NCBI RefSeq assembly: GCF_054482525.1
Contig: NZ_CM137006.1
Reading direction: 5' to 3' (one strand)
Length of the DNA stretch: 64,000 nucleotides
Shown here: piece by piece, positions 1-64,000 of the stretch
Layout of the letters: every line of letters begins with the position of its first letter
Numbering within the stretch: the first letter of the stretch is position 1
Position numbers and translations under genes: made by a program
The notes under the pieces: model-generated
Told to the model about the DNA's origin: nothing
The model's database searches: none
What the model saw: the letters and a program-made list of their open reading frames with translations, nothing else

Positions 1-306
1 TTTGTTCCCATGACATCGTATAGCGTTACGACCCTGGAACAATTGCGCCAACAACTTGAGGATGCCAGAGTAAATGGCTATGCATTTGATAACAGGGAAA
101 TCAATGAGGAGACGGTATGTTATGCTGTTGCCTTAAAACAGCGAAATAAAACGCTTGCCGCCATCAGCATTTCAATACCCGTATTTCGTGCGACAAAAGA
201 AAAAATTGCCGATGTCACGCGTATCCTGCTGAATGCACGTTCGCGTATTGAACAGGAACTCAACACCTTACAGGATATCAATATCGGTATTGATTCCCAC
301 CATTAA
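1..306 (+). CDS. IclR-family transcriptional regulator, C-terminal effector-domain fragment; the 5-prime end lies upstream of the window
   Basis: ORF 10..306 with the reading frame open back to position 1; the translation resembles an IclR-type C-terminal ligand-binding domain and no HTH is present, so the gene must start outside the window. Confidence 0.5.
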   Translation, partial: FVPMTSYSVTTLEQLRQQLEDARVNGYAFDNREINEETVCYAVALKQRNKTLAAISISIPVFRATKEKIADVTRILLNARSRIEQELNTLQDINIGIDSHH

Positions 307-382
307 GGGTATTTTCCATTCGAAGCCCGATACGTAAAAATTATCGGGCTAACAAAATATCCATTGAATGGATAGCGATGAA

Positions 383-1114
383 CTAGCTGCGCTGGCGCAC
401 CGCTTCAAATAAGCAAATTCCGGTCGCAACCGAAACGTTCAGGGAAGAAACACTTCCTGCCATTGGGATGCTGATCAACTCATCGCAATGTTCACGGGTC
501 AGGCGACGCATACCTTCACCTTCCGCGCCCATCACCAGCGCCAGGCGTCCGGTCATTTTGCTCTGATAGAGTGTATGATCCGCCTCGCCTGCCGTACCGA
601 CGATCCAGATATTCTCTTCCTGCAACATACGCATGGTGCGCGCCAGATTAGTCACCCGAATCAGCGGAACGCTTTCTGCCGCGCCGCAGGCTACTTTTTT
701 CGCCGTGGCGTTGAGCTGTGCGGAGCGATCTTTCGGCACAATCACCGCATGAACTCCTGCGGCGTCCGCGCTACGCAGGCACGCGCCGAGGTTGTGCGGA
801 TCGGTTACACCGTCGAGGATCAGCAGGAACGGTTGATCGAGCGAAGCGATCAGATCCGGCAGATCGTTTTCCTGATACTGACGTCCTGGCTTCACGCGGG
901 CAATAATGCCCTGATGCACGGCACCTTCGCTTTTCTCGTCGAGATACTGACGGTTCGCCAACTGGATAACCACGCCCTGGGACTCAAGGGCGTGAATCAG
1001 CGGCAACAGACGTTTATCTTCACGGCCTTTTAAAATAAAGACTTCCTGAAAACGTTCAGGGGCGCGCTCCAGCAGGGCCTGCACTGCGTGGATGCCGTAA
1101 ATCATTTCGCTCAT
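383..1114 (-). CDS. rlmB: 23S rRNA (guanosine-2-prime-O)-methyltransferase RlmB
   Basis: 243-aa ORF, SpoU/TrmH-type methyltransferase sequence recognised as E. coli RlmB; sits directly downstream of rnr as in K-12. Confidence 0.93.
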
Positions 1115-1136
1115 TAATATACTCGTTGTTTACGTT

Positions 1137-1248
1137 TTGCCTGATGCACTACGTTTATCCGGCCTACATGCTCCCTGCAATATATTGAATTTGCGTGATT
1201 ATGTAGGCCGGATAAGGCGTTCACGCCGCATCCGGCATGAACAAAGCG
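1137..1248. repeat. REP/BIME element (two inverted REP units)
   Basis: Inverted copies of the REP motif (tgtaggccggataaggcgttcacgccgcatccggca and its partner ccggcctaca) in the rlmB-rnr intergenic region. Confidence 0.8.
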
Positions 1249-1294
1249 CATTTTGTCAGCAATCTAACCCTCTTCTGTTTGAAGAGGGTAATGA

Positions 1295-3736
1295 TCACTC
1301 TGCCACTTTTTTCTTCGCCGCACGCTTCGCTTTGGTCGCTGCGGCTATTTTCTGCGTTTTCGCCGATGGCTTTTTCGCTTTTCTCGCGTCTTTCTTCGCC
1401 GCTTTCGGCTTCGGTTTTTTCTCGCCGCGGAAGGCGCTGTCTGGCTCAAAGTTTACCTTTTTACCGACCTGACGACGCTTGCCGCCTTTTTTACCTGCAT
1501 CGCCTTTTTTCGCTTTCTCGCGCGCCGTTTTACCGACGTTGCGCGGTGCGCGTTCGCTGGAGATCAGGCTAAAGTCGATTTTACGCTCGTCCATATTAAC
1601 CGCTTCGACGCGAACTTCCACGCGATCGCCCAGGCGATAAGTCTGGCCGCTGGATTCACCCATCAGGCGTTGCCCTACCTGGTCAAAGCGATAGTAGTCA
1701 TTGTCCAGCGAAGAGACATGGACCAGACCATCAATGAACAAGTCGTCCAGACGGACGAAGAAGCCAAAGCCAGTGACGCTGGAAATTACGCCTTTAAAGA
1801 CGTTACCTACCTGGTCGAGCATGAAGTCACACTTCAGCCAGTCAGCTACATCGCGTGTTGCTTCGTCGGCACGACGTTCCGCCATCGAACAGTGCTGACC
1901 CAGTTGCAGCATCTCTTCCATCGAATAATGGTAACCGCCGGTTTCAGTAGTGTTGCCCTGATGCCCCTGCTCTTTCGCCAGCAGATACTTAATGGCGCGG
2001 TGCAGCGTCAGGTCAGGATAACGACGAATCGGCGAAGTAAAGTGCGCATAGGACTGCAATGCCAGACCGAAGTGACCACGGTTTTCTGGATCGTAAATCG
2101 CCTGTTTCATCGAGCGCAGCAGCATGGTTTGCAGCATTTCTGCGTCAGGACGATCGGCAACCGACTCTAGCAACTCCGCGTAATCACGCGGTTCCGGCTT
2201 GTTACCGCCCGGCAGTTCCAGCCCCAGCTCCGCCAGCACTGAACGGAAAGAGGTAATCGCTTCGGTGCTCGGCTTATCGTGAATACGGAACAGTGCTGGT
2301 TCTTTGGCTTTCTCAACGAAACGCGCCGCCGAGATATTCGCCAGAATCATGCACTCTTCAATTAACTTGTGTGCGTCGTTACGCTGAGTCTGTTCGATAC
2401 GCTCAATACGGCGTTCAGCGTTGAAAATGAACTTCGCTTCTTCGCTCTCAAATGAGATCCCGCCACGTTCTTCACGGGCTTTATCCAGCACTTTATAGAG
2501 GTTATGCAACTCTTCGAGATGCTTAACCAGCGGGGCGTACTGCTCGCGCAGATCCTGATCGCCCTGCAGAATATGCCAGACTTTGGTGTAGGTCAGACGT
2601 GCGTGAGAGCTCATTACCGCTTCATAGAATTTGTAGCCAGTCAGGCGGCCTTTCGACGAAACCGTCATCTCGCACACCATACACAGGCGGTCTACCTGCG
2701 GGTTGAGCGAACACAGACCGTTAGAGAGCACTTCCGGCAGCATCGGGATAACCTGCGAAGGGAAGTACACCGACGTACCACGGTTACGCGCTTCTCTGTC
2801 CAGCGGTGTTGGCGGACGCACATAGTAGCTGACGTCGGCAATCGCGACCCATAAACGCCAGCCGCCGCCGCGTTTTTTCTCGCAGTAAACTGCATCGTCA
2901 AAGTCACGGGCGTCTTCGCCATCAATGGTGACCAGCGGTAAATCGCGCAGATCGACACGGCCCTCTTTTGCTTCTTCCGGCACTTCTTCTTTCAGCCCGG
3001 CAACCTGTTGCTCAACAGCCTGCGGCCAGATGTACGGAATTTCATGGGTGCGCAGAGCGATATCGACCGCCATGCCAGTACCCATATTGTCGCCAAGTAC
3101 TTCGACGATTTTACCCACCGCTTTGGTACGGCGAGTCGGGCGTTGGGTCAGTTCAACCACCACCACAAAGCCCATCCGCGCGCCCATGATCTGATCGGGC
3201 GGGATTAAGATATCGAAGCTCAAACGACTGTCGTCAGGAACCACAAAGCCGACGCCCGCTTCGGTAAAGTAGCGACCAACAATCTGGCTGGTTTTTGGCA
3301 CCAGTACGCGGACAATACGCGCTTCACGACGACCTTTACGGTCAGCACCCAGCGGCTGCGCCAGCACCTGATCGCCATGAATGCAGGTTTTCATCTGCTC
3401 GCTGGAGAGATACAAATCATCTTTACGCCCTTCAACCCGCAGAAAGCCGTAGCCATCACGGTGGCCAATAACGGTACCTTTCACCAGGTCGAGGCGTTCC
3501 GGCAGCGCATAGCACTGACGACGAGTGAAGACCAGTTGACCATCGCGCTCCATCGCGCGCAGGCGGCGACGCAGGCCTTCAAGCTGCTCTTCGCCTTCAA
3601 TGTGCAGTTCTACCGCCAGCTCATCACGGCTGGCCGGTTTTTCACGTTTGGTTAAATGTTCGAGGATAAATTCCCGACTAGGGATGGGATTCGCGTATTT
3701 TTCAGCTTCGCGTTCCTGGAAAGGATCTTGTGACAT
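1295..3736 (-). CDS. rnr: Ribonuclease R (3-prime to 5-prime exoribonuclease) with lysine-rich C-terminal tail
   Basis: 827-aa ORF; conserved start [23 protein letters not shown] at the 15th codon gives 813 aa; RNB and S1 domain sequence recognised. Confidence 0.93.
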
Positions 3737-3774
3737 CTCGGTTCCTCCGTTGTCATCTCTGATGAAGATTTTCG

Positions 3775-4200
3775 TCACTCCACCAGCAATAATTTATAAA
3801 GCGGTTGATTCTCTTCAACCAAATCGGCAAGCGTGTAGTTATCCAGTTCCGTAAGAAAACTTTGCACGGCCTTAGAAAGCGCCTGTTTCAACCGACAGGC
3901 AGGTGTAATGTGGCAAAACTCACTGCTGCAATTCACCAGCGATAAGGGCTCCAGCTCGCGCACCACATCACCAATACGTATCGCACTCGCCGGTTTACCC
4001 AGACGAATGCCGCCATTTTTTCCACGAACAGCAGTCACGTAGCCGGCACGACTAAGTTGATTGATTATTTTGACCATATGATTACGGGAGACGCCGTAGA
4101 CGTCAGTCACTTCAGAAATACTGGTCATCCGCCCTTCTGGCAATGACGCCATGTAGATCAGCGCACGTAATCCGTAATCAGTGAAACTCGTTAACTGCAC
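3775..4200 (-). CDS. nsrR: Nitric-oxide-sensitive Rrf2-family repressor NsrR
   Basis: 141-aa ORF with an Rrf2 winged-helix N-terminus and a cysteine cluster; position between purA and rnr. Confidence 0.92.
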
Positions 4201-4404
4201 ATCAACCTCAAAAGGGAAATCGGGAAAAAATACATTTATATTGATGATAAACCAGCCACAAGCTGTGTCGCTAATTTATTTCAGTTCGGGGAAGGAAAAA
4301 AGCGAGGATTTAACACTGTGTCGGATAGCGTAATGGCTTACCCGACACAGCAATGTATCACACTGTTAGCCCAGCAGGCAAAATATCTGCCAGGCGTACC
4401 AGAA

Positions 4405-5706
<1,302 letters not shown>

Positions 5707-5806
5707 TCAAAATCACCGTTTGCTTAAAAATGGATTCTACCATCGCTTTTTCAGAGTTACAGCACTTTTTGCACTCAAAAATGACCTCGATCAGTCTGTT
5801 TTTTGT

Positions 5807-6004
5807 TCAGCCAATCGTTTTCCTCAACATGTAGTAGACCACAACGCCCGCAACCACAAGTCCACCGCCAAAACGACGTAAAATATTATCGGGCAAATTG
5901 GTCATCGCAGAGATCATCTTCTTCCATGCCTTCGGGTAAAGCATCGGCCCTAAACCTTCCAGTACCAAAACCAGGGCAAGCGCCAGCCAGATTGTCGAAT
6001 TCAT
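5807..6004 (-). CDS. yjeT: Small inner-membrane protein YjeT (DUF2065)
   Basis: 65-aa hydrophobic ORF between purA and hflC, as in K-12. Confidence 0.8.
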   Translation of the reverse strand: MNSTIWLALALVLVLEGLGPMLYPKAWKKMISAMTNLPDNILRRFGGGLVVAGVVVYYMLRKTIG

Positions 6005-6085
6005 TGATTATCCTTATAGAAAAAGAAAACCACCGACATCCCTGAGGATGCGGTGGCTTTATTGACCTGTACCGCAGTCGTTATA

Positions 6086-7090
6086 TTAACGCGTTGCGGA
6101 AGTCGGCGTCTTCATGTAGCGGAAGAAATCGCTATCCGGGCTCATGACCATCACGTCCTGATTGCCAGAGAAGCTGTTCTCATAAGCACGCAGGCTACGG
6201 ATAAATGCGTAGAAGTCCGGATCTTTACTGAATGCATCAGCAAACAGTTTGGCTGCTTCTGCATCGCCTTCACCACGCATGATGCGGCCCTGACGCTCAG
6301 CTTCAGCCAGCGTTCTGGTCACTTCATAGTCGGCAGTCGCGCGCAGTTTTTCCGCTTCTTCCTGACCTTGTGAACGGTGACGACGCGCTACCGCTTCACG
6401 CTCGGCGCGCATACGGTTGTAGATCGCTTCAGACACTTCGGTCGGCAGGTTGATCTGCTTAATTCGCACATCGACAACTTCAATACCCAGCGCCGCCATA
6501 CTGTTCGGGTTGATGACCGGAACTTTGCCCTTCGTCTCAGCCGTTACGCGCTCTGCCGCTTCGGCAATGGCGTTATCTGCCGCCGGGGTAGTAACTTCAT
6601 CTTCTGTACCCGCAGAACCGGAGTTCAGCGCGTCACGTACTTCGAGGGTCAGACGACCACGGGAATCGGTGACGATGTCTTTCACGTCCAGACGACCAAT
6701 TTCAGAACGCAGACGGTCAGAGAACTTACGTTTCAACAGCACTTCCGCTTGCGAAATGTCGCCACCGCCCGTTGCCAGGTAGTAACGGCTGAAATCGCTG
6801 ATGCGCCATTTGATGTAAGAGTCGACGATCAGGTCTTTCTTCTCTTTGGTCACAAAGCGGTCGGCCTGGTTGTCCATGGTCTGAATACGTGCGTCGAGCA
6901 TTTTCACCGTTTCAATGAACGGTATCTTGAAATGCAGACCCGGCTCATAAACCAGAGGTTTGTTGTCATCGTCACGCAGTACCTTACCAAAACGCAGCGT
7001 AATACCGCGCTCACCTTCTTTGACGACAAAGACAGACATGTAAAGCACTACCAGCACGATGATGATAATCGCGATAACTGACTTACGCAT
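6086..7090 (-). CDS. hflC: FtsH protease modulator HflC
   Basis: 334-aa ORF, SPFH/band-7 protein with an N-terminal TM segment; immediately downstream of hflK. Confidence 0.95.
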   Translation of the reverse strand: MRKSVIAIIIIVLVVLYMSVFVVKEGERGITLRFGKVLRDDDNKPLVYEPGLHFKIPFIETVKMLDARIQTMDNQADRFVTKEKKDLIVDSYIKWRISDFSRYYLATGGGDISQAEVLLKRKFSDRLRSEIGRLDVKDIVTDSRGRLTLEVRDALNSGSAGTEDEVTTPAADNAIAEAAERVTAETKGKVPVINPNSMAALGIEVVDVRIKQINLPTEVSEAIYNRMRAEREAVARRHRSQGQEEAEKLRATADYEVTRTLAEAERQGRIMRGEGDAEAAKLFADAFSKDPDFYAFIRSLRAYENSFSGNQDVMVMSPDSDFFRYMKTPTSATR

Positions 7091-7092
7091 CG

Positions 7093-8352
7093 TTATTCCC
7101 CCTGACGCTGGTAGTCGTTACGCTGCGCGTTGGCGCGGCGTTGGTCCATAATATCGCCCTGACTGGTGGACGACGTGTTGCTTGCTCCACTGGTTGTGGT
7201 GGAAGAGGCTGGCGGCAGACGCAGCAGATTGCTGGCACCATTATCGCTCTTCGCCGCAGGGGCGTTACCACCTTTCAGCATCTGGTCTAACGGCAGAACC
7301 ATCAGGTTGCCACCTTTATCGTTAACCAGCACTTTGCGGGTGTTGCCCAACACTTTTTCCATCGTCTCGATATACAGACGCTCGCGAGTAATTTCCGGCG
7401 CGGCTTTATATTCCGGCAGAAGTTTAGCAAAGCGCGCCACTTCACCCTGAGCTTCCAGGATGGTCTGGGCCTTGTATGCACGCGCCTCTTCGAGGATACG
7501 TTGCGCCTGACCGTTCGCACGCGGCTGAACTTCGTTGGTATACGCTTCTGCTTCACGAATATATTGCTGTTCGTTTTCACGCGCGGCAATCGCATCGTCA
7601 AACGCCGCTTTTACTTCTTCCGGCGGACGAGCTGCCTGGAAGTTGACGTCCAGCAGCGTGATACCCATGTCATACGGACGAATCGTCTCTTCCAGTTCGC
7701 GCTGAGTATCGCTACGAATCACGGTACGACCTTCCGTCAGAATGCGGTCCATGGTGTATTTACCGATAACCCCACGCAGGGCGCTGTCGGTAGCCTGACG
7801 CAGGCTGTCATCCGGGCTGGTCACGCTATACAGATATTTTTCCGGATTGGTGACGCGGTACTGCACGTTCATCTCAACGCGCACTACGTTCTCGTCCGAC
7901 GTCAGCATCACACCAGAAGCGGCCAGTTCACGCACGGCTTCCACGTTCACCGGTTTGACTTCGTCGATAAACGTCGGTTTCCAGTTCAGACCCGGCTCAA
8001 CCAGATGGCTGAATTTACCAAAGCGTGTTACCACGCCACGTTCGGCTTCTTTAATGGTATAGAAACCACTGGCCGCCCAGATAATGACAATCGCTGCCGC
8101 TGCGATGGTAACGACACGACCGCCAAGCTGCGGGCGCGGGCCTTGCGATGAACTGCCACCGCCAGATCCGGTGCCTTTACTGCCGCCCAGACCACCGAGC
8201 TTTTTGCTCAGTTTGCGGAAGATATCATCTAAATCAGGTGGCCCTTGATCGCGACCGCCTTTGTTTCCATTTCCCTCAGAGTTGCCGCCAGGTTTGCTGC
8301 TTCCCCACGGGTCGCGGTCTTGTCCGTTATTACCGGGCTGATTCCACGCCAT
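7093..8352 (-). CDS. hflK: FtsH protease modulator HflK
   Basis: 419-aa ORF with a Gly-rich N-terminus and SPFH domain. Confidence 0.95.
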   Translation of the reverse strand: MAWNQPGNNGQDRDPWGSSKPGGNSEGNGNKGGRDQGPPDLDDIFRKLSKKLGGLGGSKGTGSGGGSSSQGPRPQLGGRVVTIAAAAIVIIWAASGFYTIKEAERGVVTRFGKFSHLVEPGLNWKPTFIDEVKPVNVEAVRELAASGVMLTSDENVVRVEMNVQYRVTNPEKYLYSVTSPDDSLRQATDSALRGVIGKYTMDRILTEGRTVIRSDTQRELEETIRPYDMGITLLDVNFQAARPPEEVKAAFDDAIAARENEQQYIREAEAYTNEVQPRANGQAQRILEEARAYKAQTILEAQGEVARFAKLLPEYKAAPEITRERLYIETMEKVLGNTRKVLVNDKGGNLMVLPLDQMLKGGNAPAAKSDNGASNLLRLPPASSTTTSGASNTSSTSQGDIMDQRRANAQRNDYQRQGE

Positions 8353-8437
8353 GTTTGTGCTCCATATTTGTTATGCGGTGATCCCTGTTGTCTTTCGACG
8401 CCAGAGGATATGACTCCACGCTTCAGACGCTACGCCG

Positions 8438-9718
8438 TTAGATCAGGTAATCGATCAACGCCGGTTCTTGTTTACAGAGGCGACGCCAGTCAACGATCGG
8501 CATACGAACTTGCAGACTTACGCTGCCGTCCTCCTCCATCCACTCTTTTTCTATTGCCTGAAGCTGATAAAAACGACTTCTCAGACGCCCTTCCTGCGGT
8601 GGCAGACGCAATGTATGCTGCGCCACCTCGCCGGAAAGCCGCTCCGTCAAAGCCTGAAAAAGCTGTGGTATCCCCGCTCCGGTCTGTGCGGAAAGCCAGA
8701 CACGGATCGGTTTGTTCTCTTCGTCCCGATCAATACGCGGTTCGAAATCTTCCAGCATATCGATCTTGTTCATCACCAGCAGGGTTGGGATCTCGTGAGC
8801 GTCGATCTCTTCAAGAACCGTATTCACCGCTTCGATGTTTTCTTGTACACGCACATCCGCCGCATCAATGACGTGCAGCAGCAATGTGGCTTGCCGCGTC
8901 TCTTGTAACGTGGCTTTAAATGCCGCCACCAGATCGTGCGGCAGGTGGCGAATAAACCCTACGGTATCTGCCAACACGGTTTCACCGACATCTGCGACGT
9001 CAATACGCCGCAACGTCGGGTCGAGGGTGGCAAACAACTGGTCTGCCGCGTAGACCCGCGCTTCGGTGATGCGATTGAAAAGGGTAGATTTACCGGCGTT
9101 GGTATATCCCACCAGCGAAACAGTAGGAACGTCGGCTTTGATACGCGATTGCCGCCCCTGCTCACGCTGCTTTTCAACTCTTTCCAGGCGCGACTGTATC
9201 TGCACGATGCGATTACGCAACAAACGACGGTCGGTTTCGAGCTGGGTTTCACCCGGACCACGCAAACCTATCCCGCCTTTCTGTCTTTCAAGGTGGGTCC
9301 AGCCACGCACCAGGCGCGTAGCCAGATGGCGCAGCTGCGCCAGCTCAACCTGCAACTTACCCTCATGGGTACGCGCACGTTGGGCGAAAATATCTAAAAT
9401 AAGGCCGGTGCGGTCGATGACACGACACTCGCACAAACGCTCCAGGTTACGCTCTTGCGCCGGGCTCAGGGCATGGTCAAAAAGAACGACCGAAGCACCC
9501 GTCGCTTTGACAGCTTCCGCAATTTCAACTGCTTTACCTTCACCTACAAAATACTTTGGGTGCGGCGCTTTACGGCTACCGGTAATCACCTGCAATGCTT
9601 CGACACCGGCGGAAGAGACCAGAGATTCAAACTCCTGGAGGTCTTCCATATCTTTGTCTTGCGTAAAATAGATGTGTACCAGTACCGCCTGCTCACCAGC
9701 ATCATAACGGTCAAACAA
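8438..9718 (-). CDS. hflX: Ribosome-associated GTPase HflX
   Basis: 426-aa ORF with G1 motif GYTNAGKST and DTVGF. Confidence 0.95.
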
Positions 9719-9794
9719 GCGTATAACCCTCTAAATAGATCAGCGGGGAACGCAGGATCGCTGGCTCCCCGTGTAAAAAAAACAGCCCGAAACC

Positions 9795-10115
<321 letters not shown>

Positions 10116-10188
10116 TTATATGCTTATTTGTACTTTGAACCTTTCGATTCTGAAAAAATTGCGCACGATACGTCTCAATTGTACACAT

Positions 10189-11139
10189 TCAGCCTGCGAT
10201 AGCACCAACAACCTGTAATACTTCATCACGCGCCTGTTCTGGTTTTTCACTGTCAAGCCAGTGAACCCCTTCCCAACCACGCAGCCAGGTTATCTGCCGC
10301 TTCGCCAACTGTCTCGTGGCGCAAACACCTCGATAAACCATTTCATCGTATGAGATTTCGCCTTCAAGGTAAGACCACATCTGGCGATAACCCACGCAAC
10401 GAATGGAAGGCAAATCCGTATGCAAATCTCCTCGGGCAAAAAGCGCCCGGACTTCTGCTTCAAAACCTGAAGCCAACATCTGATGAAAACGCTGCTCAAT
10501 TCGTTGATGGAGCAGTTCACGGCTCGCCGGGGCGATGGCGAACTGATGCACCTGATACGGTAGAGCGTCTCCTGACGTTTGCGTCAGTTCCGTTAAAGTT
10601 TTACCCGAAATGAAAAAAACTTCCAGTGCCCGGGAAAGCCTTTGTGGATCATTTGGATGAATCCTTGCTGCCGCAACCGGATCGATCTCCTGAAGTTGAC
10701 GATGCAATGACTCCCAACCTTGCTCTGCCGCCTGTTGCTCAATTCTGGCCCGCACTTCCGGGTCTGCCGACGGTAGCGGCGACAACCCTTCCAGCAATGC
10801 CTTGAAATACAACATCGTACCGCCCACTAACAGTGGGATCCGCCCCGCTGCGGTGATATCGGCCATTTCCGCCAGCGCATCGCGGCGAAAATCAGCAGCC
10901 GAGTAAGCCTGCGACGGATCGCGAATATCCAGCAATCGGTGCGGCGCGGCGAGTAACTCTTCAGCGTTCGGCTTCGCCGTCCCGATATCCATCCCTTTGT
11001 AAATAAGGGCAGAATCAACGCTTATCAACTCTACTGGTAAAATTTTACGCAGCTCAATGGCTAACGCCGTTTTACCGGAGGCCGTCGGCCCCATCAAAAA
11101 AATCGCCTTAGGCAGGCTCGCCTTACTGATATCACTCAT
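10189..11139 (-). CDS. miaA: tRNA dimethylallyltransferase MiaA
   Basis: 316-aa ORF with P-loop GPTASGKT near the N-terminus. Confidence 0.95.
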
Positions 11140-12979
11140 CTTTCAGGGCTTTTATCGCCGGATGTAAATCAACAGATTGTAACAGACCACCCGGCGGCGT
11201 TTTCACAAGTTGCGGACATAACCGTTCCACGTCCGCCAGCAGGGTTATGGCCTGCGCCATTGACCACTGCGCATGTTCGCTCATCAGATTTCGTGCAATC
11301 CACTGCGCAATATTGCCAGGTTCGAATACGGACTGCTTCGCCAGGTAGCCTATCAGTTCAGGAATCAAGATTTGTAAATTTTGTTGGCGTAAGGGTAAAG
11401 GCACGGCCCTGATGGTCACATGCTGTGCATCTGACTGGAAATCAATACCCAATTCCGCCAGGGCAGACTGCGCTTTTTCTAATGCCGATTTTTCTTCACC
11501 AGAAACTTTTAGCCGCAGCGGAATCAGCAACGGCTGGGCGCAAACTGGCGCTTCACCCGGCGTCAGTTGCGCCTGACGCAGCCAACGTTCTGCCACTGGC
11601 AAGGCTAAAAGTGAAATGTTGCCGTCGCGCTCCAGCAACGCACAGTCGGAATGGACGATAGTCAGTACCCGACCAAAACTCTGACTGTTCGCCGCAAGTG
11701 CAGGTTCCTGCGGTTCTGGCGCTTTTGGTTTTTGCATCGGCGCGGGCGTTTGCAAAAGCTGGCGATACACTTCACCTTGCTGTTTCTGGTAACCTGGCTG
11801 CGCATTCGGCCAGGGGGCAGCCGGACGACTGCCTGAGGCGGGCGCAGGAGTGTAACGCGGAGCTACTGGCTCACGAACTGCCGGTTCAGCAAAATGATTG
11901 CGCCCCGCCGCCACGCGGTTTTCCGGGATGGCGCGCGGTGCAGGTTGTGGTTCATCGTCCAGCGGTAGCGGCGTTTCCAGTTGCTGTTGTAGCACGCTCA
12001 GCACGCCCTGATAGATAAAATCATGCACCAGACGCGACTGATGGAAACGCACTTCGTGTTTGGCAGGGTGCACGTTGACGTCCACCTGATGTGGGTCGAT
12101 CTCCAGATACAGCACAAATGCCGGTTGCTGATCGGCCCCCAGTTTGTCTTCACAGGCCTGGCGGATCGCGTGATTGATCAGGCGATCGCGCATCATGCGA
12201 CCATTCACATAGCAATACTGAATTTCCGCCAGTGCGGGCGTGGTGTGATTCGGATCTGCCACCCAGCCGCGCAGCGTAAGATCGCCGTGTTGCCATTCAA
12301 TCGCCAGCGCTTGTTCGAGAAAAGCGGTGCCGCAAATCGCGCCTAAGCGCCGTTCTTTTTGCCCGCCTTCCGGCACTGCGCGGTACTGACGCACAATTTT
12401 ACCGTTATGCGACAGGTTGATCGTGACGTCGAAACGCGCCAGCGCAATGCGGCGAATAATTTCATCGATATGGTTAAATTCGGTTTTCTCGGTGCGCAGG
12501 AATTTGCGCCGCGCCGGGGTGTTGTAGAACAGATCCAGCACCTCCAGCGTTGTTCCCACAGGATGCGCCGCCGGTTTTACCGTCACGTCCATATCGCGCC
12601 CTTCGGCATAGGCCTGCCAGGCTTCCTGCTGTTCTGCGGTACGTGAAGTGAGCGTCAGGCGGGAAACCGAACTGATACTCGCCAGAGCCTCACCGCGAAA
12701 GCCCAGGCTGATAATGGCTTCGAGATCGTCCAGAGAGGCGATTTTACTGGTGGCATGACGAGCCAGCGCCAGCGCCAGCTCATCTTTTTTGATACCGCAG
12801 CCGTTATCACGAATGCGGATAAGTTTCGCCCCACCGCGTTCGATATCAATATCGATACGCGTCGCACCTGCATCGAGGCTGTTTTCCACCAGTTCTTTGA
12901 CTACCGACGCAGGTCGCTCGACCACCTCACCTGCGGCAATCTGGTTCGCCAGTTGTGGCGGTAAGACCTGAATTGGCAT
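11132..12979 (-). CDS. mutL: DNA mismatch repair protein MutL
   Basis: 616-aa ORF; GHKL ATPase N-terminus; conserved start [38 protein letters not shown] taken at the second Met. Confidence 0.95.
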
Positions 12980-12988
12980 CAATCGTCC

Positions 12989-14326
12989 TTAGTTTGGCAG
13001 CGTGCGATCTGGCGTCGTCACCGTACTGGCAGTTTGTGCCGCTGTACCCTGCGGCGCAGATTGCATCGGATGCGCAAGGAAATAATTACGCAGGCCTTTG
13101 TAAATGGCTTCTGCCAGCTGTTGTTGGTAATCGTCGCTCGCCAGCAAACGTTCTTCGCTGTTGTTGCTGATAAAACCGGTTTCGACCAGTACTGATGGGA
13201 TATCCGGCGAACGCAGAACGCCAAGGCTGGCGTGTTCTGGTCGACGTTTATGTATTTCGCCAATGCGTTGCAACTGGCTGATCATACTGGTCGCTACATC
13301 ATACCCTACACGCTGGGAATGACCGAACTGTAAATCCAGCACCGCCTGGCTTAAATAGGGATCAGACTGACTGTTCGCCAGCACATCGCCCGCTCCGCCC
13401 AGCAGCTCCGACTGTTTCTCATGCTGTTCCAGCCAGCTTGCCATCTCGCTGTTTGCACGACGGTTTGAGAGCACCCATACGGAAGCGCCAGTCGCACTGC
13501 GGTTCGGTGCGGCATCAGCGTGAATCGACACGAGGAAATTGGCGTTTTGCTTACGTGCCACATCGCTGCGCCCCATCACCGAGATAAAGTAATCCCCGTC
13601 ACGGGTTAAAACGCCTTTAAACATTGGATCGTCATTGAGCAAAGTACGCAATTTACGTGCGATGGCGATGGTGACATTTTTCTCCCGCGTACCGCCGGGG
13701 CCGATAGCGCCAGGGTCCTGACCGCCGTGTCCTGCATCAATAGCGATGATAATTTTATCGCCAGTGTTAGCCGTCGCACGCGCTGCCGGACGCGTTACCG
13801 TATTACTGCTGATAACACCTGTAGTGCGGTTACTTTCCGTTTTAAACGGATTGCGCGCCGGTTCGCTGACGCGCGGTGCGACAACCGCAGGCGTTTCAAC
13901 GCGTTTCGCAACCACAGGCGGCGGAGGAGGCGGTGGCGGCACATCGGCGTTAATCGTAAAGACGACAGTGTAATTGCTGCCATTCTGCCGCTTCACCGCT
14001 TCGGTTTTACCGTTTTCGGTAAGATCGACCACCAGCCGTAGCGTTTGTGCATCTTTAGGTGTTCCGGAGCGAATCGCCTTCACCAGATTATTGCCGCTAA
14101 ACAACAACGGCAGCCCCTGAATTACCCCCGTTTGTTTGATATCGAGCGCCACGGTGCGTTTGCTTTGATGGCTAAACGCATAATCAGGATCGCCAATAAA
14201 ACTCAACGTTATCCGCGCCTGTTGGTTGCCGTTAGAAACCTGAATATCAGAGAGCGTCGCGGCACCCACCTGCGCGCACAGCAGCAGCAACGTCGCTACC
14301 AACCAATTTCTGATGCGATACATCAT
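12989..14326 (-). CDS. amiB: N-acetylmuramoyl-L-alanine amidase AmiB
   Basis: 450-aa ORF; start MMYRIRNWL (445 aa); signal peptide, polyproline linker, Amidase_3 domain. Confidence 0.93.
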
Positions 14327-14344
14327 CCCGCCACCTTTCAAAGG

Positions 14345-16323
<1,979 letters not shown>

Positions 16324-16325
<2 letters not shown>

Positions 16326-17463
16326 GTCAGAGCCCCTCGATCTCAATCAGTTAGCGCAAAAAATTAAACAGTGGGGGCTGGAACTGGGCTTTCAGCAGGT
16401 AGGTATTACCGATACCGATCTCAGCGAGTCCGAGCCCAAACTGCAAGCATGGCTGGACAAACAATACCACGGCGAAATGGACTGGATGGCGCGTCACGGT
16501 ATGCTGCGCGCTCGCCCCCATGAATTATTGCCCGGTACGCTGCGCGTGATCAGCGTGCGGATGAATTACCTTCCTGCTAACGCCGCATTTGCCAGCACGC
16601 TGAAAAACCCTAAGCTCGGCTATGTGAGCCGTTATGCGCTGGGCCGTGACTATCACAAACTTCTGCGCAACCGACTCAAAAAGCTGGGCGAGATGATTCA
16701 GCAACATTGTGTTTCGCTGAATTTTAGACCGTTTGTCGATTCTGCGCCTATTCTCGAGCGCCCGTTAGCTGAAAAAGCAGGACTCGGCTGGACAGGTAAG
16801 CACTCACTTATCCTCAATCGCGAGGCTGGTTCGTTCTTCTTTTTAGGCGAATTGCTGGTCGATATTCCTCTGCCCGTGGATCAACCGGTCGAGGAAGGAT
16901 GCGGTAAATGCGTGGCCTGTATGACGATTTGCCCGACCGGAGCCATCGTCGAACCATATACCGTCGATGCTCGCCGCTGTATCTCTTATCTCACCATCGA
17001 ACTGGAGGGGGCGATCCCGGAAGAGTTGCGACCGTTAATGGGAAACCGTATTTACGGTTGCGATGACTGCCAGCTTATCTGCCCGTGGAATCGCTATTCG
17101 CAACTCACTACAGAAGACGATTTCAGCCCGCGTAAGCCGCTACACGCACCGGAACTCATTGAGTTATTCGCCTGGAGTGAAGAGAAGTTTTTAAAAGTCA
17201 CGGAAGGATCGGCGATTCGCCGTATAGGTCATCTGCGTTGGCTGCGTAATATCGCCGTAGCATTAGGCAATGCGCCCTGGGATGAAACGATTTTGACAGC
17301 GCTGGAAAGTCGTAAAGGTGAGCACCCACTTCTTGATGAGCACATAGCGTGGGCGATTGCGCAGCAAATCGAGAGGCGAAATGCGTGCGTGGTCGAAGTG
17401 CAATTGCCGAAAAAACAGCGTCTGGTTAGGGTCATTGAAAAAGGGTTACCGCGTGACGCCTGA
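16324..17463 (+). CDS. queG: Epoxyqueuosine reductase QueG
   Basis: ORF 16216..17463; conserved start MSEPLDLNQLAQKIKQWG at codon 37 (379 aa); 4Fe-4S cysteine motifs CGKCVACMTICP and CDDCQLICP. Confidence 0.9.
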
Positions 17464-17732
17464 TTCATCCACAGCTTGTGAATAAAAATAAAAACACATT
17501 GCAATTCAAGACGAATAAAATCGTCAAGTGATCGACTCGACAAAACAGAATCTTAATTTTCAACCTATATATCAGTAAGTTAAAAAAATACTATTCACCG
17601 TGCGAAGTTTCTTTGAAATTAAGATTACGGACTGAGGCTGTGGATAACTCTGTTTACAAGAGTTTGTCAGAGACAACAAAAACCAGCAATAACGCATCGC
17701 GTCGCTGTGGATATTTTATTGAGAGAAGAATT

Positions 17733-17808
<76 letters not shown>

Positions 17809-17843
17809 TTGGGTGGTCTGTGCTTTACAGCACTTTCAAATTT

Positions 17844-17919
<76 letters not shown>

Positions 17920-17954
17920 TTGGGTGGTCTGTGCTTTATAGCACTTTCAAATTT

Positions 17955-18030
<76 letters not shown>

Positions 18031-18240
18031 GTACTACTTAATTTTGCTTTCGTAATTTTCGCATTTCTGCGTCGTTACGGGAGGCGCATTATACGAGAAA
18101 TCTTTCCCTCTGCAACCCCCCTAAAAAATTTTTTTTGAGTTTTTATCTCAAATGCTGAAATTATCAGCAAGACGTTCAATTTAGCGTCAAAATCACGCCG
18201 CCGCAAGTGGATTCCGGCGCTTACGTGACCAGGAAAAATT

Positions 18241-18786
18241 TTACAGCTTGATAAAATGCTCGCGGTAGTAAGCCAGTTCTGCCACCGACTCACGGATATC
18301 ATCCATCGCCTGATGCGTCCCCTGCTTGGTAAAACCATCAAGAATTTCCGGCTTCCAGCGGCGCGCCAGCTCTTTCAGCGTGCTGACATCAAGATAACGG
18401 TAGTGGAAGTACGCTTCCAGCTCCGGCATGTATTTAAACAGGAAGCGACGATCCTGACCGATGCTGTTACCGCAAATCGGCGATTTTCCCGCAGGCACCC
18501 ACTGTTTTAAGAATTCGAGCGTTGCCAGTTCAGCTTCCCGATCGCCCATCGTGCTCGCTTTCACGCGCTCCACCAGCCCGCTGGCGGTATGGGTACGGAC
18601 ATTCCAATCATCCATCAGCGCCAGCTGTTCATCAGACTGGTGTACTGCAATGGTCGGCCCTTCTTCCAGAATATTCAGGTTGGCATCGGTCACCAGCGTG
18701 GCAATCTCAATAATGCGATCGCGCTCGGGATCCAGACCGGTCATCTCAAGATCGATCCAAATCAGGTTGTTTTCATTGGCACTCAT
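18241..18786 (-). CDS. orn: Oligoribonuclease
   Basis: ORF 18241..18930; conserved start [18 protein letters not shown] at codon 49 gives 181 aa; DEDDh exonuclease motifs. Confidence 0.93.
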
Positions 18787-18880
18787 GCTATTTTCCACCC
18801 ATTCACAGTGACTATATTGATCCACAATTGCGTGTATCATAGATGTTTTGCCCATCAGGGGCGACCAGGAGTCTGTACGA

Positions 18881-19933
18881 TTGAGTAAAAATAAACTCTC
18901 CAAAGGCCAGCAGCGCCGCGTGAACGCCAATCACCAGCGTCGTCTTAAAACGTCTAAGGAGAAGCCCGACTACGACGACAATCTGTTTGGCGAGCCTGAT
19001 GAAGGTATCGTCATCAGCCGCTTTGGTATGCACGCTGATGTGGAATCCGCCGATGGCGACGTTCACCGCTGCAATATTCGCCGTACCATCCGTTCGCTGG
19101 TGACCGGCGACCGCGTAGTCTGGCGTCCGGGTAAACCGGCGGCGGAAGGCGTAAATGTCAAAGGGATCGTGGAAGCGGTGCATGAGCGCACTTCAGTGTT
19201 AACGCGCCCGGACTTCTACGACGGCGTGAAACCTATTGCCGCCAACATCGACCAGATTGTCATTGTCTCCGCCATTTTGCCGGAGCTGTCGCTCAATATT
19301 ATCGACCGTTACCTGGTGGCCTGCGAAACCTTGCAGATTGAGCCGATTATTGTGCTCAACAAGATAGACCTGCTGGACGACGAAGGTATGGAGTTCGTCA
19401 ACGAGCAGATGGATATCTACCGCAATATCGGTTATCGCGTATTGATGGTTTCCAGTCATACTCAGGATGGGCTGAAACCGCTGGAAGAGGCGTTGACCGG
19501 GCGCATCAGCATTTTTGCCGGGCAGTCCGGCGTCGGGAAATCCAGCCTGCTGAACGCGCTGCTGGGGCTGCAAAAAGAGATCCTGACCAACGATGTTTCT
19601 GACAACTCGGGGCTTGGTCAGCACACCACGACCGCCGCTCGGCTGTATCACTTCCCGCACGGCGGTGATGTGATTGACTCCCCTGGTGTGCGTGAGTTCG
19701 GCCTCTGGCACCTGGAGCCGGAACAAATCACTCAGGGCTTTGTCGAATTCCATGACTACTTAGGTCTGTGTAAATATCGCGATTGCAAACACGATACCGA
19801 TCCGGGCTGCGCTATCCGGGAAGCGGTTGAGGAAGGAAAAATCGCGGAAACCCGTTTCGAAAACTATCACCGTATTCTGGAAAGCATGGCGCAGGTAAAA
19901 ACGCGTAAAAACTTTTCTGATACGGATGACTGA
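18881..19933 (+). CDS. rsgA: Small-subunit ribosome biogenesis GTPase RsgA
   Basis: ORF 18848..19933; product starts (TTG start) at [14 protein letters not shown] for 350 aa; G-motif [11 protein letters not shown] and zinc-finger cysteines. Confidence 0.9.
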
Positions 19934-20028
19934 CAATTAAGCTAACCGTCGTTAGAATCGTCCCTTTTTTTCAGGATCCGGCATGTAGGCCGGATCAGGA
20001 ACGACAAAACAATGGCCTGGAGGCTACC

Positions 20029-20997
20029 TTGTTAAATTCATTTAAACTTTCGCTACAGTACATTCTGCCGAAACTATGGCTTACTCGCCTGGCGGGTTGG
20101 GGCGCAAGCAAGCGGGCAGGATGGCTGACAAAACTGGTTATCGATCTGTTCGTTAAATACTACAAGGTCGACATGAAAGAGGCGCAAAAGCCGGATACCG
20201 CCAGCTACCGCACCTTTAACGAATTCTTTGTCCGTCCGCTGCGTGACGAAGTACGCCCAATCGATACCGATCCGAATGTACTGGTTATGCCTGCCGATGG
20301 CGTTATCAGCCAGTTGGGTAAAATCGAAGAAGATAAAATCCTGCAAGCCAAAGGCCACAACTACAGCCTCGAAGCCCTACTGGCAGGCAACTATCTGATG
20401 GCGGATCTCTTCCGTAACGGTACGTTTGTGACCACTTACCTCTCCCCACGTGACTACCACCGCGTACACATGCCGTGCAACGGTATTCTGCGTGAAATGA
20501 TCTACGTGCCGGGCGATCTCTTTTCCGTTAACCATCTCACCGCTCAGAACGTGCCGAATCTGTTTGCCCGTAATGAACGCGTGATCTGCCTGTTCGATAC
20601 CGAATTTGGCCCAATGGCGCAGATTCTGGTCGGGGCGACGATTGTAGGCAGCATTGAGACGGTCTGGGCGGGCACCATTACGCCGCCGCGCGAAGGTATC
20701 ATCAAGCGCTGGACCTGGCCTGCCGGGGAAAACGACGGTTCTGTGGCACTGCTGAAAGGCCAGGAAATGGGTCGCTTTAAACTCGGTTCCACCGTTATCA
20801 ACCTATTTGCACCGGGTAAAGTGAATCTGGTTGAGCAACTGGAAAGCCTGTCTGTCACGAAAATTGGCCAGCCGCTGGCAGTATCTACCGAAACCTTTGT
20901 TACGCCAGACGCTGAACCCGCCCCGCTTCCTGCTGAAGAGATCGAAGCAGAACACGACGCCAGCCCATTGGTTGACGACAAAAAAGACCAGGTCTAA
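20029..20997 (+). CDS. psd: Phosphatidylserine decarboxylase proenzyme
   Basis: 322-aa ORF; LGST self-cleavage motif ([11 protein letters not shown]) present. Confidence 0.95.
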
Positions 20998-21018
20998 TCC
21001 ATCAAAGGAAACGCTGAC

Positions 21019-24000
21019 GTGCGCCTGATTATCACTTTTCTGATGGCCTGGTGCCTCAGTTGGGGGGCGTACGCCGCGACGGCCCCCGATAGCAAACAAA
21101 TCTCACAAGAACTGGAGCAGGCAAAAGCGGCGAAACCCGCGCAACCGGAAGTCGTAGAGGCGCTCCAGTCTGCCTTAAATGCGCTTGAGGAACGGAAAGG
21201 TTCCCTTGAGCGCATCAAGCAATATCAAGAAGTCATTGATAATTATCCGAAACTCTCCGCTACTCTGCGCGCGCAATTAAACAACATGCGTGACGAGCCG
21301 CGCAGCGTGTCACCGGGAATGTCTACCGACGCGCTGAATCAGGAAATTCTCCAGGTCAGCAGCCAGTTGCTGGATAAAAGCCGTCAGGCCCAGCAAGAGC
21401 AGGAACGCGCCCGCGAGATTGCCGATTCGCTGAATCAACTGCCGCAACAGCAAACCGATGCCCGCCGTCAGTTAAATGAAATCGAGCGCCGCCTGGGGAC
21501 GCTTACCGGCAATTCCCCGCTCAATCAGGCACAAAATTTCGCGTTGCAGTCTGACTCTGCACGTCTGAAAGCGCTCGTCGATGAACTGGAACTGGCGCAG
21601 CTGTCCGCCAATAACCGCCAGGAATTAGCGCGCTTGCGCTCAGAGCTGGCGGAAAAAGAGAGCCAGCAACTGGATGCGTATTTGCAGGCCTTACGTAATC
21701 AGTTGAATAGCCAACGTCAGCTTGAGGCGGAGCGGGCGCTGGAAAGTACCGAATTACTGGCAGAAAACAGTGCCGATTTGCCGAAAGATATCGTCGCGCA
21801 ATTCAAAATTAACCGCGAACTATCGGCAGCGCTGAATCAACAGGCGCAGCGGATGGATCTCGTTGCCTCGCAACAGCGTCAGGCTGCCAGCCAGACGTTA
21901 CAGGTCCGGCAGGCGTTGAATACGCTGCGTGAACAGTCGCAATGGCTGGGATCGTCCAATCTGCTCGGCGAAGCGTTGCGGGCGCAGGTGGCACGGCTGC
22001 CGGAAATGCCAAAACCACAACAGCTTGATACCGAAATGGCGCAGTTGCGTGTGCAACGGTTACGCTATGAGGATCTGCTTAATAAACAGCCGCAGCTAAG
22101 GCAAATTCATCAGGCCGACGGTCAGCCGCTGACCGCCGAGCAAAACCGTATTCTGGAAGCACAGCTACGCACTCAGCGTGAGTTGCTGAACTCATTGTTG
22201 CAGGGTGGAGACACGCTACTACTGGAACTGACCAAGCTGAAAGTCTCCAACGGACAACTGGAGGATGCGCTGAAAGAGGTGAATGAAGCGACGCACCGCT
22301 ATCTGTTCTGGACCTCTGACGTGCGCCCGATGACCATCGCCTGGCCGCTGGAAATCGCCCAGGATCTGCGTCGTCTCATTTCGCTGGACACCTTCAGTCA
22401 GTTGGGCAAAGCCAGTGTGATGATGCTGACCAGTAAAGAGACAATTTTACCGCTGTTTGGCGCGTTGATTCTGGTCGGTTGCAGTATTTACTCACGCCGC
22501 TATTTCACCCGTTTTCTTGAACGTTCGGCGGCGAAAGTCGGCAAAGTGACTCAGGATCACTTCTGGCTGACGTTACGCACTCTTTTCTGGTCGATTCTCG
22601 TCGCGTCACCGCTACCGGTGCTGTGGATGACGCTGGGTTACGGCTTGCGCGAGGCGTGGCCTTATCCGCTGGCGGTAGCGATTGGTGATGGCGTAACAGC
22701 CACCGTACCGCTGCTATGGGTAGTGATGATTTGCGCTACCTTTGCCCGCCCGAACGGCTTATTTATCGCTCATTTTGGCTGGCCGCGCGAACGGGTTTCC
22801 CGTGGGATGCGCTACTACCTGATGAGCATTGGGCTTATCGTGCCGCTGATTATGGCACTGATGATGTTCGATAATCTCGACGACCGCGAGTTTTCCGGTT
22901 CGCTGGGACGGCTTTGCTTTATCCTCATTTGCGGTGCGCTGGCGGTGGTCACTCTCAGTCTGAAAAAGGCCGGGATCCCGCTGTATCTCAACAAAGAAGG
23001 CAGCGGTGACAACATTACCAACCATATGCTGTGGAACATGATGATTGGCGCACCGCTGGTTGCCATTCTGGCGTCGGCGGTGGGTTATCTGGCAACGGCG
23101 CAGGCACTGTTAGCGAGGCTTGAAACCTCGGTTGCCATCTGGTTCCTGCTACTAGTGGTTTATCACGTTATCCGCCGCTGGATGCTGATCCAGCGCCGCA
23201 GGCTGGCGTTTGACCGGGCGAAGCATCGCCGGGCAGAGATGTTAGCGCAACGTGCGCGTGGCGAAGAGGAAGCTCATCATCACAGTAGCCCGGAAGGGGC
23301 AATTGAAGTCGATGAAAGCGAAGTCGATCTCGATGCCATCAGTGCGCAATCCTTGCGGCTGGTGCGCTCAATTTTGATGTTGATCGCCCTGCTTTCGGTC
23401 ATTGTGCTGTGGTCAGAAATCCATTCCGCTTTCGGCTTCCTCGAAAATATTTCGCTGTGGGATGTCACCTCCACGGTACAGGGCGTAGAAAGTCTGGAGC
23501 CGATTACCCTCGGTGCGGTGCTGATTGCCATTCTGGTGTTTATCATCACCACGCAGCTGGTGCGCAACCTGCCCGCGCTGCTGGAACTGGCGATTTTGCA
23601 GCACCTGGATTTAACGCCGGGTACAGGTTACGCCATCACCACCATCACCAAATATCTGCTGATGCTGATTGGCGGGCTGGTCGGCTTCTCAATGATTGGT
23701 ATTGAGTGGTCGAAATTGCAGTGGCTGGTCGCCGCACTCGGTGTTGGTCTCGGTTTTGGTCTGCAGGAAATTTTCGCCAACTTTATCTCTGGCCTGATCA
23801 TCCTGTTCGAAAAACCGATTCGCATTGGCGATACGGTGACGATCCGCGATCTCACCGGTAGTGTGACGAAAATTAACACCCGCGCCACCACCATCAGCGA
23901 CTGGGACCGCAAAGAAATTATCGTGCCGAACAAGGCGTTTATTACCGAGCAGTTTATCAACTGGTCGCTCTCTGACTCGGTCACGCGCGTGGTGTTGACG

Positions 24001-24342
24001 ATTCCGGCCCCTGCCGATGCCAACAGTGAAGAAGTGACGGAAATCCTGCTCACCGCAGCGCGTCGCTGCTCGCTGGTGATCGACAACCCGGCACCGGAAG
24101 TCTTCCTGGTGGATCTGCAACAGGGGATTCAGATTTTCGAGCTGCGTATTTACGCCGCTGAGATGGGTCACCGTATGCCGCTACGCCATGAGATCCACCA
24201 GCTGATTCTGGCTGGCTTCCACGCCCACGGTATCGATATGCCATTCCCGCCCTTCCAGATGCGTCTGGAAAGCCTCAACGGTAAACAAACGGGGAGAACG
24301 CTGACGTCTGCGGGCAAAGGTCGTCAGGCGGGAAGTTTGTAA
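21019..24342 (+). CDS. mscM: Miniconductance mechanosensitive channel MscM (YjeP)
   Basis: 1107-aa ORF with GTG start; signal peptide, long coiled-coil periplasmic domain, multiple TM helices and a C-terminal MscS-like domain. Confidence 0.93.
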   Translation: MRLIITFLMAWCLSWGAYAATAPDSKQISQELEQAKAAKPAQPEVVEALQSALNALEERKGSLERIKQYQEVIDNYPKLSATLRAQLNNMRDEPRSVSPGMSTDALNQEILQVSSQLLDKSRQAQQEQERAREIADSLNQLPQQQTDARRQLNEIERRLGTLTGNSPLNQAQNFALQSDSARLKALVDELELAQLSANNRQELARLRSELAEKESQQLDAYLQALRNQLNSQRQLEAERALESTELLAENSADLPKDIVAQFKINRELSAALNQQAQRMDLVASQQRQAASQTLQVRQALNTLREQSQWLGSSNLLGEALRAQVARLPEMPKPQQLDTEMAQLRVQRLRYEDLLNKQPQLRQIHQADGQPLTAEQNRILEAQLRTQRELLNSLLQGGDTLLLELTKLKVSNGQLEDALKEVNEATHRYLFWTSDVRPMTIAWPLEIAQDLRRLISLDTFSQLGKASVMMLTSKETILPLFGALILVGCSIYSRRYFTRFLERSAAKVGKVTQDHFWLTLRTLFWSILVASPLPVLWMTLGYGLREAWPYPLAVAIGDGVTATVPLLWVVMICATFARPNGLFIAHFGWPRERVSRGMRYYLMSIGLIVPLIMALMMFDNLDDREFSGSLGRLCFILICGALAVVTLSLKKAGIPLYLNKEGSGDNITNHMLWNMMIGAPLVAILASAVGYLATAQALLARLETSVAIWFLLLVVYHVIRRWMLIQRRRLAFDRAKHRRAEMLAQRARGEEEAHHHSSPEGAIEVDESEVDLDAISAQSLRLVRSILMLIALLSVIVLWSEIHSAFGFLENISLWDVTSTVQGVESLEPITLGAVLIAILVFIITTQLVRNLPALLELAILQHLDLTPGTGYAITTITKYLLMLIGGLVGFSMIGIEWSKLQWLVAALGVGLGFGLQEIFANFISGLIILFEKPIRIGDTVTIRDLTGSVTKINTRATTISDWDRKEIIVPNKAFITEQFINWSLSDSVTRVVLTIPAPADANSEEVTEILLTAARRCSLVIDNPAPEVFLVDLQQGIQIFELRIYAAEMGHRMPLRHEIHQLILAGFHAHGIDMPFPPFQMRLESLNGKQTGRTLTSAGKGRQAGSL

Positions 24343-24492
24343 TGCATGAAGCTGCCAAATGATGTCAACGTGGCTCATTTAGCAGCTTAACATCATCTTC
24401 AGTTATCACCGGCCCTGGAGAGTATCATCCATACGCATTACTTCCTGACAACTCATCGCCGGAGAGACGATGAGTTGCAGGATTTCATATGA

Positions 24493-25995
24493 TCAGTCGA
24501 GAGCTAACTCAGGTTTGTTCGCCATGCGACTGCAATAGTTCTGGTAAATCGCCATCGCTAACAGCGAGAAGAAGACAGGGCCGCCAATCATCCACAATGT
24601 GCTGTCCCAGTCTCCGGCTTCAACCACAGGCTGAATAATGGTGAAGACGTTCGCAAATGTCACCACCAGAACGACAACCACCGTCGCAATCATTGCCGAC
24701 ATACGCGTTTTGAAAATCACAAACGGTCTGTCGAGATCCTGACGTGCTTTAAAGAATGGGAAAGCCAGCGCGAGGAACAAGTAAGGAAGCGTCATAGACA
24801 CGTTCGCCATCAGCGTCAGCTTGTTAAAGAACGCCGATGCGGTACCGCCACCAAACGAAACCAGAAGAATGAAGATAGTAACCAACCCGCACTGCATCCA
24901 CATGGCGATAGACGGCATCCCCATCGCATTCAGGCGCGTCATCGGTTCCGGCCACAACGCTTTCGGCGTCCCCTGGATGATGGCTTTCAGCGGTGAATAG
25001 CAAAGCGTAAAGAACGCACCGGTATAAGCGAGGAACATCGAAAGTCCGGTAATACGCGCAAACCATACGCCCAGCGACAATGACGCTTCAGGTGACAAAT
25101 GCAGTGCGTTACCCAGCGTCACCCCGAGGCTCTTCATCAGCACATAGGTAATATTGCCGAGGTTAACGGAACCATTACTTAATACCTGCTGCCAGTTTGT
25201 GCTGACGCCCCATAAAAATATTGCCAGCGAATAACCGATTGAAATAACAATAGCGGCAAAAACAATACCTTTGGCAAAGTTCTTTTCTGGATTTTCCGTT
25301 TTATCGACCAGACCACCAACCGCTTCAATTCCGCCATAGGCAAAAATAGCAAATACCACAAACGATAGCATTGCCAGACCGGACTGATAACCTGGGTTCG
25401 GTGATGCAAGGAAATTAATATCCTGCGCGAAATGCCCACCATTTAATAACAAAATAGTAATGCTTACTAACAGCAATACTAAATTCAGACACATTACTGC
25501 AATACCGCCCACCGCAGTAATGCGGGCAATTTTATTAATCCCCTTTGAAGCAACGACGGTGACCAGAATCATCCATGCCACTGCCAGCAGACCAACCACC
25601 TGCGTAGGCTCCAGTCCGGTAATACGCCAGTGCTGGGTCATGTCGCTACCGTAGAGGAATGTTGAGAACGGTACCCAAACTTTAGCGGAGGTGCTCACCA
25701 TCCAGATGATATAAGAGGAAAACCACATAAACGTACCAATGAAGGCAAAACGTGGTCCGACACTATTATTCATCCAGGAATAGATACCGCCTTCTTCTTT
25801 GCGATACGCAGCGCCCATTTCAGCCATCATTAAGGCGAATGGAATAAAGAATAACAATGCAGAAAATATATAAAAGGGAATCGCGCTATAACCCATTAAG
25901 TAATAAGCCGATGGGCTATTGGCAAATCCAAATACGGAAGTAAAGATCATCAATATGAGTCCTATCAGACTCATCTTTTTTATCGTGTGAGGCAT
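24493..25995 (-). CDS. yjeM: APC-family amino-acid transporter YjeM
   Basis: 514-aa polytopic membrane ORF; start placed at MPHTIKKMSLIGLIL for 500 aa. Confidence 0.85.
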   Translation of the reverse strand: MPHTIKKMSLIGLILMIFTSVFGFANSPSAYYLMGYSAIPFYIFSALLFFIPFALMMAEMGAAYRKEEGGIYSWMNNSVGPRFAFIGTFMWFSSYIIWMVSTSAKVWVPFSTFLYGSDMTQHWRITGLEPTQVVGLLAVAWMILVTVVASKGINKIARITAVGGIAVMCLNLVLLLVSITILLLNGGHFAQDINFLASPNPGYQSGLAMLSFVVFAIFAYGGIEAVGGLVDKTENPEKNFAKGIVFAAIVISIGYSLAIFLWGVSTNWQQVLSNGSVNLGNITYVLMKSLGVTLGNALHLSPEASLSLGVWFARITGLSMFLAYTGAFFTLCYSPLKAIIQGTPKALWPEPMTRLNAMGMPSIAMWMQCGLVTIFILLVSFGGGTASAFFNKLTLMANVSMTLPYLFLALAFPFFKARQDLDRPFVIFKTRMSAMIATVVVVLVVTFANVFTIIQPVVEAGDWDSTLWMIGGPVFFSLLAMAIYQNYCSRMANKPELALD

Positions 25996-26213
25996 GAAAC
26001 CATCCTTCATTTCAGCGCGTGTATAAAACGCGCCCACTGAACTGCACCGCCCAACATTGAGCGGGCAGCGTAAAAACCAATACAGAATTGATACCTGGAT
26101 GATATCAAATATCCAGTCTTAAATTGTGGCCTTTAGCGGAAAAATGAAAACATATGCTACAGAATGGCGCTTATCACGCCATTCTTCGCGGTTAATTCAG
26201 TAATTTTTCAGAA

Positions 26214-27191
26214 TTATGCCCGGTCAACGCTAAAGGCGATGACTTCAGCCAGTGTCTCCGCGCCCAGCGCCAACATCACCAGACGATCAACGCCTAATGC
26301 CACGCCGGAACAGTCAGGCATACCGACTTTCAAGGCTTCAATCAGATTCTGGTCAATGGGGTGCTGCGGCAAACCGCGCGCCGCGCGCTTACGGTTATCT
26401 TGTTCAAAGCGTTGTTGCTGCTCACGGGCATCCGTCAATTCATGGAAACCATTCGCCAGCTCAATACCTTTATAATAAACCTCAAAGCGTTCAGCGACCC
26501 GATGATCTTCGGTACTGATTTGCGCCAGTGATGCCTGGCTGGCTGGAAAGTGGTACACAAAGGTCGGTTTTTCTTTGCCAATATTTGGCTCTACGCCAAA
26601 GGTAAACAGCAATTGTAGAAGCGTGTCGCGGTCTTCTTCAGTATCGGCAACGTTGCTCAAATCCAGTTTCGCTGCCACTTCCCGCAGTTGCGTTTTGTCG
26701 GCAGAGAGTGGGTCAATTTCCAGATAACGCAAGAAAGCTTGTTGATAAGAAAGGCTTTCTGCTGCCGGACAGTCCAGCACCTGTTGCAAGAGATCGTCCA
26801 CCTCGTTCATCAACCGGTACATATCATAGTGCGGTCGATACCACTCAAGCATAGTGAACTCAGGGTTGTGATAACGCCCCATCTCTTCATTACGGAAGCT
26901 GCGGCACAGCTGGAATACCGGCCCACAACCGGCAACCAGCAGGCGCTTCATATGGTATTCCGGGCTGGTCATTAACCAGAGATTCATCCCCTGCGAATGC
27001 CCGGGGCCTACGAAACGTGTCTCAAACGGGACCAAATGAATATCGGTTACCGTCGCCTGGCTCATACAAGGCGTCTCCACCTCCAGCACTCCACGATCGG
27101 CAAAGAAACGACGGATCTCCGCCATAATCGCCGCGCGTTTTAATAAGTTAGGAATGGATGCGCTCGGCTGCCAGGATGCCGTTTCGCTCAT
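26214..27191 (-). CDS. epmA: Elongation factor P (R)-beta-lysine ligase EpmA (PoxA)
   Basis: 340-aa ORF; class II aaRS-like core; conserved start [30 protein letters not shown] (325 aa). Confidence 0.92.
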
Positions 27192-27515
27192 AGTTAAATC
27201 TCCAGTTTTTGACAAGGGCACGAAGTCTACTCGCAACGCGACGGCGAGACAAATTTTACGCAGGAATCAAACAAGGGTGGGCAGTGACTAAAAAAAGCAC
27301 GATCTGATGGTTTAGTAATTAAATTAATCATCTTCAGTGATAATTTAGCCCTCTTGCGCACTAAAAAAATCGATCTCGTCAAATTTCAGACTTATCCATC
27401 AGACTATACTGTTGTACCTATAAAGGAGCAGTGGAATAGCGTTCGCAGACCGTAACTTTCAGGCACTTACCCTGAAGTACGGGGCTGTGGGATAAAAACA
27501 ATCTGGAGGAATGTC

Positions 27516-29316
27516 GTGCAAACCTTTCAAGCCGATCTTGCCATTGTAGGCGCCGGTGGCGCGGGATTACGTGCTGCAATTGCTGCCGCGCAGGCAAATC
27601 CAAATGCAAAAATCGCACTAATCTCAAAAGTATACCCGATGCGTAGCCATACCGTTGCTGCAGAAGGGGGCTCCGCCGCTGTCGCGCAGGATCATGACAG
27701 CTTCGAATATCACTTTCACGATACAGTAGCGGGTGGCGACTGGTTGTGTGAGCAGGATGTCGTGGATTATTTCGTCCACCACTGCCCAACCGAAATGACC
27801 CAACTGGAACTGTGGGGGTGCCCATGGAGCCGTCGCCCGGATGGTAGCGTCAACGTACGTCGCTTCGGCGGCATGAAAATCGAGCGTACCTGGTTCGCCG
27901 CCGATAAGACCGGCTTCCATATGCTGCACACGCTGTTCCAGACCTCTCTGCAATTCCCGCAGATCCAGCGTTTTGACGAACATTTCGTGCTGGATATTCT
28001 GGTTGATGATGGTCATGTTCGCGGCCTGGTAGCAATGAACATGATGGAAGGCACGCTGGTGCAGATCCGTGCTAACGCGGTCGTTATGGCTACTGGCGGT
28101 GCGGGTCGCGTTTATCGTTACAACACAAACGGTGGCATCGTTACCGGTGACGGTATGGGTATGGCGCTAAGCCACGGCGTTCCGCTGCGTGACATGGAAT
28201 TCGTTCAGTATCACCCAACCGGTCTGCCAGGTTCCGGTATCCTGATGACCGAAGGTTGCCGTGGCGAAGGCGGTATTCTGGTCAACAAAAATGGCTACCG
28301 TTATCTGCAAGATTACGGCATGGGCCCGGAAACTCCGCTGGGCGAGCCGAAAAACAAATATATGGAACTGGGTCCACGCGACAAAGTCTCTCAGGCCTTC
28401 TGGCACGAATGGCGTAAAGGCAACACCATCTCCACGCCGCGTGGCGATGTGGTTTATCTCGACCTGCGTCACCTCGGCGAGAAAAAACTGCATGAACGTC
28501 TGCCGTTCATCTGCGAACTGGCGAAAGCGTACGTTGGCGTCGATCCGGTTAAAGAACCGATTCCGGTACGTCCGACCGCACACTACACCATGGGCGGTAT
28601 CGAAACCGATCAGAACTGTGAAACCCGCATTAAAGGTCTGTTCGCCGTGGGTGAATGTTCCTCTGTTGGTCTGCACGGTGCAAACCGTCTGGGTTCTAAC
28701 TCCCTGGCGGAACTGGTGGTCTTCGGCCGTCTGGCCGGTGAACAAGCGACAGAGCGTGCAGCAACTGCCGGTAATGGCAACGAAGCGGCAATTGAAGCGC
28801 AGGCAGCTGGCGTTGAACAACGTCTGAAAGATCTGGTTAACCAGGATGGCGGCGAAAACTGGGCGAAGATCCGCGACGAAATGGGCCTGGCTATGGAAGA
28901 AGGCTGCGGTATCTACCGTACGCCGGAACTGATGCAGAAAACCATCGACAAGCTGGCAGAGCTGCAGGAACGCTTCAAGCGCGTGCGCATCACCGACACT
29001 TCCAGCGTGTTCAACACCGACCTGCTCTACACCATTGAACTGGGTCACGGTCTGAACGTTGCTGAATGTATGGCGCACTCCGCAATGGCACGTAAAGAGT
29101 CCCGCGGCGCACACCAGCGTCTGGACGAAGGTTGCACCGAGCGTGACGACGTCAACTTCCTCAAACACACCCTCGCCTTCCGCGATGCTGATGGCACGAC
29201 TCGCCTGGAGTACAGCGACGTGAAGATTACTACGCTACCGCCAGCTAAACGCGTTTACGGTGGCGAAGCGGATGCAGCCGATAAGGCGGAAGCAGCCAAT
29301 AAGAAGGAGAAGGCGA

Positions 29317-29324
<8 letters not shown>
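27516..29324 (+). CDS. frdA: Fumarate reductase flavoprotein subunit
   Basis: 602-aa ORF with GTG start; FAD-binding motif [15 protein letters not shown]. Confidence 0.96.
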
Positions 29325-30457
<1,133 letters not shown>

Positions 30458-30467
30458 GGAGCCTGAG

Positions 30468-32023
<1,556 letters not shown>

Positions 32024-32110
32024 AATTTCATCGGGTCCGAATTTTCGGACCTTTTCTGCGCTTTTCCTTGCTGTCATCTACACTTAGAAAAAACCAGTAA
32101 GGAAACATTT

Positions 32111-32644
32111 ATGCGCCTGCTCCCTCTCGTTGCCGCAGCGACAGCTGCATTTCTGGTCGTTGCCTGCAGTTCTCCTACGCCGCCCCGTGGCGTTACCGTA
32201 GTGAATAATTTCGATGCTAAACGCTATCTCGGTACCTGGTATGAGATTGCCCGTTTTGATCACCGCTTTGAACGTGGACTGGAAAAAGTCACCGCAACAT
32301 ACAGCCTGCGGGATGACGGCGGCCTGAATGTCATTAATAAAGGCTATAACCCTGACAGAGAAATGTGGCAACAGAGTGAAGGGAAAGCGTACTTTACCGG
32401 CGCACCAACTCGCGCTGCGCTGAAAGTGTCATTCTTTGGTCCTTTCTATGGCGGTTATAACGTTATTGCACTCGATCGGGAATACCGCCATGCGCTGGTT
32501 TGCGGCCCGGACCGCGACTACCTGTGGATACTCTCCCGCACGCCAACCATTTCTGACGAAGTGAAACAGGAGATGCTGGCAGTCGCGACCCGGGAAGGGT
32601 TTGATGTCAGTAAGTTTATTTGGGTACAACAGCCCGGTAGTTAG
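32111..32644 (+). CDS. blc: Outer-membrane lipocalin Blc
   Basis: 177-aa ORF; lipoprotein signal with lipobox LVVAC and lipocalin motif GTWYEIAR. Confidence 0.93.
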
Positions 32645-32958
32645 TGAGTGCTGAGTTTCAGACCAATAATCCCCAATACGATTAACGCCAGACTCGCCAG
32701 GCGCATCGGGTTAGCGGACTCGCCGAGCAGCACAATGCCGGTGATGGCCGCGCCGACTGCGCCAATACCCGTCCACACGGCATAAGCCGTCCCTACTGGT
32801 AACGATTTCATCGCCCAGGCAAGTAGCGCCATACTGACAATCATCGCCGTCACAGTAATAACACTTGGCGTCAAACGACTAAAGCCGTGGGTATATTTCA
32901 GGCCAACGGCCCATACCACTTCCAGCAGACCAGCAATAACTAAGATAATCCAGGACAT
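32641..32958 (-). CDS. sugE: SMR-family guanidinium exporter SugE (Gdx)
   Basis: ORF 32641..33021; conserved start [22 protein letters not shown] (105 aa); four-TM SMR protein. Confidence 0.92.
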
Positions 32959-32976
32959 ATCAGGCTCCGGAGAATT

Positions 32977-33019
32977 GGGGCCGTCCCCGGTGAAAAGAGG
33001 CGTTTGCAGGTCGTCCTGC
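32977..33019 (-). promoter_or_regulatory. Guanidine-II (mini-ykkC) riboswitch in the sugE leader
   Basis: On the minus strand: GCAGG-ACGA-CCTGC, a 17-nt linker, then GGGG-ACGG-CCCC; two short hairpins with ACGR tetraloops directly upstream of a GGAG Shine-Dalgarno and the sugE ATG. Confidence 0.8.
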
Positions 33020-33132
33020 AAAGCTGATGGTTGAACGGATATTTTGCCAGGTGGCAGGGGAATTTCAACTATTACCTTTGTGACTATCGCAAAAAAACAA
33101 ACGGCACGACATAACTGTCGTACCGTTATTGC

Positions 33133-33279
33133 TTACTGCTGCGCTTTCGTTGCTGCGCCAGAAATCGCGTTACCGCCATCAGAAATGTCTTCACCAACGC
33201 CACGCGTGGTGTTGCAGGCAGTTAATACTGTTGAAAGCACCAGAACAGAAAAGATCGCTGCAATTGTCTTCTTCACCAT
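33133..33279 (-). CDS. ecnB: Entericidin B lipoprotein (bacteriolytic toxin)
   Basis: 48-aa [51 protein letters not shown] translated by hand from the minus strand (not in the ORF track, below 60 aa); lipobox LTAC. Confidence 0.88.
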
Positions 33280-33389
33280 AACGTCTTCCTTTTAGGTAAT
33301 GTTATTTATGTTTGCCTATAGCAAATTAATAATAGACAACATCACCAAAAATGATGGAAATCTGATGATTTTTCGGAAGAGAAGAAAAA

Positions 33390-33515
33390 TTAGCTGGCAG
33401 CGCGGGAGATGGAATTACCGAGATGTTTAATGTCTTCACCAAAACCGCGAGCGGTATTACAGCCCGTGAGCAGCGCACTGGCAAGCAAAACAAGAACGAT
33501 AAGGCGTTTCATCAT
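33390..33515 (-). CDS. ecnA: Entericidin A lipoprotein (antidote to EcnB)
   Basis: 41-aa ORF MMKRLIVLVLLASALLTGCNTARGFGEDIKHLGNSISRAAS translated by hand from the minus strand; lipobox LTGC. Confidence 0.88.
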   Translation of the reverse strand: MMKRLIVLVLLASALLTGCNTARGFGEDIKHLGNSISRAAS

Positions 33516-33566
33516 CTCTGGCCTGAATAAGTGATGGTGCAGCCTGCAGGCCGCACCACAACCGCA

Positions 33567-34133
33567 TTACTTCACGCGAGAGACGTATTCACCAGAGCGG
33601 GTATCCACTTTGATGACTTCGCCGATCTGCACGAACAGCGGAACTTTAACCACAGCGCCAGTAGACAGGGTAGCTGGTTTGCCGCCAGTACCTGCGGTAT
33701 CACCTTTCAGGCCCGGATCGGTATCAACGATTTCCAGTTCAACGAAGTTCGGCGGAGTAACGGAGATCGGCTGACCATTCCACAGAGTTACGATACACTC
33801 TGCCTGATCCAGCAGCCATTTCGCGTTGTCGCCAATTGCTTTTGCATCAGCAGACAGCTGCTCGAAAGTTTCGTTGTTCATGAAGTGCCAGAACTCACCG
33901 TCGTTGTACAGGTAAGTCAGGTTCATATCGACAACATCAGCGCCTTCAGCGGAATCAGTAGATTTGAAGGTTTTTTCTACGCGAGTACCGGTCAGCAGAC
34001 GACGCAGTTTAACGCGAGCAAATGCCTGGCCTTTACCCGGTTTTACGAATTCACTCGCTTCAACCGCGTAAGGTTCGCCGTCTAACATGATTTTAAGACC
34101 AGCACGAAAATCGTTGCTATAGTACGTTGCCAT
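33567..34133 (-). CDS. efp: Elongation factor P
   Basis: 188-aa [54 protein letters not shown]. Confidence 0.96.
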
Positions 34134-34174
34134 AAGGCCCTCTGAAATTTGTTAATTGGTAGCTAAGCCACAAA

Positions 34175-35203
34175 ATGGCGCATATTGTAACCCTAAATAC
34201 CCCATCCAGAGAAGATTGGTTAACGCAACTTGCCGATGTTGTGACCGATCCTGATGAACTTCTGCGTCTTTTGAATATAGACGCGGACGAAAAACTGTTG
34301 GCCGGACGCAGCGCCAAAAAGCTTTTTGCCCTGCGTGTGCCCCGCTCATTTATCGATCGCATGGAGAAAGGCAATCCGAACGATCCGCTTTTGCGTCAGG
34401 TAATTACCTCGCAAGATGAGTTTGTCGTCGCGCCCGGATTCTCCACCGACCCGCTGGAAGAACAGCACAGCGTAGTGCCAGGTTTGTTGCATAAATACCA
34501 CAACCGGGCGCTTTTGCTGGTCAAAGGCGGCTGCGCGGTAAATTGCCGCTATTGCTTCCGTCGCCACTTCCCCTATGCCGAAAATCAGGGCAACAAGCGT
34601 AACTGGCAGACTGCACTTGAGTATGTTGCTGCGCATCCGGAACTGGACGAGATGATTTTCTCCGGCGGCGATCCGCTGATGGCGAAAGATCACGAGCTGG
34701 ACTGGTTGCTCACACAACTGGAAGCCATCCCGCATATCAAACGTCTGCGGATTCACAGCCGTCTGCCGATTGTGATCCCGGCACGCATCACAGATGCGCT
34801 GGTTGAACGCTTTTCACATTCTACGCTGCAAATCTTGCTGGTGAATCACATCAACCATGCCAATGAGGTAGATGAAACATTCCGTCAGGCGATGGCTAAG
34901 TTGCGCCGGGTAGGCGTTACTTTGCTGAACCAGAGCGTTCTGTTACGTGGTGTGAACGATAACGCGCAAACGCTGGCAAACCTGAGTAATGCGTTGTTCG
35001 ATGCCGGCGTGATGCCGTATTACCTGCATGTGCTCGATAAAGTACAGGGCGCGGCGCATTTTATGGTGAGTGATGACGAAGCACGGCAGATTATGCGTGA
35101 GTTGCTGACACTGGTGTCGGGATATCTGGTGCCTAAACTGGCGCGAGAAATTGGCGGCGAACCCAGCAAAACGCCGCTGGATCTCCAGCTACGCCAGCAG
35201 TAA
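34175..35203 (+). CDS. epmB: EF-P beta-lysylation protein EpmB (lysine 2,3-aminomutase-like radical SAM)
   Basis: 342-aa ORF with radical-SAM motif CAVNCRYCFRR; divergent from efp. Confidence 0.93.
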   Translation: MAHIVTLNTPSREDWLTQLADVVTDPDELLRLLNIDADEKLLAGRSAKKLFALRVPRSFIDRMEKGNPNDPLLRQVITSQDEFVVAPGFSTDPLEEQHSVVPGLLHKYHNRALLLVKGGCAVNCRYCFRRHFPYAENQGNKRNWQTALEYVAAHPELDEMIFSGGDPLMAKDHELDWLLTQLEAIPHIKRLRIHSRLPIVIPARITDALVERFSHSTLQILLVNHINHANEVDETFRQAMAKLRRVGVTLLNQSVLLRGVNDNAQTLANLSNALFDAGVMPYYLHVLDKVQGAAHFMVSDDEARQIMRELLTLVSGYLVPKLAREIGGEPSKTPLDLQLRQQ

Positions 35204-35437
35204 CTGATTAAACAGGGAAGTTTAATCTTTGCACGTTGCATAACCTTTAATTATTCATATACATTGCTGTTATTACTTTTTATATAACCAACACCAATAA
35301 TTAACCTTTCTTTTCTGTTTATATAGAGTGAGCACGGCTATTTATGTTATTTTAACAACTATTACTACCAAGCCCATTTATCTGGCTTATAAATTAAAAT
35401 TAATTATTTAATTGAGAAATGGTTAGGGAGAACCTAC

Positions 35438-36307
35438 ATGGCCATAAGCATCAAGGGTGTTAATACCGGTGTTATTCGCAAGAGTAATAATTTCATTGCA
35501 CTGGCGCTGAAAATTAAAGAGCCTCGCAATAAAGAATCGTTGTTCTTTCTGTCTGTCATGGAACTGCGCGACCTTCTGATTGCGCTGGAAAGCCGTTTGC
35601 ATCAAAAGCATAAACTGGATGCTGCTGCACGCCTTCAGTATGAGCAAGCTCGCGATAAAGTCATTAAGAAAATGGCAGAAAACATCCCAGAAATTCTGGT
35701 TGATGAGCTTAAAAATGCCGATATTAATCGTCGGGTTAACACGCTGGAACTTACCGATAATCAGGGCGAAAATCTTACCTTCATATTAACACTACATGAC
35801 GGTAGCAAATGTGAGTTAGTCATCAATGAATTACAGATTGAAATGCTGGCGCGAGCAATCATTCATGCAATTAATAATGCGGAAATGCGTGAACTGGCAT
35901 TACGTATTACTTCACTGTTAGATTTCCTGCCGTTATACGACGTTGACTGCCAGGACAATGGCAATCTGGAATATGACACCTATTCCCAACCGGAATGGAA
36001 ACATAATTTGTTCAACCATTATCTGGCGGTGCTTTACCGCTTTAAAGATGAAAGTGGCAAAGAACAATTTAGCGGCGCAGTGGTGAAAACGCGTGAAGCA
36101 ACGCCGGGTAAAGAAGTGGAGGCGATCACTCGCCGAATGCTTGATTTCAGCCCACGACTGAAAAAACTCGCGGGTGTACCATGTCAAGTCTATGTTCGCA
36201 CCGTAGCGGCAAATAACGCCCAACCGTTAACCCAGGATCAATGCTTACGCGCGCTACATCACTTACGTGTTCAATCCACCAGCAAAACTGCACCACAGGC
36301 GAAATAA
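35438..36307 (+). CDS. yjeJ: Uncharacterised protein YjeJ
   Basis: 289-aa ORF after an AT-rich intergenic region, at the position of yjeJ in K-12. Confidence 0.75.
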   Translation: MAISIKGVNTGVIRKSNNFIALALKIKEPRNKESLFFLSVMELRDLLIALESRLHQKHKLDAAARLQYEQARDKVIKKMAENIPEILVDELKNADINRRVNTLELTDNQGENLTFILTLHDGSKCELVINELQIEMLARAIIHAINNAEMRELALRITSLLDFLPLYDVDCQDNGNLEYDTYSQPEWKHNLFNHYLAVLYRFKDESGKEQFSGAVVKTREATPGKEVEAITRRMLDFSPRLKKLAGVPCQVYVRTVAANNAQPLTQDQCLRALHHLRVQSTSKTAPQAK

Positions 36308-36356
36308 TCCCATCTGTTTTACTACGAGGCTGGAAGTATCCAGCCTCTGGATCCCA

Positions 36357-36710
36357 TCAGTTCGGGCACTTATATACCTGGCCGATAATCTGGCTATCCG
36401 TCGGGACAAAACTGGACAACATTCCCTGCGACGGGCTGCTGATGCCATAAATCACGTTACCGCCCATTGCAGCCGCCTGGTTGCGCAGATCGTTTGCTGC
36501 GCCGCGCATAGAACCGCCCTCTTCACCGTGTTGCCCGGAAAGCCAGTTGCTTTGCTTACCTGTCGCAGTACCAATCAGCTGGCACTCTGCGCCTGGCTGC
36601 TCGTCCACAATGCGTACACTCTGACCGGCAGCACTCAATTCGTTGCTGGAGCTACAACCCGCCATCAGTAGCGCGGCACCGACAATCCCTGCTAAGTATT
36701 TTACGTGCAT
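36357..36710 (-). CDS. yjeI: Lipoprotein YjeI (DUF4156)
   Basis: ORF 36357..36743; start MHVKYLAGIVGAALLMAGCSSS with lipobox LMAGC (117 aa). Confidence 0.8.
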   Translation of the reverse strand: MHVKYLAGIVGAALLMAGCSSSNELSAAGQSVRIVDEQPGAECQLIGTATGKQSNWLSGQHGEEGGSMRGAANDLRNQAAAMGGNVIYGISSPSQGMLSSFVPTDSQIIGQVYKCPN

Positions 36711-36844
36711 GTTATTCCCCATAATCAATGAGCTGGACGCCACTCGCGTCTGTGTGTGAATCTTATACTAAAAAGATGACTAAAAGAAAAACCCCCAGAC
36801 ATTTCTGCCCGGGGGTTTGTTTATTTCTGCGAGGTGCAGGGCAA

Positions 36845-38503
<1,659 letters not shown>

Positions 38504-38534
38504 TTAAATTCGTATGTTCAGTGTCGTGCGAGGA

Positions 38535-38879
<345 letters not shown>

Positions 38880-38904
38880 TTACGTGGTTTCCCGGCTGGT
38901 GACC

Positions 38905-38940
38905 AGAGAAATGGGGATGAGGCTTCGCCCCTTCAAGGGG
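38905..38940 (-). promoter_or_regulatory. sigma-32 heat-shock promoter of groSL
   Basis: Minus strand reads CCCCCTTGAAGGGGCGAAGCCTCATCCCCATTTCTCT, matching the sigma-32 consensus (-35 CTTGAA, -10 CCCCATnT) about 80 nt upstream of groS. Confidence 0.75.
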
Positions 38941-39103
38941 GAAAAAGAAAAAAAATTCTGATCAGCACAAAATCGGGTGAAAACCCTGATTCACCTCACA
39001 TTTCATCGCAATTTCTTCATCGCCGTCATAAGCGAATCTGATTGTGCTACCATCGAAAATCTACGCAGTTGCCCAAAATTTGGGCGCAATCGGATATCAA
39101 CCC

Positions 39104-40360
39104 ATGAGTGGACTCAAACAAGAACTGGGGCTGGCCCAGGGCATTGGCCTGCTATCGACGTCATTATTAGGCACCGGCGTGTTTGCCGTTCCTGCGTTAG
39201 CTGCACAGGTAGCAGGCAATACCAGCCTGTGGGCGTGGCCCGTTTTGATTATCTTAGTGTTCCCGATTGCGATTGTGTTTGCGATTCTGGGTCGCCACTA
39301 TCCCAGCGCAGGCGGTGTCGCGCACTTCGTCGGTATGGCGTTTGGTTCGCGGCTTGAGCGAGTCACCGGCTGGCTGTTTTTATCGGTCATTCCCGTGGGT
39401 TTGCCTGCCGCACTACAAATTGCCGCCGGGTTCGGCCAGGCGATGTTTGGCTGGCATAGCTGGCAACTGTTGTTGGCAGAACTCGGTACGCTGGCGCTGG
39501 TGTGGTATATCGGTACTCGCGGTGCCAGTTCCAGTGCTAATCTACAAACCGTTATTGCCGGACTTATCGTCGCGCTGATTGTCGCTATCTGGTGGGCGGG
39601 CGATATCAAACCTGCGAATATCCCCTTCCCGGCACCTGGTAATATCGAACTTACCGGGTTATTTGCTGCATTATCAGTGATGTTCTGGTGCTTTGTCGGT
39701 CTGGAGGCATTTGCCCATCTTGCCTCGGAATTTAAAAATCCAGAGCGTGATTTTCCTCGCGCATTGATGATTGGTCTGCTGCTGGCAGGATTAGTCTACT
39801 GGGGCTGTACGGTAGTCGTCTTACACTTCGACGCCTATGGTGAACAAATGGCGGCGGCAGCATCGCTTCCAAAAATTGTAGTGCAGTTGTTCGGTGTAGG
39901 AGCGTTATGGATTGCCTGCGTAATTGGCTATCTGGCCTGCTTTGCCAGTCTCAACATTTATATACAGAGCTTCGCCCGCCTGGTCTGGTCGCAGGCGCAA
40001 CATAATCCTGACCACTACCTGGCACGCCTCTCTTCTCGCCATATCCCGAATAATGCCCTCAATGCGGTGCTCGGCTGCTGCGTGGTGAGCACGCTGGTGA
40101 TTCATGCTTTAGAGATCAATCTGGACGCTCTTATTATTTATGCCAATGGCATCTTTATTATGATTTATCTGTTATGCATGCTGGCAGGCTGTAAATTATT
40201 GCAAGGACGTTATCGACTACTGGCGGTGACTGGCGGGCTGTTATGCGTTCTGTTACTGACAATGGTCGGCTGGAAAAGTCTCTATGCGCTGATCATGCTG
40301 GCGGGGTTATGGCTGTTTCTGCCAAAACGAAAAACGCCGGAAAATGGCATAACCACATAA
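39104..40360 (+). CDS. yjeH: APC-superfamily amino-acid exporter YjeH
   Basis: ORF 39044..40360; start MSGLKQELGLAQGIGLLSTSLLGTGVF at codon 21 (418 aa); polytopic membrane protein. Confidence 0.88.
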   Translation: MSGLKQELGLAQGIGLLSTSLLGTGVFAVPALAAQVAGNTSLWAWPVLIILVFPIAIVFAILGRHYPSAGGVAHFVGMAFGSRLERVTGWLFLSVIPVGLPAALQIAAGFGQAMFGWHSWQLLLAELGTLALVWYIGTRGASSSANLQTVIAGLIVALIVAIWWAGDIKPANIPFPAPGNIELTGLFAALSVMFWCFVGLEAFAHLASEFKNPERDFPRALMIGLLLAGLVYWGCTVVVLHFDAYGEQMAAAASLPKIVVQLFGVGALWIACVIGYLACFASLNIYIQSFARLVWSQAQHNPDHYLARLSSRHIPNNALNAVLGCCVVSTLVIHALEINLDALIIYANGIFIMIYLLCMLAGCKLLQGRYRLLAVTGGLLCVLLLTMVGWKSLYALIMLAGLWLFLPKRKTPENGITT

Positions 40361-40375
40361 TCCGGCGTTTCGGCA

Positions 40376-40852
40376 TTAATCCTGGCGATCGTCTTTATGA
40401 TCAAGGCGGTCGCGGTCATCATCCTTTCGCTGGTACTCACCATCAAAAGTATTACCGCCACCGGTCCCGGCGCTAAAACCGCCGCCTGGCATGCGAGAAA
40501 AGCGCAAATGCGGCATCAACTTCACTGTCAGATGCTTTTGCACCGGCGGCAATAAAAGCAGAAGACCGAGGAAGTCGGTGAAAAAGCCAGGTAATAAAAG
40601 CAGCAAACCGGCAATGATCAGCGAAACACTTTTAATCATCTCCGCCGCTGGGTTTTCACCCGCCGCCATTTTTTGCTGCATCAGCACGAAATTCTTAAAG
40701 CCCTGGTTACGTACCAGTGACATACCGATAACTGACGTGAATATAACCAGCACGAGGGTCAGCAATACCCCCAATACATGGGCAACCTGAATAAAGATTG
40801 AAATCTCAATATAGACATAAAGGAAAATGGCAATAAAAGGTAACCAGCGCAA
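40376..40852 (-). CDS. fxsA: Inner-membrane protein FxsA
   Basis: 158-aa ORF MRWLPFIAIFLYVYIEISIFIQVAHVLGVLLTLVLVIFTS with an acidic C-terminal tail. Confidence 0.9.
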   Translation of the reverse strand: MRWLPFIAIFLYVYIEISIFIQVAHVLGVLLTLVLVIFTSVIGMSLVRNQGFKNFVLMQQKMAAGENPAAEMIKSVSLIIAGLLLLLPGFFTDFLGLLLLLPPVQKHLTVKLMPHLRFSRMPGGGFSAGTGGGNTFDGEYQRKDDDRDRLDHKDDRQD

Positions 40853-41188
40853 AGGTTTCTCCTGTAATAGCAGCCGGTTAAACCCGGCTACCTGAATGGG
40901 TTGCGAATCGCGTTCAGCTTATATTGTGGTCATTAGCAAAATTTCAAGATGTTTGCGCAACTATTTTTGGTAGTAATCCCAAAGCGGTGATCTATTTCAC
41001 AAATTAATAATTAAGGGGTAAAAACCGACACTTAAAGTGATCCAGATTACGGTAGAAATCCTCAAGCAGCATATGATCTCGGGTATTCGGTCGATGCAGG
41101 GGATAATCGTCGGTCGAAAAACATTCGAAACCACATATATTCTGTGTGTTTAAAGCAAATCATTGGCAGCTTGAAAAAGAAGGTTCAC

Positions 41189-42625
41189 ATGTCAAACAAC
41201 ATTCGTATCGAAGAAGATCTGTTGGGTACCAGGGAAGTTCCAGCTGATGCCTACTATGGTGTTCACACTCTGAGAGCGATTGAAAACTTCTATATCAGCA
41301 ACAACAAAATCAGTGATATTCCTGAATTTGTTCGCGGTATGGTAATGGTTAAAAAAGCCGCAGCTATGGCAAACAAAGAGCTGCAAACCATTCCTAAAAG
41401 TGTAGCGAATGCCATCATTGCCGCATGTGATGAAGTCCTGAACAACGGAAAATGCATGGATCAGTTCCCGGTAGACGTCTACCAGGGCGGCGCAGGTACT
41501 TCCGTAAACATGAACACCAACGAAGTGCTGGCCAATATCGGTCTGGAACTGATGGGTCACCAGAAAGGTGAATATCAGTACCTGAACCCGAACGACCATG
41601 TTAACAAATGTCAGTCCACTAACGACGCCTACCCGACCGGTTTCCGTATCGCAGTTTACTCTTCTCTGATTAAGCTGGTAGATGCGATTAACCAACTGCG
41701 TGAAGGCTTTGAACGTAAAGCTGTCGAATTCCAGGACATCCTGAAAATGGGTCGTACCCAGCTGCAGGACGCAGTACCGATGACCCTCGGTCAGGAATTC
41801 CGCGCTTTCAGCATCCTGCTGAAAGAAGAAGTGAAAAATATCCAACGTACCGCTGAACTGCTGCTGGAAGTTAACCTTGGCGCAACAGCAATCGGTACTG
41901 GTCTGAACACGCCGAAAGAGTACTCTCCGCTGGCAGTGAAAAAACTGGCTGAAGTCACTGGCTTCCCATGCGTACCGGCTGAAGACCTGATCGAAGCGAC
42001 CTCTGACTGCGGCGCTTATGTAATGGTTCACGGCGCGCTGAAACGCCTGGCTGTGAAGATGTCCAAAATCTGTAACGACCTGCGCTTGCTCTCTTCTGGC
42101 CCACGTGCCGGCCTGAACGAGATCAACCTGCCGGAACTGCAGGCGGGCTCTTCCATCATGCCAGCTAAAGTAAACCCGGTTGTTCCGGAAGTGGTTAACC
42201 AGGTATGCTTCAAAGTCATCGGTAACGACACCACTGTTACCATGGCAGCAGAAGCAGGTCAGCTGCAGTTGAACGTTATGGAGCCGGTCATTGGCCAGGC
42301 CATGTTTGAATCCGTTCACATTCTGACCAACGCTTGCTACAACCTGCTGGAAAAATGCATTAACGGCATCACTGCTAACAAAGAAGTGTGCGAAGGTTAC
42401 GTTTACAACTCTATCGGTATCGTTACTTACCTGAACCCGTTCATCGGTCACCACAACGGTGACATCGTGGGTAAAATCTGTGCCGAAACCGGTAAGAGTG
42501 TACGTGAAGTCGTTCTGGAACGCGGTCTGTTGACTGAAGCGGAACTTGACGATATTTTCTCCGTACAGAATCTGATGCACCCGGCTTACAAAGCAAAACG
42601 CTATACTGATGAAAGCGAACAGTAA
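41189..42625 (+). CDS. aspA: Aspartate ammonia-lyase
   Basis: ORF 41144..42625; start [30 protein letters not shown] (478 aa); fumarase/aspartase signature [10 protein letters not shown]. Confidence 0.96.
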
Positions 42626-42644
42626 TCGTACAGGGTAGTACAAA

Positions 42645-42679
42645 TAAAAAAGGCACGTCAGATGACGTGCCTTTTTTCT
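42645..42679 (+). terminator. Rho-independent terminator after aspA
   Basis: Inverted repeat aggcacgtcagatgacgtgcct followed by a T-run, flanked upstream by an A-run. Confidence 0.85.
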
Positions 42680-42742
42680 TGTGAGCAGTAACTTAAAAAT
42701 AACAATCTAATATCAACTTGTTAAAAAACAAGGAAGGCTAAT

Positions 42743-44044
42743 ATGCTAGTTGTAGAACTCATCATAGTTTTGCTGGCGATCTTCTTGGGCGCCAGATTGG
42801 GGGGAATAGGTATTGGTTTTGCAGGCGGATTGGGGGTGCTGGTTCTTGCCGCTATTGGCGTTAAACCCGGTAACATCCCGTTCGATGTCATTTCCATTAT
42901 CATGGCGGTTATCGCCGCTATTTCTGCCATGCAGGTTGCTGGCGGTCTGGACTATCTGGTTCATCAGACAGAAAAGCTGCTGCGCCGTAACCCGAAATAC
43001 ATCACGATCCTCGCACCGATCGTGACCTATTTCCTGACAATCTTTGCTGGTACTGGCAACATCTCTCTGGCGACACTGCCAGTTATCGCTGAAGTTGCGA
43101 AGGAACAAGGCGTTAAACCTTGCCGTCCGCTGTCTACTGCAGTGGTATCCGCGCAGATTGCGATCACCGCATCGCCAATCTCAGCGGCAGTGGTTTACAT
43201 GTCTTCCGTAATGGAAGGTCATGGCATCAGCTACCTCCATCTGCTCTCCGTGGTCATCCCGTCCACCCTGCTGGCGGTTCTGGTGATGTCCTTCCTGGTC
43301 ACTATGCTGTTCAACTCCAAACTCTCTGACGATCCGATTTATCGCAAGCGTCTGGAAGAGGGCCTGGTTGAACTGCGCGGTGAAAAGCAGATTGAAATCA
43401 AATCCGGTGCAAAAACGTCCGTCTGGCTGTTCCTGCTGGGCGTAGTTGGCGTTGTTATCTATGCAATCATCAACAGCCCAAGCATGGGTCTGGTTGAAAA
43501 ACCGCTGATGAACACCACCAACGCAATCCTGATCATCATGCTCAGCGTTGCAACTCTGACCACCGTTATCTGTAAAGTCGATACCGACAACATCCTCAAC
43601 TCCAGCACCTTCAAAGCAGGTATGAGCGCCTGTATTTGTATCCTGGGTGTTGCGTGGCTGGGCGATACTTTCGTTTCCAACAACATCGACTGGATCAAAG
43701 ATACCGCTGGTGAAGTGATTCAGGGTCATCCGTGGCTGCTGGCCGTCATCTTCTTCTTTGCTTCTGCTCTGCTGTACTCTCAGGCTGCAACCGCAAAAGC
43801 ACTGATGCCGATGGCTCTGGCACTGAACGTTTCTCCTCTGACCGCTGTTGCTTCTTTCGCTGCGGTGTCTGGTCTGTTCATTCTGCCGACCTACCCGACG
43901 CTGGTTGCTGCGGTACAGATGGATGACACGGGTACTACCCGTATCGGTAAATTCGTCTTCAACCATCCGTTCTTCATCCCGGGTACTCTGGGTGTTGCCC
44001 TGGCCGTTTGCTTCGGCTTCGTGCTGGGTAGCTTCATGCTGTAA
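42743..44044 (+). CDS. dcuA: Anaerobic C4-dicarboxylate transporter DcuA
   Basis: 433-aa polytopic membrane ORF MLVVELIIVLLAIFLGARLGGIGIGFAGGLGVLVLA immediately downstream of aspA. Confidence 0.95.
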   Translation: MLVVELIIVLLAIFLGARLGGIGIGFAGGLGVLVLAAIGVKPGNIPFDVISIIMAVIAAISAMQVAGGLDYLVHQTEKLLRRNPKYITILAPIVTYFLTIFAGTGNISLATLPVIAEVAKEQGVKPCRPLSTAVVSAQIAITASPISAAVVYMSSVMEGHGISYLHLLSVVIPSTLLAVLVMSFLVTMLFNSKLSDDPIYRKRLEEGLVELRGEKQIEIKSGAKTSVWLFLLGVVGVVIYAIINSPSMGLVEKPLMNTTNAILIIMLSVATLTTVICKVDTDNILNSSTFKAGMSACICILGVAWLGDTFVSNNIDWIKDTAGEVIQGHPWLLAVIFFFASALLYSQAATAKALMPMALALNVSPLTAVASFAAVSGLFILPTYPTLVAAVQMDDTGTTRIGKFVFNHPFFIPGTLGVALAVCFGFVLGSFML

Positions 44045-44158
44045 TGACCAATCGCGGGGCTTCAGGCCCCGCTTTCTTTCCCGCCGACTAACATCCTTCC
44101 CCCGTCCGTTGTATAGTGACCTCTCTCTTGCGGTTCCATCTGTTCTTGCGAGGTGTTT

Positions 44159-44497
44159 ATGCTTGATGAAAAAAGTTCGAATACCGCGTCTGTCGTGGTG
44201 CTATGTACGGCACCGGATGAAGCGACAGCCCAGGATTTAGCCGCCAAAGTGCTGGCGGAAAAACTGGCGGCCTGCGCGACCTTGATCCCCGGCGCTACCT
44301 CTCTCTATTACTGGGAAGGTAAGCTGGAGCAAGAATACGAAGTGCAGATGATTTTAAAAACTACCGTATCTCTCCAGCAGGCACTGCTGGAATGCCTGAA
44401 GTCTCATCATCCATATCAAACCCCGGAACTTCTGGTTTTACCTGTTACACACGGAGACACAGATTACCTCTCATGGCTCAACGCATCTTTACGCTGA
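44159..44497 (+). CDS. cutA: Divalent-cation tolerance protein CutA
   Basis: ORF 44153..44497; start [32 protein letters not shown] (112 aa). Confidence 0.9.
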
Positions 44498-46170
44498 TCC
44501 TGCTACTTTGCAGCACTTCCGTTTTTGCCGGATTATTCGACGCGCCGGGACGTTCACAATTTGTCCCCGCGGATCAAGCCTTTGCTTTTGATTTTCAGCA
44601 AAACCAACATGACCTTAATCTGACCTGGCAGATCAAAGACGGTTACTACCTCTACCGTAAACAGATCCGCATTACGCCGGAACACGCGAAAATTGCCGAC
44701 GTGCAGCTGCCGCAAGGCGTCTGGCATGAAGATGAGTTTTACGGCAAAAGCGAGATTTACCGCGATCGGCTGACGCTTCCCGTAACCATCAACCAGGCGA
44801 GTGCGGGAGCGACGTTAACTGTCACCTACCAGGGCTGTGCTGATGCCGGTTTCTGTTATCCGCCAGAAACCAAAACCGTTCCGTTAAGCGAAGTGGTCGC
44901 CAACAACGAAGCGTCACAGCCTGTGTCTGTTCCACAGCAAGAGCAGCCCTCCGCGCAATTGCCCTTTTCCGCGCTCTGGGCGTTGTTGATCGGTATTGGT
45001 ATCGCCTTTACGCCATGCGTGCTGCCAATGTACCCACTGATTTCTGGCATCGTGCTGGGCGGTAAACAGCGGCTTTCCACTGCCAGGGCATTGTTGCTGA
45101 CCTTTATTTATGTGCAGGGGATGGCGCTGACTTACACGGCACTGGGTCTGGTGGTTGCCGCCGCAGGGTTACAGTTCCAGGCGGCGCTACAGCACCCATA
45201 CGTGCTCATTGGCCTCGCTATCGTCTTTACCTTGCTGGCGATGTCAATGTTTGGCTTGTTTACCCTGCAACTCCCCTCTTCGCTGCAAACGCGCCTCACG
45301 CTGATGAGCAATCGCCAACAGGGCGGCTCACCTGGCGGTGTGTTTGTTATGGGGGCGATTGCCGGACTGATCTGTTCACCATGCACCACCGCACCGCTTA
45401 GCGCGATTCTGCTGTATATCGCCCAAAGCGGGAACATGTGGCTGGGCGGCGGCACGCTTTATCTCTATGCGTTGGGCATGGGCCTGCCGCTGATGCTAAT
45501 AACCGTCTTTGGTAACCGCCTGCTGCCGAAAAGCGGCCCGTGGATGGAACAAGTCAAAACCGCGTTTGGTTTTGTGATCCTCGCACTGCCGGTCTTCCTG
45601 CTGGAGCGAGTGATTGGTGATATATGGGGATTACGCTTGTGGTCGGCGCTTGGTGTCGCATTCTTTGGCTGGGCCTTTATCACCAGCCTACAGGCCAAAC
45701 GCGGCTGGATGCGCGTGATGCAAATAATTCTGCTGGCAGCAGCATTGGTTAGCGTGCGCCCACTTCAGGATTGGGCATTTGGTGCGACGCATACCGCGCA
45801 AACTCAGACGCATCTCAACTTTACACAAATCAAAACGGTAGATGAGTTAAATCAGGCGCTCGTTGAAGCCAAAGGCAAACCGGTGATGTTAGATCTCTAT
45901 GCCGACTGGTGCGTCGCCTGTAAAGAGTTTGAGAAATACACCTTCAGCGACCCGCAGGTGCAAAAAGCGTTAGCAGACACGGTATTACTTCAGGCCAACG
46001 TCACTGCCAACGACGCACAAGATGTGGCGCTGTTAAAGCATCTTAATGTCCTTGGCCTACCGACAATTCTCTTTTTTGACGGACAAGGCCAGGAGCATCC
46101 ACAAGCACGCGTCACAGGCTTTATGGATGCTGAAACCTTCAGCGCACATTTGCGCGATCGCCAACCGTGA
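44473..46170 (+). CDS. dsbD: Thiol:disulfide interchange protein DsbD
   Basis: ORF 44392..46170; start [19 protein letters not shown] (565 aa); C-terminal thioredoxin CVAC motif; overlaps the cutA 3-prime end. Confidence 0.93.
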
Positions 46171-46206
46171 ACGACACTTGCAGTGGGAAAGACGGAGGAA
46201 AATAGC

Positions 46207-46782
46207 GTGCAACGTGAAGATGTACTGGGAGAAGCCCTGAAATTATTAGAATTACAAGGGATTGCCAACACCACGCTGGAGATGGTTGCTGAACGTGTGG
46301 ATTATCCACTGGACGAGCTGCGCCGTTTCTGGCCAGACAAAGAGGCAATCCTCTACGATGCGCTGCGTTATCTTAGCCAACAGATAGATGTCTGGCGTCG
46401 TCAGCTGATGCTGGACGAAACGCAAACCGCCGAACAAAAGCTGCTGGCACGTTATCAGGCGTTATCGGAGTGCGTTAAAAACAACCGCTATCCGGGCTGT
46501 CTGTTTATCGCTGCCTGTACGTTTTATCCCGATCCTGGCCACCCTATTCATCAACTGGCCGATCAGCAAAAAAGCGCGGCCTACGATTTCACCCACGAAC
46601 TGTTAACCACGCTGGAAGTTGACGATCCGGCGATGGTAGCAAAGCAGATGGAACTGGTGCTGGAAGGCTGTTTAAGCCGAATGCTGGTGAATCGTAGCCA
46701 GGCGGATGTCGACACCGCACATCGGCTGGCAGAAGATATCCTGCGCTTCGCTCGCTGCCGCCAGGGTGGCGCACTGACCTGA
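46207..46782 (+). CDS. yjdC: TetR-family transcriptional regulator YjdC (CecR)
   Basis: ORF 46183..46782; GTG start at [31 protein letters not shown] (191 aa); TetR HTH. Confidence 0.85.
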
Positions 46783-46888
46783 CAGAAACACAGAAAAGAA
46801 GCGATTTGCCGCAATCTTAAGCAGTTGAATCGCTTTTACTGAAATTAGGTTGACGAGATGTGCAGATTACGGTTTAATGCGCCCCGTT

Positions 46889-46964
46889 GCCCGGATAGCT
46901 CAGTCGGTAGAGCAGGGGATTGAAAATCCCCGTGTCCTTGGTTCGATTCCGAGTCCGGGCACCA
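46889..46964 (+). tRNA. pheU: tRNA-Phe (anticodon GAA)
   Basis: 76 nt GCCCGGATAGCTCAGTCGGTAGAGCAGGGGATTGAAAATCCCCGTGTCCTTGGTTCGATTCCGAGTCCGGGCACCA; copy name assumed from position after yjdC. Confidence 0.96.
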
Positions 46965-46973
46965 AATTCATAT

Positions 46974-47001
46974 AAACGGACCTCCACGGAGGTCCGTTTT
47001 T
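46974..47001 (+). terminator. Rho-independent terminator downstream of tRNA-Phe
   Basis: Hairpin aaacggacctccacggaggtccgttttt with a trailing T-run. Confidence 0.85.
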
Positions 47002-47161
47002 CGTTTCAGAACGCCACGATTTAAGCGTTCTGCCTACAAATCAATTCTACCGAACTCAACCAGATTCCCCCCACATCAACCCCATTGTGTGGGTATAATT
47101 GCGGGTATACCCCAGTTCGACAGAATTTGTACCCTCTTTAACGCATTCAGAAGGCTGAACT

Positions 47162-48427
47162 ATGGCACTGACTGACGCAAAAATCCGGGCTGCAAAGCCC
47201 ACTGACAAGGCTTATAAACTCACTGACGGGGCTGGCATGTTCCTGCTGGTACATCCTAATGGTTCCCGTTACTGGCGTCTCCGTTATCGTATTCTGGGTA
47301 AGGAGAAGACTCTGGCACTTGGTGTGTATCCAGAAGTTTCTCTCTCCGAAGCTCGTACAAAACGGGATGAGGCCCGAAAACTGATTTCGGAGGGGATTGA
47401 CCCTTGCGAACAGAAAAGAGCTAAAAAAGTAGTCCCTGATTTACAGCTCTCTTTTGAACATATTGCACGACGCTGGCATGCCAGTAATAAACAATGGGCA
47501 CAATCACACAGCGATAAAGTACTCAAAAGCCTCGAAACACACGTTTTCCCCTTTATCGGCAACCGGGATATCACAACACTCAATACCCCGGATCTGCTTA
47601 TCCCTGTTCGTGCTGCAGAAGCTAAACAAATTTATGAAATCGCCAGTCGTCTGCAGCAAAGAATATCTGCCGTAATGCGTTATGCCGTACAGTCTGGCAT
47701 CATCAGATATAATCCTGCTCTGGATATGGCTGGCGCATTGACTACGGTACAACGCCAGCATCGCCCCGCTCTTGATCTTTCACGTCTGCCTGAACTTCTG
47801 TCGCGTATTAACAGTTATAAAGGTCAGCCTGTCACCCGGCTTGCCGTTATGCTGAATTTACTGGTTTTTATTCGTTCCAGTGAACTCAGATACGCCCGCT
47901 GGTCTGAAATTGATATTGACAATGCCATGTGGACTATTCCAGCCGAACGCAAACCTCTGCCAGGGGTAAAATTCTCACACCGGGGCTCCAAGATGCGAAC
48001 ACCACATCTTGTGCCACTCAGCAAACAGGCTGTAGCCATACTGACAGAACTTCAGACATGGGCTGGTGAAAATGGTCTGATCTTTACGGGAGCACATGAC
48101 CCGCGTAAACCAATCAGTGAAAATACCGTAAATAAGGCCCTCAGAGTGATGGGGTATGACACAACCAAGGAAGTCTGTGGCCATGGATTCCGGGCGATGG
48201 CGTGCAGTGCATTGATTGAATCCGGCTTATGGTCAAGAGATGCGGTTGAACGTCAGATGAGTCATCAGGAGCGCAACGGAGTACGTGCCGCGTATATTCA
48301 TAAAGCAGAACATCTGGAAGAACGTCGGCTTATGCTGCAATGGTGGGCAGATTTTCTGGATGCAAACAGGGAGGAGTGTATCAGTCCGTTTGAATATGCA
48401 AAAGTTAACAATCCACTGAAAAGGTGA
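47162..48427 (+). CDS. int: P4-family tyrosine recombinase (phage-type integrase)
   Basis: 421-aa ORF MALTDAKIRAAKPTDKAYKLTDGAGMFLLVHPNGSRYWRLRYR (typical P4-Int N-terminus); C-terminal catalytic region with HxxR and the conserved tyrosine region. Confidence 0.92.
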   Translation: MALTDAKIRAAKPTDKAYKLTDGAGMFLLVHPNGSRYWRLRYRILGKEKTLALGVYPEVSLSEARTKRDEARKLISEGIDPCEQKRAKKVVPDLQLSFEHIARRWHASNKQWAQSHSDKVLKSLETHVFPFIGNRDITTLNTPDLLIPVRAAEAKQIYEIASRLQQRISAVMRYAVQSGIIRYNPALDMAGALTTVQRQHRPALDLSRLPELLSRINSYKGQPVTRLAVMLNLLVFIRSSELRYARWSEIDIDNAMWTIPAERKPLPGVKFSHRGSKMRTPHLVPLSKQAVAILTELQTWAGENGLIFTGAHDPRKPISENTVNKALRVMGYDTTKEVCGHGFRAMACSALIESGLWSRDAVERQMSHQERNGVRAAYIHKAEHLEERRLMLQWWADFLDANREECISPFEYAKVNNPLKR

Positions 48428-48652
48428 CTGAACGCCATTTACACACATGCTCTTCCTCTTAAGGGGAAGAGCACCCGCCTCAATCAATTTCTTTTTTATG
48501 CCGGCGGAACCATCAGCCAGGCTGAGGTTCTCATTCAATAACTCAACGTCTTACCACAGAACAGAATTCACTGTATTATCATGGGCAACGTTAATCCCGG
48601 ACAATAAAAGGACACCGATGCCAGGCATCACAATTTTTATAGCCTGCAGATT

Positions 48653-49726
48653 ATGGTCCATCCTTTTTTACAGGTTCAGAATATGACTGGCAAATTACGC
48701 TTTGAAGTGAACGATAACCAGGGCTGTTTCATATTTTCGGAAACCTGGTTTGGCTCGTTGCTGGATGAGTTTGAAGAACTGATTGATGCATACGATGCGG
48801 ATGAAATCAGCGAAACAAGTTACATCAACAAACTCAGGCGCCTTGCCCGACAGGAGAATGACTTTATTGATGTACACGCTCACTTGGCATACGTATTTCT
48901 GGAGCAGAATGCCCCGCGTAAGGCGCTGAATGCTGCCCTTAAAGGGCTGGCAGTTGGCAATCGTCTTATCCCTGAAGGTTTCAGTGGCAGAATCATCTGG
49001 ATACATCCTGACAACCGACCTTTTCTTCGTGCCCTCTATGCGGCAATCCTGGCAAATGCACATTTACGGCGTCATCAGGATGCCATCATGCTCATTGAAA
49101 AAATACTGGATTACAATCCCGAAGATAATCATGGTGCACGCTGGCTACTGGGACCGGAACTGTTACGCACTGGCGCTCATGAACAGGCACGCCATATACT
49201 GCAGGAACATGCAGATGAATTTTCACCTTACTGGTATGAACTCGGCCTTCTGCATTTTCTTAATGGGGAACTGGTAAAAGCTGCAACTGCATTTCGTCGC
49301 GGCTTTGCGGCAAATACTTACATCGCAGAAATACTGTGCGGAAATCTGCATCCATTTCCACTTGCTGTATGGCATAACTTTTCAGGCGGTCCGGATACTG
49401 CCGAAGATTATTATGCCACATACCACCCGTTATGGGGGCAATATCCGGAAGCATTGCTGTTTGTAAACTGGCTCTATAATCATTCCTCTGTGCTGCATGA
49501 ACGGGCAGAAATCATTAAATGCGCCGAAATGCTGATGCAGGAAGATGATTTCGAAATATGCGAAAGTATTTTAAGACAGCAGGAGAAGTTGCGTGAAAGA
49601 ATTGATGAGACGCTTTCTGAGAAAATTGTACAGAAATGCAGAAATATGAATGGTGAATATGTCTGGCCCTGGATATTGCCGTTTTCAGCGGCAGGCATGA
49701 AACATACTGGCATACAGTATCAGTAG
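48653..49726 (+). CDS. Hypothetical protein, helical/TPR-like repeats, function unknown
   Basis: 357-aa ORF (alternative start 48683 MTGKLRFEV); TPR-like helical repeat segments (for example WYELGLLHFLNGELVKAATAFRRGF); no catalytic motif recognised. Confidence 0.6.
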   Translation: MVHPFLQVQNMTGKLRFEVNDNQGCFIFSETWFGSLLDEFEELIDAYDADEISETSYINKLRRLARQENDFIDVHAHLAYVFLEQNAPRKALNAALKGLAVGNRLIPEGFSGRIIWIHPDNRPFLRALYAAILANAHLRRHQDAIMLIEKILDYNPEDNHGARWLLGPELLRTGAHEQARHILQEHADEFSPYWYELGLLHFLNGELVKAATAFRRGFAANTYIAEILCGNLHPFPLAVWHNFSGGPDTAEDYYATYHPLWGQYPEALLFVNWLYNHSSVLHERAEIIKCAEMLMQEDDFEICESILRQQEKLRERIDETLSEKIVQKCRNMNGEYVWPWILPFSAAGMKHTGIQYQ

Positions 49727-49797
49727 ATATTGCATTAGTGTATCCTGCACACAAGTAATAATTTATCCACCAATAATAACACTGTTAATGTCCCCTT

Positions 49798-49840
49798 CCC
49801 CTGGTTGTCAGCCAGGGGTTATCTTCTGAATATTTCTTTT
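49798..49840 (+). terminator. Putative intrinsic terminator after the 357-aa ORF
   Basis: Hairpin cccctgg-ttgtcag-ccagggg followed by a T-rich tract (ttatcttctgaatatttctttt). Confidence 0.55.
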
Positions 49841-50085
49841 GAAAAGGATAACACAGTAAATTATTTTTATGAATTATCCCATGGACTCATTAACACCCTT
49901 TCATAATGCTTTATTGTCAAACACGTTATGGCTGACATCAAAAAAAACCGGATTTCCTCTGCCAGCGGGTAATCACCTCCCCGGTGTTTTCGGTTGGTCT
50001 GGTTACTCCTGTCTGGTTATGAGCAAGATAATTGCTATAAACAGTGGAAAACTCATCGTACATAATCTGGTGATGAACATTACGC

Positions 50086-51588
50086 TTATTTTCCCTTGAC
50101 CGGAAGAATCAGAGGCTGCGGTTTCAGACTGTCTGCCGGTACATTCCTCTCTCCGTTAAAAACCATAACGGGTTCATTATCTTCGTCTGTCAGCAGATTG
50201 AATGGCGGTATATTTTCAGTACGAATGCCGGTCAGCCACTGAAAAATACCTGCGAAATGACGGGCACTGATTTTTCTGCTGACGGACTGATGAGACGTGA
50301 TGTCACTGGCGGTAATAATCAGGGGAACGCTGTAGCCTCCCTGCACATGACCATCATGATGAACAGGATTAGCACTGTCGCTGACCGACAGACCATGGTC
50401 AGAAAAGTAAAGCATGGCAAAATGACGGGAATGCCGGCGAAGGATACCATCAAGCTGCCCGAGAAAGTTATCCAGTTTACTGATGCTGGCGAGGTAACAG
50501 GCAATCTTCCGGGGGAACTGCTCCTGGTAATTATTCGGCCAGGAGTGAAGCCGGTCACACGGGTTCGGATGAGACCCCATCATGTGCAGGAATATCACCT
50601 TCGGAGAGGATTTATCCGCCAGCGCACGTTCTGTTTCCTGTAACAACAACATGTCATCCGTTTTACGGGAAGCGAAGCTGCCTTTCTTGAGGAAAACGGT
50701 ATGCTCCGCATCAGAAGCAATAACAGAGATGCGTGTGTCATGCTCTCCCAGTTTTCCCTGATTGGATATCCACCATGTGCTGTATCCTGCTTTTGCTGCC
50801 AGCGCCACCACGTTGTTGCCGGAATCAGGGTTCTGCTCATAGTCATAAATCAGTGTCCGGCTCAGGGAAGGCACAGTACTGGCTGCTGCCGATGTATAGC
50901 CGTCAATAAATAAACCGGGAGCAGTATTCAGCCACGGTGTGGTTGGCACGGGATAGCCATATACCGACATATAATCCCTGCGCACACTCTCACCAGTGAC
51001 GATAACAATCGTGTCATACAACGGTACACCCGGCAGGATTTTCCAGTTGTCAGCCCCGTGCTGATTCAGTTGTTTATAACGCTGCATTTCACGCAATGTG
51101 TCAGTTGTCCCCACAACAGTTCCTTTAACCATCCGCAACGGCCAGCTGTTTACTGAGCATAATACGAACAGCAGCAGTGCCAGCCAGTTACGGTGACCAC
51201 GGCGGTGTGTTCGCCAGAAAATCACCATGAATACCTGAATCGCGGCACTGACCAGAAAATGATAAACAGGAATCATCCCGGTAAACTCCGCTGCCTCATC
51301 AGTTGTGGTCTGCAGCAACGCGACAATAAAACTGTTGTTGATTTTACCGTACGTCATACCGGCAGGCGCATACAGTGCACAACAGAACAGAAATAACAGC
51401 GCTGTAATGGATGTGAGGGTATTTCTGTGTGCAAGGAGCAGAAGAAGGAACAGCAGCAACACATTCCCGGTGGCATTCTTCTCAGTGTATCCGCATGCAA
51501 TTGTGGTTATTGCAGAAACGACAAAAAAGAATAAAAACAATAAAATCCGGGGGGTGTTACCCGGACAAAACAGTTTTCTGATATTCAT
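50086..51588 (-). CDS. Phosphoethanolamine-transferase-like membrane enzyme (sulfatase/alkaline-phosphatase superfamily, EptA/OpgE-like)
   Basis: 500-aa ORF; N-terminal multi-TM region, then a soluble domain with transferase-like motifs (TGESVRRDYMSVYGY and HMMGSHPNP); AT-rich. Confidence 0.7.
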   Translation of the reverse strand: MNIRKLFCPGNTPRILLFLFFFVVSAITTIACGYTEKNATGNVLLLFLLLLLAHRNTLTSITALLFLFCCALYAPAGMTYGKINNSFIVALLQTTTDEAAEFTGMIPVYHFLVSAAIQVFMVIFWRTHRRGHRNWLALLLFVLCSVNSWPLRMVKGTVVGTTDTLREMQRYKQLNQHGADNWKILPGVPLYDTIVIVTGESVRRDYMSVYGYPVPTTPWLNTAPGLFIDGYTSAAASTVPSLSRTLIYDYEQNPDSGNNVVALAAKAGYSTWWISNQGKLGEHDTRISVIASDAEHTVFLKKGSFASRKTDDMLLLQETERALADKSSPKVIFLHMMGSHPNPCDRLHSWPNNYQEQFPRKIACYLASISKLDNFLGQLDGILRRHSRHFAMLYFSDHGLSVSDSANPVHHDGHVQGGYSVPLIITASDITSHQSVSRKISARHFAGIFQWLTGIRTENIPPFNLLTDEDNEPVMVFNGERNVPADSLKPQPLILPVKGK

Positions 51589-51647
51589 CGGAGTATATCG
51601 ACAACATTATTATGAAGAGAACAGGATAATAAAAATCAGAAATTATC

Positions 51648-51692
51648 TGTAAAACAGATAAAAGACAACCCTGCAGTAATAGACTGCAGGGT
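51648..51692 (-). terminator. Putative intrinsic terminator after the outer-membrane protein gene
   Basis: Perfect hairpin accctgcag-taataga-ctgcagggt with a T-run following it on the minus strand. Confidence 0.6.
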
Positions 51693-51769
51693 ATTTCTGT
51701 TTAATTGCAGAAGATATGCAATTATCTTAATTACAGAATATACGCAATTATCGTTCAGGAGCAGTGTCG

Positions 51770-52510
51770 TCAGAAGTTATAAGTCATACCAAGCATGATG
51801 TCATGACTTTTAACATCAACTTCTGACTTATATTTATCGCCCCACTCGTCCTTGTAACTCACACTGCTGTCACCTGCATCAAGATAGCGATAGCTGAGGT
51901 CCAGAGCGATATCCGGGGTTACGTCATAGCGGACACCCGCGCCAAGGCTCCATGCGAAGTTGTCAGCAGAGCCTGAACGTGACAACGATTCGCGACCACT
52001 GCTTCCGTACTCATAATCCCAGGTACTGATACCGGTTGTTTTCTGGTGAATTCTGGCGTAGCCAATCCCTGCGGATACCCATGGTGTGAATGCGCTGTCA
52101 TTCCGGAAGTCATAGTACGCATTCAGCATTAGTGTGTTGACTGACACCTCATTCTTCAGGTCATCACGCCAGTAACCACCTGACCAGCTGTCTTTATCTA
52201 CGTTATACTTCGAATCAGCTTTTCCACGAGCGTAAAACTCCAGTTCTGTTCGAACCGGAATACTGAACTGCGGATAAAAATCATAACCAGCCGCGATACC
52301 ACCACTGAATACCGTATCATGGTCATCGCCGCCTTTATACTTTGACGTTTCTTCCTCATCTCCTGACAGGAAATGCTGGTCTGAAAGTGACACCACAGAG
52401 GTACCGGCTTTACCGGTCAGATAAAAACCGCTTTTACCTTCCTCAGCACCTGCATTTGCTGCAAATACACAGGCTGTGGCCACCACTGAAACAGCAAAAA
52501 CCTTTTTCAT
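51770..52510 (-). CDS. Outer-membrane beta-barrel protein of the Hek/Hra/Tia (opacity-adhesin/invasin-like) family
   Basis: ORF 51770..52525; start MKKVFAVSVVATACVFAANAGA (signal peptide); alternating amphipathic beta-strand pattern; C-terminal barrel signature ending in Phe (LGMTYNF). Confidence 0.65.
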   Translation of the reverse strand: MKKVFAVSVVATACVFAANAGAEEGKSGFYLTGKAGTSVVSLSDQHFLSGDEEETSKYKGGDDHDTVFSGGIAAGYDFYPQFSIPVRTELEFYARGKADSKYNVDKDSWSGGYWRDDLKNEVSVNTLMLNAYYDFRNDSAFTPWVSAGIGYARIHQKTTGISTWDYEYGSSGRESLSRSGSADNFAWSLGAGVRYDVTPDIALDLSYRYLDAGDSSVSYKDEWGDKYKSEVDVKSHDIMLGMTYNF

Positions 52511-52727
52511 TTCAATTATCTCCATTATTGTATCATCATTTTAATATATATTTTTAATATTTAAAAACCGGACTAAAGGCAGCCTCAACACTCCACACTA
52601 CGGAAGCCAGACTTTTACTCTACACAAAATAAATATATCTTCTCAGTGAGGACGTGAACGCCTGTCTGAAATTATGTGAATACAACCTCCCCAGAATACA
52701 AACAGGCAGGGGCACTGGAGTAACCGA

Positions 52728-53096
52728 TCACAATACTTCTGCCTTTTTATATTTTACCGATAATCTCCGTTTAATATAGTTCTTACCGATTTCATAATCG
52801 GGGTTCCATGTAGATAAATTATGAACACCTATTGCTACTGCACTCGCCACTCCCAGAATTACGGTTGGTGACCATAAAGAACCAGCTAAAGCTGTACTCC
52901 TGTACTCAGTATATACACGACAACTTAATTTCGTTTTCTCTATTTCATGCTCCACTCTTTTTACCGTTTCACTAACATCGGAAACATTTTCGATCACAAA
53001 ACTCTTACGTTCATAAATAAGCTTGCTTAATGTATTTATATCTAAAAATTTCGCATCAAAAGAATCAATCTGTACTGTTTTTTCTTGTGCTGACAT
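52728..53096 (-). CDS. Hypothetical protein with a single C-terminal TM helix
   Basis: 122-aa ORF in an AT-rich segment; hydrophobic stretch ALAGSLWSPTVILGVASAVAIGV; no recognisable domain. Confidence 0.45.
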   Translation of the reverse strand: MSAQEKTVQIDSFDAKFLDINTLSKLIYERKSFVIENVSDVSETVKRVEHEIEKTKLSCRVYTEYRSTALAGSLWSPTVILGVASAVAIGVHNLSTWNPDYEIGKNYIKRRLSVKYKKAEVL

Positions 53097-54404
53097 CTTC
53101 TTTTCCTGGCTGGTATGGCAAGTGACGGAGACAAGAGAAACGTTTTAAGCTCAGTTATCTCCGCCATCACTTTCCACGAATGACAAGTAATTTTGCCTAT
53201 TTTAAAACCATGCAAAAGGCAGGGTAAAAGGAGAAAATTCGATCGAATCGATCGACAAAATCGATCATACATGATGAAGATTTTTTATCGAATCCATAAA
53301 AATAGTGACAGCTAACCGGCGTTGCAGGAACAGTCAGAAATGGGCGTTTGGGAAAGAGCCATAGCACTACGTCGTCGCTGACATAGAGGAACTGTGCTTT
53401 GTTGATAAGATCCTTTATACGGCAACCAATCCACTGGACAAAAGATGAACTACGTAATCACCGGGTTCTCACTGACGAAATACAGAAGTTAATGACACAA
53501 CTGTGCCATGTACCTTGTACAACAGCGGTGGAAAGCTCTCAGAACAATGGAATTGCAGAAAGGTGTTAAAACGATGAAAGCCTTCATACCCAAATCGAAT
53601 GTAAGAACGGCAGTAAAGACTGAATTGCGTAACCTTGCATTAGCTCGAGTATTACACTGCATAGTGTGCAGGGTTATCTCCCATCGAGAAAATATCGGCG
53701 CCAGCGAATAACGTCACCTTAGATGTAGCAGTTGCCAAATAGTGACTCAAGGGCGGGCTTACCGCATACACTGACACTTAGCGGATCGACAGAATATTAT
53801 TAGCAGATCATCCCTGAACGCAACGTAATTATCGTAATAAAGGCTTTTTCTGGCTACCAGGAAGATCTGACATGGCTCTGCTCTGGAACCAGGCCGCAGG
53901 AAGCATCAATCTGGAGTTTATCAGCTACTGGAATTCCGGTGTATTGGCAGCCCCTGATAATCACCTGACCCACGAAGAGCGCTCTGCTTTGCAGAAACTC
54001 TGGGGCGGTTTGGAGACAGGAGATGCCATTTAACGATTATAGGACGTTCTGATGAAGTCCATGATTTTACCTCCGCCTTAATTAACTGTTTTCTTTCTGA
54101 AGAAGAGATTGTCTGGTGGCAATCAGGTGGCATTTTCCCGGATCCCTGGCCCGCTAATATATCCCGGCTGAACTGACGATTAACGCGATATTGCAAATAT
54201 GGCATCTGAATCGATCATGATTTGGCGGCATCCATCTCCGTTCACAGTTTGGCATGCTTCCGATCATTGATTGGCATCCAGCCAGTCACTCCGGGAATTA
54301 ACTCTTTTCACCGCAGTCTCCATTGCCGTGTTTAAACCAATGGAGACGTCAATGTCCAAAAAGAGAATATCCAGGAGCACTATGGATACCTGTTTTAAGA
54401 TCCT

Positions 54405-54623
54405 TCAGCTCAAGTTCGACCAGAAGCTGGCTAACCGTTGTATCGGACTTGCAAAACACCAATGGGGATTGATCTCTATTTTGCGACACAGACGCATTAT
54501 CAATACATCGATGGTGCGATCAAATACCTCAGTGCTCTCACCGTGGATCAAATCCAGCAATTGCTCACAGATTAAGACTCGTCGGGAGTTTTGAGCCAAC
54601 GCCAGCAGTAAACCCATATTCAC
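54405..54623 (-). pseudogene. Fragment of a winged-helix (OmpR/ToxR-type) DNA-binding domain; probably a gene remnant
   Basis: 72-aa ORF containing ...EQLLDLIHGESTEVFDRTIDVLIMRLCRKIEINP, matching the recognition-helix and wing pattern of OmpR-family output domains; no receiver domain or full-length ORF around it. Confidence 0.4.
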
Positions 54624-54954
54624 CTTGAGTGAAATCTACAGGCTGTTGATGAGCATCAACCAGCACGTAACGGTCCGGGATCAAGTGTCCAGCCGTTAAA
54701 AAAACCACTCTACTACCCTGCTCGACCTAAGCCTCGGCGTTCAGCCGCCTGAACGGGTATGGCAAGGGTGAAAAGAAACAGCATCCCCAAAGTACCGACC
54801 AGACGACAGGATGATGCTGGAACAGAAAGCATACGCACCTCCCTTAGAATTAGACAGTGCGTACAGGATACGTAAGACAGGGTGACGGGGCGGCGATAAA
54901 CCCCGAACACATGGCAGAGTGTGACCACCGGATAATGCGCTCTGAGTTTCCCGA

Positions 54955-55269
<315 letters not shown>

Positions 55270-55285
55270 TTATGTTGTGGTGAGA

Positions 55286-55328
<43 letters not shown>

Positions 55329-55329
55329 A

Positions 55330-55700
55330 AACGACATTCGTGCCGGATGCACTGGAGCAGGCAGTATGGGCCGTCGTCCATCTGGCACCATCCATCACAG
55401 TAATAAAGGTTCTCAGTATGTATCGCTGGCCTACATGCAGCGACTTAAGGAAGCCGGATTACTGGTATCAACAGGGAGTCCTGGCGACTCGTATGACAAC
55501 GCGATGGAGGAGAGCATCAATGGTCTTTACAAAACGGAGGTAATACACCGTAAGAGCTGGAAAAAACCGGACAGAAGTGAAACTGGCCACACTAACGTGG
55601 GTGGACTGGTATAACAATCGACGATTACTGGAAAGGCTGGGCCATATTCCTCCGACAGAAACAGAAAAAGCTTATTATGCCTCCATCGGAAACAATGATC
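55330..55700 (+). pseudogene. IS3-family transposase orfB C-terminal fragment (frameshifted), opposite orientation to the orfA remnant
   Basis: Translation HHSNKGSQYVSLAYMQRLKEAGLLVSTGSPGDSYDNAMEESINGLYKTE, then in another frame LTWVDWYNNRRLLERLGHIPPTETEKAYYAS; DDE integrase-core C-terminus. Confidence 0.7.
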
Positions 55701-56034
55701 TGGCAGCCTGAGTTCACAGATAAAATACTCTCCAGGAAAACCGGGATGGTTCACCGGAGTGTTAAAGTGTGGCTTAAAATTATGCAGTTGCCGCCTGGCG
55801 GTCAAGACTGTCGCTACAGGATAAATCGCTCCGGTGAAACACAACTGCGCAAATCACCATACTGTGCATACGTATTACCGTGAAGGAGATCGGTGAGTTA
55901 CGGGGTTATTGGGTGATCTCCTTCCATGAAAATACGCAGAGCACTTAAATCGCTGCTGGCGCGCACTAAAAACGTGTCAACCTGGTTCCATTAGCGTAAC
56001 ATCAAAGCGAGCACTTAAGAAGCAGAAGAGCAAC

Positions 56035-56751
56035 CTACAGGTTAACCCGAACCATATTAAATTCATAATCTTTTAACTGCTCAGACCTGATCACCAGAAA
56101 TCTGCCATTACCTGACTTAAATGATTTTGATAAAACAAGTGTGGTATCATATCTGGCTAAAACATAATACCACCCGTCATTATAATTCATCATTTCATAT
56201 TCTTTCTTGAATTGCGGCTTGTAAAAGCCAACAGAAAATGAAAAAACCCAGAAATATATGACAAAGCCGACAAGACATATTTCAGAAATATGTTTCTTTA
56301 CAAAGATACTCTCTGAAAAACATGATGCTGAAACACGGTGGCCACAGGTTCTTATAAGAAAAACAAGAATAAGGGATACCGCTACTGATAAGGTAAGAAG
56401 TTTTAATGCCAGATGATTCTTTAGCACAGAGAACTCAATCACCACCGGAACAAACAATAAGAATGAGGCAAGAAAAAGTCTGAAAAAGCTCAATTCATGC
56501 ATGCTTGCTTTGTTTTTTATTCCAAGAAAGAAAAGTACTCCCGCGCCCCATGAGAGAAACAGGATGACCATTATAGTAATTGCATGAAACAGGCTTCTTG
56601 CAACATCGTCAATACCTGCACTGACAACCCACCATGGGAAACCATAATAAAAAGAGACACCCCACCCGTAAAAATATGCACTTCCCCATCCGAGACATCC
56701 CATATAAGCCACAAATAAGGAAGAATTTTTGAGCAACGCGTTGCTGTTCAT
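56035..56751 (-). CDS. Hypothetical polytopic membrane protein, function unknown
   Basis: 238-aa ORF in a strongly AT-rich segment; about five predicted TM helices rich in aromatic residues, then a roughly 60-aa soluble C-terminus; no recognisable family. Confidence 0.5.
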   Translation of the reverse strand: MNSNALLKNSSLFVAYMGCLGWGSAYFYGWGVSFYYGFPWWVVSAGIDDVARSLFHAITIMVILFLSWGAGVLFFLGIKNKASMHELSFFRLFLASFLLFVPVVIEFSVLKNHLALKLLTLSVAVSLILVFLIRTCGHRVSASCFSESIFVKKHISEICLVGFVIYFWVFSFSVGFYKPQFKKEYEMMNYNDGWYYVLARYDTTLVLSKSFKSGNGRFLVIRSEQLKDYEFNMVRVNL

Positions 56752-57243
56752 TTTTACCCCTGTAAAACTGGAATAAGTAACAGAATAGCATTGACATTGT
56801 CAAGATGAACAGCATGCATTGTAACAGTCTGCAGCTTATGTTCTCCGTGGATAATTATTCTTATTTCATGGTGATTTTTGTTATATTTTAAAATGCATAT
56901 CTCACCATTTAGTTTTTTATATCACAAAAACATAGTGATGCAATCATACACACCTGCCTCTATCGTACAGAGAAAACGGGCAATTATTTGTATTATTCCT
57001 TCATAACGACTTCAGTATACAGGATGACCGCAACCACGCTCCTTCTCCTGCCCGGGCGAAGTGCCTGGTTCAGACAATGACATTAACTGGCTGAAATTTT
57101 CGACGCGGTACAGGTCTCCCTGCTTTGAAAGGTGCCTGGCGCTGCAATTTTTTATCATTTGTTTTTGTATCCGGCAAAACACGTCTGCAAGAATCATTAT
57201 TCTCTTGCCTGAAGCTATCCGGCATCCTCAGGCATTTCACGCT

Positions 57244-57795
57244 TTATGAGCTGACATCATCAAGATGCGCCAGTAATTTTTTATTAATGACTTCAAACAG
57301 TTCCTGTTCATCATGGGTCAGATAATCCCAGATTTCTTTCAGATACATGCTTTGTGCAAGAGTGAGCCTCTGAATAAAAAACATACCTTCAGATGTCAGA
57401 CTGATTTTTTTAGCACGGCGATCCTCCCTGCTATCCATCCTTTTTACATACCCGGCTTTTTCTAAAAAATCTGTAATGCGGGTAATATTAGTTCTGGTAA
57501 ACTGCAGTTTCTGGCTTATCTCTGAAGGTGACAGACAATGACTCTCCGCTGTGAATAATGTGGTGAGAACCATGTACACTGAGTGATTTATTCCATACGC
57601 CCCCAGAAATTCAGATATATTATCCTGCATCCTTTTATTTGCGCGAATACAGAGTTGCATCAACAAATGTTCCTGAAAGGGATATGCGGGGTCTTTGTTT
57701 TTTTGGTGTCTGATTATTTTTTCTAATGTGTCTGTGTTATTCATTTCATTATTCTCCATATTACTGAAACACACTGTCTGTGTACAAGCGCGCAT
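57244..57795 (-). CDS. MarR-family regulator of the PapX/SfaX/FocX type (fimbria-linked motility repressor)
   Basis: 183-aa ORF (true start may be internal, for example MENNEMNNTD); MarR winged-helix region ...TRTNITRITDFLEKAGYVKRMDSREDRRAKKISLT; located at the distal end of the fimbrial operon. Confidence 0.7.
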   Translation of the reverse strand: MRACTQTVCFSNMENNEMNNTDTLEKIIRHQKNKDPAYPFQEHLLMQLCIRANKRMQDNISEFLGAYGINHSVYMVLTTLFTAESHCLSPSEISQKLQFTRTNITRITDFLEKAGYVKRMDSREDRRAKKISLTSEGMFFIQRLTLAQSMYLKEIWDYLTHDEQELFEVINKKLLAHLDDVSS

Positions 57796-57941
57796 CAGTC
57801 ATCCGGTAAACTTCGACTTTCCACTACAATTTATTCCTGCCTGATTTCTGTATAACTGAGATATCCCGGCACAGCGGACAGATAAATTTCCTCAGATAAA
57901 AGAACATAAATGCTGGCTGCTGGCAAGTCTGTGAAAAAGGA

Positions 57942-58682
57942 TTATCCATACTGCTCAGTAATCGCGGATAATTCATCAGCTCCCACACGCCTGTAGAGCC
58001 ATCCCTGACAGCCCTGGACATTCATGTCTCTGGCAATACGGAACAACGCTTCATTTTCAACACCTTCAAGTATTACGCCCCGGTTATGACAGGCAACAGT
58101 GTCTGCCACAGCATGGAGAAGCGGCATTGCACTCCTGTTTTTCAGGGCATAATGAAAAAACTCATGACTTATTTTTACCCGTTCAAACATCCCGGACAGT
58201 CCCCACATTAAGCCTGCATTTCCTGAGCCGAAATCATCCAGCCAGAGGGTGAAACGTTCTGACAAAAAACGTAACAGGGGGTCATCACCGGGTTTTAACG
58301 CCACTGCCGGAAAGTCCTCACTGACCTCAAGCCTGATATGTGTTCCCGGCCGCCCCGGGATGCCATGTTTTCTCAGATACAGGGCTACCACCCGGGAAAT
58401 ATTGACACTCAGCATTATTTTCTTCTGCAGACACCATTTATGAAGCGTTTCAGCAGTCTTCAGCTGACTGATGAGTATTTTGTACTGAATATCCGGAGGC
58501 GCACTTCTGAAAAAAACAGATGCGCAGATTTTCCTCCCGTCTTTTGCTGAACGGATATCCGAGAGCATTTCAAAAGCAAATATTTTCCCGGTCTGATTCC
58601 ATACAGGCTCAAAAACCGGTGAGAGGATATATTCTGTTCTGCCTGATTTCACCTCCAGTATACTGTTAACTGCCCCTGACAT
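57942..58682 (-). CDS. Stand-alone EAL-domain protein (SfaY/FocY-like putative c-di-GMP phosphodiesterase)
   Basis: 246-aa ORF with EAL-domain motifs (EML in place of EAL, LWLDDFGSG, ILEGVENE, QGCQGW); between the adhesin gene and the MarR gene. Confidence 0.7.
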   Translation of the reverse strand: MSGAVNSILEVKSGRTEYILSPVFEPVWNQTGKIFAFEMLSDIRSAKDGRKICASVFFRSAPPDIQYKILISQLKTAETLHKWCLQKKIMLSVNISRVVALYLRKHGIPGRPGTHIRLEVSEDFPAVALKPGDDPLLRFLSERFTLWLDDFGSGNAGLMWGLSGMFERVKISHEFFHYALKNRSAMPLLHAVADTVACHNRGVILEGVENEALFRIARDMNVQGCQGWLYRRVGADELSAITEQYG

Positions 58683-58985
58683 TACTCCTCCGGAAATATG
58701 AGCCCCTCCCGACCAGAAGGTCTGGCTGGATAAGCGCAGTTCTTCTGATTTGATTTTTAAACCCTCAGATTTACCATTATCTTTATGATTACTGACAACG
58801 CTCAGAACCAGATATACGGCTCATACTGGTTCTGTTTATCTTTGACAAAGACCATATGACAGACTCGTTCCGTCACAACACCGGAAACAATACTATTATC
58901 AGCTATTTTTCTCCACAAACAGTGATACATTAAATGAAAAACTGGATATAAAGAGCAGTAATATCATTACCGCCACAACTGCATT

Positions 58986-59954
58986 CTAGTTGTAGCTAAA
59001 AGTCACATTTATCACTGACTGGACAGCACCGGGCGTCGGACTTGCCTGACCGGTCAGAGCATAAGAGGCCTTCAGCCCCAGACTCACAGGAGAGCTACCT
59101 ACCTGTCCCAGAGACCTCGGTTGTCCGGCCGGAACCGGCCCCGCGTTGTCCGACAACTGTACACCCACACCGCCGGCCCCTGATGTTGCCGTATTTGCGA
59201 ATACAGTATTACCACTTCCTGTTACAGAACCTGACAGGGTATAGCTGACCGACTGTGTCTGGTCGCAACGTACAGTAAGAGGGACTGTTACCGGCCCTCC
59301 GGGATAGGACGGAAGGTCAACTTTGACATTGTTCGATGAGACCCTGCATGTACCTGTCTGGATATAGACATCATTCGTTGCATAGAAACGCCAGGTGAAA
59401 TTTCTCTCCCCTGCCTCCTGCCCCATGGTGGAAAACTTATTAACATAAACTGTGGCCACTAATTCTCCGGCATGTATCAGTTTCCCGAAAACGCCCGGCT
59501 CAGGATAAAGGTACATTTTTGCCGGGAAAGGTTTCCATACACCATATTGCCAGTAAGCTTCTGTTGGCTTTGTGTCTTGCTGCAGCGGTAACGTCTGACT
59601 ATACCCAGAAAGCCTGTTTGTAAAGTCCAGCCTTCCGTATGTTTTAGCATCTAATGAAGGAGAAAAACCGGTTCCCTGTCTGACCCTGAGATAGTCATAG
59701 TTCTGACCAGAGGCATCTTCATTCTGACATAACACCAGTTGATTTAAATCCAGAACTGTAATGGCTTTATCATACTGAACTGTTGGGGAAAGAGTGATAT
59801 TGAAGCGACTGTCTCCAGACTGAAAAGTCTGCCCTGTCTGGTTATTTCTGCACAACAGTGCAAACGATGGCTGGGAATATGCCATTATAAATGTGAATAA
59901 AACACAGCCCTCGAGGACGGTGCTTTTCTTAAAGAGGGGATAATATTTACGCAT
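58986..59954 (-). CDS. Fimbrial tip adhesin, two-domain FimH/SfaH/FocH-like
   Basis: ORF 58986..60002 (start chosen at MRKYYPLFKK..., uncertain); the C-terminal pilin domain is closely similar in pattern to FimH (...GVGVQL...VSLGL...NVTFSYN); the N-terminal lectin domain is divergent. Confidence 0.8.
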   Translation of the reverse strand: MRKYYPLFKKSTVLEGCVLFTFIMAYSQPSFALLCRNNQTGQTFQSGDSRFNITLSPTVQYDKAITVLDLNQLVLCQNEDASGQNYDYLRVRQGTGFSPSLDAKTYGRLDFTNRLSGYSQTLPLQQDTKPTEAYWQYGVWKPFPAKMYLYPEPGVFGKLIHAGELVATVYVNKFSTMGQEAGERNFTWRFYATNDVYIQTGTCRVSSNNVKVDLPSYPGGPVTVPLTVRCDQTQSVSYTLSGSVTGSGNTVFANTATSGAGGVGVQLSDNAGPVPAGQPRSLGQVGSSPVSLGLKASYALTGQASPTPGAVQSVINVTFSYN

Positions 59955-60450
59955 AGGTATAGGTGACAGTAATTTGTGAATTAATACTTCCCGCACCAGC
60001 ATTACCTTTGCTTACGGCACGGACTTTAAGATTGAATGTCGCCTGCCCATTGCTCACTGTAACAACTTTTGTTGAACCAACTTTCAAGGGGGTATTACCA
60101 TTACCTTGTTCCTGTAGCTCAACCATGATATTAGTAGCATCCCCTGTATTTCTGTAATAATTTGTATTTTCTGCGGTTCCACCAAAGGTGGCAGTAACAT
60201 TGTTTACATTCTGACAATTCGTCAATGTCAACGAAAAATTTTTCCACTGAGAGGTGCTGTTGGCTGCTATCAGGTCAGAAGTGTAAGCGTTATCCAAAAC
60301 AACGGTGGCGTTTGGGTTTCCTCCATTACCAATGGTACAGGTACGTGGCAATACCCTCCCTGTAACAGTAATCGTCGTATCCACTGCCTGTGCTGAAAAT
60401 GCAATACAGTTAATAAGACCGGTGGCCAATATAATAGCTTTCAGTTTCAT
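59947..60450 (-). CDS. Fimbrial minor subunit (SfaS/FocG/FimG-like)
   Basis: 167-aa ORF with a signal peptide, pilin fold and C-terminal beta-strand ending ITVTYTYA. Confidence 0.8.
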   Translation of the reverse strand: MKLKAIILATGLINCIAFSAQAVDTTITVTGRVLPRTCTIGNGGNPNATVVLDNAYTSDLIAANSTSQWKNFSLTLTNCQNVNNVTATFGGTAENTNYYRNTGDATNIMVELQEQGNGNTPLKVGSTKVVTVSNGQATFNLKVRAVSKGNAGAGSINSQITVTYTYA

Positions 60451-60471
60451 CTGTTTTCCTCTGTGTTATAT

Positions 60472-60999
60472 TTACTGATAGTCAAGTACAAAATTAACCA
60501 CCGCATCAACATTACCGGCCTTTACCGGAAGATAAGTGGCTTTCAGACGGGCATAAAACGCTATGGTCTGTGTTCCCGGCATTAACGCAATTGTTGTCGG
60601 CACATTAATTTTCAGCTCATGTTTATCCTTATCAAGAAGCTGAATCCCCACACCCCGTGCTCCATTTATGCTGTTAATCTGAATAAGCCCCGCCTCCTGA
60701 TTATCTGGTGTGCCCGTAAATGTCAGCTTCACTGCACTGACAGCACTGCCGCAGGAGGTCAACCCGACATGAAATACCGACGCAGGTGTGGTATCACCAG
60801 CTGCGGTAAACTGTCGGCTGTCATAACTTCCCAGACTGACATCAAGGTTTCGGGAGTTAATGTCAACATCGCAGGTGTTATCCTGAACATTGCCTGTAAT
60901 ATTCACCACAGAACCCGCTGCACAGACATGACAGGTAACGAACATACTGCCGGCCAGCATGCAGGAGAATGTCACTGTTTTAATAATATCCTTCACCAT
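60472..60999 (-). CDS. Fimbrial minor subunit (SfaG/FocF/FimF-like)
   Basis: 175-aa ORF with a signal peptide and pilin C-terminus NFVLDYQ. Confidence 0.8.
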   Translation of the reverse strand: MVKDIIKTVTFSCMLAGSMFVTCHVCAAGSVVNITGNVQDNTCDVDINSRNLDVSLGSYDSRQFTAAGDTTPASVFHVGLTSCGSAVSAVKLTFTGTPDNQEAGLIQINSINGARGVGIQLLDKDKHELKINVPTTIALMPGTQTIAFYARLKATYLPVKAGNVDAVVNFVLDYQ

Positions 61000-61011
61000 T
61001 TCCCTGCCTCT

Positions 61012-63567
61012 TTACCTGCAACTAACCGTGACATGACTTAATATCTGTCCGGCGCTTTCCTTCGGTAATTTATAATCTGCAGTACACTGGTCCGTGGTCT
61101 GACTCCCCCATTTCACACTAACCTGTCCTGACAGAGGCATTCCGCTCAGATAAACCTGACCATTCTCTCCGGCAATACTGCTCCCCCCGTTTCTGGCCGT
61201 AACAACAGAGCCAAAAGGAACTGCTTTCCCGTTTCTCATCAGCGTCATCAGCACTTTCACACCCACACGGGTTTTATAGTCAGCCCGCACAACGGCACCA
61301 TGCGTGGGCACGACGCTGACCACGGTATTCTCTATATCAACATTATCTGCAAGGGTGTTGGTATCCAGTGCCACCCGGTTTTCACGATAGTCTGTTGCAT
61401 AAGGCAGTACAGCATACCCCCTCCAGTCTGTAGACACCCCCGTCTGGTTTTCAATGCGCGTATCAGATGCACCTGGTGCACGGACAAGAATCAGCGTATC
61501 TCCCAGAGGCTGGCTCAGTGTCAGACCATTGGCATGTGCCAGAATACCGCCACTCAGCCCATAATACAGTTGCCGGTAACCCCCACTGTGACTGTATCCT
61601 GCACTGGCATTACCGTATCCCCCTCTGTAATTCAGAGAGGCATATCCTGTTTTACTGCTCCCCTCATACCCTCCCCGGGTATAACCACTCTGGATGCTGT
61701 ATCCCAGATTATTGTCCCCCAGCAATGTGCCATACAGCCCTGCTGTACTGGCAGCCTGTCCGTGAGCCTCCAGGGTCTGACTGTAACGGGCACTGGCGTT
61801 TCTCCATGCAGATGTGCTGTCCGAACGCATCCAGTGGCTGAACGGAATGCTGACATCAAATGACAGTATCCGGTCAGTTTCATGTTGCCATGCATTCCGG
61901 GACAGGCTGTAGTTCAGGGACCAGCTGATGTCATTCACAGATGAGTTAAAGCCAGCATTAAGCTGACGGTCCGTCCTGTCCGTTCCCCAGTAACTCTGGT
62001 GGCTGCCACTCAGATACAACGTTGACGATTCCCCCGTCTGCTGGCTGATACTCACCTGCACCCTTCCCCGCTTGTTGTAAGCCAGATTGTAGTAATCCGT
62101 ATACTTCGGCTGTATCTGTATCACTCCGTCCTGGGTAAGAACACTGTAACCACTCATTTTCTTCCAGGCGGTATCAGCAAAGCTGAAATAGCCCCGTGTG
62201 GAGTAGCGGTATCCGATTAACTGGATATTTGTCCCTGTTTCCGTCAGTGACTTGTTATACAGAAAACGATATGACTGACCGTCATGCCGGCTTTCATCCG
62301 GTAACCGGGCATTCGCACGGGTGGCATCCAGTGAAACAGCACCCAGCCAGCCCATGTTTTTACCCACCCCCAGATTGAAGGCACGGTAGCGTTCAGCTAT
62401 CCAGGCTCCTCCATACACCGTCCAGCCTGCCGGCAGACCATACTTCAGCGTTCCTTCAGCAAAACGGGGATTATCCTGCTGATGTCCGCCACTGCGAAAC
62501 TCTCCGGCACTGAGAGCATATTTCAGATGTCCTTCACGTTGCAGTACAGGCACCGAAGACCATGGCACATTAAATCGCTGTACACTGCCATCAGCTTCCT
62601 GCAGGGTTACCTGTAAGTCTCCTCCACTCCCGGCCGGATAAATATCGTTTATCTCGAACGAGCCTGGAGGTAGCGTACTCTGGTAAATTTCATACCCGTT
62701 CTGGCGGATACTAATCCGGGATGTTCCCCGGGAAATACCGTGAATTGTCGGTGCATACCCTCTCTGGCTGTCCGGAACCATATTGTCATCAGAGGCCAGT
62801 TGAATACCCCTGAAATTTACACCGTCAAAAATATCCCCCCGGGTATAACTGTCCCCCATCGTCAGACGGGAGCGCAGGGGAACTATATCCCGCTCCAGCC
62901 AGGTGTTAATGTGCTGCCAGTTATTCTGGCTGTACCCCTTTCCGGCACTGTAACTCCAGCTGGTGTTGTCCCGAAGACGCCAGCTCCCGATATTCAGTCC
63001 TGTTTTCAGATTCAGATAGGCATAATCGCTGGTGCCACCATAGCTGTCGCGCACCCGATTACCACTGAAGTCATAATTCAGCAATGCCGCTGTAATTCCG
63101 TTATCCCAGTATTCCGGCGCAATATAACCACGGGCCTGATTACTCATATATATCTGAGGAACGGTCAGGTACAATCGCTGCTGCCCGACATCAAACCGGA
63201 ATGTGGCACCCTGAATCATGGAATTCAGTGATGTGCAGGTGTCAGCCGGCAGTCTCTCCATACCCGGCACGGCATAACGGTTTACCCCCATCGCACTCAT
63301 ATGCTCCGGACTCAGGCAGGGGGCAAGTTGCTTCCCGTCCTGACTCATCTGAAACTGCACGTCACGGGTTGAGATATACGTATCATTCAGATAAATATCC
63401 ACCCGGTACACACCGGGCGGAAGCTCCTGCCCCTGTGTAAATGCAGACAGGTCCGCAACCGCATCCGGGTCATCAGACAGAAAACGCGGATTAAAATAGA
63501 GCTCAGCCCGGGCCGGAGAAACAATTATCCCGATAAAAAATGCCAGCGGCAGTATATTAAATTTCAT
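61012..63567 (-). CDS. Fimbrial outer-membrane usher (FimD/SfaF/FocD family)
   Basis: ORF 61012..63690; start placed at MKFNILPLAFFIGIIVSPARA (signal peptide, preceded by a GGGGG ribosome-binding site); strong collinear similarity to FimD throughout. Confidence 0.9.
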   Translation of the reverse strand: MKFNILPLAFFIGIIVSPARAELYFNPRFLSDDPDAVADLSAFTQGQELPPGVYRVDIYLNDTYISTRDVQFQMSQDGKQLAPCLSPEHMSAMGVNRYAVPGMERLPADTCTSLNSMIQGATFRFDVGQQRLYLTVPQIYMSNQARGYIAPEYWDNGITAALLNYDFSGNRVRDSYGGTSDYAYLNLKTGLNIGSWRLRDNTSWSYSAGKGYSQNNWQHINTWLERDIVPLRSRLTMGDSYTRGDIFDGVNFRGIQLASDDNMVPDSQRGYAPTIHGISRGTSRISIRQNGYEIYQSTLPPGSFEINDIYPAGSGGDLQVTLQEADGSVQRFNVPWSSVPVLQREGHLKYALSAGEFRSGGHQQDNPRFAEGTLKYGLPAGWTVYGGAWIAERYRAFNLGVGKNMGWLGAVSLDATRANARLPDESRHDGQSYRFLYNKSLTETGTNIQLIGYRYSTRGYFSFADTAWKKMSGYSVLTQDGVIQIQPKYTDYYNLAYNKRGRVQVSISQQTGESSTLYLSGSHQSYWGTDRTDRQLNAGFNSSVNDISWSLNYSLSRNAWQHETDRILSFDVSIPFSHWMRSDSTSAWRNASARYSQTLEAHGQAASTAGLYGTLLGDNNLGYSIQSGYTRGGYEGSSKTGYASLNYRGGYGNASAGYSHSGGYRQLYYGLSGGILAHANGLTLSQPLGDTLILVRAPGASDTRIENQTGVSTDWRGYAVLPYATDYRENRVALDTNTLADNVDIENTVVSVVPTHGAVVRADYKTRVGVKVLMTLMRNGKAVPFGSVVTARNGGSSIAGENGQVYLSGMPLSGQVSVKWGSQTTDQCTADYKLPKESAGQILSHVTVSCR

Positions 63568-63711
63568 TCTGTTATTACCCCCGCCAGCAGAGCCGGTCAG
63601 TGATTTATCAGACAGGAGTTGTCCGCCATCTCCGGAAAACATGTCAGCCCCCACACTGAGCGAAAAAATAAAATCAGCAGCCAAACACAACCAGTACCAG
63701 AAATAACTGAG

Positions 63712-64000
63712 TTACTTCACCACACCCCTCACCTGTTCAGTCAGAGCACCATAATCGTTAATTGTTTTATAAGTAATATCTCCTCCGGTGTATCCTCCAG
63801 GGATATTCACAGTGACCTTTCCCAGTGGGGGTACCATGGTGTTTTCAAGACTTTTATTTCCGGCCTTTAAGTCAGTCACTGTCAGATAATACGGCGTCGG
63901 ATTAAGCAGAGTCAGCCCTCCGTTTTCACGGGTGAACTCTAATTTACCCGGTGCCTGTTCTGGCGGAATAACCAGTCCCTGTGGACGGTAGAGCAGTTTA
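63712..64000 (-). CDS. Fimbrial periplasmic chaperone (FimC/SfaE-like), 3-prime portion only; the 5-prime end is beyond the window
   Basis: Minus-strand translation ...KLLYRPQGLVIPPEQAPGKLEFTRENGGLTLLNPTPYYLTVTDLKAG...INDYGALTEQVRGVVK*, matching the PapD-like chaperone C-terminal domain. Confidence 0.8.
   Translation of the reverse strand, partial: KLLYRPQGLVIPPEQAPGKLEFTRENGGLTLLNPTPYYLTVTDLKAGNKSLENTMVPPLGKVTVNIPGGYTGGDITYKTINDYGALTEQVRGVVK

What the first reader, a model, noticed from the sequence alone, without database searches (positions are those of the whole stretch)
57244..58682. Fimbria-linked regulatory pair: EAL-domain protein plus PapX/SfaX-type MarR regulator
At the distal end of the fimbrial operon the gene order is adhesin, then an EAL-domain protein, then a MarR-type regulator. 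That is the sfaH-sfaY-sfaX / focH-focY-focX arrangement, in which the MarR protein represses flagellar genes and the EAL protein is a putative c-di-GMP phosphodiesterase, coupling adhesion to motility. The EAL signature here reads E-M-L rather than E-A-L, so catalytic competence is uncertain.
Basis: partly seen in the sequence, partly recalled or inferred. Interest (0 to 1): 0.45.

Follow-up and report, generated by a model that had tools for sequence, protein, structure and literature searches.

The report
Known sfaY–sfaX fimbrial regulator pair

Summary
On the minus strand an FimH-like SfaH/FocH adhesin gene is followed by a 246-aa EAL-only protein (57942-58682), then a 183-codon MarR ORF (57244-57795).

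The stretch is 100% identical to E. coli chromosomes where RefSeq names the genes sfaH, sfaY and papX. Full-length sfaY occurs in 253 of 5426 complete E. coli genomes.

The E-M-L reading is right but does not matter. The middle residue varies in proven enzymes (PdeH ELL, PdeL EVL). SfaY keeps all nine catalytic positions: E38, N94, E119, E122, D149, D150, K170, E206, Q226. The degenerate YdiV lacks five of them. The one deviation is Asp42 where the Arg of EALxR normally sits, and active PdeH also lacks that Arg.

The protein is 97% identical to IHE3034 SfaY (PdeY), whose overproduction depletes c-di-GMP according to published work.

The MarR protein is 95-98% identical to PapX, SfaX and FocX, published repressors of flhDC.

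Two small extras came up. The X gene is an sfaX/papX chimera joining this operon to a pap-type island at tRNA-Phe. SfaY's nearest solved relatives are the anti-FlhDC factors YdiV and STM1697.

Verdict: already known, low interest.

The parts
58986..59954 (-). SfaH/FocH-type FimH-like tip adhesin gene, the last structural gene of the S/F1C-type operon. The longest ORF runs to 60002; the RefSeq start gives 322 aa.
   Evidence: ORF list. RefSeq annotation of the identical record as sfaH. 97% identical to FocH and 85% to SfaH.
58683..58985 (-). 303-nt spacer between the adhesin gene and sfaY. As RNA it holds several hairpins (58974-58954, 58877-58855, about 58834-58802). None is a clean intrinsic terminator.
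   Evidence: Fold energy -87.9 kcal/mol against -72.1 +/- 4.7 for shuffles, z = -3.35. Terminator-like scan. No Rfam match. 98.8-99.3% conserved in sfa and foc operons.
57942..58682 (-). sfaY (systematic name pdeY): a stand-alone EAL c-di-GMP phosphodiesterase of 246 aa. Catalytic set: E38, N94, E119, E122, D149, D150, K170, E206, Q226.
   Evidence: Pfam EAL. RefSeq name sfaY. Catalytic residue table against PdeH, PdeL and YdiV. The same residues are invariant in relatives of 29-37% identity. 238/246 identical to IHE3034 SfaY. GGAGGAG ribosome-binding site.
57796..57941 (-). sfaY-X spacer holding the proximal X promoter. Positions are placed by homology to the start site mapped in CFT073: -35 TTGCCA at 57926-57921, 19-nt spacer, -10 near 57901-57896, start at the A at 57888, 144 nt before the ATG at 57744.
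   Evidence: Sequence. The start site 144 bp upstream of the ATG, with a 19-bp spacer, was mapped for papX and focX (PMC6246914). The region is 96-100% identical to the sfa, foc and pap versions. The position in the window is an inference.
57244..57795 (-). PapX/SfaX/FocX-type MarR regulator ('X' gene). The ORF has 183 codons. The published 166-aa protein starts at the ATG at 57744. It is a chimera: the 5' part is sfaX/focX-like and the 3' part is papX-like.
   Evidence: Pfam MarR. 95-98% identical to SfaX, PapX and an X variant. 96% identical to IHE3034 SfaX. Residues A35 (FocX type), A97 and M103 (PapX type) in CFT073 numbering. The SNP pattern switches between 57505 and 57456.
56793..57243 (-). 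Flank downstream of X. It matches the DNA that follows papX in pap islands, not the DNA that follows sfaX (iroN) or focX. Similarity to the sfa and foc contexts ends at 57228.
   Evidence: BLAST and sliding identity. Annotated contexts L005, L006, L007 and L008. 49 of 5426 genomes share sfaY, X and this flank.

Best explanation
These are the two promoter-distal regulatory genes of an S/F1C-family chaperone-usher fimbrial operon on a tRNA-Phe pathogenicity island of extraintestinal pathogenic E. coli.

sfaY (pdeY) encodes a stand-alone, catalytically competent EAL phosphodiesterase. When the phase-variable operon is ON, it is made by read-through and lowers cellular c-di-GMP.

The X gene encodes a PapX/SfaX/FocX-type MarR dimer. 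It is transcribed by read-through and also from its own promoter in the sfaY-X spacer. It represses the flagellar master operon flhDC, and SfaX also represses type 1 fimbriae.

Together the two proteins link expression of this adhesin to the cell's c-di-GMP, flagellar and fimbrial networks.

Shown here:
- gene identity;
- domain content;
- an intact catalytic residue set;
- near-identity to the proteins that were studied experimentally;
- conservation of the mapped promoter region.

Taken from the literature:
- c-di-GMP depletion by SfaY;
- flhD repression by PapX and FocX.

Inferred:
- that this allele, and this chimeric X protein, behave in the same way.
For: ORFs and domains.

100% identity to records annotated sfaH, sfaY and papX.

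IHE3034 has the same layout, with SfaY 97% and SfaX 96% identical.

Catalytic residues E38, N94, E119, E122, D149, D150, K170, E206 and Q226 align with those of active PdeH and PdeL. The PdeL numbers obtained (E141, N200, E232, D262, D263, K283, E319, Q339) are the ones I recall from the YahA structural work. YdiV has L113, G142, N143, M163 and G199 at five of these positions.

The same nine residues are invariant across relatives of only 29-37% identity.

None of the 8 differences from IHE3034 SfaY falls on a catalytic position.

Literature:
- SfaY overproduction depletes c-di-GMP, and sfaY is part of the polycistronic, phase-variable sfa operon (PMC9602443).
- SfaY is described as a stand-alone phosphodiesterase (PMC6385356).
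- PdeY (SfaY) is functional on overexpression in V. cholerae (PMC5635171).
- PapX and FocX repress flhD and have a proximal promoter; sfaX is transcribed from two promoters and repressed by H-NS (PMC6246914).
- SfaX lowers type 1 fimbriae and motility (PMC4217179).
Against: No experiment exists on this exact allele.

The canonical Arg of EALxR (PdeL R145) is Asp42 in SfaY, with an Arg two residues further on. More distant relatives keep the Arg. This may lower substrate affinity, although active PdeH has Val at the same position.

By sequence profile and by predicted fold, the nearest solved relatives are the non-catalytic YdiV and STM1697.

The Pfam EAL score is modest at 64.8 bits.

The X protein combines FocX-type and PapX-type residues and carries two further changes, Q24 and D140 in 166-aa numbering. 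D140 is shared with the pap-linked X variant of L008. The effect of these changes is unknown.

The consensus promoter scan did not pick up the published X promoter, because its 19-nt spacer lies outside the 16-18 nt the scan allows.
Confidence: 0.9

Rival explanations
1. SfaY is a degenerate, YdiV/STM1697-like EAL protein. It does not hydrolyse c-di-GMP and acts only by binding a partner such as FlhD.
For: The nearest solved structures by sequence are YdiV/CdgR and STM1697: E about 1e-9 with the single sequence, and 131-155 bits with the family profile against 64 bits for YahA. The predicted fold superposes best on YdiV, with TM 0.82-0.85 and rmsd 2.4 A, against TM about 0.66-0.70 for active EAL domains. 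Asp42 replaces the Arg of EALxR.
Against: All nine catalytic positions are present, and YdiV lacks five of them. The family profile scores active PdeH (131.0 bits) as high as YdiV (131.5 bits). The apparent closeness to YdiV in the PDB hit list may therefore partly reflect that no PdeH structure appeared among the PDB matches. Overproduction of the 97%-identical IHE3034 protein depletes c-di-GMP (PMC9602443).
Confidence: 0.03
2. SfaY has two functions. It is an active phosphodiesterase that also binds FlhD in the way YdiV and STM1697 do, so the operon would carry two anti-flagellar factors, X acting on flhDC transcription and Y acting on the FlhD4C2 protein.
For: SfaY belongs to the same stand-alone EAL subfamily as YdiV and STM1697. 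In the helix alpha-8 region, SfaY (NRSAMPLLHAVADTV) resembles YdiV (HRSFEPFIRAIQAQI) more than PdeH does. It keeps F175 (= YdiV F168) and A191 (= A184, where A184E abolishes FlhD binding). L162 and L188 stand at the positions of F155 and F181 (interface residues from PMC3510510).
Against: Only 2 of the 8 interface residues are identical. All four polar contacts are changed: H175 to N, E179 to M, R183 to H, Q188 to T. No interaction has been reported. The published phenotypes are explained by c-di-GMP depletion.
Confidence: 0.06
3. The pair is a silent hitch-hiker at the operon's end. It would be cut off from the fimbrial transcript by the structured 303-nt spacer and would have no physiological role in this strain.
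For: The spacer is strongly structured, z = -3.35, with three terminator-like hairpins. [quoted passage not shown]
Against: Both ORFs are intact, and every full-length sfaY match shown in the spread list is annotated as an intact sfaY gene (253 genomes hold full-length matches). sfaY has a strong ribosome-binding site. X has its own mapped promoter. IHE3034 sfaY and sfaX mutants have phenotypes. None of the hairpins is followed by a proper U-tract.
Confidence: 0.02

Closest known systems
SfaY (PdeY) of E. coli IHE3034 and other S/F1C operons
   Same: Same position between sfaH and sfaX, same length (246 aa), 238/246 identical, identical catalytic residues, same spacers. RefSeq gives it the same name.
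   Different: Eight substitutions: N29D, P62S, S184C, H199Y, G234E, T242I, Q244L, Y245H. The C-terminal 'QY' codons match the sfaY relic found upstream of papX rather than the sfa and foc alleles.
PapX / FocX (CFT073) and SfaX (IHE3034): MarR-type 'X' regulators of fimbrial operons
   Same: 95-98% identical, at the same position at the operon's end, with a conserved upstream promoter region. A MarR winged helix is present.
   Different: It is a chimera: residue 35 is Ala as in FocX and SfaX, while residues 97 (Ala) and 103 (Met) in the recognition helix and wing are as in PapX. It also has Q24 (not seen in the four X proteins compared) and D140, which is shared with one pap-linked variant.
PdeH (YhjH), the main stand-alone EAL phosphodiesterase of E. 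coli K-12
   Same: An EAL-only protein of similar size with the same nine catalytic residues. It also lacks the Arg of EALxR. It is the best NCBIfam match (PRK11596, 70 bits), and the SfaY family profile scores it at 131 bits.
   Different: Only 23% identical, and below the family's curated cut-off of 190 bits. PdeH is a core gene of the flagellar regulon (my knowledge), not fimbria-linked.
YdiV (RflP) of E. coli and STM1697 of Salmonella, EAL-like anti-FlhD4C2 factors
   Same: Nearest solved structures by sequence and by predicted fold. Stand-alone and of similar length. Partial similarity in the FlhD-binding helix.
   Different: They have lost the catalytic residues, and YdiV neither binds nor cleaves c-di-GMP (PMC3510510). 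SfaY keeps the catalytic residues. About 20% identity.
Other fimbria-linked EAL proteins: MrkJ (Klebsiella type 3 fimbriae), STM0551 (Salmonella fim cluster), FimK
   Same: The same logic: a phosphodiesterase encoded beside a chaperone-usher operon and tied to its regulation (PMC3487979).
   Different: Different operons and species. Not compared by sequence here.
MprA (EmrR), a chromosomal MarR-family repressor
   Same: The closest curated family model for the X protein: PRK10870, 126 bits over 159 residues.
   Different: Below the curated cut-off of 157 bits, so not an MprA orthologue. Different genomic context.

Membership tests
Catalytically active EAL c-di-GMP phosphodiesterase | EAL (TIM-barrel-like) domain | tested here: met
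   Pfam PF00563, residues 20-230, E = 9.9e-18. AlphaFold model with pLDDT 88.8 matches EAL structures.
Catalytically active EAL c-di-GMP phosphodiesterase | Glu of the EAL motif (metal ligand); the middle residue is free to vary | tested here: met
   E38 aligns with PdeH E48 and PdeL E141. The motifs read EML, ELL and EVL. E38 is invariant in the family.
Catalytically active EAL c-di-GMP phosphodiesterase | Asn, ExxE, DD(FG), Lys, Glu of EGVE and Gln of QG | tested here: met
   N94, E119/E122, D149/D150 (DDFGSG), K170, E206 and Q226 all align with the PdeH and PdeL residues. YdiV has L113, G142, N143, M163 and G199. All are invariant in relatives of 29-37% identity.
Catalytically active EAL c-di-GMP phosphodiesterase | Arg of EALxR (substrate phosphate contact) | tested here: not met
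   SfaY has D42 at this position, with R44 two residues on. PdeL has R145. Active PdeH has V52, so the residue is not indispensable. Relatives from Kosakonia, Yersinia and Brenneria keep the Arg.
Catalytically active EAL c-di-GMP phosphodiesterase | Hydrolysis of c-di-GMP to pGpG | not testable with these tools
   Literature only, for the 97%-identical IHE3034 allele: c-di-GMP is depleted on overproduction (PMC9602443), and phenotypes were seen in V. cholerae (PMC5635171).
SfaY / PdeY | Near-identity to the described protein, and position between sfaH/focH and the X gene | tested here: met
   238/246 identical to IHE3034 SfaY. Same order and spacing. All E. coli full-length matches are 98.5% identical or more in DNA.
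YdiV/RflP-type degenerate EAL anti-FlhDC factor | Loss of catalytic residues | tested here: not met
   SfaY keeps the nine core catalytic positions scored here. At five of them YdiV has other residues. [quoted passage not shown]
YdiV/RflP-type degenerate EAL anti-FlhDC factor | FlhD-contacting residues F155, F168, H175, E179, F181, R183, A184, Q188 | tested here: inconclusive
   2 of 8 are identical (F175, A191), 2 are conservative (L162, L188), and 4 polar contacts are changed. Binding itself is not testable here.
PapX/SfaX/FocX fimbrial MarR regulators | MarR winged helix-turn-helix, and high identity to PapX, SfaX and FocX | tested here: met
   Pfam MarR 6.7e-11. 95-98% identical to four X proteins. 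96% identical to IHE3034 SfaX.
PapX/SfaX/FocX fimbrial MarR regulators | Last gene of a pap, sfa or foc operon, with a conserved proximal promoter region | tested here: met
   Position. The upstream 150-200 nt are 96-100% identical to the sfa, foc and pap versions. The start site was mapped in CFT073 (PMC6246914) and is placed at 57888 by homology.
PapX/SfaX/FocX fimbrial MarR regulators | Binding to the flhD promoter site and repression of motility | not testable with these tools
   Literature for PapX and FocX (PMC6246914, PMC3430675). The flhD promoter is not in the window.

The most novel reading that the evidence does not exclude
SfaY is an active c-di-GMP phosphodiesterase that has also kept, or gained, the FlhD-binding function of its nearest structural relatives YdiV and STM1697. 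One fimbrial operon would then deliver two independent brakes on the flagellar master regulator: X at the flhDC promoter and Y on the FlhD4C2 protein. This would also make SfaY a living intermediate between active EAL enzymes and the degenerate anti-FlhDC factors.
Probability: 0.06. Interest if true: 0.5.

Novelty: already known. Interest (0 to 1): 0.1.

Why it matters
The pair is a textbook-level example of cross-talk between adhesins, flagella and c-di-GMP in uropathogenic and meningitis-associated E. coli. Nothing in this window changes that picture.

The useful outcome is negative. The unusual 'EML' motif is not a sign of a dead enzyme, so annotation pipelines and readers should not flag SfaY as degenerate. 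RefSeq's product name 'transcriptional regulator SfaY' is misleading for a phosphodiesterase.

Two minor points may interest specialists:
- The conserved X gene seems to serve as a homology anchor through which whole fimbrial operons are swapped between islands.
- SfaY sits in the same stand-alone EAL subfamily as the anti-FlhDC factors.

Tried and rejected
- Rfam scan of 55500-60100 at E <= 1: no RNA family.
- PADLOC: nothing for SfaY or for the downstream 238-aa ORF. For the X protein it gave only weak hits (E 1e-5 to 9e-3) over residues 46-144, the stretch that also holds the winged helix.
- NCBIfam: no match reaches a curated cut-off for either protein. RefSeq's names must therefore come from closer rules.
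- The consensus promoter scan found no more sites than shuffles give, and it missed the published X promoter, whose 19-nt spacer is outside its range.
- Genomic context of distant relatives: the Kosakonia protein is not on record. The Yersinia relative lies in a core region (opp, cls, EAL, tonB) with no fimbrial genes, so the fimbrial linkage is specific to the E. coli sfa and foc operons.
- The primary papers were not available: Sjostrom et al. 2009 and Reiss & Mobley 2011. Their results are cited second-hand.
- I recalled that PapX residues K54 and R127 are essential, and both are present. I could not verify that claim, so I do not rely on it.
- I considered a fused SfaY-FlhD structure prediction. 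I rejected it because the tool returns no interface confidence.

Full report
**1. Observation**

The minus strand carries, in this order:
- a fimbrial usher (61012-63690);
- two minor subunits (60472-60999 and 59947-60450);
- a FimH-like adhesin (58986-59954, or to 60002 for the longest ORF);
- a 246-aa ORF (57942-58682);
- a 183-codon ORF (57244-57795).

The limits given in the finding are exactly the outer limits of the last two ORFs.

The 246-aa protein has one Pfam EAL domain covering residues 20-230 (E = 9.9e-18) and nothing else. The 183-codon ORF has a MarR winged helix (E = 6.7e-11).

The EAL gene starts at an ATG five bases after GGAGGAG. The motif does read E38-M39-L40.

**2. Identity**

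The 2.1 kb around the pair is 100% identical to the chromosome of E. coli GABEEC132. RefSeq annotates that stretch as sfaH, sfaY ('transcriptional regulator SfaY') and papX.

Full-length sfaY is present in 253 of 5426 complete E. coli genomes. All copies are 98.5% identical or more in DNA, and every one shown in the spread list is annotated as an intact gene. In the large protein collection the SfaY cluster has no relative between 86% and 37% identity, so this is a narrow, E. coli-specific family.

The meningitis strain IHE3034, in which these genes were first analysed, has the same layout with the same spacing: sfaS, sfaH, sfaY, sfaX. The window's SfaY is 238/246 identical to the IHE3034 protein, and the window's X protein is 176/183 identical to IHE3034 SfaX.

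**3. Is the EAL protein catalytically competent?**

I aligned SfaY with three E. coli K-12 proteins: the active stand-alone enzyme PdeH (YhjH), the active enzyme PdeL (YahA) and the degenerate YdiV (RflP).

SfaY has E38, N94, E119, E122, D149, D150, K170, E206 and Q226. These align with:
- PdeH E48, N105, E133, E136, D158, D159, K179, E215, Q235;
- PdeL E141, N200, E232, E235, D262, D263, K283, E319, Q339.

The PdeL numbers are the ones I recall from the YahA structural work, which supports the alignment. YdiV has L113, G142, N143, M163 and G199 at five of these positions.

The middle residue of 'EAL' is Leu in PdeH and Val in PdeL, so Met is unremarkable.

The same nine residues are invariant in an alignment with relatives of only 29-37% identity from Kosakonia, Yersinia and Brenneria. 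This argues that selection has acted on catalysis.

There is one deviation. The Arg of EALxR (PdeL R145) is Asp42 in SfaY, with an Arg two residues later. The distant relatives keep the Arg, but PdeH has Val there and is fully active.

None of the eight differences from IHE3034 SfaY touches a catalytic position.

The literature reports the following:
- Overproduction of IHE3034 SfaY depletes c-di-GMP (PMC9602443).
- SfaY is treated as a stand-alone phosphodiesterase (PMC6385356).
- PdeY (SfaY) was functional on overexpression in Vibrio cholerae (PMC5635171, citing Sjostrom et al. 2009 and Povolotsky & Hengge 2016).

**4. Relationship to YdiV**

By sequence, the best solved-structure matches are YdiV/CdgR and STM1697. 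Both are EAL-like proteins that bind FlhD.

A profile of the SfaY family scores STM1697 at 155 bits and YdiV at 131 bits, against 64 bits for YahA. The AlphaFold model (pLDDT 88.8) superposes best on YdiV, with TM 0.82-0.85 and rmsd 2.4 A. Canonical EAL domains reach TM about 0.66-0.70.

However, the same profile scores active PdeH at 131.0 bits, equal to YdiV at 131.5 bits. No PdeH structure appeared among the PDB matches. SfaY thus belongs to the stand-alone EAL subfamily that contains both an active enzyme and the degenerate anti-FlhDC factors, and it has the active-site pattern of the enzyme.

I also checked the eight YdiV residues that contact FlhD (PMC3510510):
- SfaY keeps two, F175 and A191. 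A191 corresponds to A184, where the A184E change abolishes binding.
- It has Leu at two aromatic positions.
- It has lost the four polar contacts.

FlhD binding is therefore unlikely but not excluded. This is the basis of the low-probability 'novel case'.

**5. The MarR protein**

The X protein is 95-98% identical to SfaX (sfa and foc operons) and PapX (pap operons).

Luterbach & Mobley (PMC6246914) number PapX and FocX as 166-aa proteins. This places the functional start at the ATG at 57744, which is M18 of the ORF.

They report three differences between PapX and FocX in structural elements: T35A, A97T and M103T. The window protein has A35 (FocX/SfaX type), A97 and M103 (PapX type). Its dimerisation end is therefore sfa/foc-like, and its recognition helix and wing are pap-like.

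The nucleotide pattern agrees. Informative sites are sfa/foc-like down to 57505 and pap-like from 57456.

PapX and FocX both repress flhD and swimming, and FocX represses papX. SfaX also lowers type 1 fimbriation (PMC4217179). The transcription start mapped 144 bp upstream of the ATG of papX and focX, with a 19-bp spacer between the promoter hexamers. This corresponds in the window to:
- the A at 57888;
- -35 TTGCCA at 57926-57921;
- a -10 near 57901-57896.

These window positions are inferred by homology.

**6. Context**

From 57228 downstream the window no longer matches the DNA after sfaX (iroN in L005 and IHE3034) or after focX (L006). It matches instead the DNA that follows papX in pap islands (L007, L008).

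After the flank come a 238-aa ORF and IS debris. The more distal genes then occur in the order seen after papG-II and papX in an ST131 strain, and, for the last three, in DETEC-P666:
- a GTP-binding pseudogene;
- a 122-aa hypothetical protein;
- an outer-membrane protein;
- a phosphoethanolamine transferase;
- a 76-aa hypothetical ORF;
- a TPR protein;
- a P4-type integrase;
- tRNA-Phe at 46889-46964.

The simplest reading is that an S/F1C-type operon replaced a pap operon in a tRNA-Phe island by homologous recombination, with one crossover inside the conserved X gene. Forty-nine of 5426 genomes share sfaY, X and this flank.

Conversely, pap operons retain a relic of about 53 nt from the 3' end of sfaY just upstream of papX. 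It translates as RRAGE*SAITEQYG*. Roughly 290 genomes show only this fragment. This suggests that the papX module derives from an sfaY-X ancestor.

**7. Mechanism, with levels of support**

Shown here:
- gene identity;
- domains;
- an intact catalytic set;
- a conserved promoter region;
- a chimeric X gene.

From the literature:
- sfaY and sfaX are promoter-distal genes of the phase-variable sfa operon.
- SfaY lowers c-di-GMP.
- X proteins repress flhDC.
- sfaX is repressed by H-NS and has its own promoter.

Inferred:
- When this operon is ON, SfaY lowers c-di-GMP. That relieves c-di-GMP-dependent matrix production and motor braking.
- At the same time X lowers flagellar synthesis.

The two proteins act on different layers, and with respect to motility in opposite directions. 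The 303-nt spacer before sfaY is more structured than shuffled sequence (z = -3.35). It may set the level of read-through or transcript stability, but this is untested.

**8. Novelty and score**

The gene pair, its arrangement and its function are published, and RefSeq annotates them by name. The only new details are allele-level: the X chimera and its island context, Asp42, and the placement of SfaY in the YdiV/PdeH subfamily.

- Novelty: already known.
- Interest: 0.1.

Noticed in passing
window 57228-57505 (X gene 3' half and stop), with flank 56793-57243: The X gene is an sfaX/focX-papX chimera, with the crossover between 57505 and 57456. Everything downstream follows the context of a pap island at tRNA-Phe. 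This suggests that a whole S/F1C operon replaced a pap operon by recombination anchored in X. 49 of 5426 genomes share this junction.
   Followed up: yes
L007 about 3987-4039 (papG-II to papX spacer of ST131 strain MB1159); equivalent to window 57942-57995: pap operons carry a decayed relic of about 53 nt from the 3' end of sfaY (RRAGE*SAITEQYG*) directly upstream of the papX promoter region. About 290 E. coli genomes match sfaY only through this fragment.
   Followed up: partly
window 59947-60450 (-): The minor subunit in the SfaS/FocG position is only 60-61% identical to SfaS and to the subunit at that position in a focH-carrying operon. RefSeq calls it just 'fimbrial protein'. The neighbouring SfaH-like adhesin is 97% FocH-like. 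This may be a third receptor-specificity variant of the S/F1C family.
   Followed up: partly
window 58683-58985 (-): The 303-nt spacer between the adhesin gene and sfaY folds much better than shuffled sequence (-87.9 against -72.1 kcal/mol, z = -3.35), with several hairpins and no Rfam match. It could be an attenuator or a transcript-stability element.
   Followed up: partly
window 56035-56751 (-): A 238-aa, low-GC (about 36%) ORF with several hydrophobic stretches lies downstream of X on the same strand. It has no NCBIfam or PADLOC match and is annotated as hypothetical. Its function is unknown.
   Followed up: partly
window 46889-56000: Island boundary and cargo: tRNA-Phe (46889-46964), a P4-type integrase (47162-48427), a TPR protein (48653-49726), a phosphoethanolamine transferase (50086-51588, minus strand), an outer-membrane beta-barrel protein that I take from memory to resemble Hek/Hra (51770-52525, minus strand), and IS3/transposase and other pseudogene debris (about 53900-55900).
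   Followed up: partly
window 57923: A window-specific C (T in the four sfa, foc and pap references) falls in the putative -35 hexamer of the proximal X promoter (TTGCCA against TTGTCA). Both versions match the consensus at 5 of 6 positions.
   Followed up: no
window 57942-58682 (annotation issue): RefSeq's product name for SfaY is 'transcriptional regulator SfaY', although the protein is an EAL-only enzyme with no DNA-binding domain.
   Followed up: no

What the first reader, a model, noticed from the sequence alone, without database searches (positions are those of the whole stretch)
58986..64000. S/F1C-type chaperone-usher fimbrial operon with a divergent FimH-like tip adhesin
The order chaperone (partial), usher, two minor subunits, then a two-domain adhesin matches the sfa/foc/fim (gamma-1) layout. 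The adhesin pilin domain is FimH-like, but the N-terminal lectin domain is clearly different from FimH, so receptor specificity cannot be assumed. The major subunit and the promoter or phase-switch region lie outside the window.
Basis: partly seen in the sequence, partly recalled or inferred. Interest (0 to 1): 0.45.

Follow-up and report, generated by a model that had tools for sequence, protein, structure and literature searches.

The report
Known F1C fimbrial operon, distal half
This stretch is the well-known F1C (foc) adhesive-fimbria gene cluster of extraintestinal pathogenic E. coli, intact and almost identical to the copies in strains CFT073 and Nissle 1917, so it is ordinary rather than new.

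Summary
On the minus strand of 58986-64000 lie the 3' end of a fimbrial chaperone, an 876-aa usher, a FimF-like subunit, a FimG-like subunit and a two-domain FimH-like adhesin, all intact. The 7 kb is 100% identical to E. coli AF20. FocG is 167/167 identical to CFT073/Nissle 1917 FocG. FocH differs from CFT073 FocH by one pilin-domain residue, its lectin domain is identical, and the exact protein is on record from 419 contigs. Its divergence from FimH (29% lectin, 54% pilin) is the known property of FocH, whose receptors are published (GalNAcβ1-4Gal glycolipids, asialo-GM1). Two mildly unusual points: the operon sits in a tRNA-Phe (pheU) island rather than the iroN-linked site of CFT073/536, and in the five nearest genomes checked the major subunit (outside the window) is an unnamed variant, 77% identical to FocA. 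Verdict: already known, low interest.

The parts
63712..64000 (-). 3' part (95 codons plus stop) of the periplasmic chaperone gene focC/sfaE; its 5' part lies beyond the window end
   Evidence: Matches the C-terminal half of FimC (NCBIfam NF011742, E 4e-19, profile positions 137-224 of 230). 100% DNA identity to the gene annotated 'S/F1C fimbrial biogenesis chaperone SfaE/FocC' in AF20. 92/95 aa identical to CFT073.
61012..63642 (-). Outer-membrane usher focD/sfaF, 876 aa
   Evidence: NCBIfam PRK15193 usher 1063 bits (cutoff 995) and FimD subfamily 952 bits. 871/876 identical to the CFT073 usher and 872/876 to the 536 usher. Annotated sfaF in all relatives.
60472..60999 (-). Minor subunit focF/sfaG, 175 aa, FimF-like adaptor
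   Evidence: Best NCBIfam hit FimF, E 2.5e-43. 174/175 identical to the CFT073 protein.
59947..60450 (-). Minor subunit focG, 167 aa, FimG-like; the gene that separates F1C from S fimbriae
   Evidence: Best NCBIfam hit FimG, E 4e-40. 167/167 identical to CFT073 FocG but only 61% to SfaS of strain 536. DNA 100% identical in CFT073, Nissle 1917 and 83972.
58986..59954 (-). focH, two-domain tip adhesin (322 aa from ATG 59954; RefSeq annotates a GTG start at 59996, giving 336 aa)
   Evidence: Pfam FimH_man-bind residues 35-188 and Fimbrial residues 200-322. Full-length alignment to FimH structures, E 5e-46. 335/336 identical to CFT073 FocH, the single difference (P287 versus L) lying in the pilin domain; 85% to SfaH. 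The exact protein is seen on 419 contigs and is named FocH. ATG 59954 overlaps the focG stop codon by 8 nt (ATGCGTAA), the same arrangement as annotated for sfaS/sfaH in strain 536.
   Evidence: NCBIfam cyclic-guanylate phosphodiesterase PRK11596, E 1.8e-19. 240/246 identical to CFT073 SfaY. Annotated sfaY in relatives. Function from the literature: PMC6385356, PMC4164713.
57244..57795 (-). sfaX/papX-family MarR/SlyA-type regulator, 183-aa ORF
   Evidence: NCBIfam MprA/MarR family, E 9e-37. 180/183 identical to CFT073 SfaX. Annotated PapX (WP_032156748.1) in AF20. SfaX/PapX family described in PMC4164713.
46889..46964 (+). Context only: the tRNA-Phe gene that marks the core-genome edge of the island carrying the operon; integrase at 47162-48427
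   Evidence: ARAGORN and Rfam tRNA hits. Integrase ORF. The collinear annotated region in TUM13773 runs dsbD - dicD - tRNA-Phe - integrase ... sfaX - sfaY - focH.

Best explanation
The region is the distal half of an S/F1C-family chaperone-usher fimbrial operon of extraintestinal pathogenic E. coli, with an F1C-type tip: focC' (cut by the window end), focD, focF, focG and focH, followed by the accessory genes sfaY and sfaX/papX.

Mechanism, from established knowledge of type 1 and F1C pili:
- Subunits are exported by Sec, captured by the FocC chaperone through donor-strand complementation, and delivered to the FocD usher.
- Assembly starts with the two-domain adhesin FocH, then the adaptors FocG and FocF, then the major-subunit rod, by donor-strand exchange.
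- The N-terminal lectin domain of FocH binds non-sialylated Gal/GalNAc glycolipids (GalNAcβ1-4Galβ of asialo-GM1/GM2, galactosylceramide, globotriaosylceramide), not mannose.
- SfaY lowers c-di-GMP. SfaX/PapX is a MarR/SlyA-type regulator that couples fimbrial expression to other surface functions.

Shown here: gene content, intactness, near-identity to the reference foc operon, domain architecture, and loss of the FimH mannose pocket. Inferred: expression, assembly and receptor binding in this particular strain.
For: - The 7 kb at 57000-64000 is 100% identical to E. coli AF20 and 99.3-99.9% to more than 10 other complete genomes, all annotated sfaF, sfaG, focG, focH, sfaY, papX/sfaX.
- Protein identities to CFT073: usher 99.4%, FocF 99.4%, FocG 100%, FocH 99.7%, SfaY 97.6%, SfaX 98.4%, with no stops and equal lengths.
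- FocG and FocH are F1C-type, not S-type: 61% to SfaS and 85% to SfaH.
- Family and domain hits.
- The lectin domain's closest solved relatives are FmlH (E 1.5e-14) and FimH (about 1e-11). FimH Q133, N135, D140 and F142 are replaced, whereas the FmlH galactoside-pocket residues D53, K132 and R142 are kept as D55, K141 and R152 (FmlH residues from PMC5866590). This fits the published Gal/GalNAc specificity of F1C (PMC12442223; PMC8545135: asialo-GM1 Kd about 109 nM, no binding to Man5).
- Upstream gene order in five near-identical genomes is sfaC, sfaB, major subunit, sfaD, chaperone, usher, with pap-type GATC sites 102 bp apart.
Against: - The window lacks the promoter, the regulators, the major subunit, sfaD and most of the chaperone gene. 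A complete, expressible operon therefore cannot be shown for this genome.
- In the five nearest genomes checked, the major subunit is not FocA but an unnamed variant (77% FocA, 72% SfaA-I). 'F1C' in the strict serological sense may not apply to the shaft.
- The location, a pheU island, differs from the iroN-linked site of the reference foc and sfa operons.
- No expression or binding data exist for this strain.
- The true focH start codon is ambiguous (59954 versus 59996/60002).
Confidence: 0.95

Rival explanations
1. It is an S-fimbrial (sfa) operon whose receptor-binding subunit is the small sialic-acid adhesin SfaS, with the two-domain protein playing a secondary role.
For: Usher, FocF/SfaG, SfaY and SfaX are 96-99.5% identical to those of the sfa operon of strain 536. 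RefSeq uses shared S/F1C names for these genes.
Against: The gene in the SfaS position is 167/167 identical to FocG and only 61% identical to SfaS. The adhesin is 99.7% FocH versus 85% SfaH, and 74% in the lectin domain.
Confidence: 0.02
2. The two-domain protein is a new, divergent FimH-like adhesin with an unknown receptor.
For: The lectin domain is only 29% identical to FimH, and most mannose-contact residues are changed. No solved structure of a FocH or SfaH lectin domain is in the PDB copy searched ('N/D' in PMC12442223).
Against: The lectin domain is identical to that of CFT073 FocH. The exact protein occurs on 419 contigs in a cluster of 1406 members named FocH. 149 records in the complete-genome set carry focH at 99% identity or more. 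Receptors of F1C/FocH are published (PMC12442223, PMC8545135).
Confidence: 0.02
3. The cluster is a silent or decaying second copy (a cryptic operon in a degraded island) that makes no fimbriae.
For: The island downstream is littered with frameshifted IS, transposase and other pseudogene fragments. Some relatives carry two or three S/F1C-family loci per genome. At least one relative (SCU-484) has a split usher, and two have an IS3 insertion within the matched 7 kb.
Against: In the window all five structural genes and both accessory genes are full length without stops. The nearest genomes keep intact regulators, major subunit, sfaD and chaperone, and the conserved GATC switch. Near-identity across many lineages argues for selection.
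Confidence: 0.08

Closest known systems
F1C fimbriae, foc operon (focAICDFGH plus focY/X) of E. coli CFT073, Nissle 1917, AD110
   Same: Same gene order. FocG is identical, FocH differs by one residue, and usher and FocF are 99.4% identical. The same sfaY and sfaX genes lie downstream.
   Different: The chromosomal site is a pheU tRNA-Phe island, not next to iroN. In the five nearest genomes checked the major subunit is an unnamed variant, 77% identical to FocA; this lies outside the window and is not verifiable for this genome.
S fimbriae, sfa operon (sfaCBADEFGSH plus sfaY/X) of E. coli 536 / IHE3034
   Same: Same architecture. Usher 99.5%, SfaG 98.9%, SfaY 98.8% and SfaX 96.2% identical. 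Same sfaC/sfaB regulators and GATC spacing in relatives.
   Different: SfaS versus FocG 61%. SfaH versus FocH 85% overall and 74% in the lectin domain. S fimbriae bind sialyl-α2-3-galactosides through SfaS (PMC12442223).
Type 1 fimbriae (fimC-D-F-G-H), adhesin FimH
   Same: Same order: chaperone, usher, FimF-like, FimG-like, two-domain adhesin. Usher scores 952 bits on the FimD model. FocH aligns with FimH over its full length, and the pilin domain is 54% identical.
   Different: The lectin domain is 29% identical. Mannose-pocket residues F1, Q133, N135, D140, F142 and the tyrosine gate Y48/Y137 are replaced. Regulation is pap-like (Dam/Lrp GATC sites) rather than the fimS invertible element (plus established knowledge).
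F9/Fml pilus adhesin FmlH
   Same: It is the closest solved lectin domain (E 1.5e-14, slightly better than FimH). The loop carrying K132 and R142 aligns with one single-residue gap, and D53, K132 and R142 are conserved (PMC5866590). Both bind Gal/GalNAc-type ligands.
   Different: N140 becomes G, Y46 becomes D and F1 becomes L in FocH. It belongs to a different operon (fml/yde). The ligands differ: Galβ1-3GalNAc for FmlH and GalNAcβ1-4Gal for F1C, according to the literature.

Membership tests
Chaperone-usher fimbriae of the Fim/Sfa/Foc (γ1) type | A periplasmic PapD/FimC-type chaperone gene immediately upstream of the usher gene | tested here: met
   The 95-aa C-terminal fragment at 63712-64000 matches FimC (E 4e-19) and lies 69 nt upstream of the usher start. 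Full-length chaperone in this position in relatives.
Chaperone-usher fimbriae of the Fim/Sfa/Foc (γ1) type | FimD-like outer-membrane usher | tested here: met
   876 aa. NCBIfam PRK15193 1063 bits, above its cutoff of 995; FimD subfamily 952 bits.
Chaperone-usher fimbriae of the Fim/Sfa/Foc (γ1) type | FimF-like and FimG-like adaptor subunits followed by a two-domain (lectin plus pilin) adhesin | tested here: met
   FimF E 2.5e-43 and FimG E 4e-40. FimH_man-bind plus Fimbrial domains. Full-length alignment to FimH.
F1C (foc) fimbriae | FocG (not SfaS) as the penultimate minor subunit | tested here: met
   167/167 identical to CFT073 FocG and 61% to SfaS.
F1C (foc) fimbriae | FocH (not SfaH) as the two-domain adhesin | tested here: met
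   335/336 identical to CFT073 FocH and 85% to SfaH. The exact protein is named FocH in public sources.
F1C (foc) fimbriae | FocA major subunit (the F1C serotype determinant) | tested here: inconclusive
   The gene lies outside the window. In the five nearest genomes that share the downstream junction (AF20, TUM13773, UPEC 26-1, N12, K56-43-un) the major subunit is an unnamed variant, 77% identical to FocA and 72% to SfaA-I.
F1C (foc) fimbriae | Binding to GalNAcβ1-4Gal / asialo-GM1/GM2 glycolipids, with no mannose-sensitive or sialic-acid-dependent haemagglutination | not testable with these tools
   Only indirect support: the lectin domain is identical to CFT073 FocH, and receptor data come from the literature (PMC12442223, PMC8545135).
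S/F1C family regulation (pap-type phase variation) | Divergent sfaC / sfaB (PapI/PapB-type) genes with two GATC sites about 102 bp apart | tested here: inconclusive
   Outside the window. Present in AF20, TUM13773, CFT073 and 536, with GATC at intergenic positions 135 and 237.
FimH mannose-specific adhesins | Conserved mannose pocket (F1, N46, D47, D54, Q133, N135, D140, F142; established knowledge of FimH structures) | tested here: not met
   N46, D47 (E/D) and D54 are kept. F1 becomes L, Q133 K, N135 M, D140 G and F142 R in the pairwise alignment.

The most novel reading that the evidence does not exclude
The window's operon may be the pheU-island paralogue of foc seen in AF20, TUM13773, UPEC 26-1, N12 and K56-43-un. 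There an F1C tip (FocF/FocG/FocH) is mounted on a rod built from an unnamed major subunit, 77% identical to FocA and 72% to SfaA-I. That would be an antigenically distinct, not formally described member of the S/F1C family. It could have arisen by recombination of a foc/sfa cluster into a pap-type pheU island, perhaps through the shared papX/sfaX end. Whether this variant equals the old 'Sfr' or 'Sfx' fimbriae could not be checked.
Probability: 0.3. Interest if true: 0.2.

Novelty: already known. Interest (0 to 1): 0.07.

Why it matters
F1C fimbriae are an established adhesin of uropathogenic and bloodstream E. coli and of the probiotic strain Nissle 1917. Recognising them helps type the strain as ExPEC-like with a pheU pathogenicity island. 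For a novelty scan the finding carries no new biology: genes, proteins, order, regulation and receptor class are all described. Two open items remain, and neither is specific to this window. No experimental structure of a FocH lectin domain appears in the PDB copy searched. The shaft variant linked to this pheU-island copy has no name in RefSeq.

Tried and rejected
- Promoter and terminator consensus scans over 56700-64000 gave counts at the shuffle expectation (11 versus 11.8; 6 versus 5.9). A 9-bp hairpin at 58954-58974, just after the focH stop, cannot be called a terminator on this evidence.
- The Rfam gathering-threshold scan of 46000-64000 found nothing inside the operon, only tRNA-Phe and an isrC match in the IS debris.
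- NCBIfam has no model that captures FocH as a whole, only weak pilin-domain hits (E 3e-5). Identification rests on Pfam, the PDB alignment and near-identity to annotated FocH.
- I looked for literature linking foc to pheU and for a sequence-level description of S/F1C-related (Sfr) fimbriae, to name the variant major subunit. Nothing usable turned up.
- AF20 as the exact source genome was rejected: identity is 100% over the operon, but the alignment goes out of register about 11.4 kb downstream.
- I did not run structure prediction. The lectin domain is identical to a known protein, and homology to FimH and FmlH is already unambiguous by sequence.
Full report
**Observation.** ORF listing of 54000-64000 shows an unbroken series of minus-strand reading frames.
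- 63712-64000: open to the window end.
- 61012-63642: 876 aa from the ATG preceded by GGGGG. The mechanical ORF extends to 63690.
- 60472-60999: 175 aa.
- 59947-60450: 167 aa.
- 58986-60002: 338 aa as the mechanical ORF.

NCBIfam assigns these frames as follows.
- The first matches the C-terminal half of FimC-type chaperones (E 4e-19).
- The second is a fimbrial usher (PRK15193, 1063 bits, above its cutoff of 995; FimD model 952 bits).
- The third is FimF-like (E 2.5e-43).
- The fourth is FimG-like (E 4e-40).

The last protein carries Pfam FimH_man-bind (residues 35-188, E 2.5e-17) and Fimbrial (residues 200-322). It aligns over its whole length with solved FimH chains (E 5e-46).

**Identity.** A megablast of 57000-64000 against 5,426 complete E. 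coli genomes gave a 100% identical, full-length match in isolate AF20 (blood culture, UK). It also gave matches of 99.3-99.9% in UPEC 26-1, UPEC957C, N12, TUM13773, 998, UPEC_U013, K56-43-un and others. All are annotated sfaF (S/F1C usher SfaF/FocD), sfaG (SfaG/FocF), focG, focH, sfaY and papX/sfaX.

I compared the translated genes with the reference foc operon of CFT073 and the sfa operon of 536.

| Protein | Versus CFT073 | Versus 536 |
|---|---|---|
| Usher | 871/876 | 872/876 |
| FocF | 174/175 | 173/175 |
| FocG | 167/167 | 61% (SfaS) |
| FocH | 335/336 | 85% (SfaH) |
| SfaY | 240/246 | 243/246 |
| SfaX | 180/183 | 176/183 |

None has an internal stop, and all match the CFT073 lengths.
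- The one FocH difference (P287 here, L in CFT073; SfaH also has P) is in the pilin domain. The lectin domain is identical to CFT073 FocH.
- The focG DNA is 100% identical in CFT073, Nissle 1917 and 83972.
- focH is 99.8% identical in CFT073 and Nissle 1917.
- The exact 336-aa RefSeq form of this FocH is on record from 419 contigs, in a 90% cluster of 1,406 members named FocH.

The cluster is thus the F1C-type member of the S/F1C family, and it is not a new allele in any meaningful sense.

**The 'divergent' lectin domain.** Split at the conserved TG(T/G)C linker, mature FocH is 29% identical to FimH in the lectin domain and 54% in the pilin domain. Against SfaH the figures are 74% and 97%.
- In the pairwise alignment FimH N46, D47 and D54 have counterparts. 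F1, Q133, N135, D140, F142 and the tyrosine-gate residues Y48 and Y137 are replaced (pocket residues from established FimH structural work).
- With the lectin domain alone as query, the best solved relatives are the F9 pilus adhesin FmlH (E 1.5e-14), then FimH (about 1e-11).
- The FmlH loop carrying K132 and R142 aligns with one single-residue gap. FmlH D53, K132 and R142 correspond to FocH D55, K141 and R152. N140, Y46 and F1 are not conserved. The FmlH contact residues are taken from PMC5866590, where K132Q abolishes binding.
- This fits the published specificity of F1C fimbriae for non-sialylated Gal/GalNAc glycolipids, with FocH regarded as the tip adhesin. Reported ligands are GalNAcβ1-4Galβ, asialo-GM1 (Kd about 109 nM) and asialo-GM2, galactosylceramide and globotriaosylceramide, with no interaction with Man5 (PMC12442223, PMC8545135).
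The specificity is not unknown, however.
- No FocH or SfaH lectin-domain structure is in the PDB copy searched. The only F1C-labelled entry is a FimH chimera, 7szo, carrying a short FocH pilin-domain patch.

Two further genes lie downstream on the same strand.
- sfaY (57942-58682) is a stand-alone EAL-domain protein (E 1.8e-19 to a c-di-GMP phosphodiesterase model).
- A MarR/SlyA-type regulator of the SfaX/PapX family lies at 57244-57795 (E 9e-37 to MprA).

Both are standard distal genes of sfa and foc clusters. The literature describes SfaY as a stand-alone phosphodiesterase encoded in the sfa cluster. It describes SfaX/PapX as SlyA-like regulators encoded by fimbrial clusters (PMC6385356, PMC4164713).

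The focH start is ambiguous.
- ATG 59954 overlaps the focG stop by 8 nt (ATGCGTAA), as annotated for sfaS/sfaH in strain 536. It gives a 322-aa precursor with a plausible signal peptide ending SFA/LLC.
- RefSeq chooses GTG 59996.

**Upstream half, read in relatives.** The window ends inside the chaperone gene. In AF20, TUM13773, UPEC 26-1, N12 and K56-43-un the sequence continues upstream with the rest of focC, then sfaD, a major subunit, sfaB and the divergent sfaC. These five genomes share the operon and its downstream junction.
- The sfaC-sfaB intergenic region has GATC sites 102 bp apart within the conserved CGATCTTTTA / AAAGATCG motifs. They sit at the same positions in CFT073 and 536. 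This is the pap-type Dam/Lrp arrangement (established knowledge), not a fim-type invertible element.
- The major subunit in these five genomes is annotated only as 'fimbrial protein' (WP_000768214.1 / WP_033551929.1). It is 77% identical to FocA and 72% to SfaA-I, while FocA and SfaA-I are 78% identical to each other.
- About 57-60 of 5,426 complete genomes carry this variant at 95% identity or more. It is in a protein cluster of 144 members without a specific name.

Because this gene is outside the window, its presence in the source genome is an inference from the nearest relatives.

**Context.** The operon is not at the iroN-linked site where foc (CFT073) and sfa (536) lie. Window 33000-57900 is collinear with TUM13773 and about 220 other genomes. 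The order is frd, ampC, efp, groSL, aspA, dcuA, dsbD, dicD, tRNA-Phe, integrase, a TPR protein, a phosphoethanolamine transferase, an outer-membrane protein, IS and pseudogene debris, an STM1630-family ORF, then sfaX, sfaY and focH.
- The window has tRNA-Phe at 46889-46964 (+) and the integrase ORF at 47162-48427.
- This is the pheU site, where ExPEC strains such as CFT073, CE10 and S88 carry P-pilus/PapX islands (PMC7545054).
- Strain GABEEC132 has a classical foc match elsewhere on its chromosome that stops about 230 bp short of the downstream end of the query, and it also has the window's pheU-island downstream region at a second site. This suggests that the fimbrial cluster in this island has been exchanged by recombination near the papX/sfaX end. 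That is an inference I did not test.

**Mechanism.** The mechanism is that of the family.
- Assembly is chaperone-assisted donor-strand complementation followed by usher-catalysed donor-strand exchange. The order is FocH, FocG, FocF, then the rod. The FocH lectin domain provides receptor binding.
- Phase-variable transcription comes from the sfaB-proximal promoter.
- SfaY and SfaX link fimbriation to c-di-GMP level and to other regulons.

Only gene content, intactness and sequence identity are shown here. Expression and binding are inferred from identity with characterised alleles.

**Rivals.**
- An S-fimbrial (SfaS) reading is excluded by the FocG and FocH identities.
- A new adhesin with an unknown receptor is excluded by the identical lectin domain and the abundance of the allele.
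- A silent or decaying copy cannot be excluded without the upstream sequence and expression data. It has no support in the window. Some relatives do have disrupted copies, with a split usher in SCU-484 and IS3 insertions in two strains.

**Verdict.** The pheU-island location and the unnamed shaft variant in relatives are minor points worth a note. Interest is low.

Noticed in passing
window 46889-64000 (tRNA-Phe 46889-46964 +; integrase 47162-48427 +; TPR ORF 48653-49726 +; phosphoethanolamine transferase 50086-51588 -; outer-membrane protein 51770-52525 -): The fimbrial operon lies in a genomic island inserted at tRNA-Phe next to dicD/dsbD (the pheU site). This is not the iroN-linked site of the reference foc (CFT073) and sfa (536) operons. 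pheU islands of other ExPEC strains usually carry P pili with papX.
   Followed up: partly
outside the window: L001 6395-6943, L004 4295-4843, L005/L006/L007 1395-1943: In all five nearest genomes checked, the major subunit of this operon is an unnamed 'fimbrial protein', 77% identical to FocA and 72% to SfaA-I. About 57-60 of 5,426 complete E. coli genomes carry it. It may be an undescribed, or old and unsequenced (Sfr/Sfx), shaft variant with an F1C tip.
   Followed up: partly
window 59947-60002: The focH start codon is ambiguous. ATG 59954 overlaps the focG stop by 8 nt (ATGCGTAA), as annotated for sfaH in strain 536. RefSeq annotates GTG 59996, which gives a 50-nt overlap and a 14-residue N-terminal extension before the signal peptide.
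   Followed up: partly
window 55151-55273 (-): Full-length Rfam match to the isrC Hfq-binding sRNA (93 bits, gathering score 39), lying among frameshifted IS3/transposase fragments at about 54000-55900.
   Followed up: no
window 56035-56751 (-): A 238-aa, very hydrophobic ORF in a low-GC stretch (about 36%). It is annotated 'STM1630 family protein' or 'hypothetical' in relatives, has no NCBIfam hit, and sits immediately downstream of sfaX/papX.
   Followed up: no
window 58954-58974 (-): A 9-bp hairpin followed by a T-rich tail, 12 nt after the focH stop and ahead of the 303-nt gap to sfaY. It could be an attenuating terminator between the structural and accessory genes, but terminator-like sites in the region are no more frequent than in shuffles.
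   Followed up: partly
relatives: UPEC 26-1, AF20 and others: Several genomes carry two or three S/F1C-family loci. UPEC 26-1, for example, has focH at 1.74 Mb and at 4.72 Mb, so the pheU-island copy can coexist with another foc-type locus elsewhere on the chromosome.
   Followed up: no
window 17733-18030 (-): Three tandem tRNA-Gly(GCC) genes in the core-genome part of the window. This looks like an ordinary tRNA cluster.
   Followed up: no
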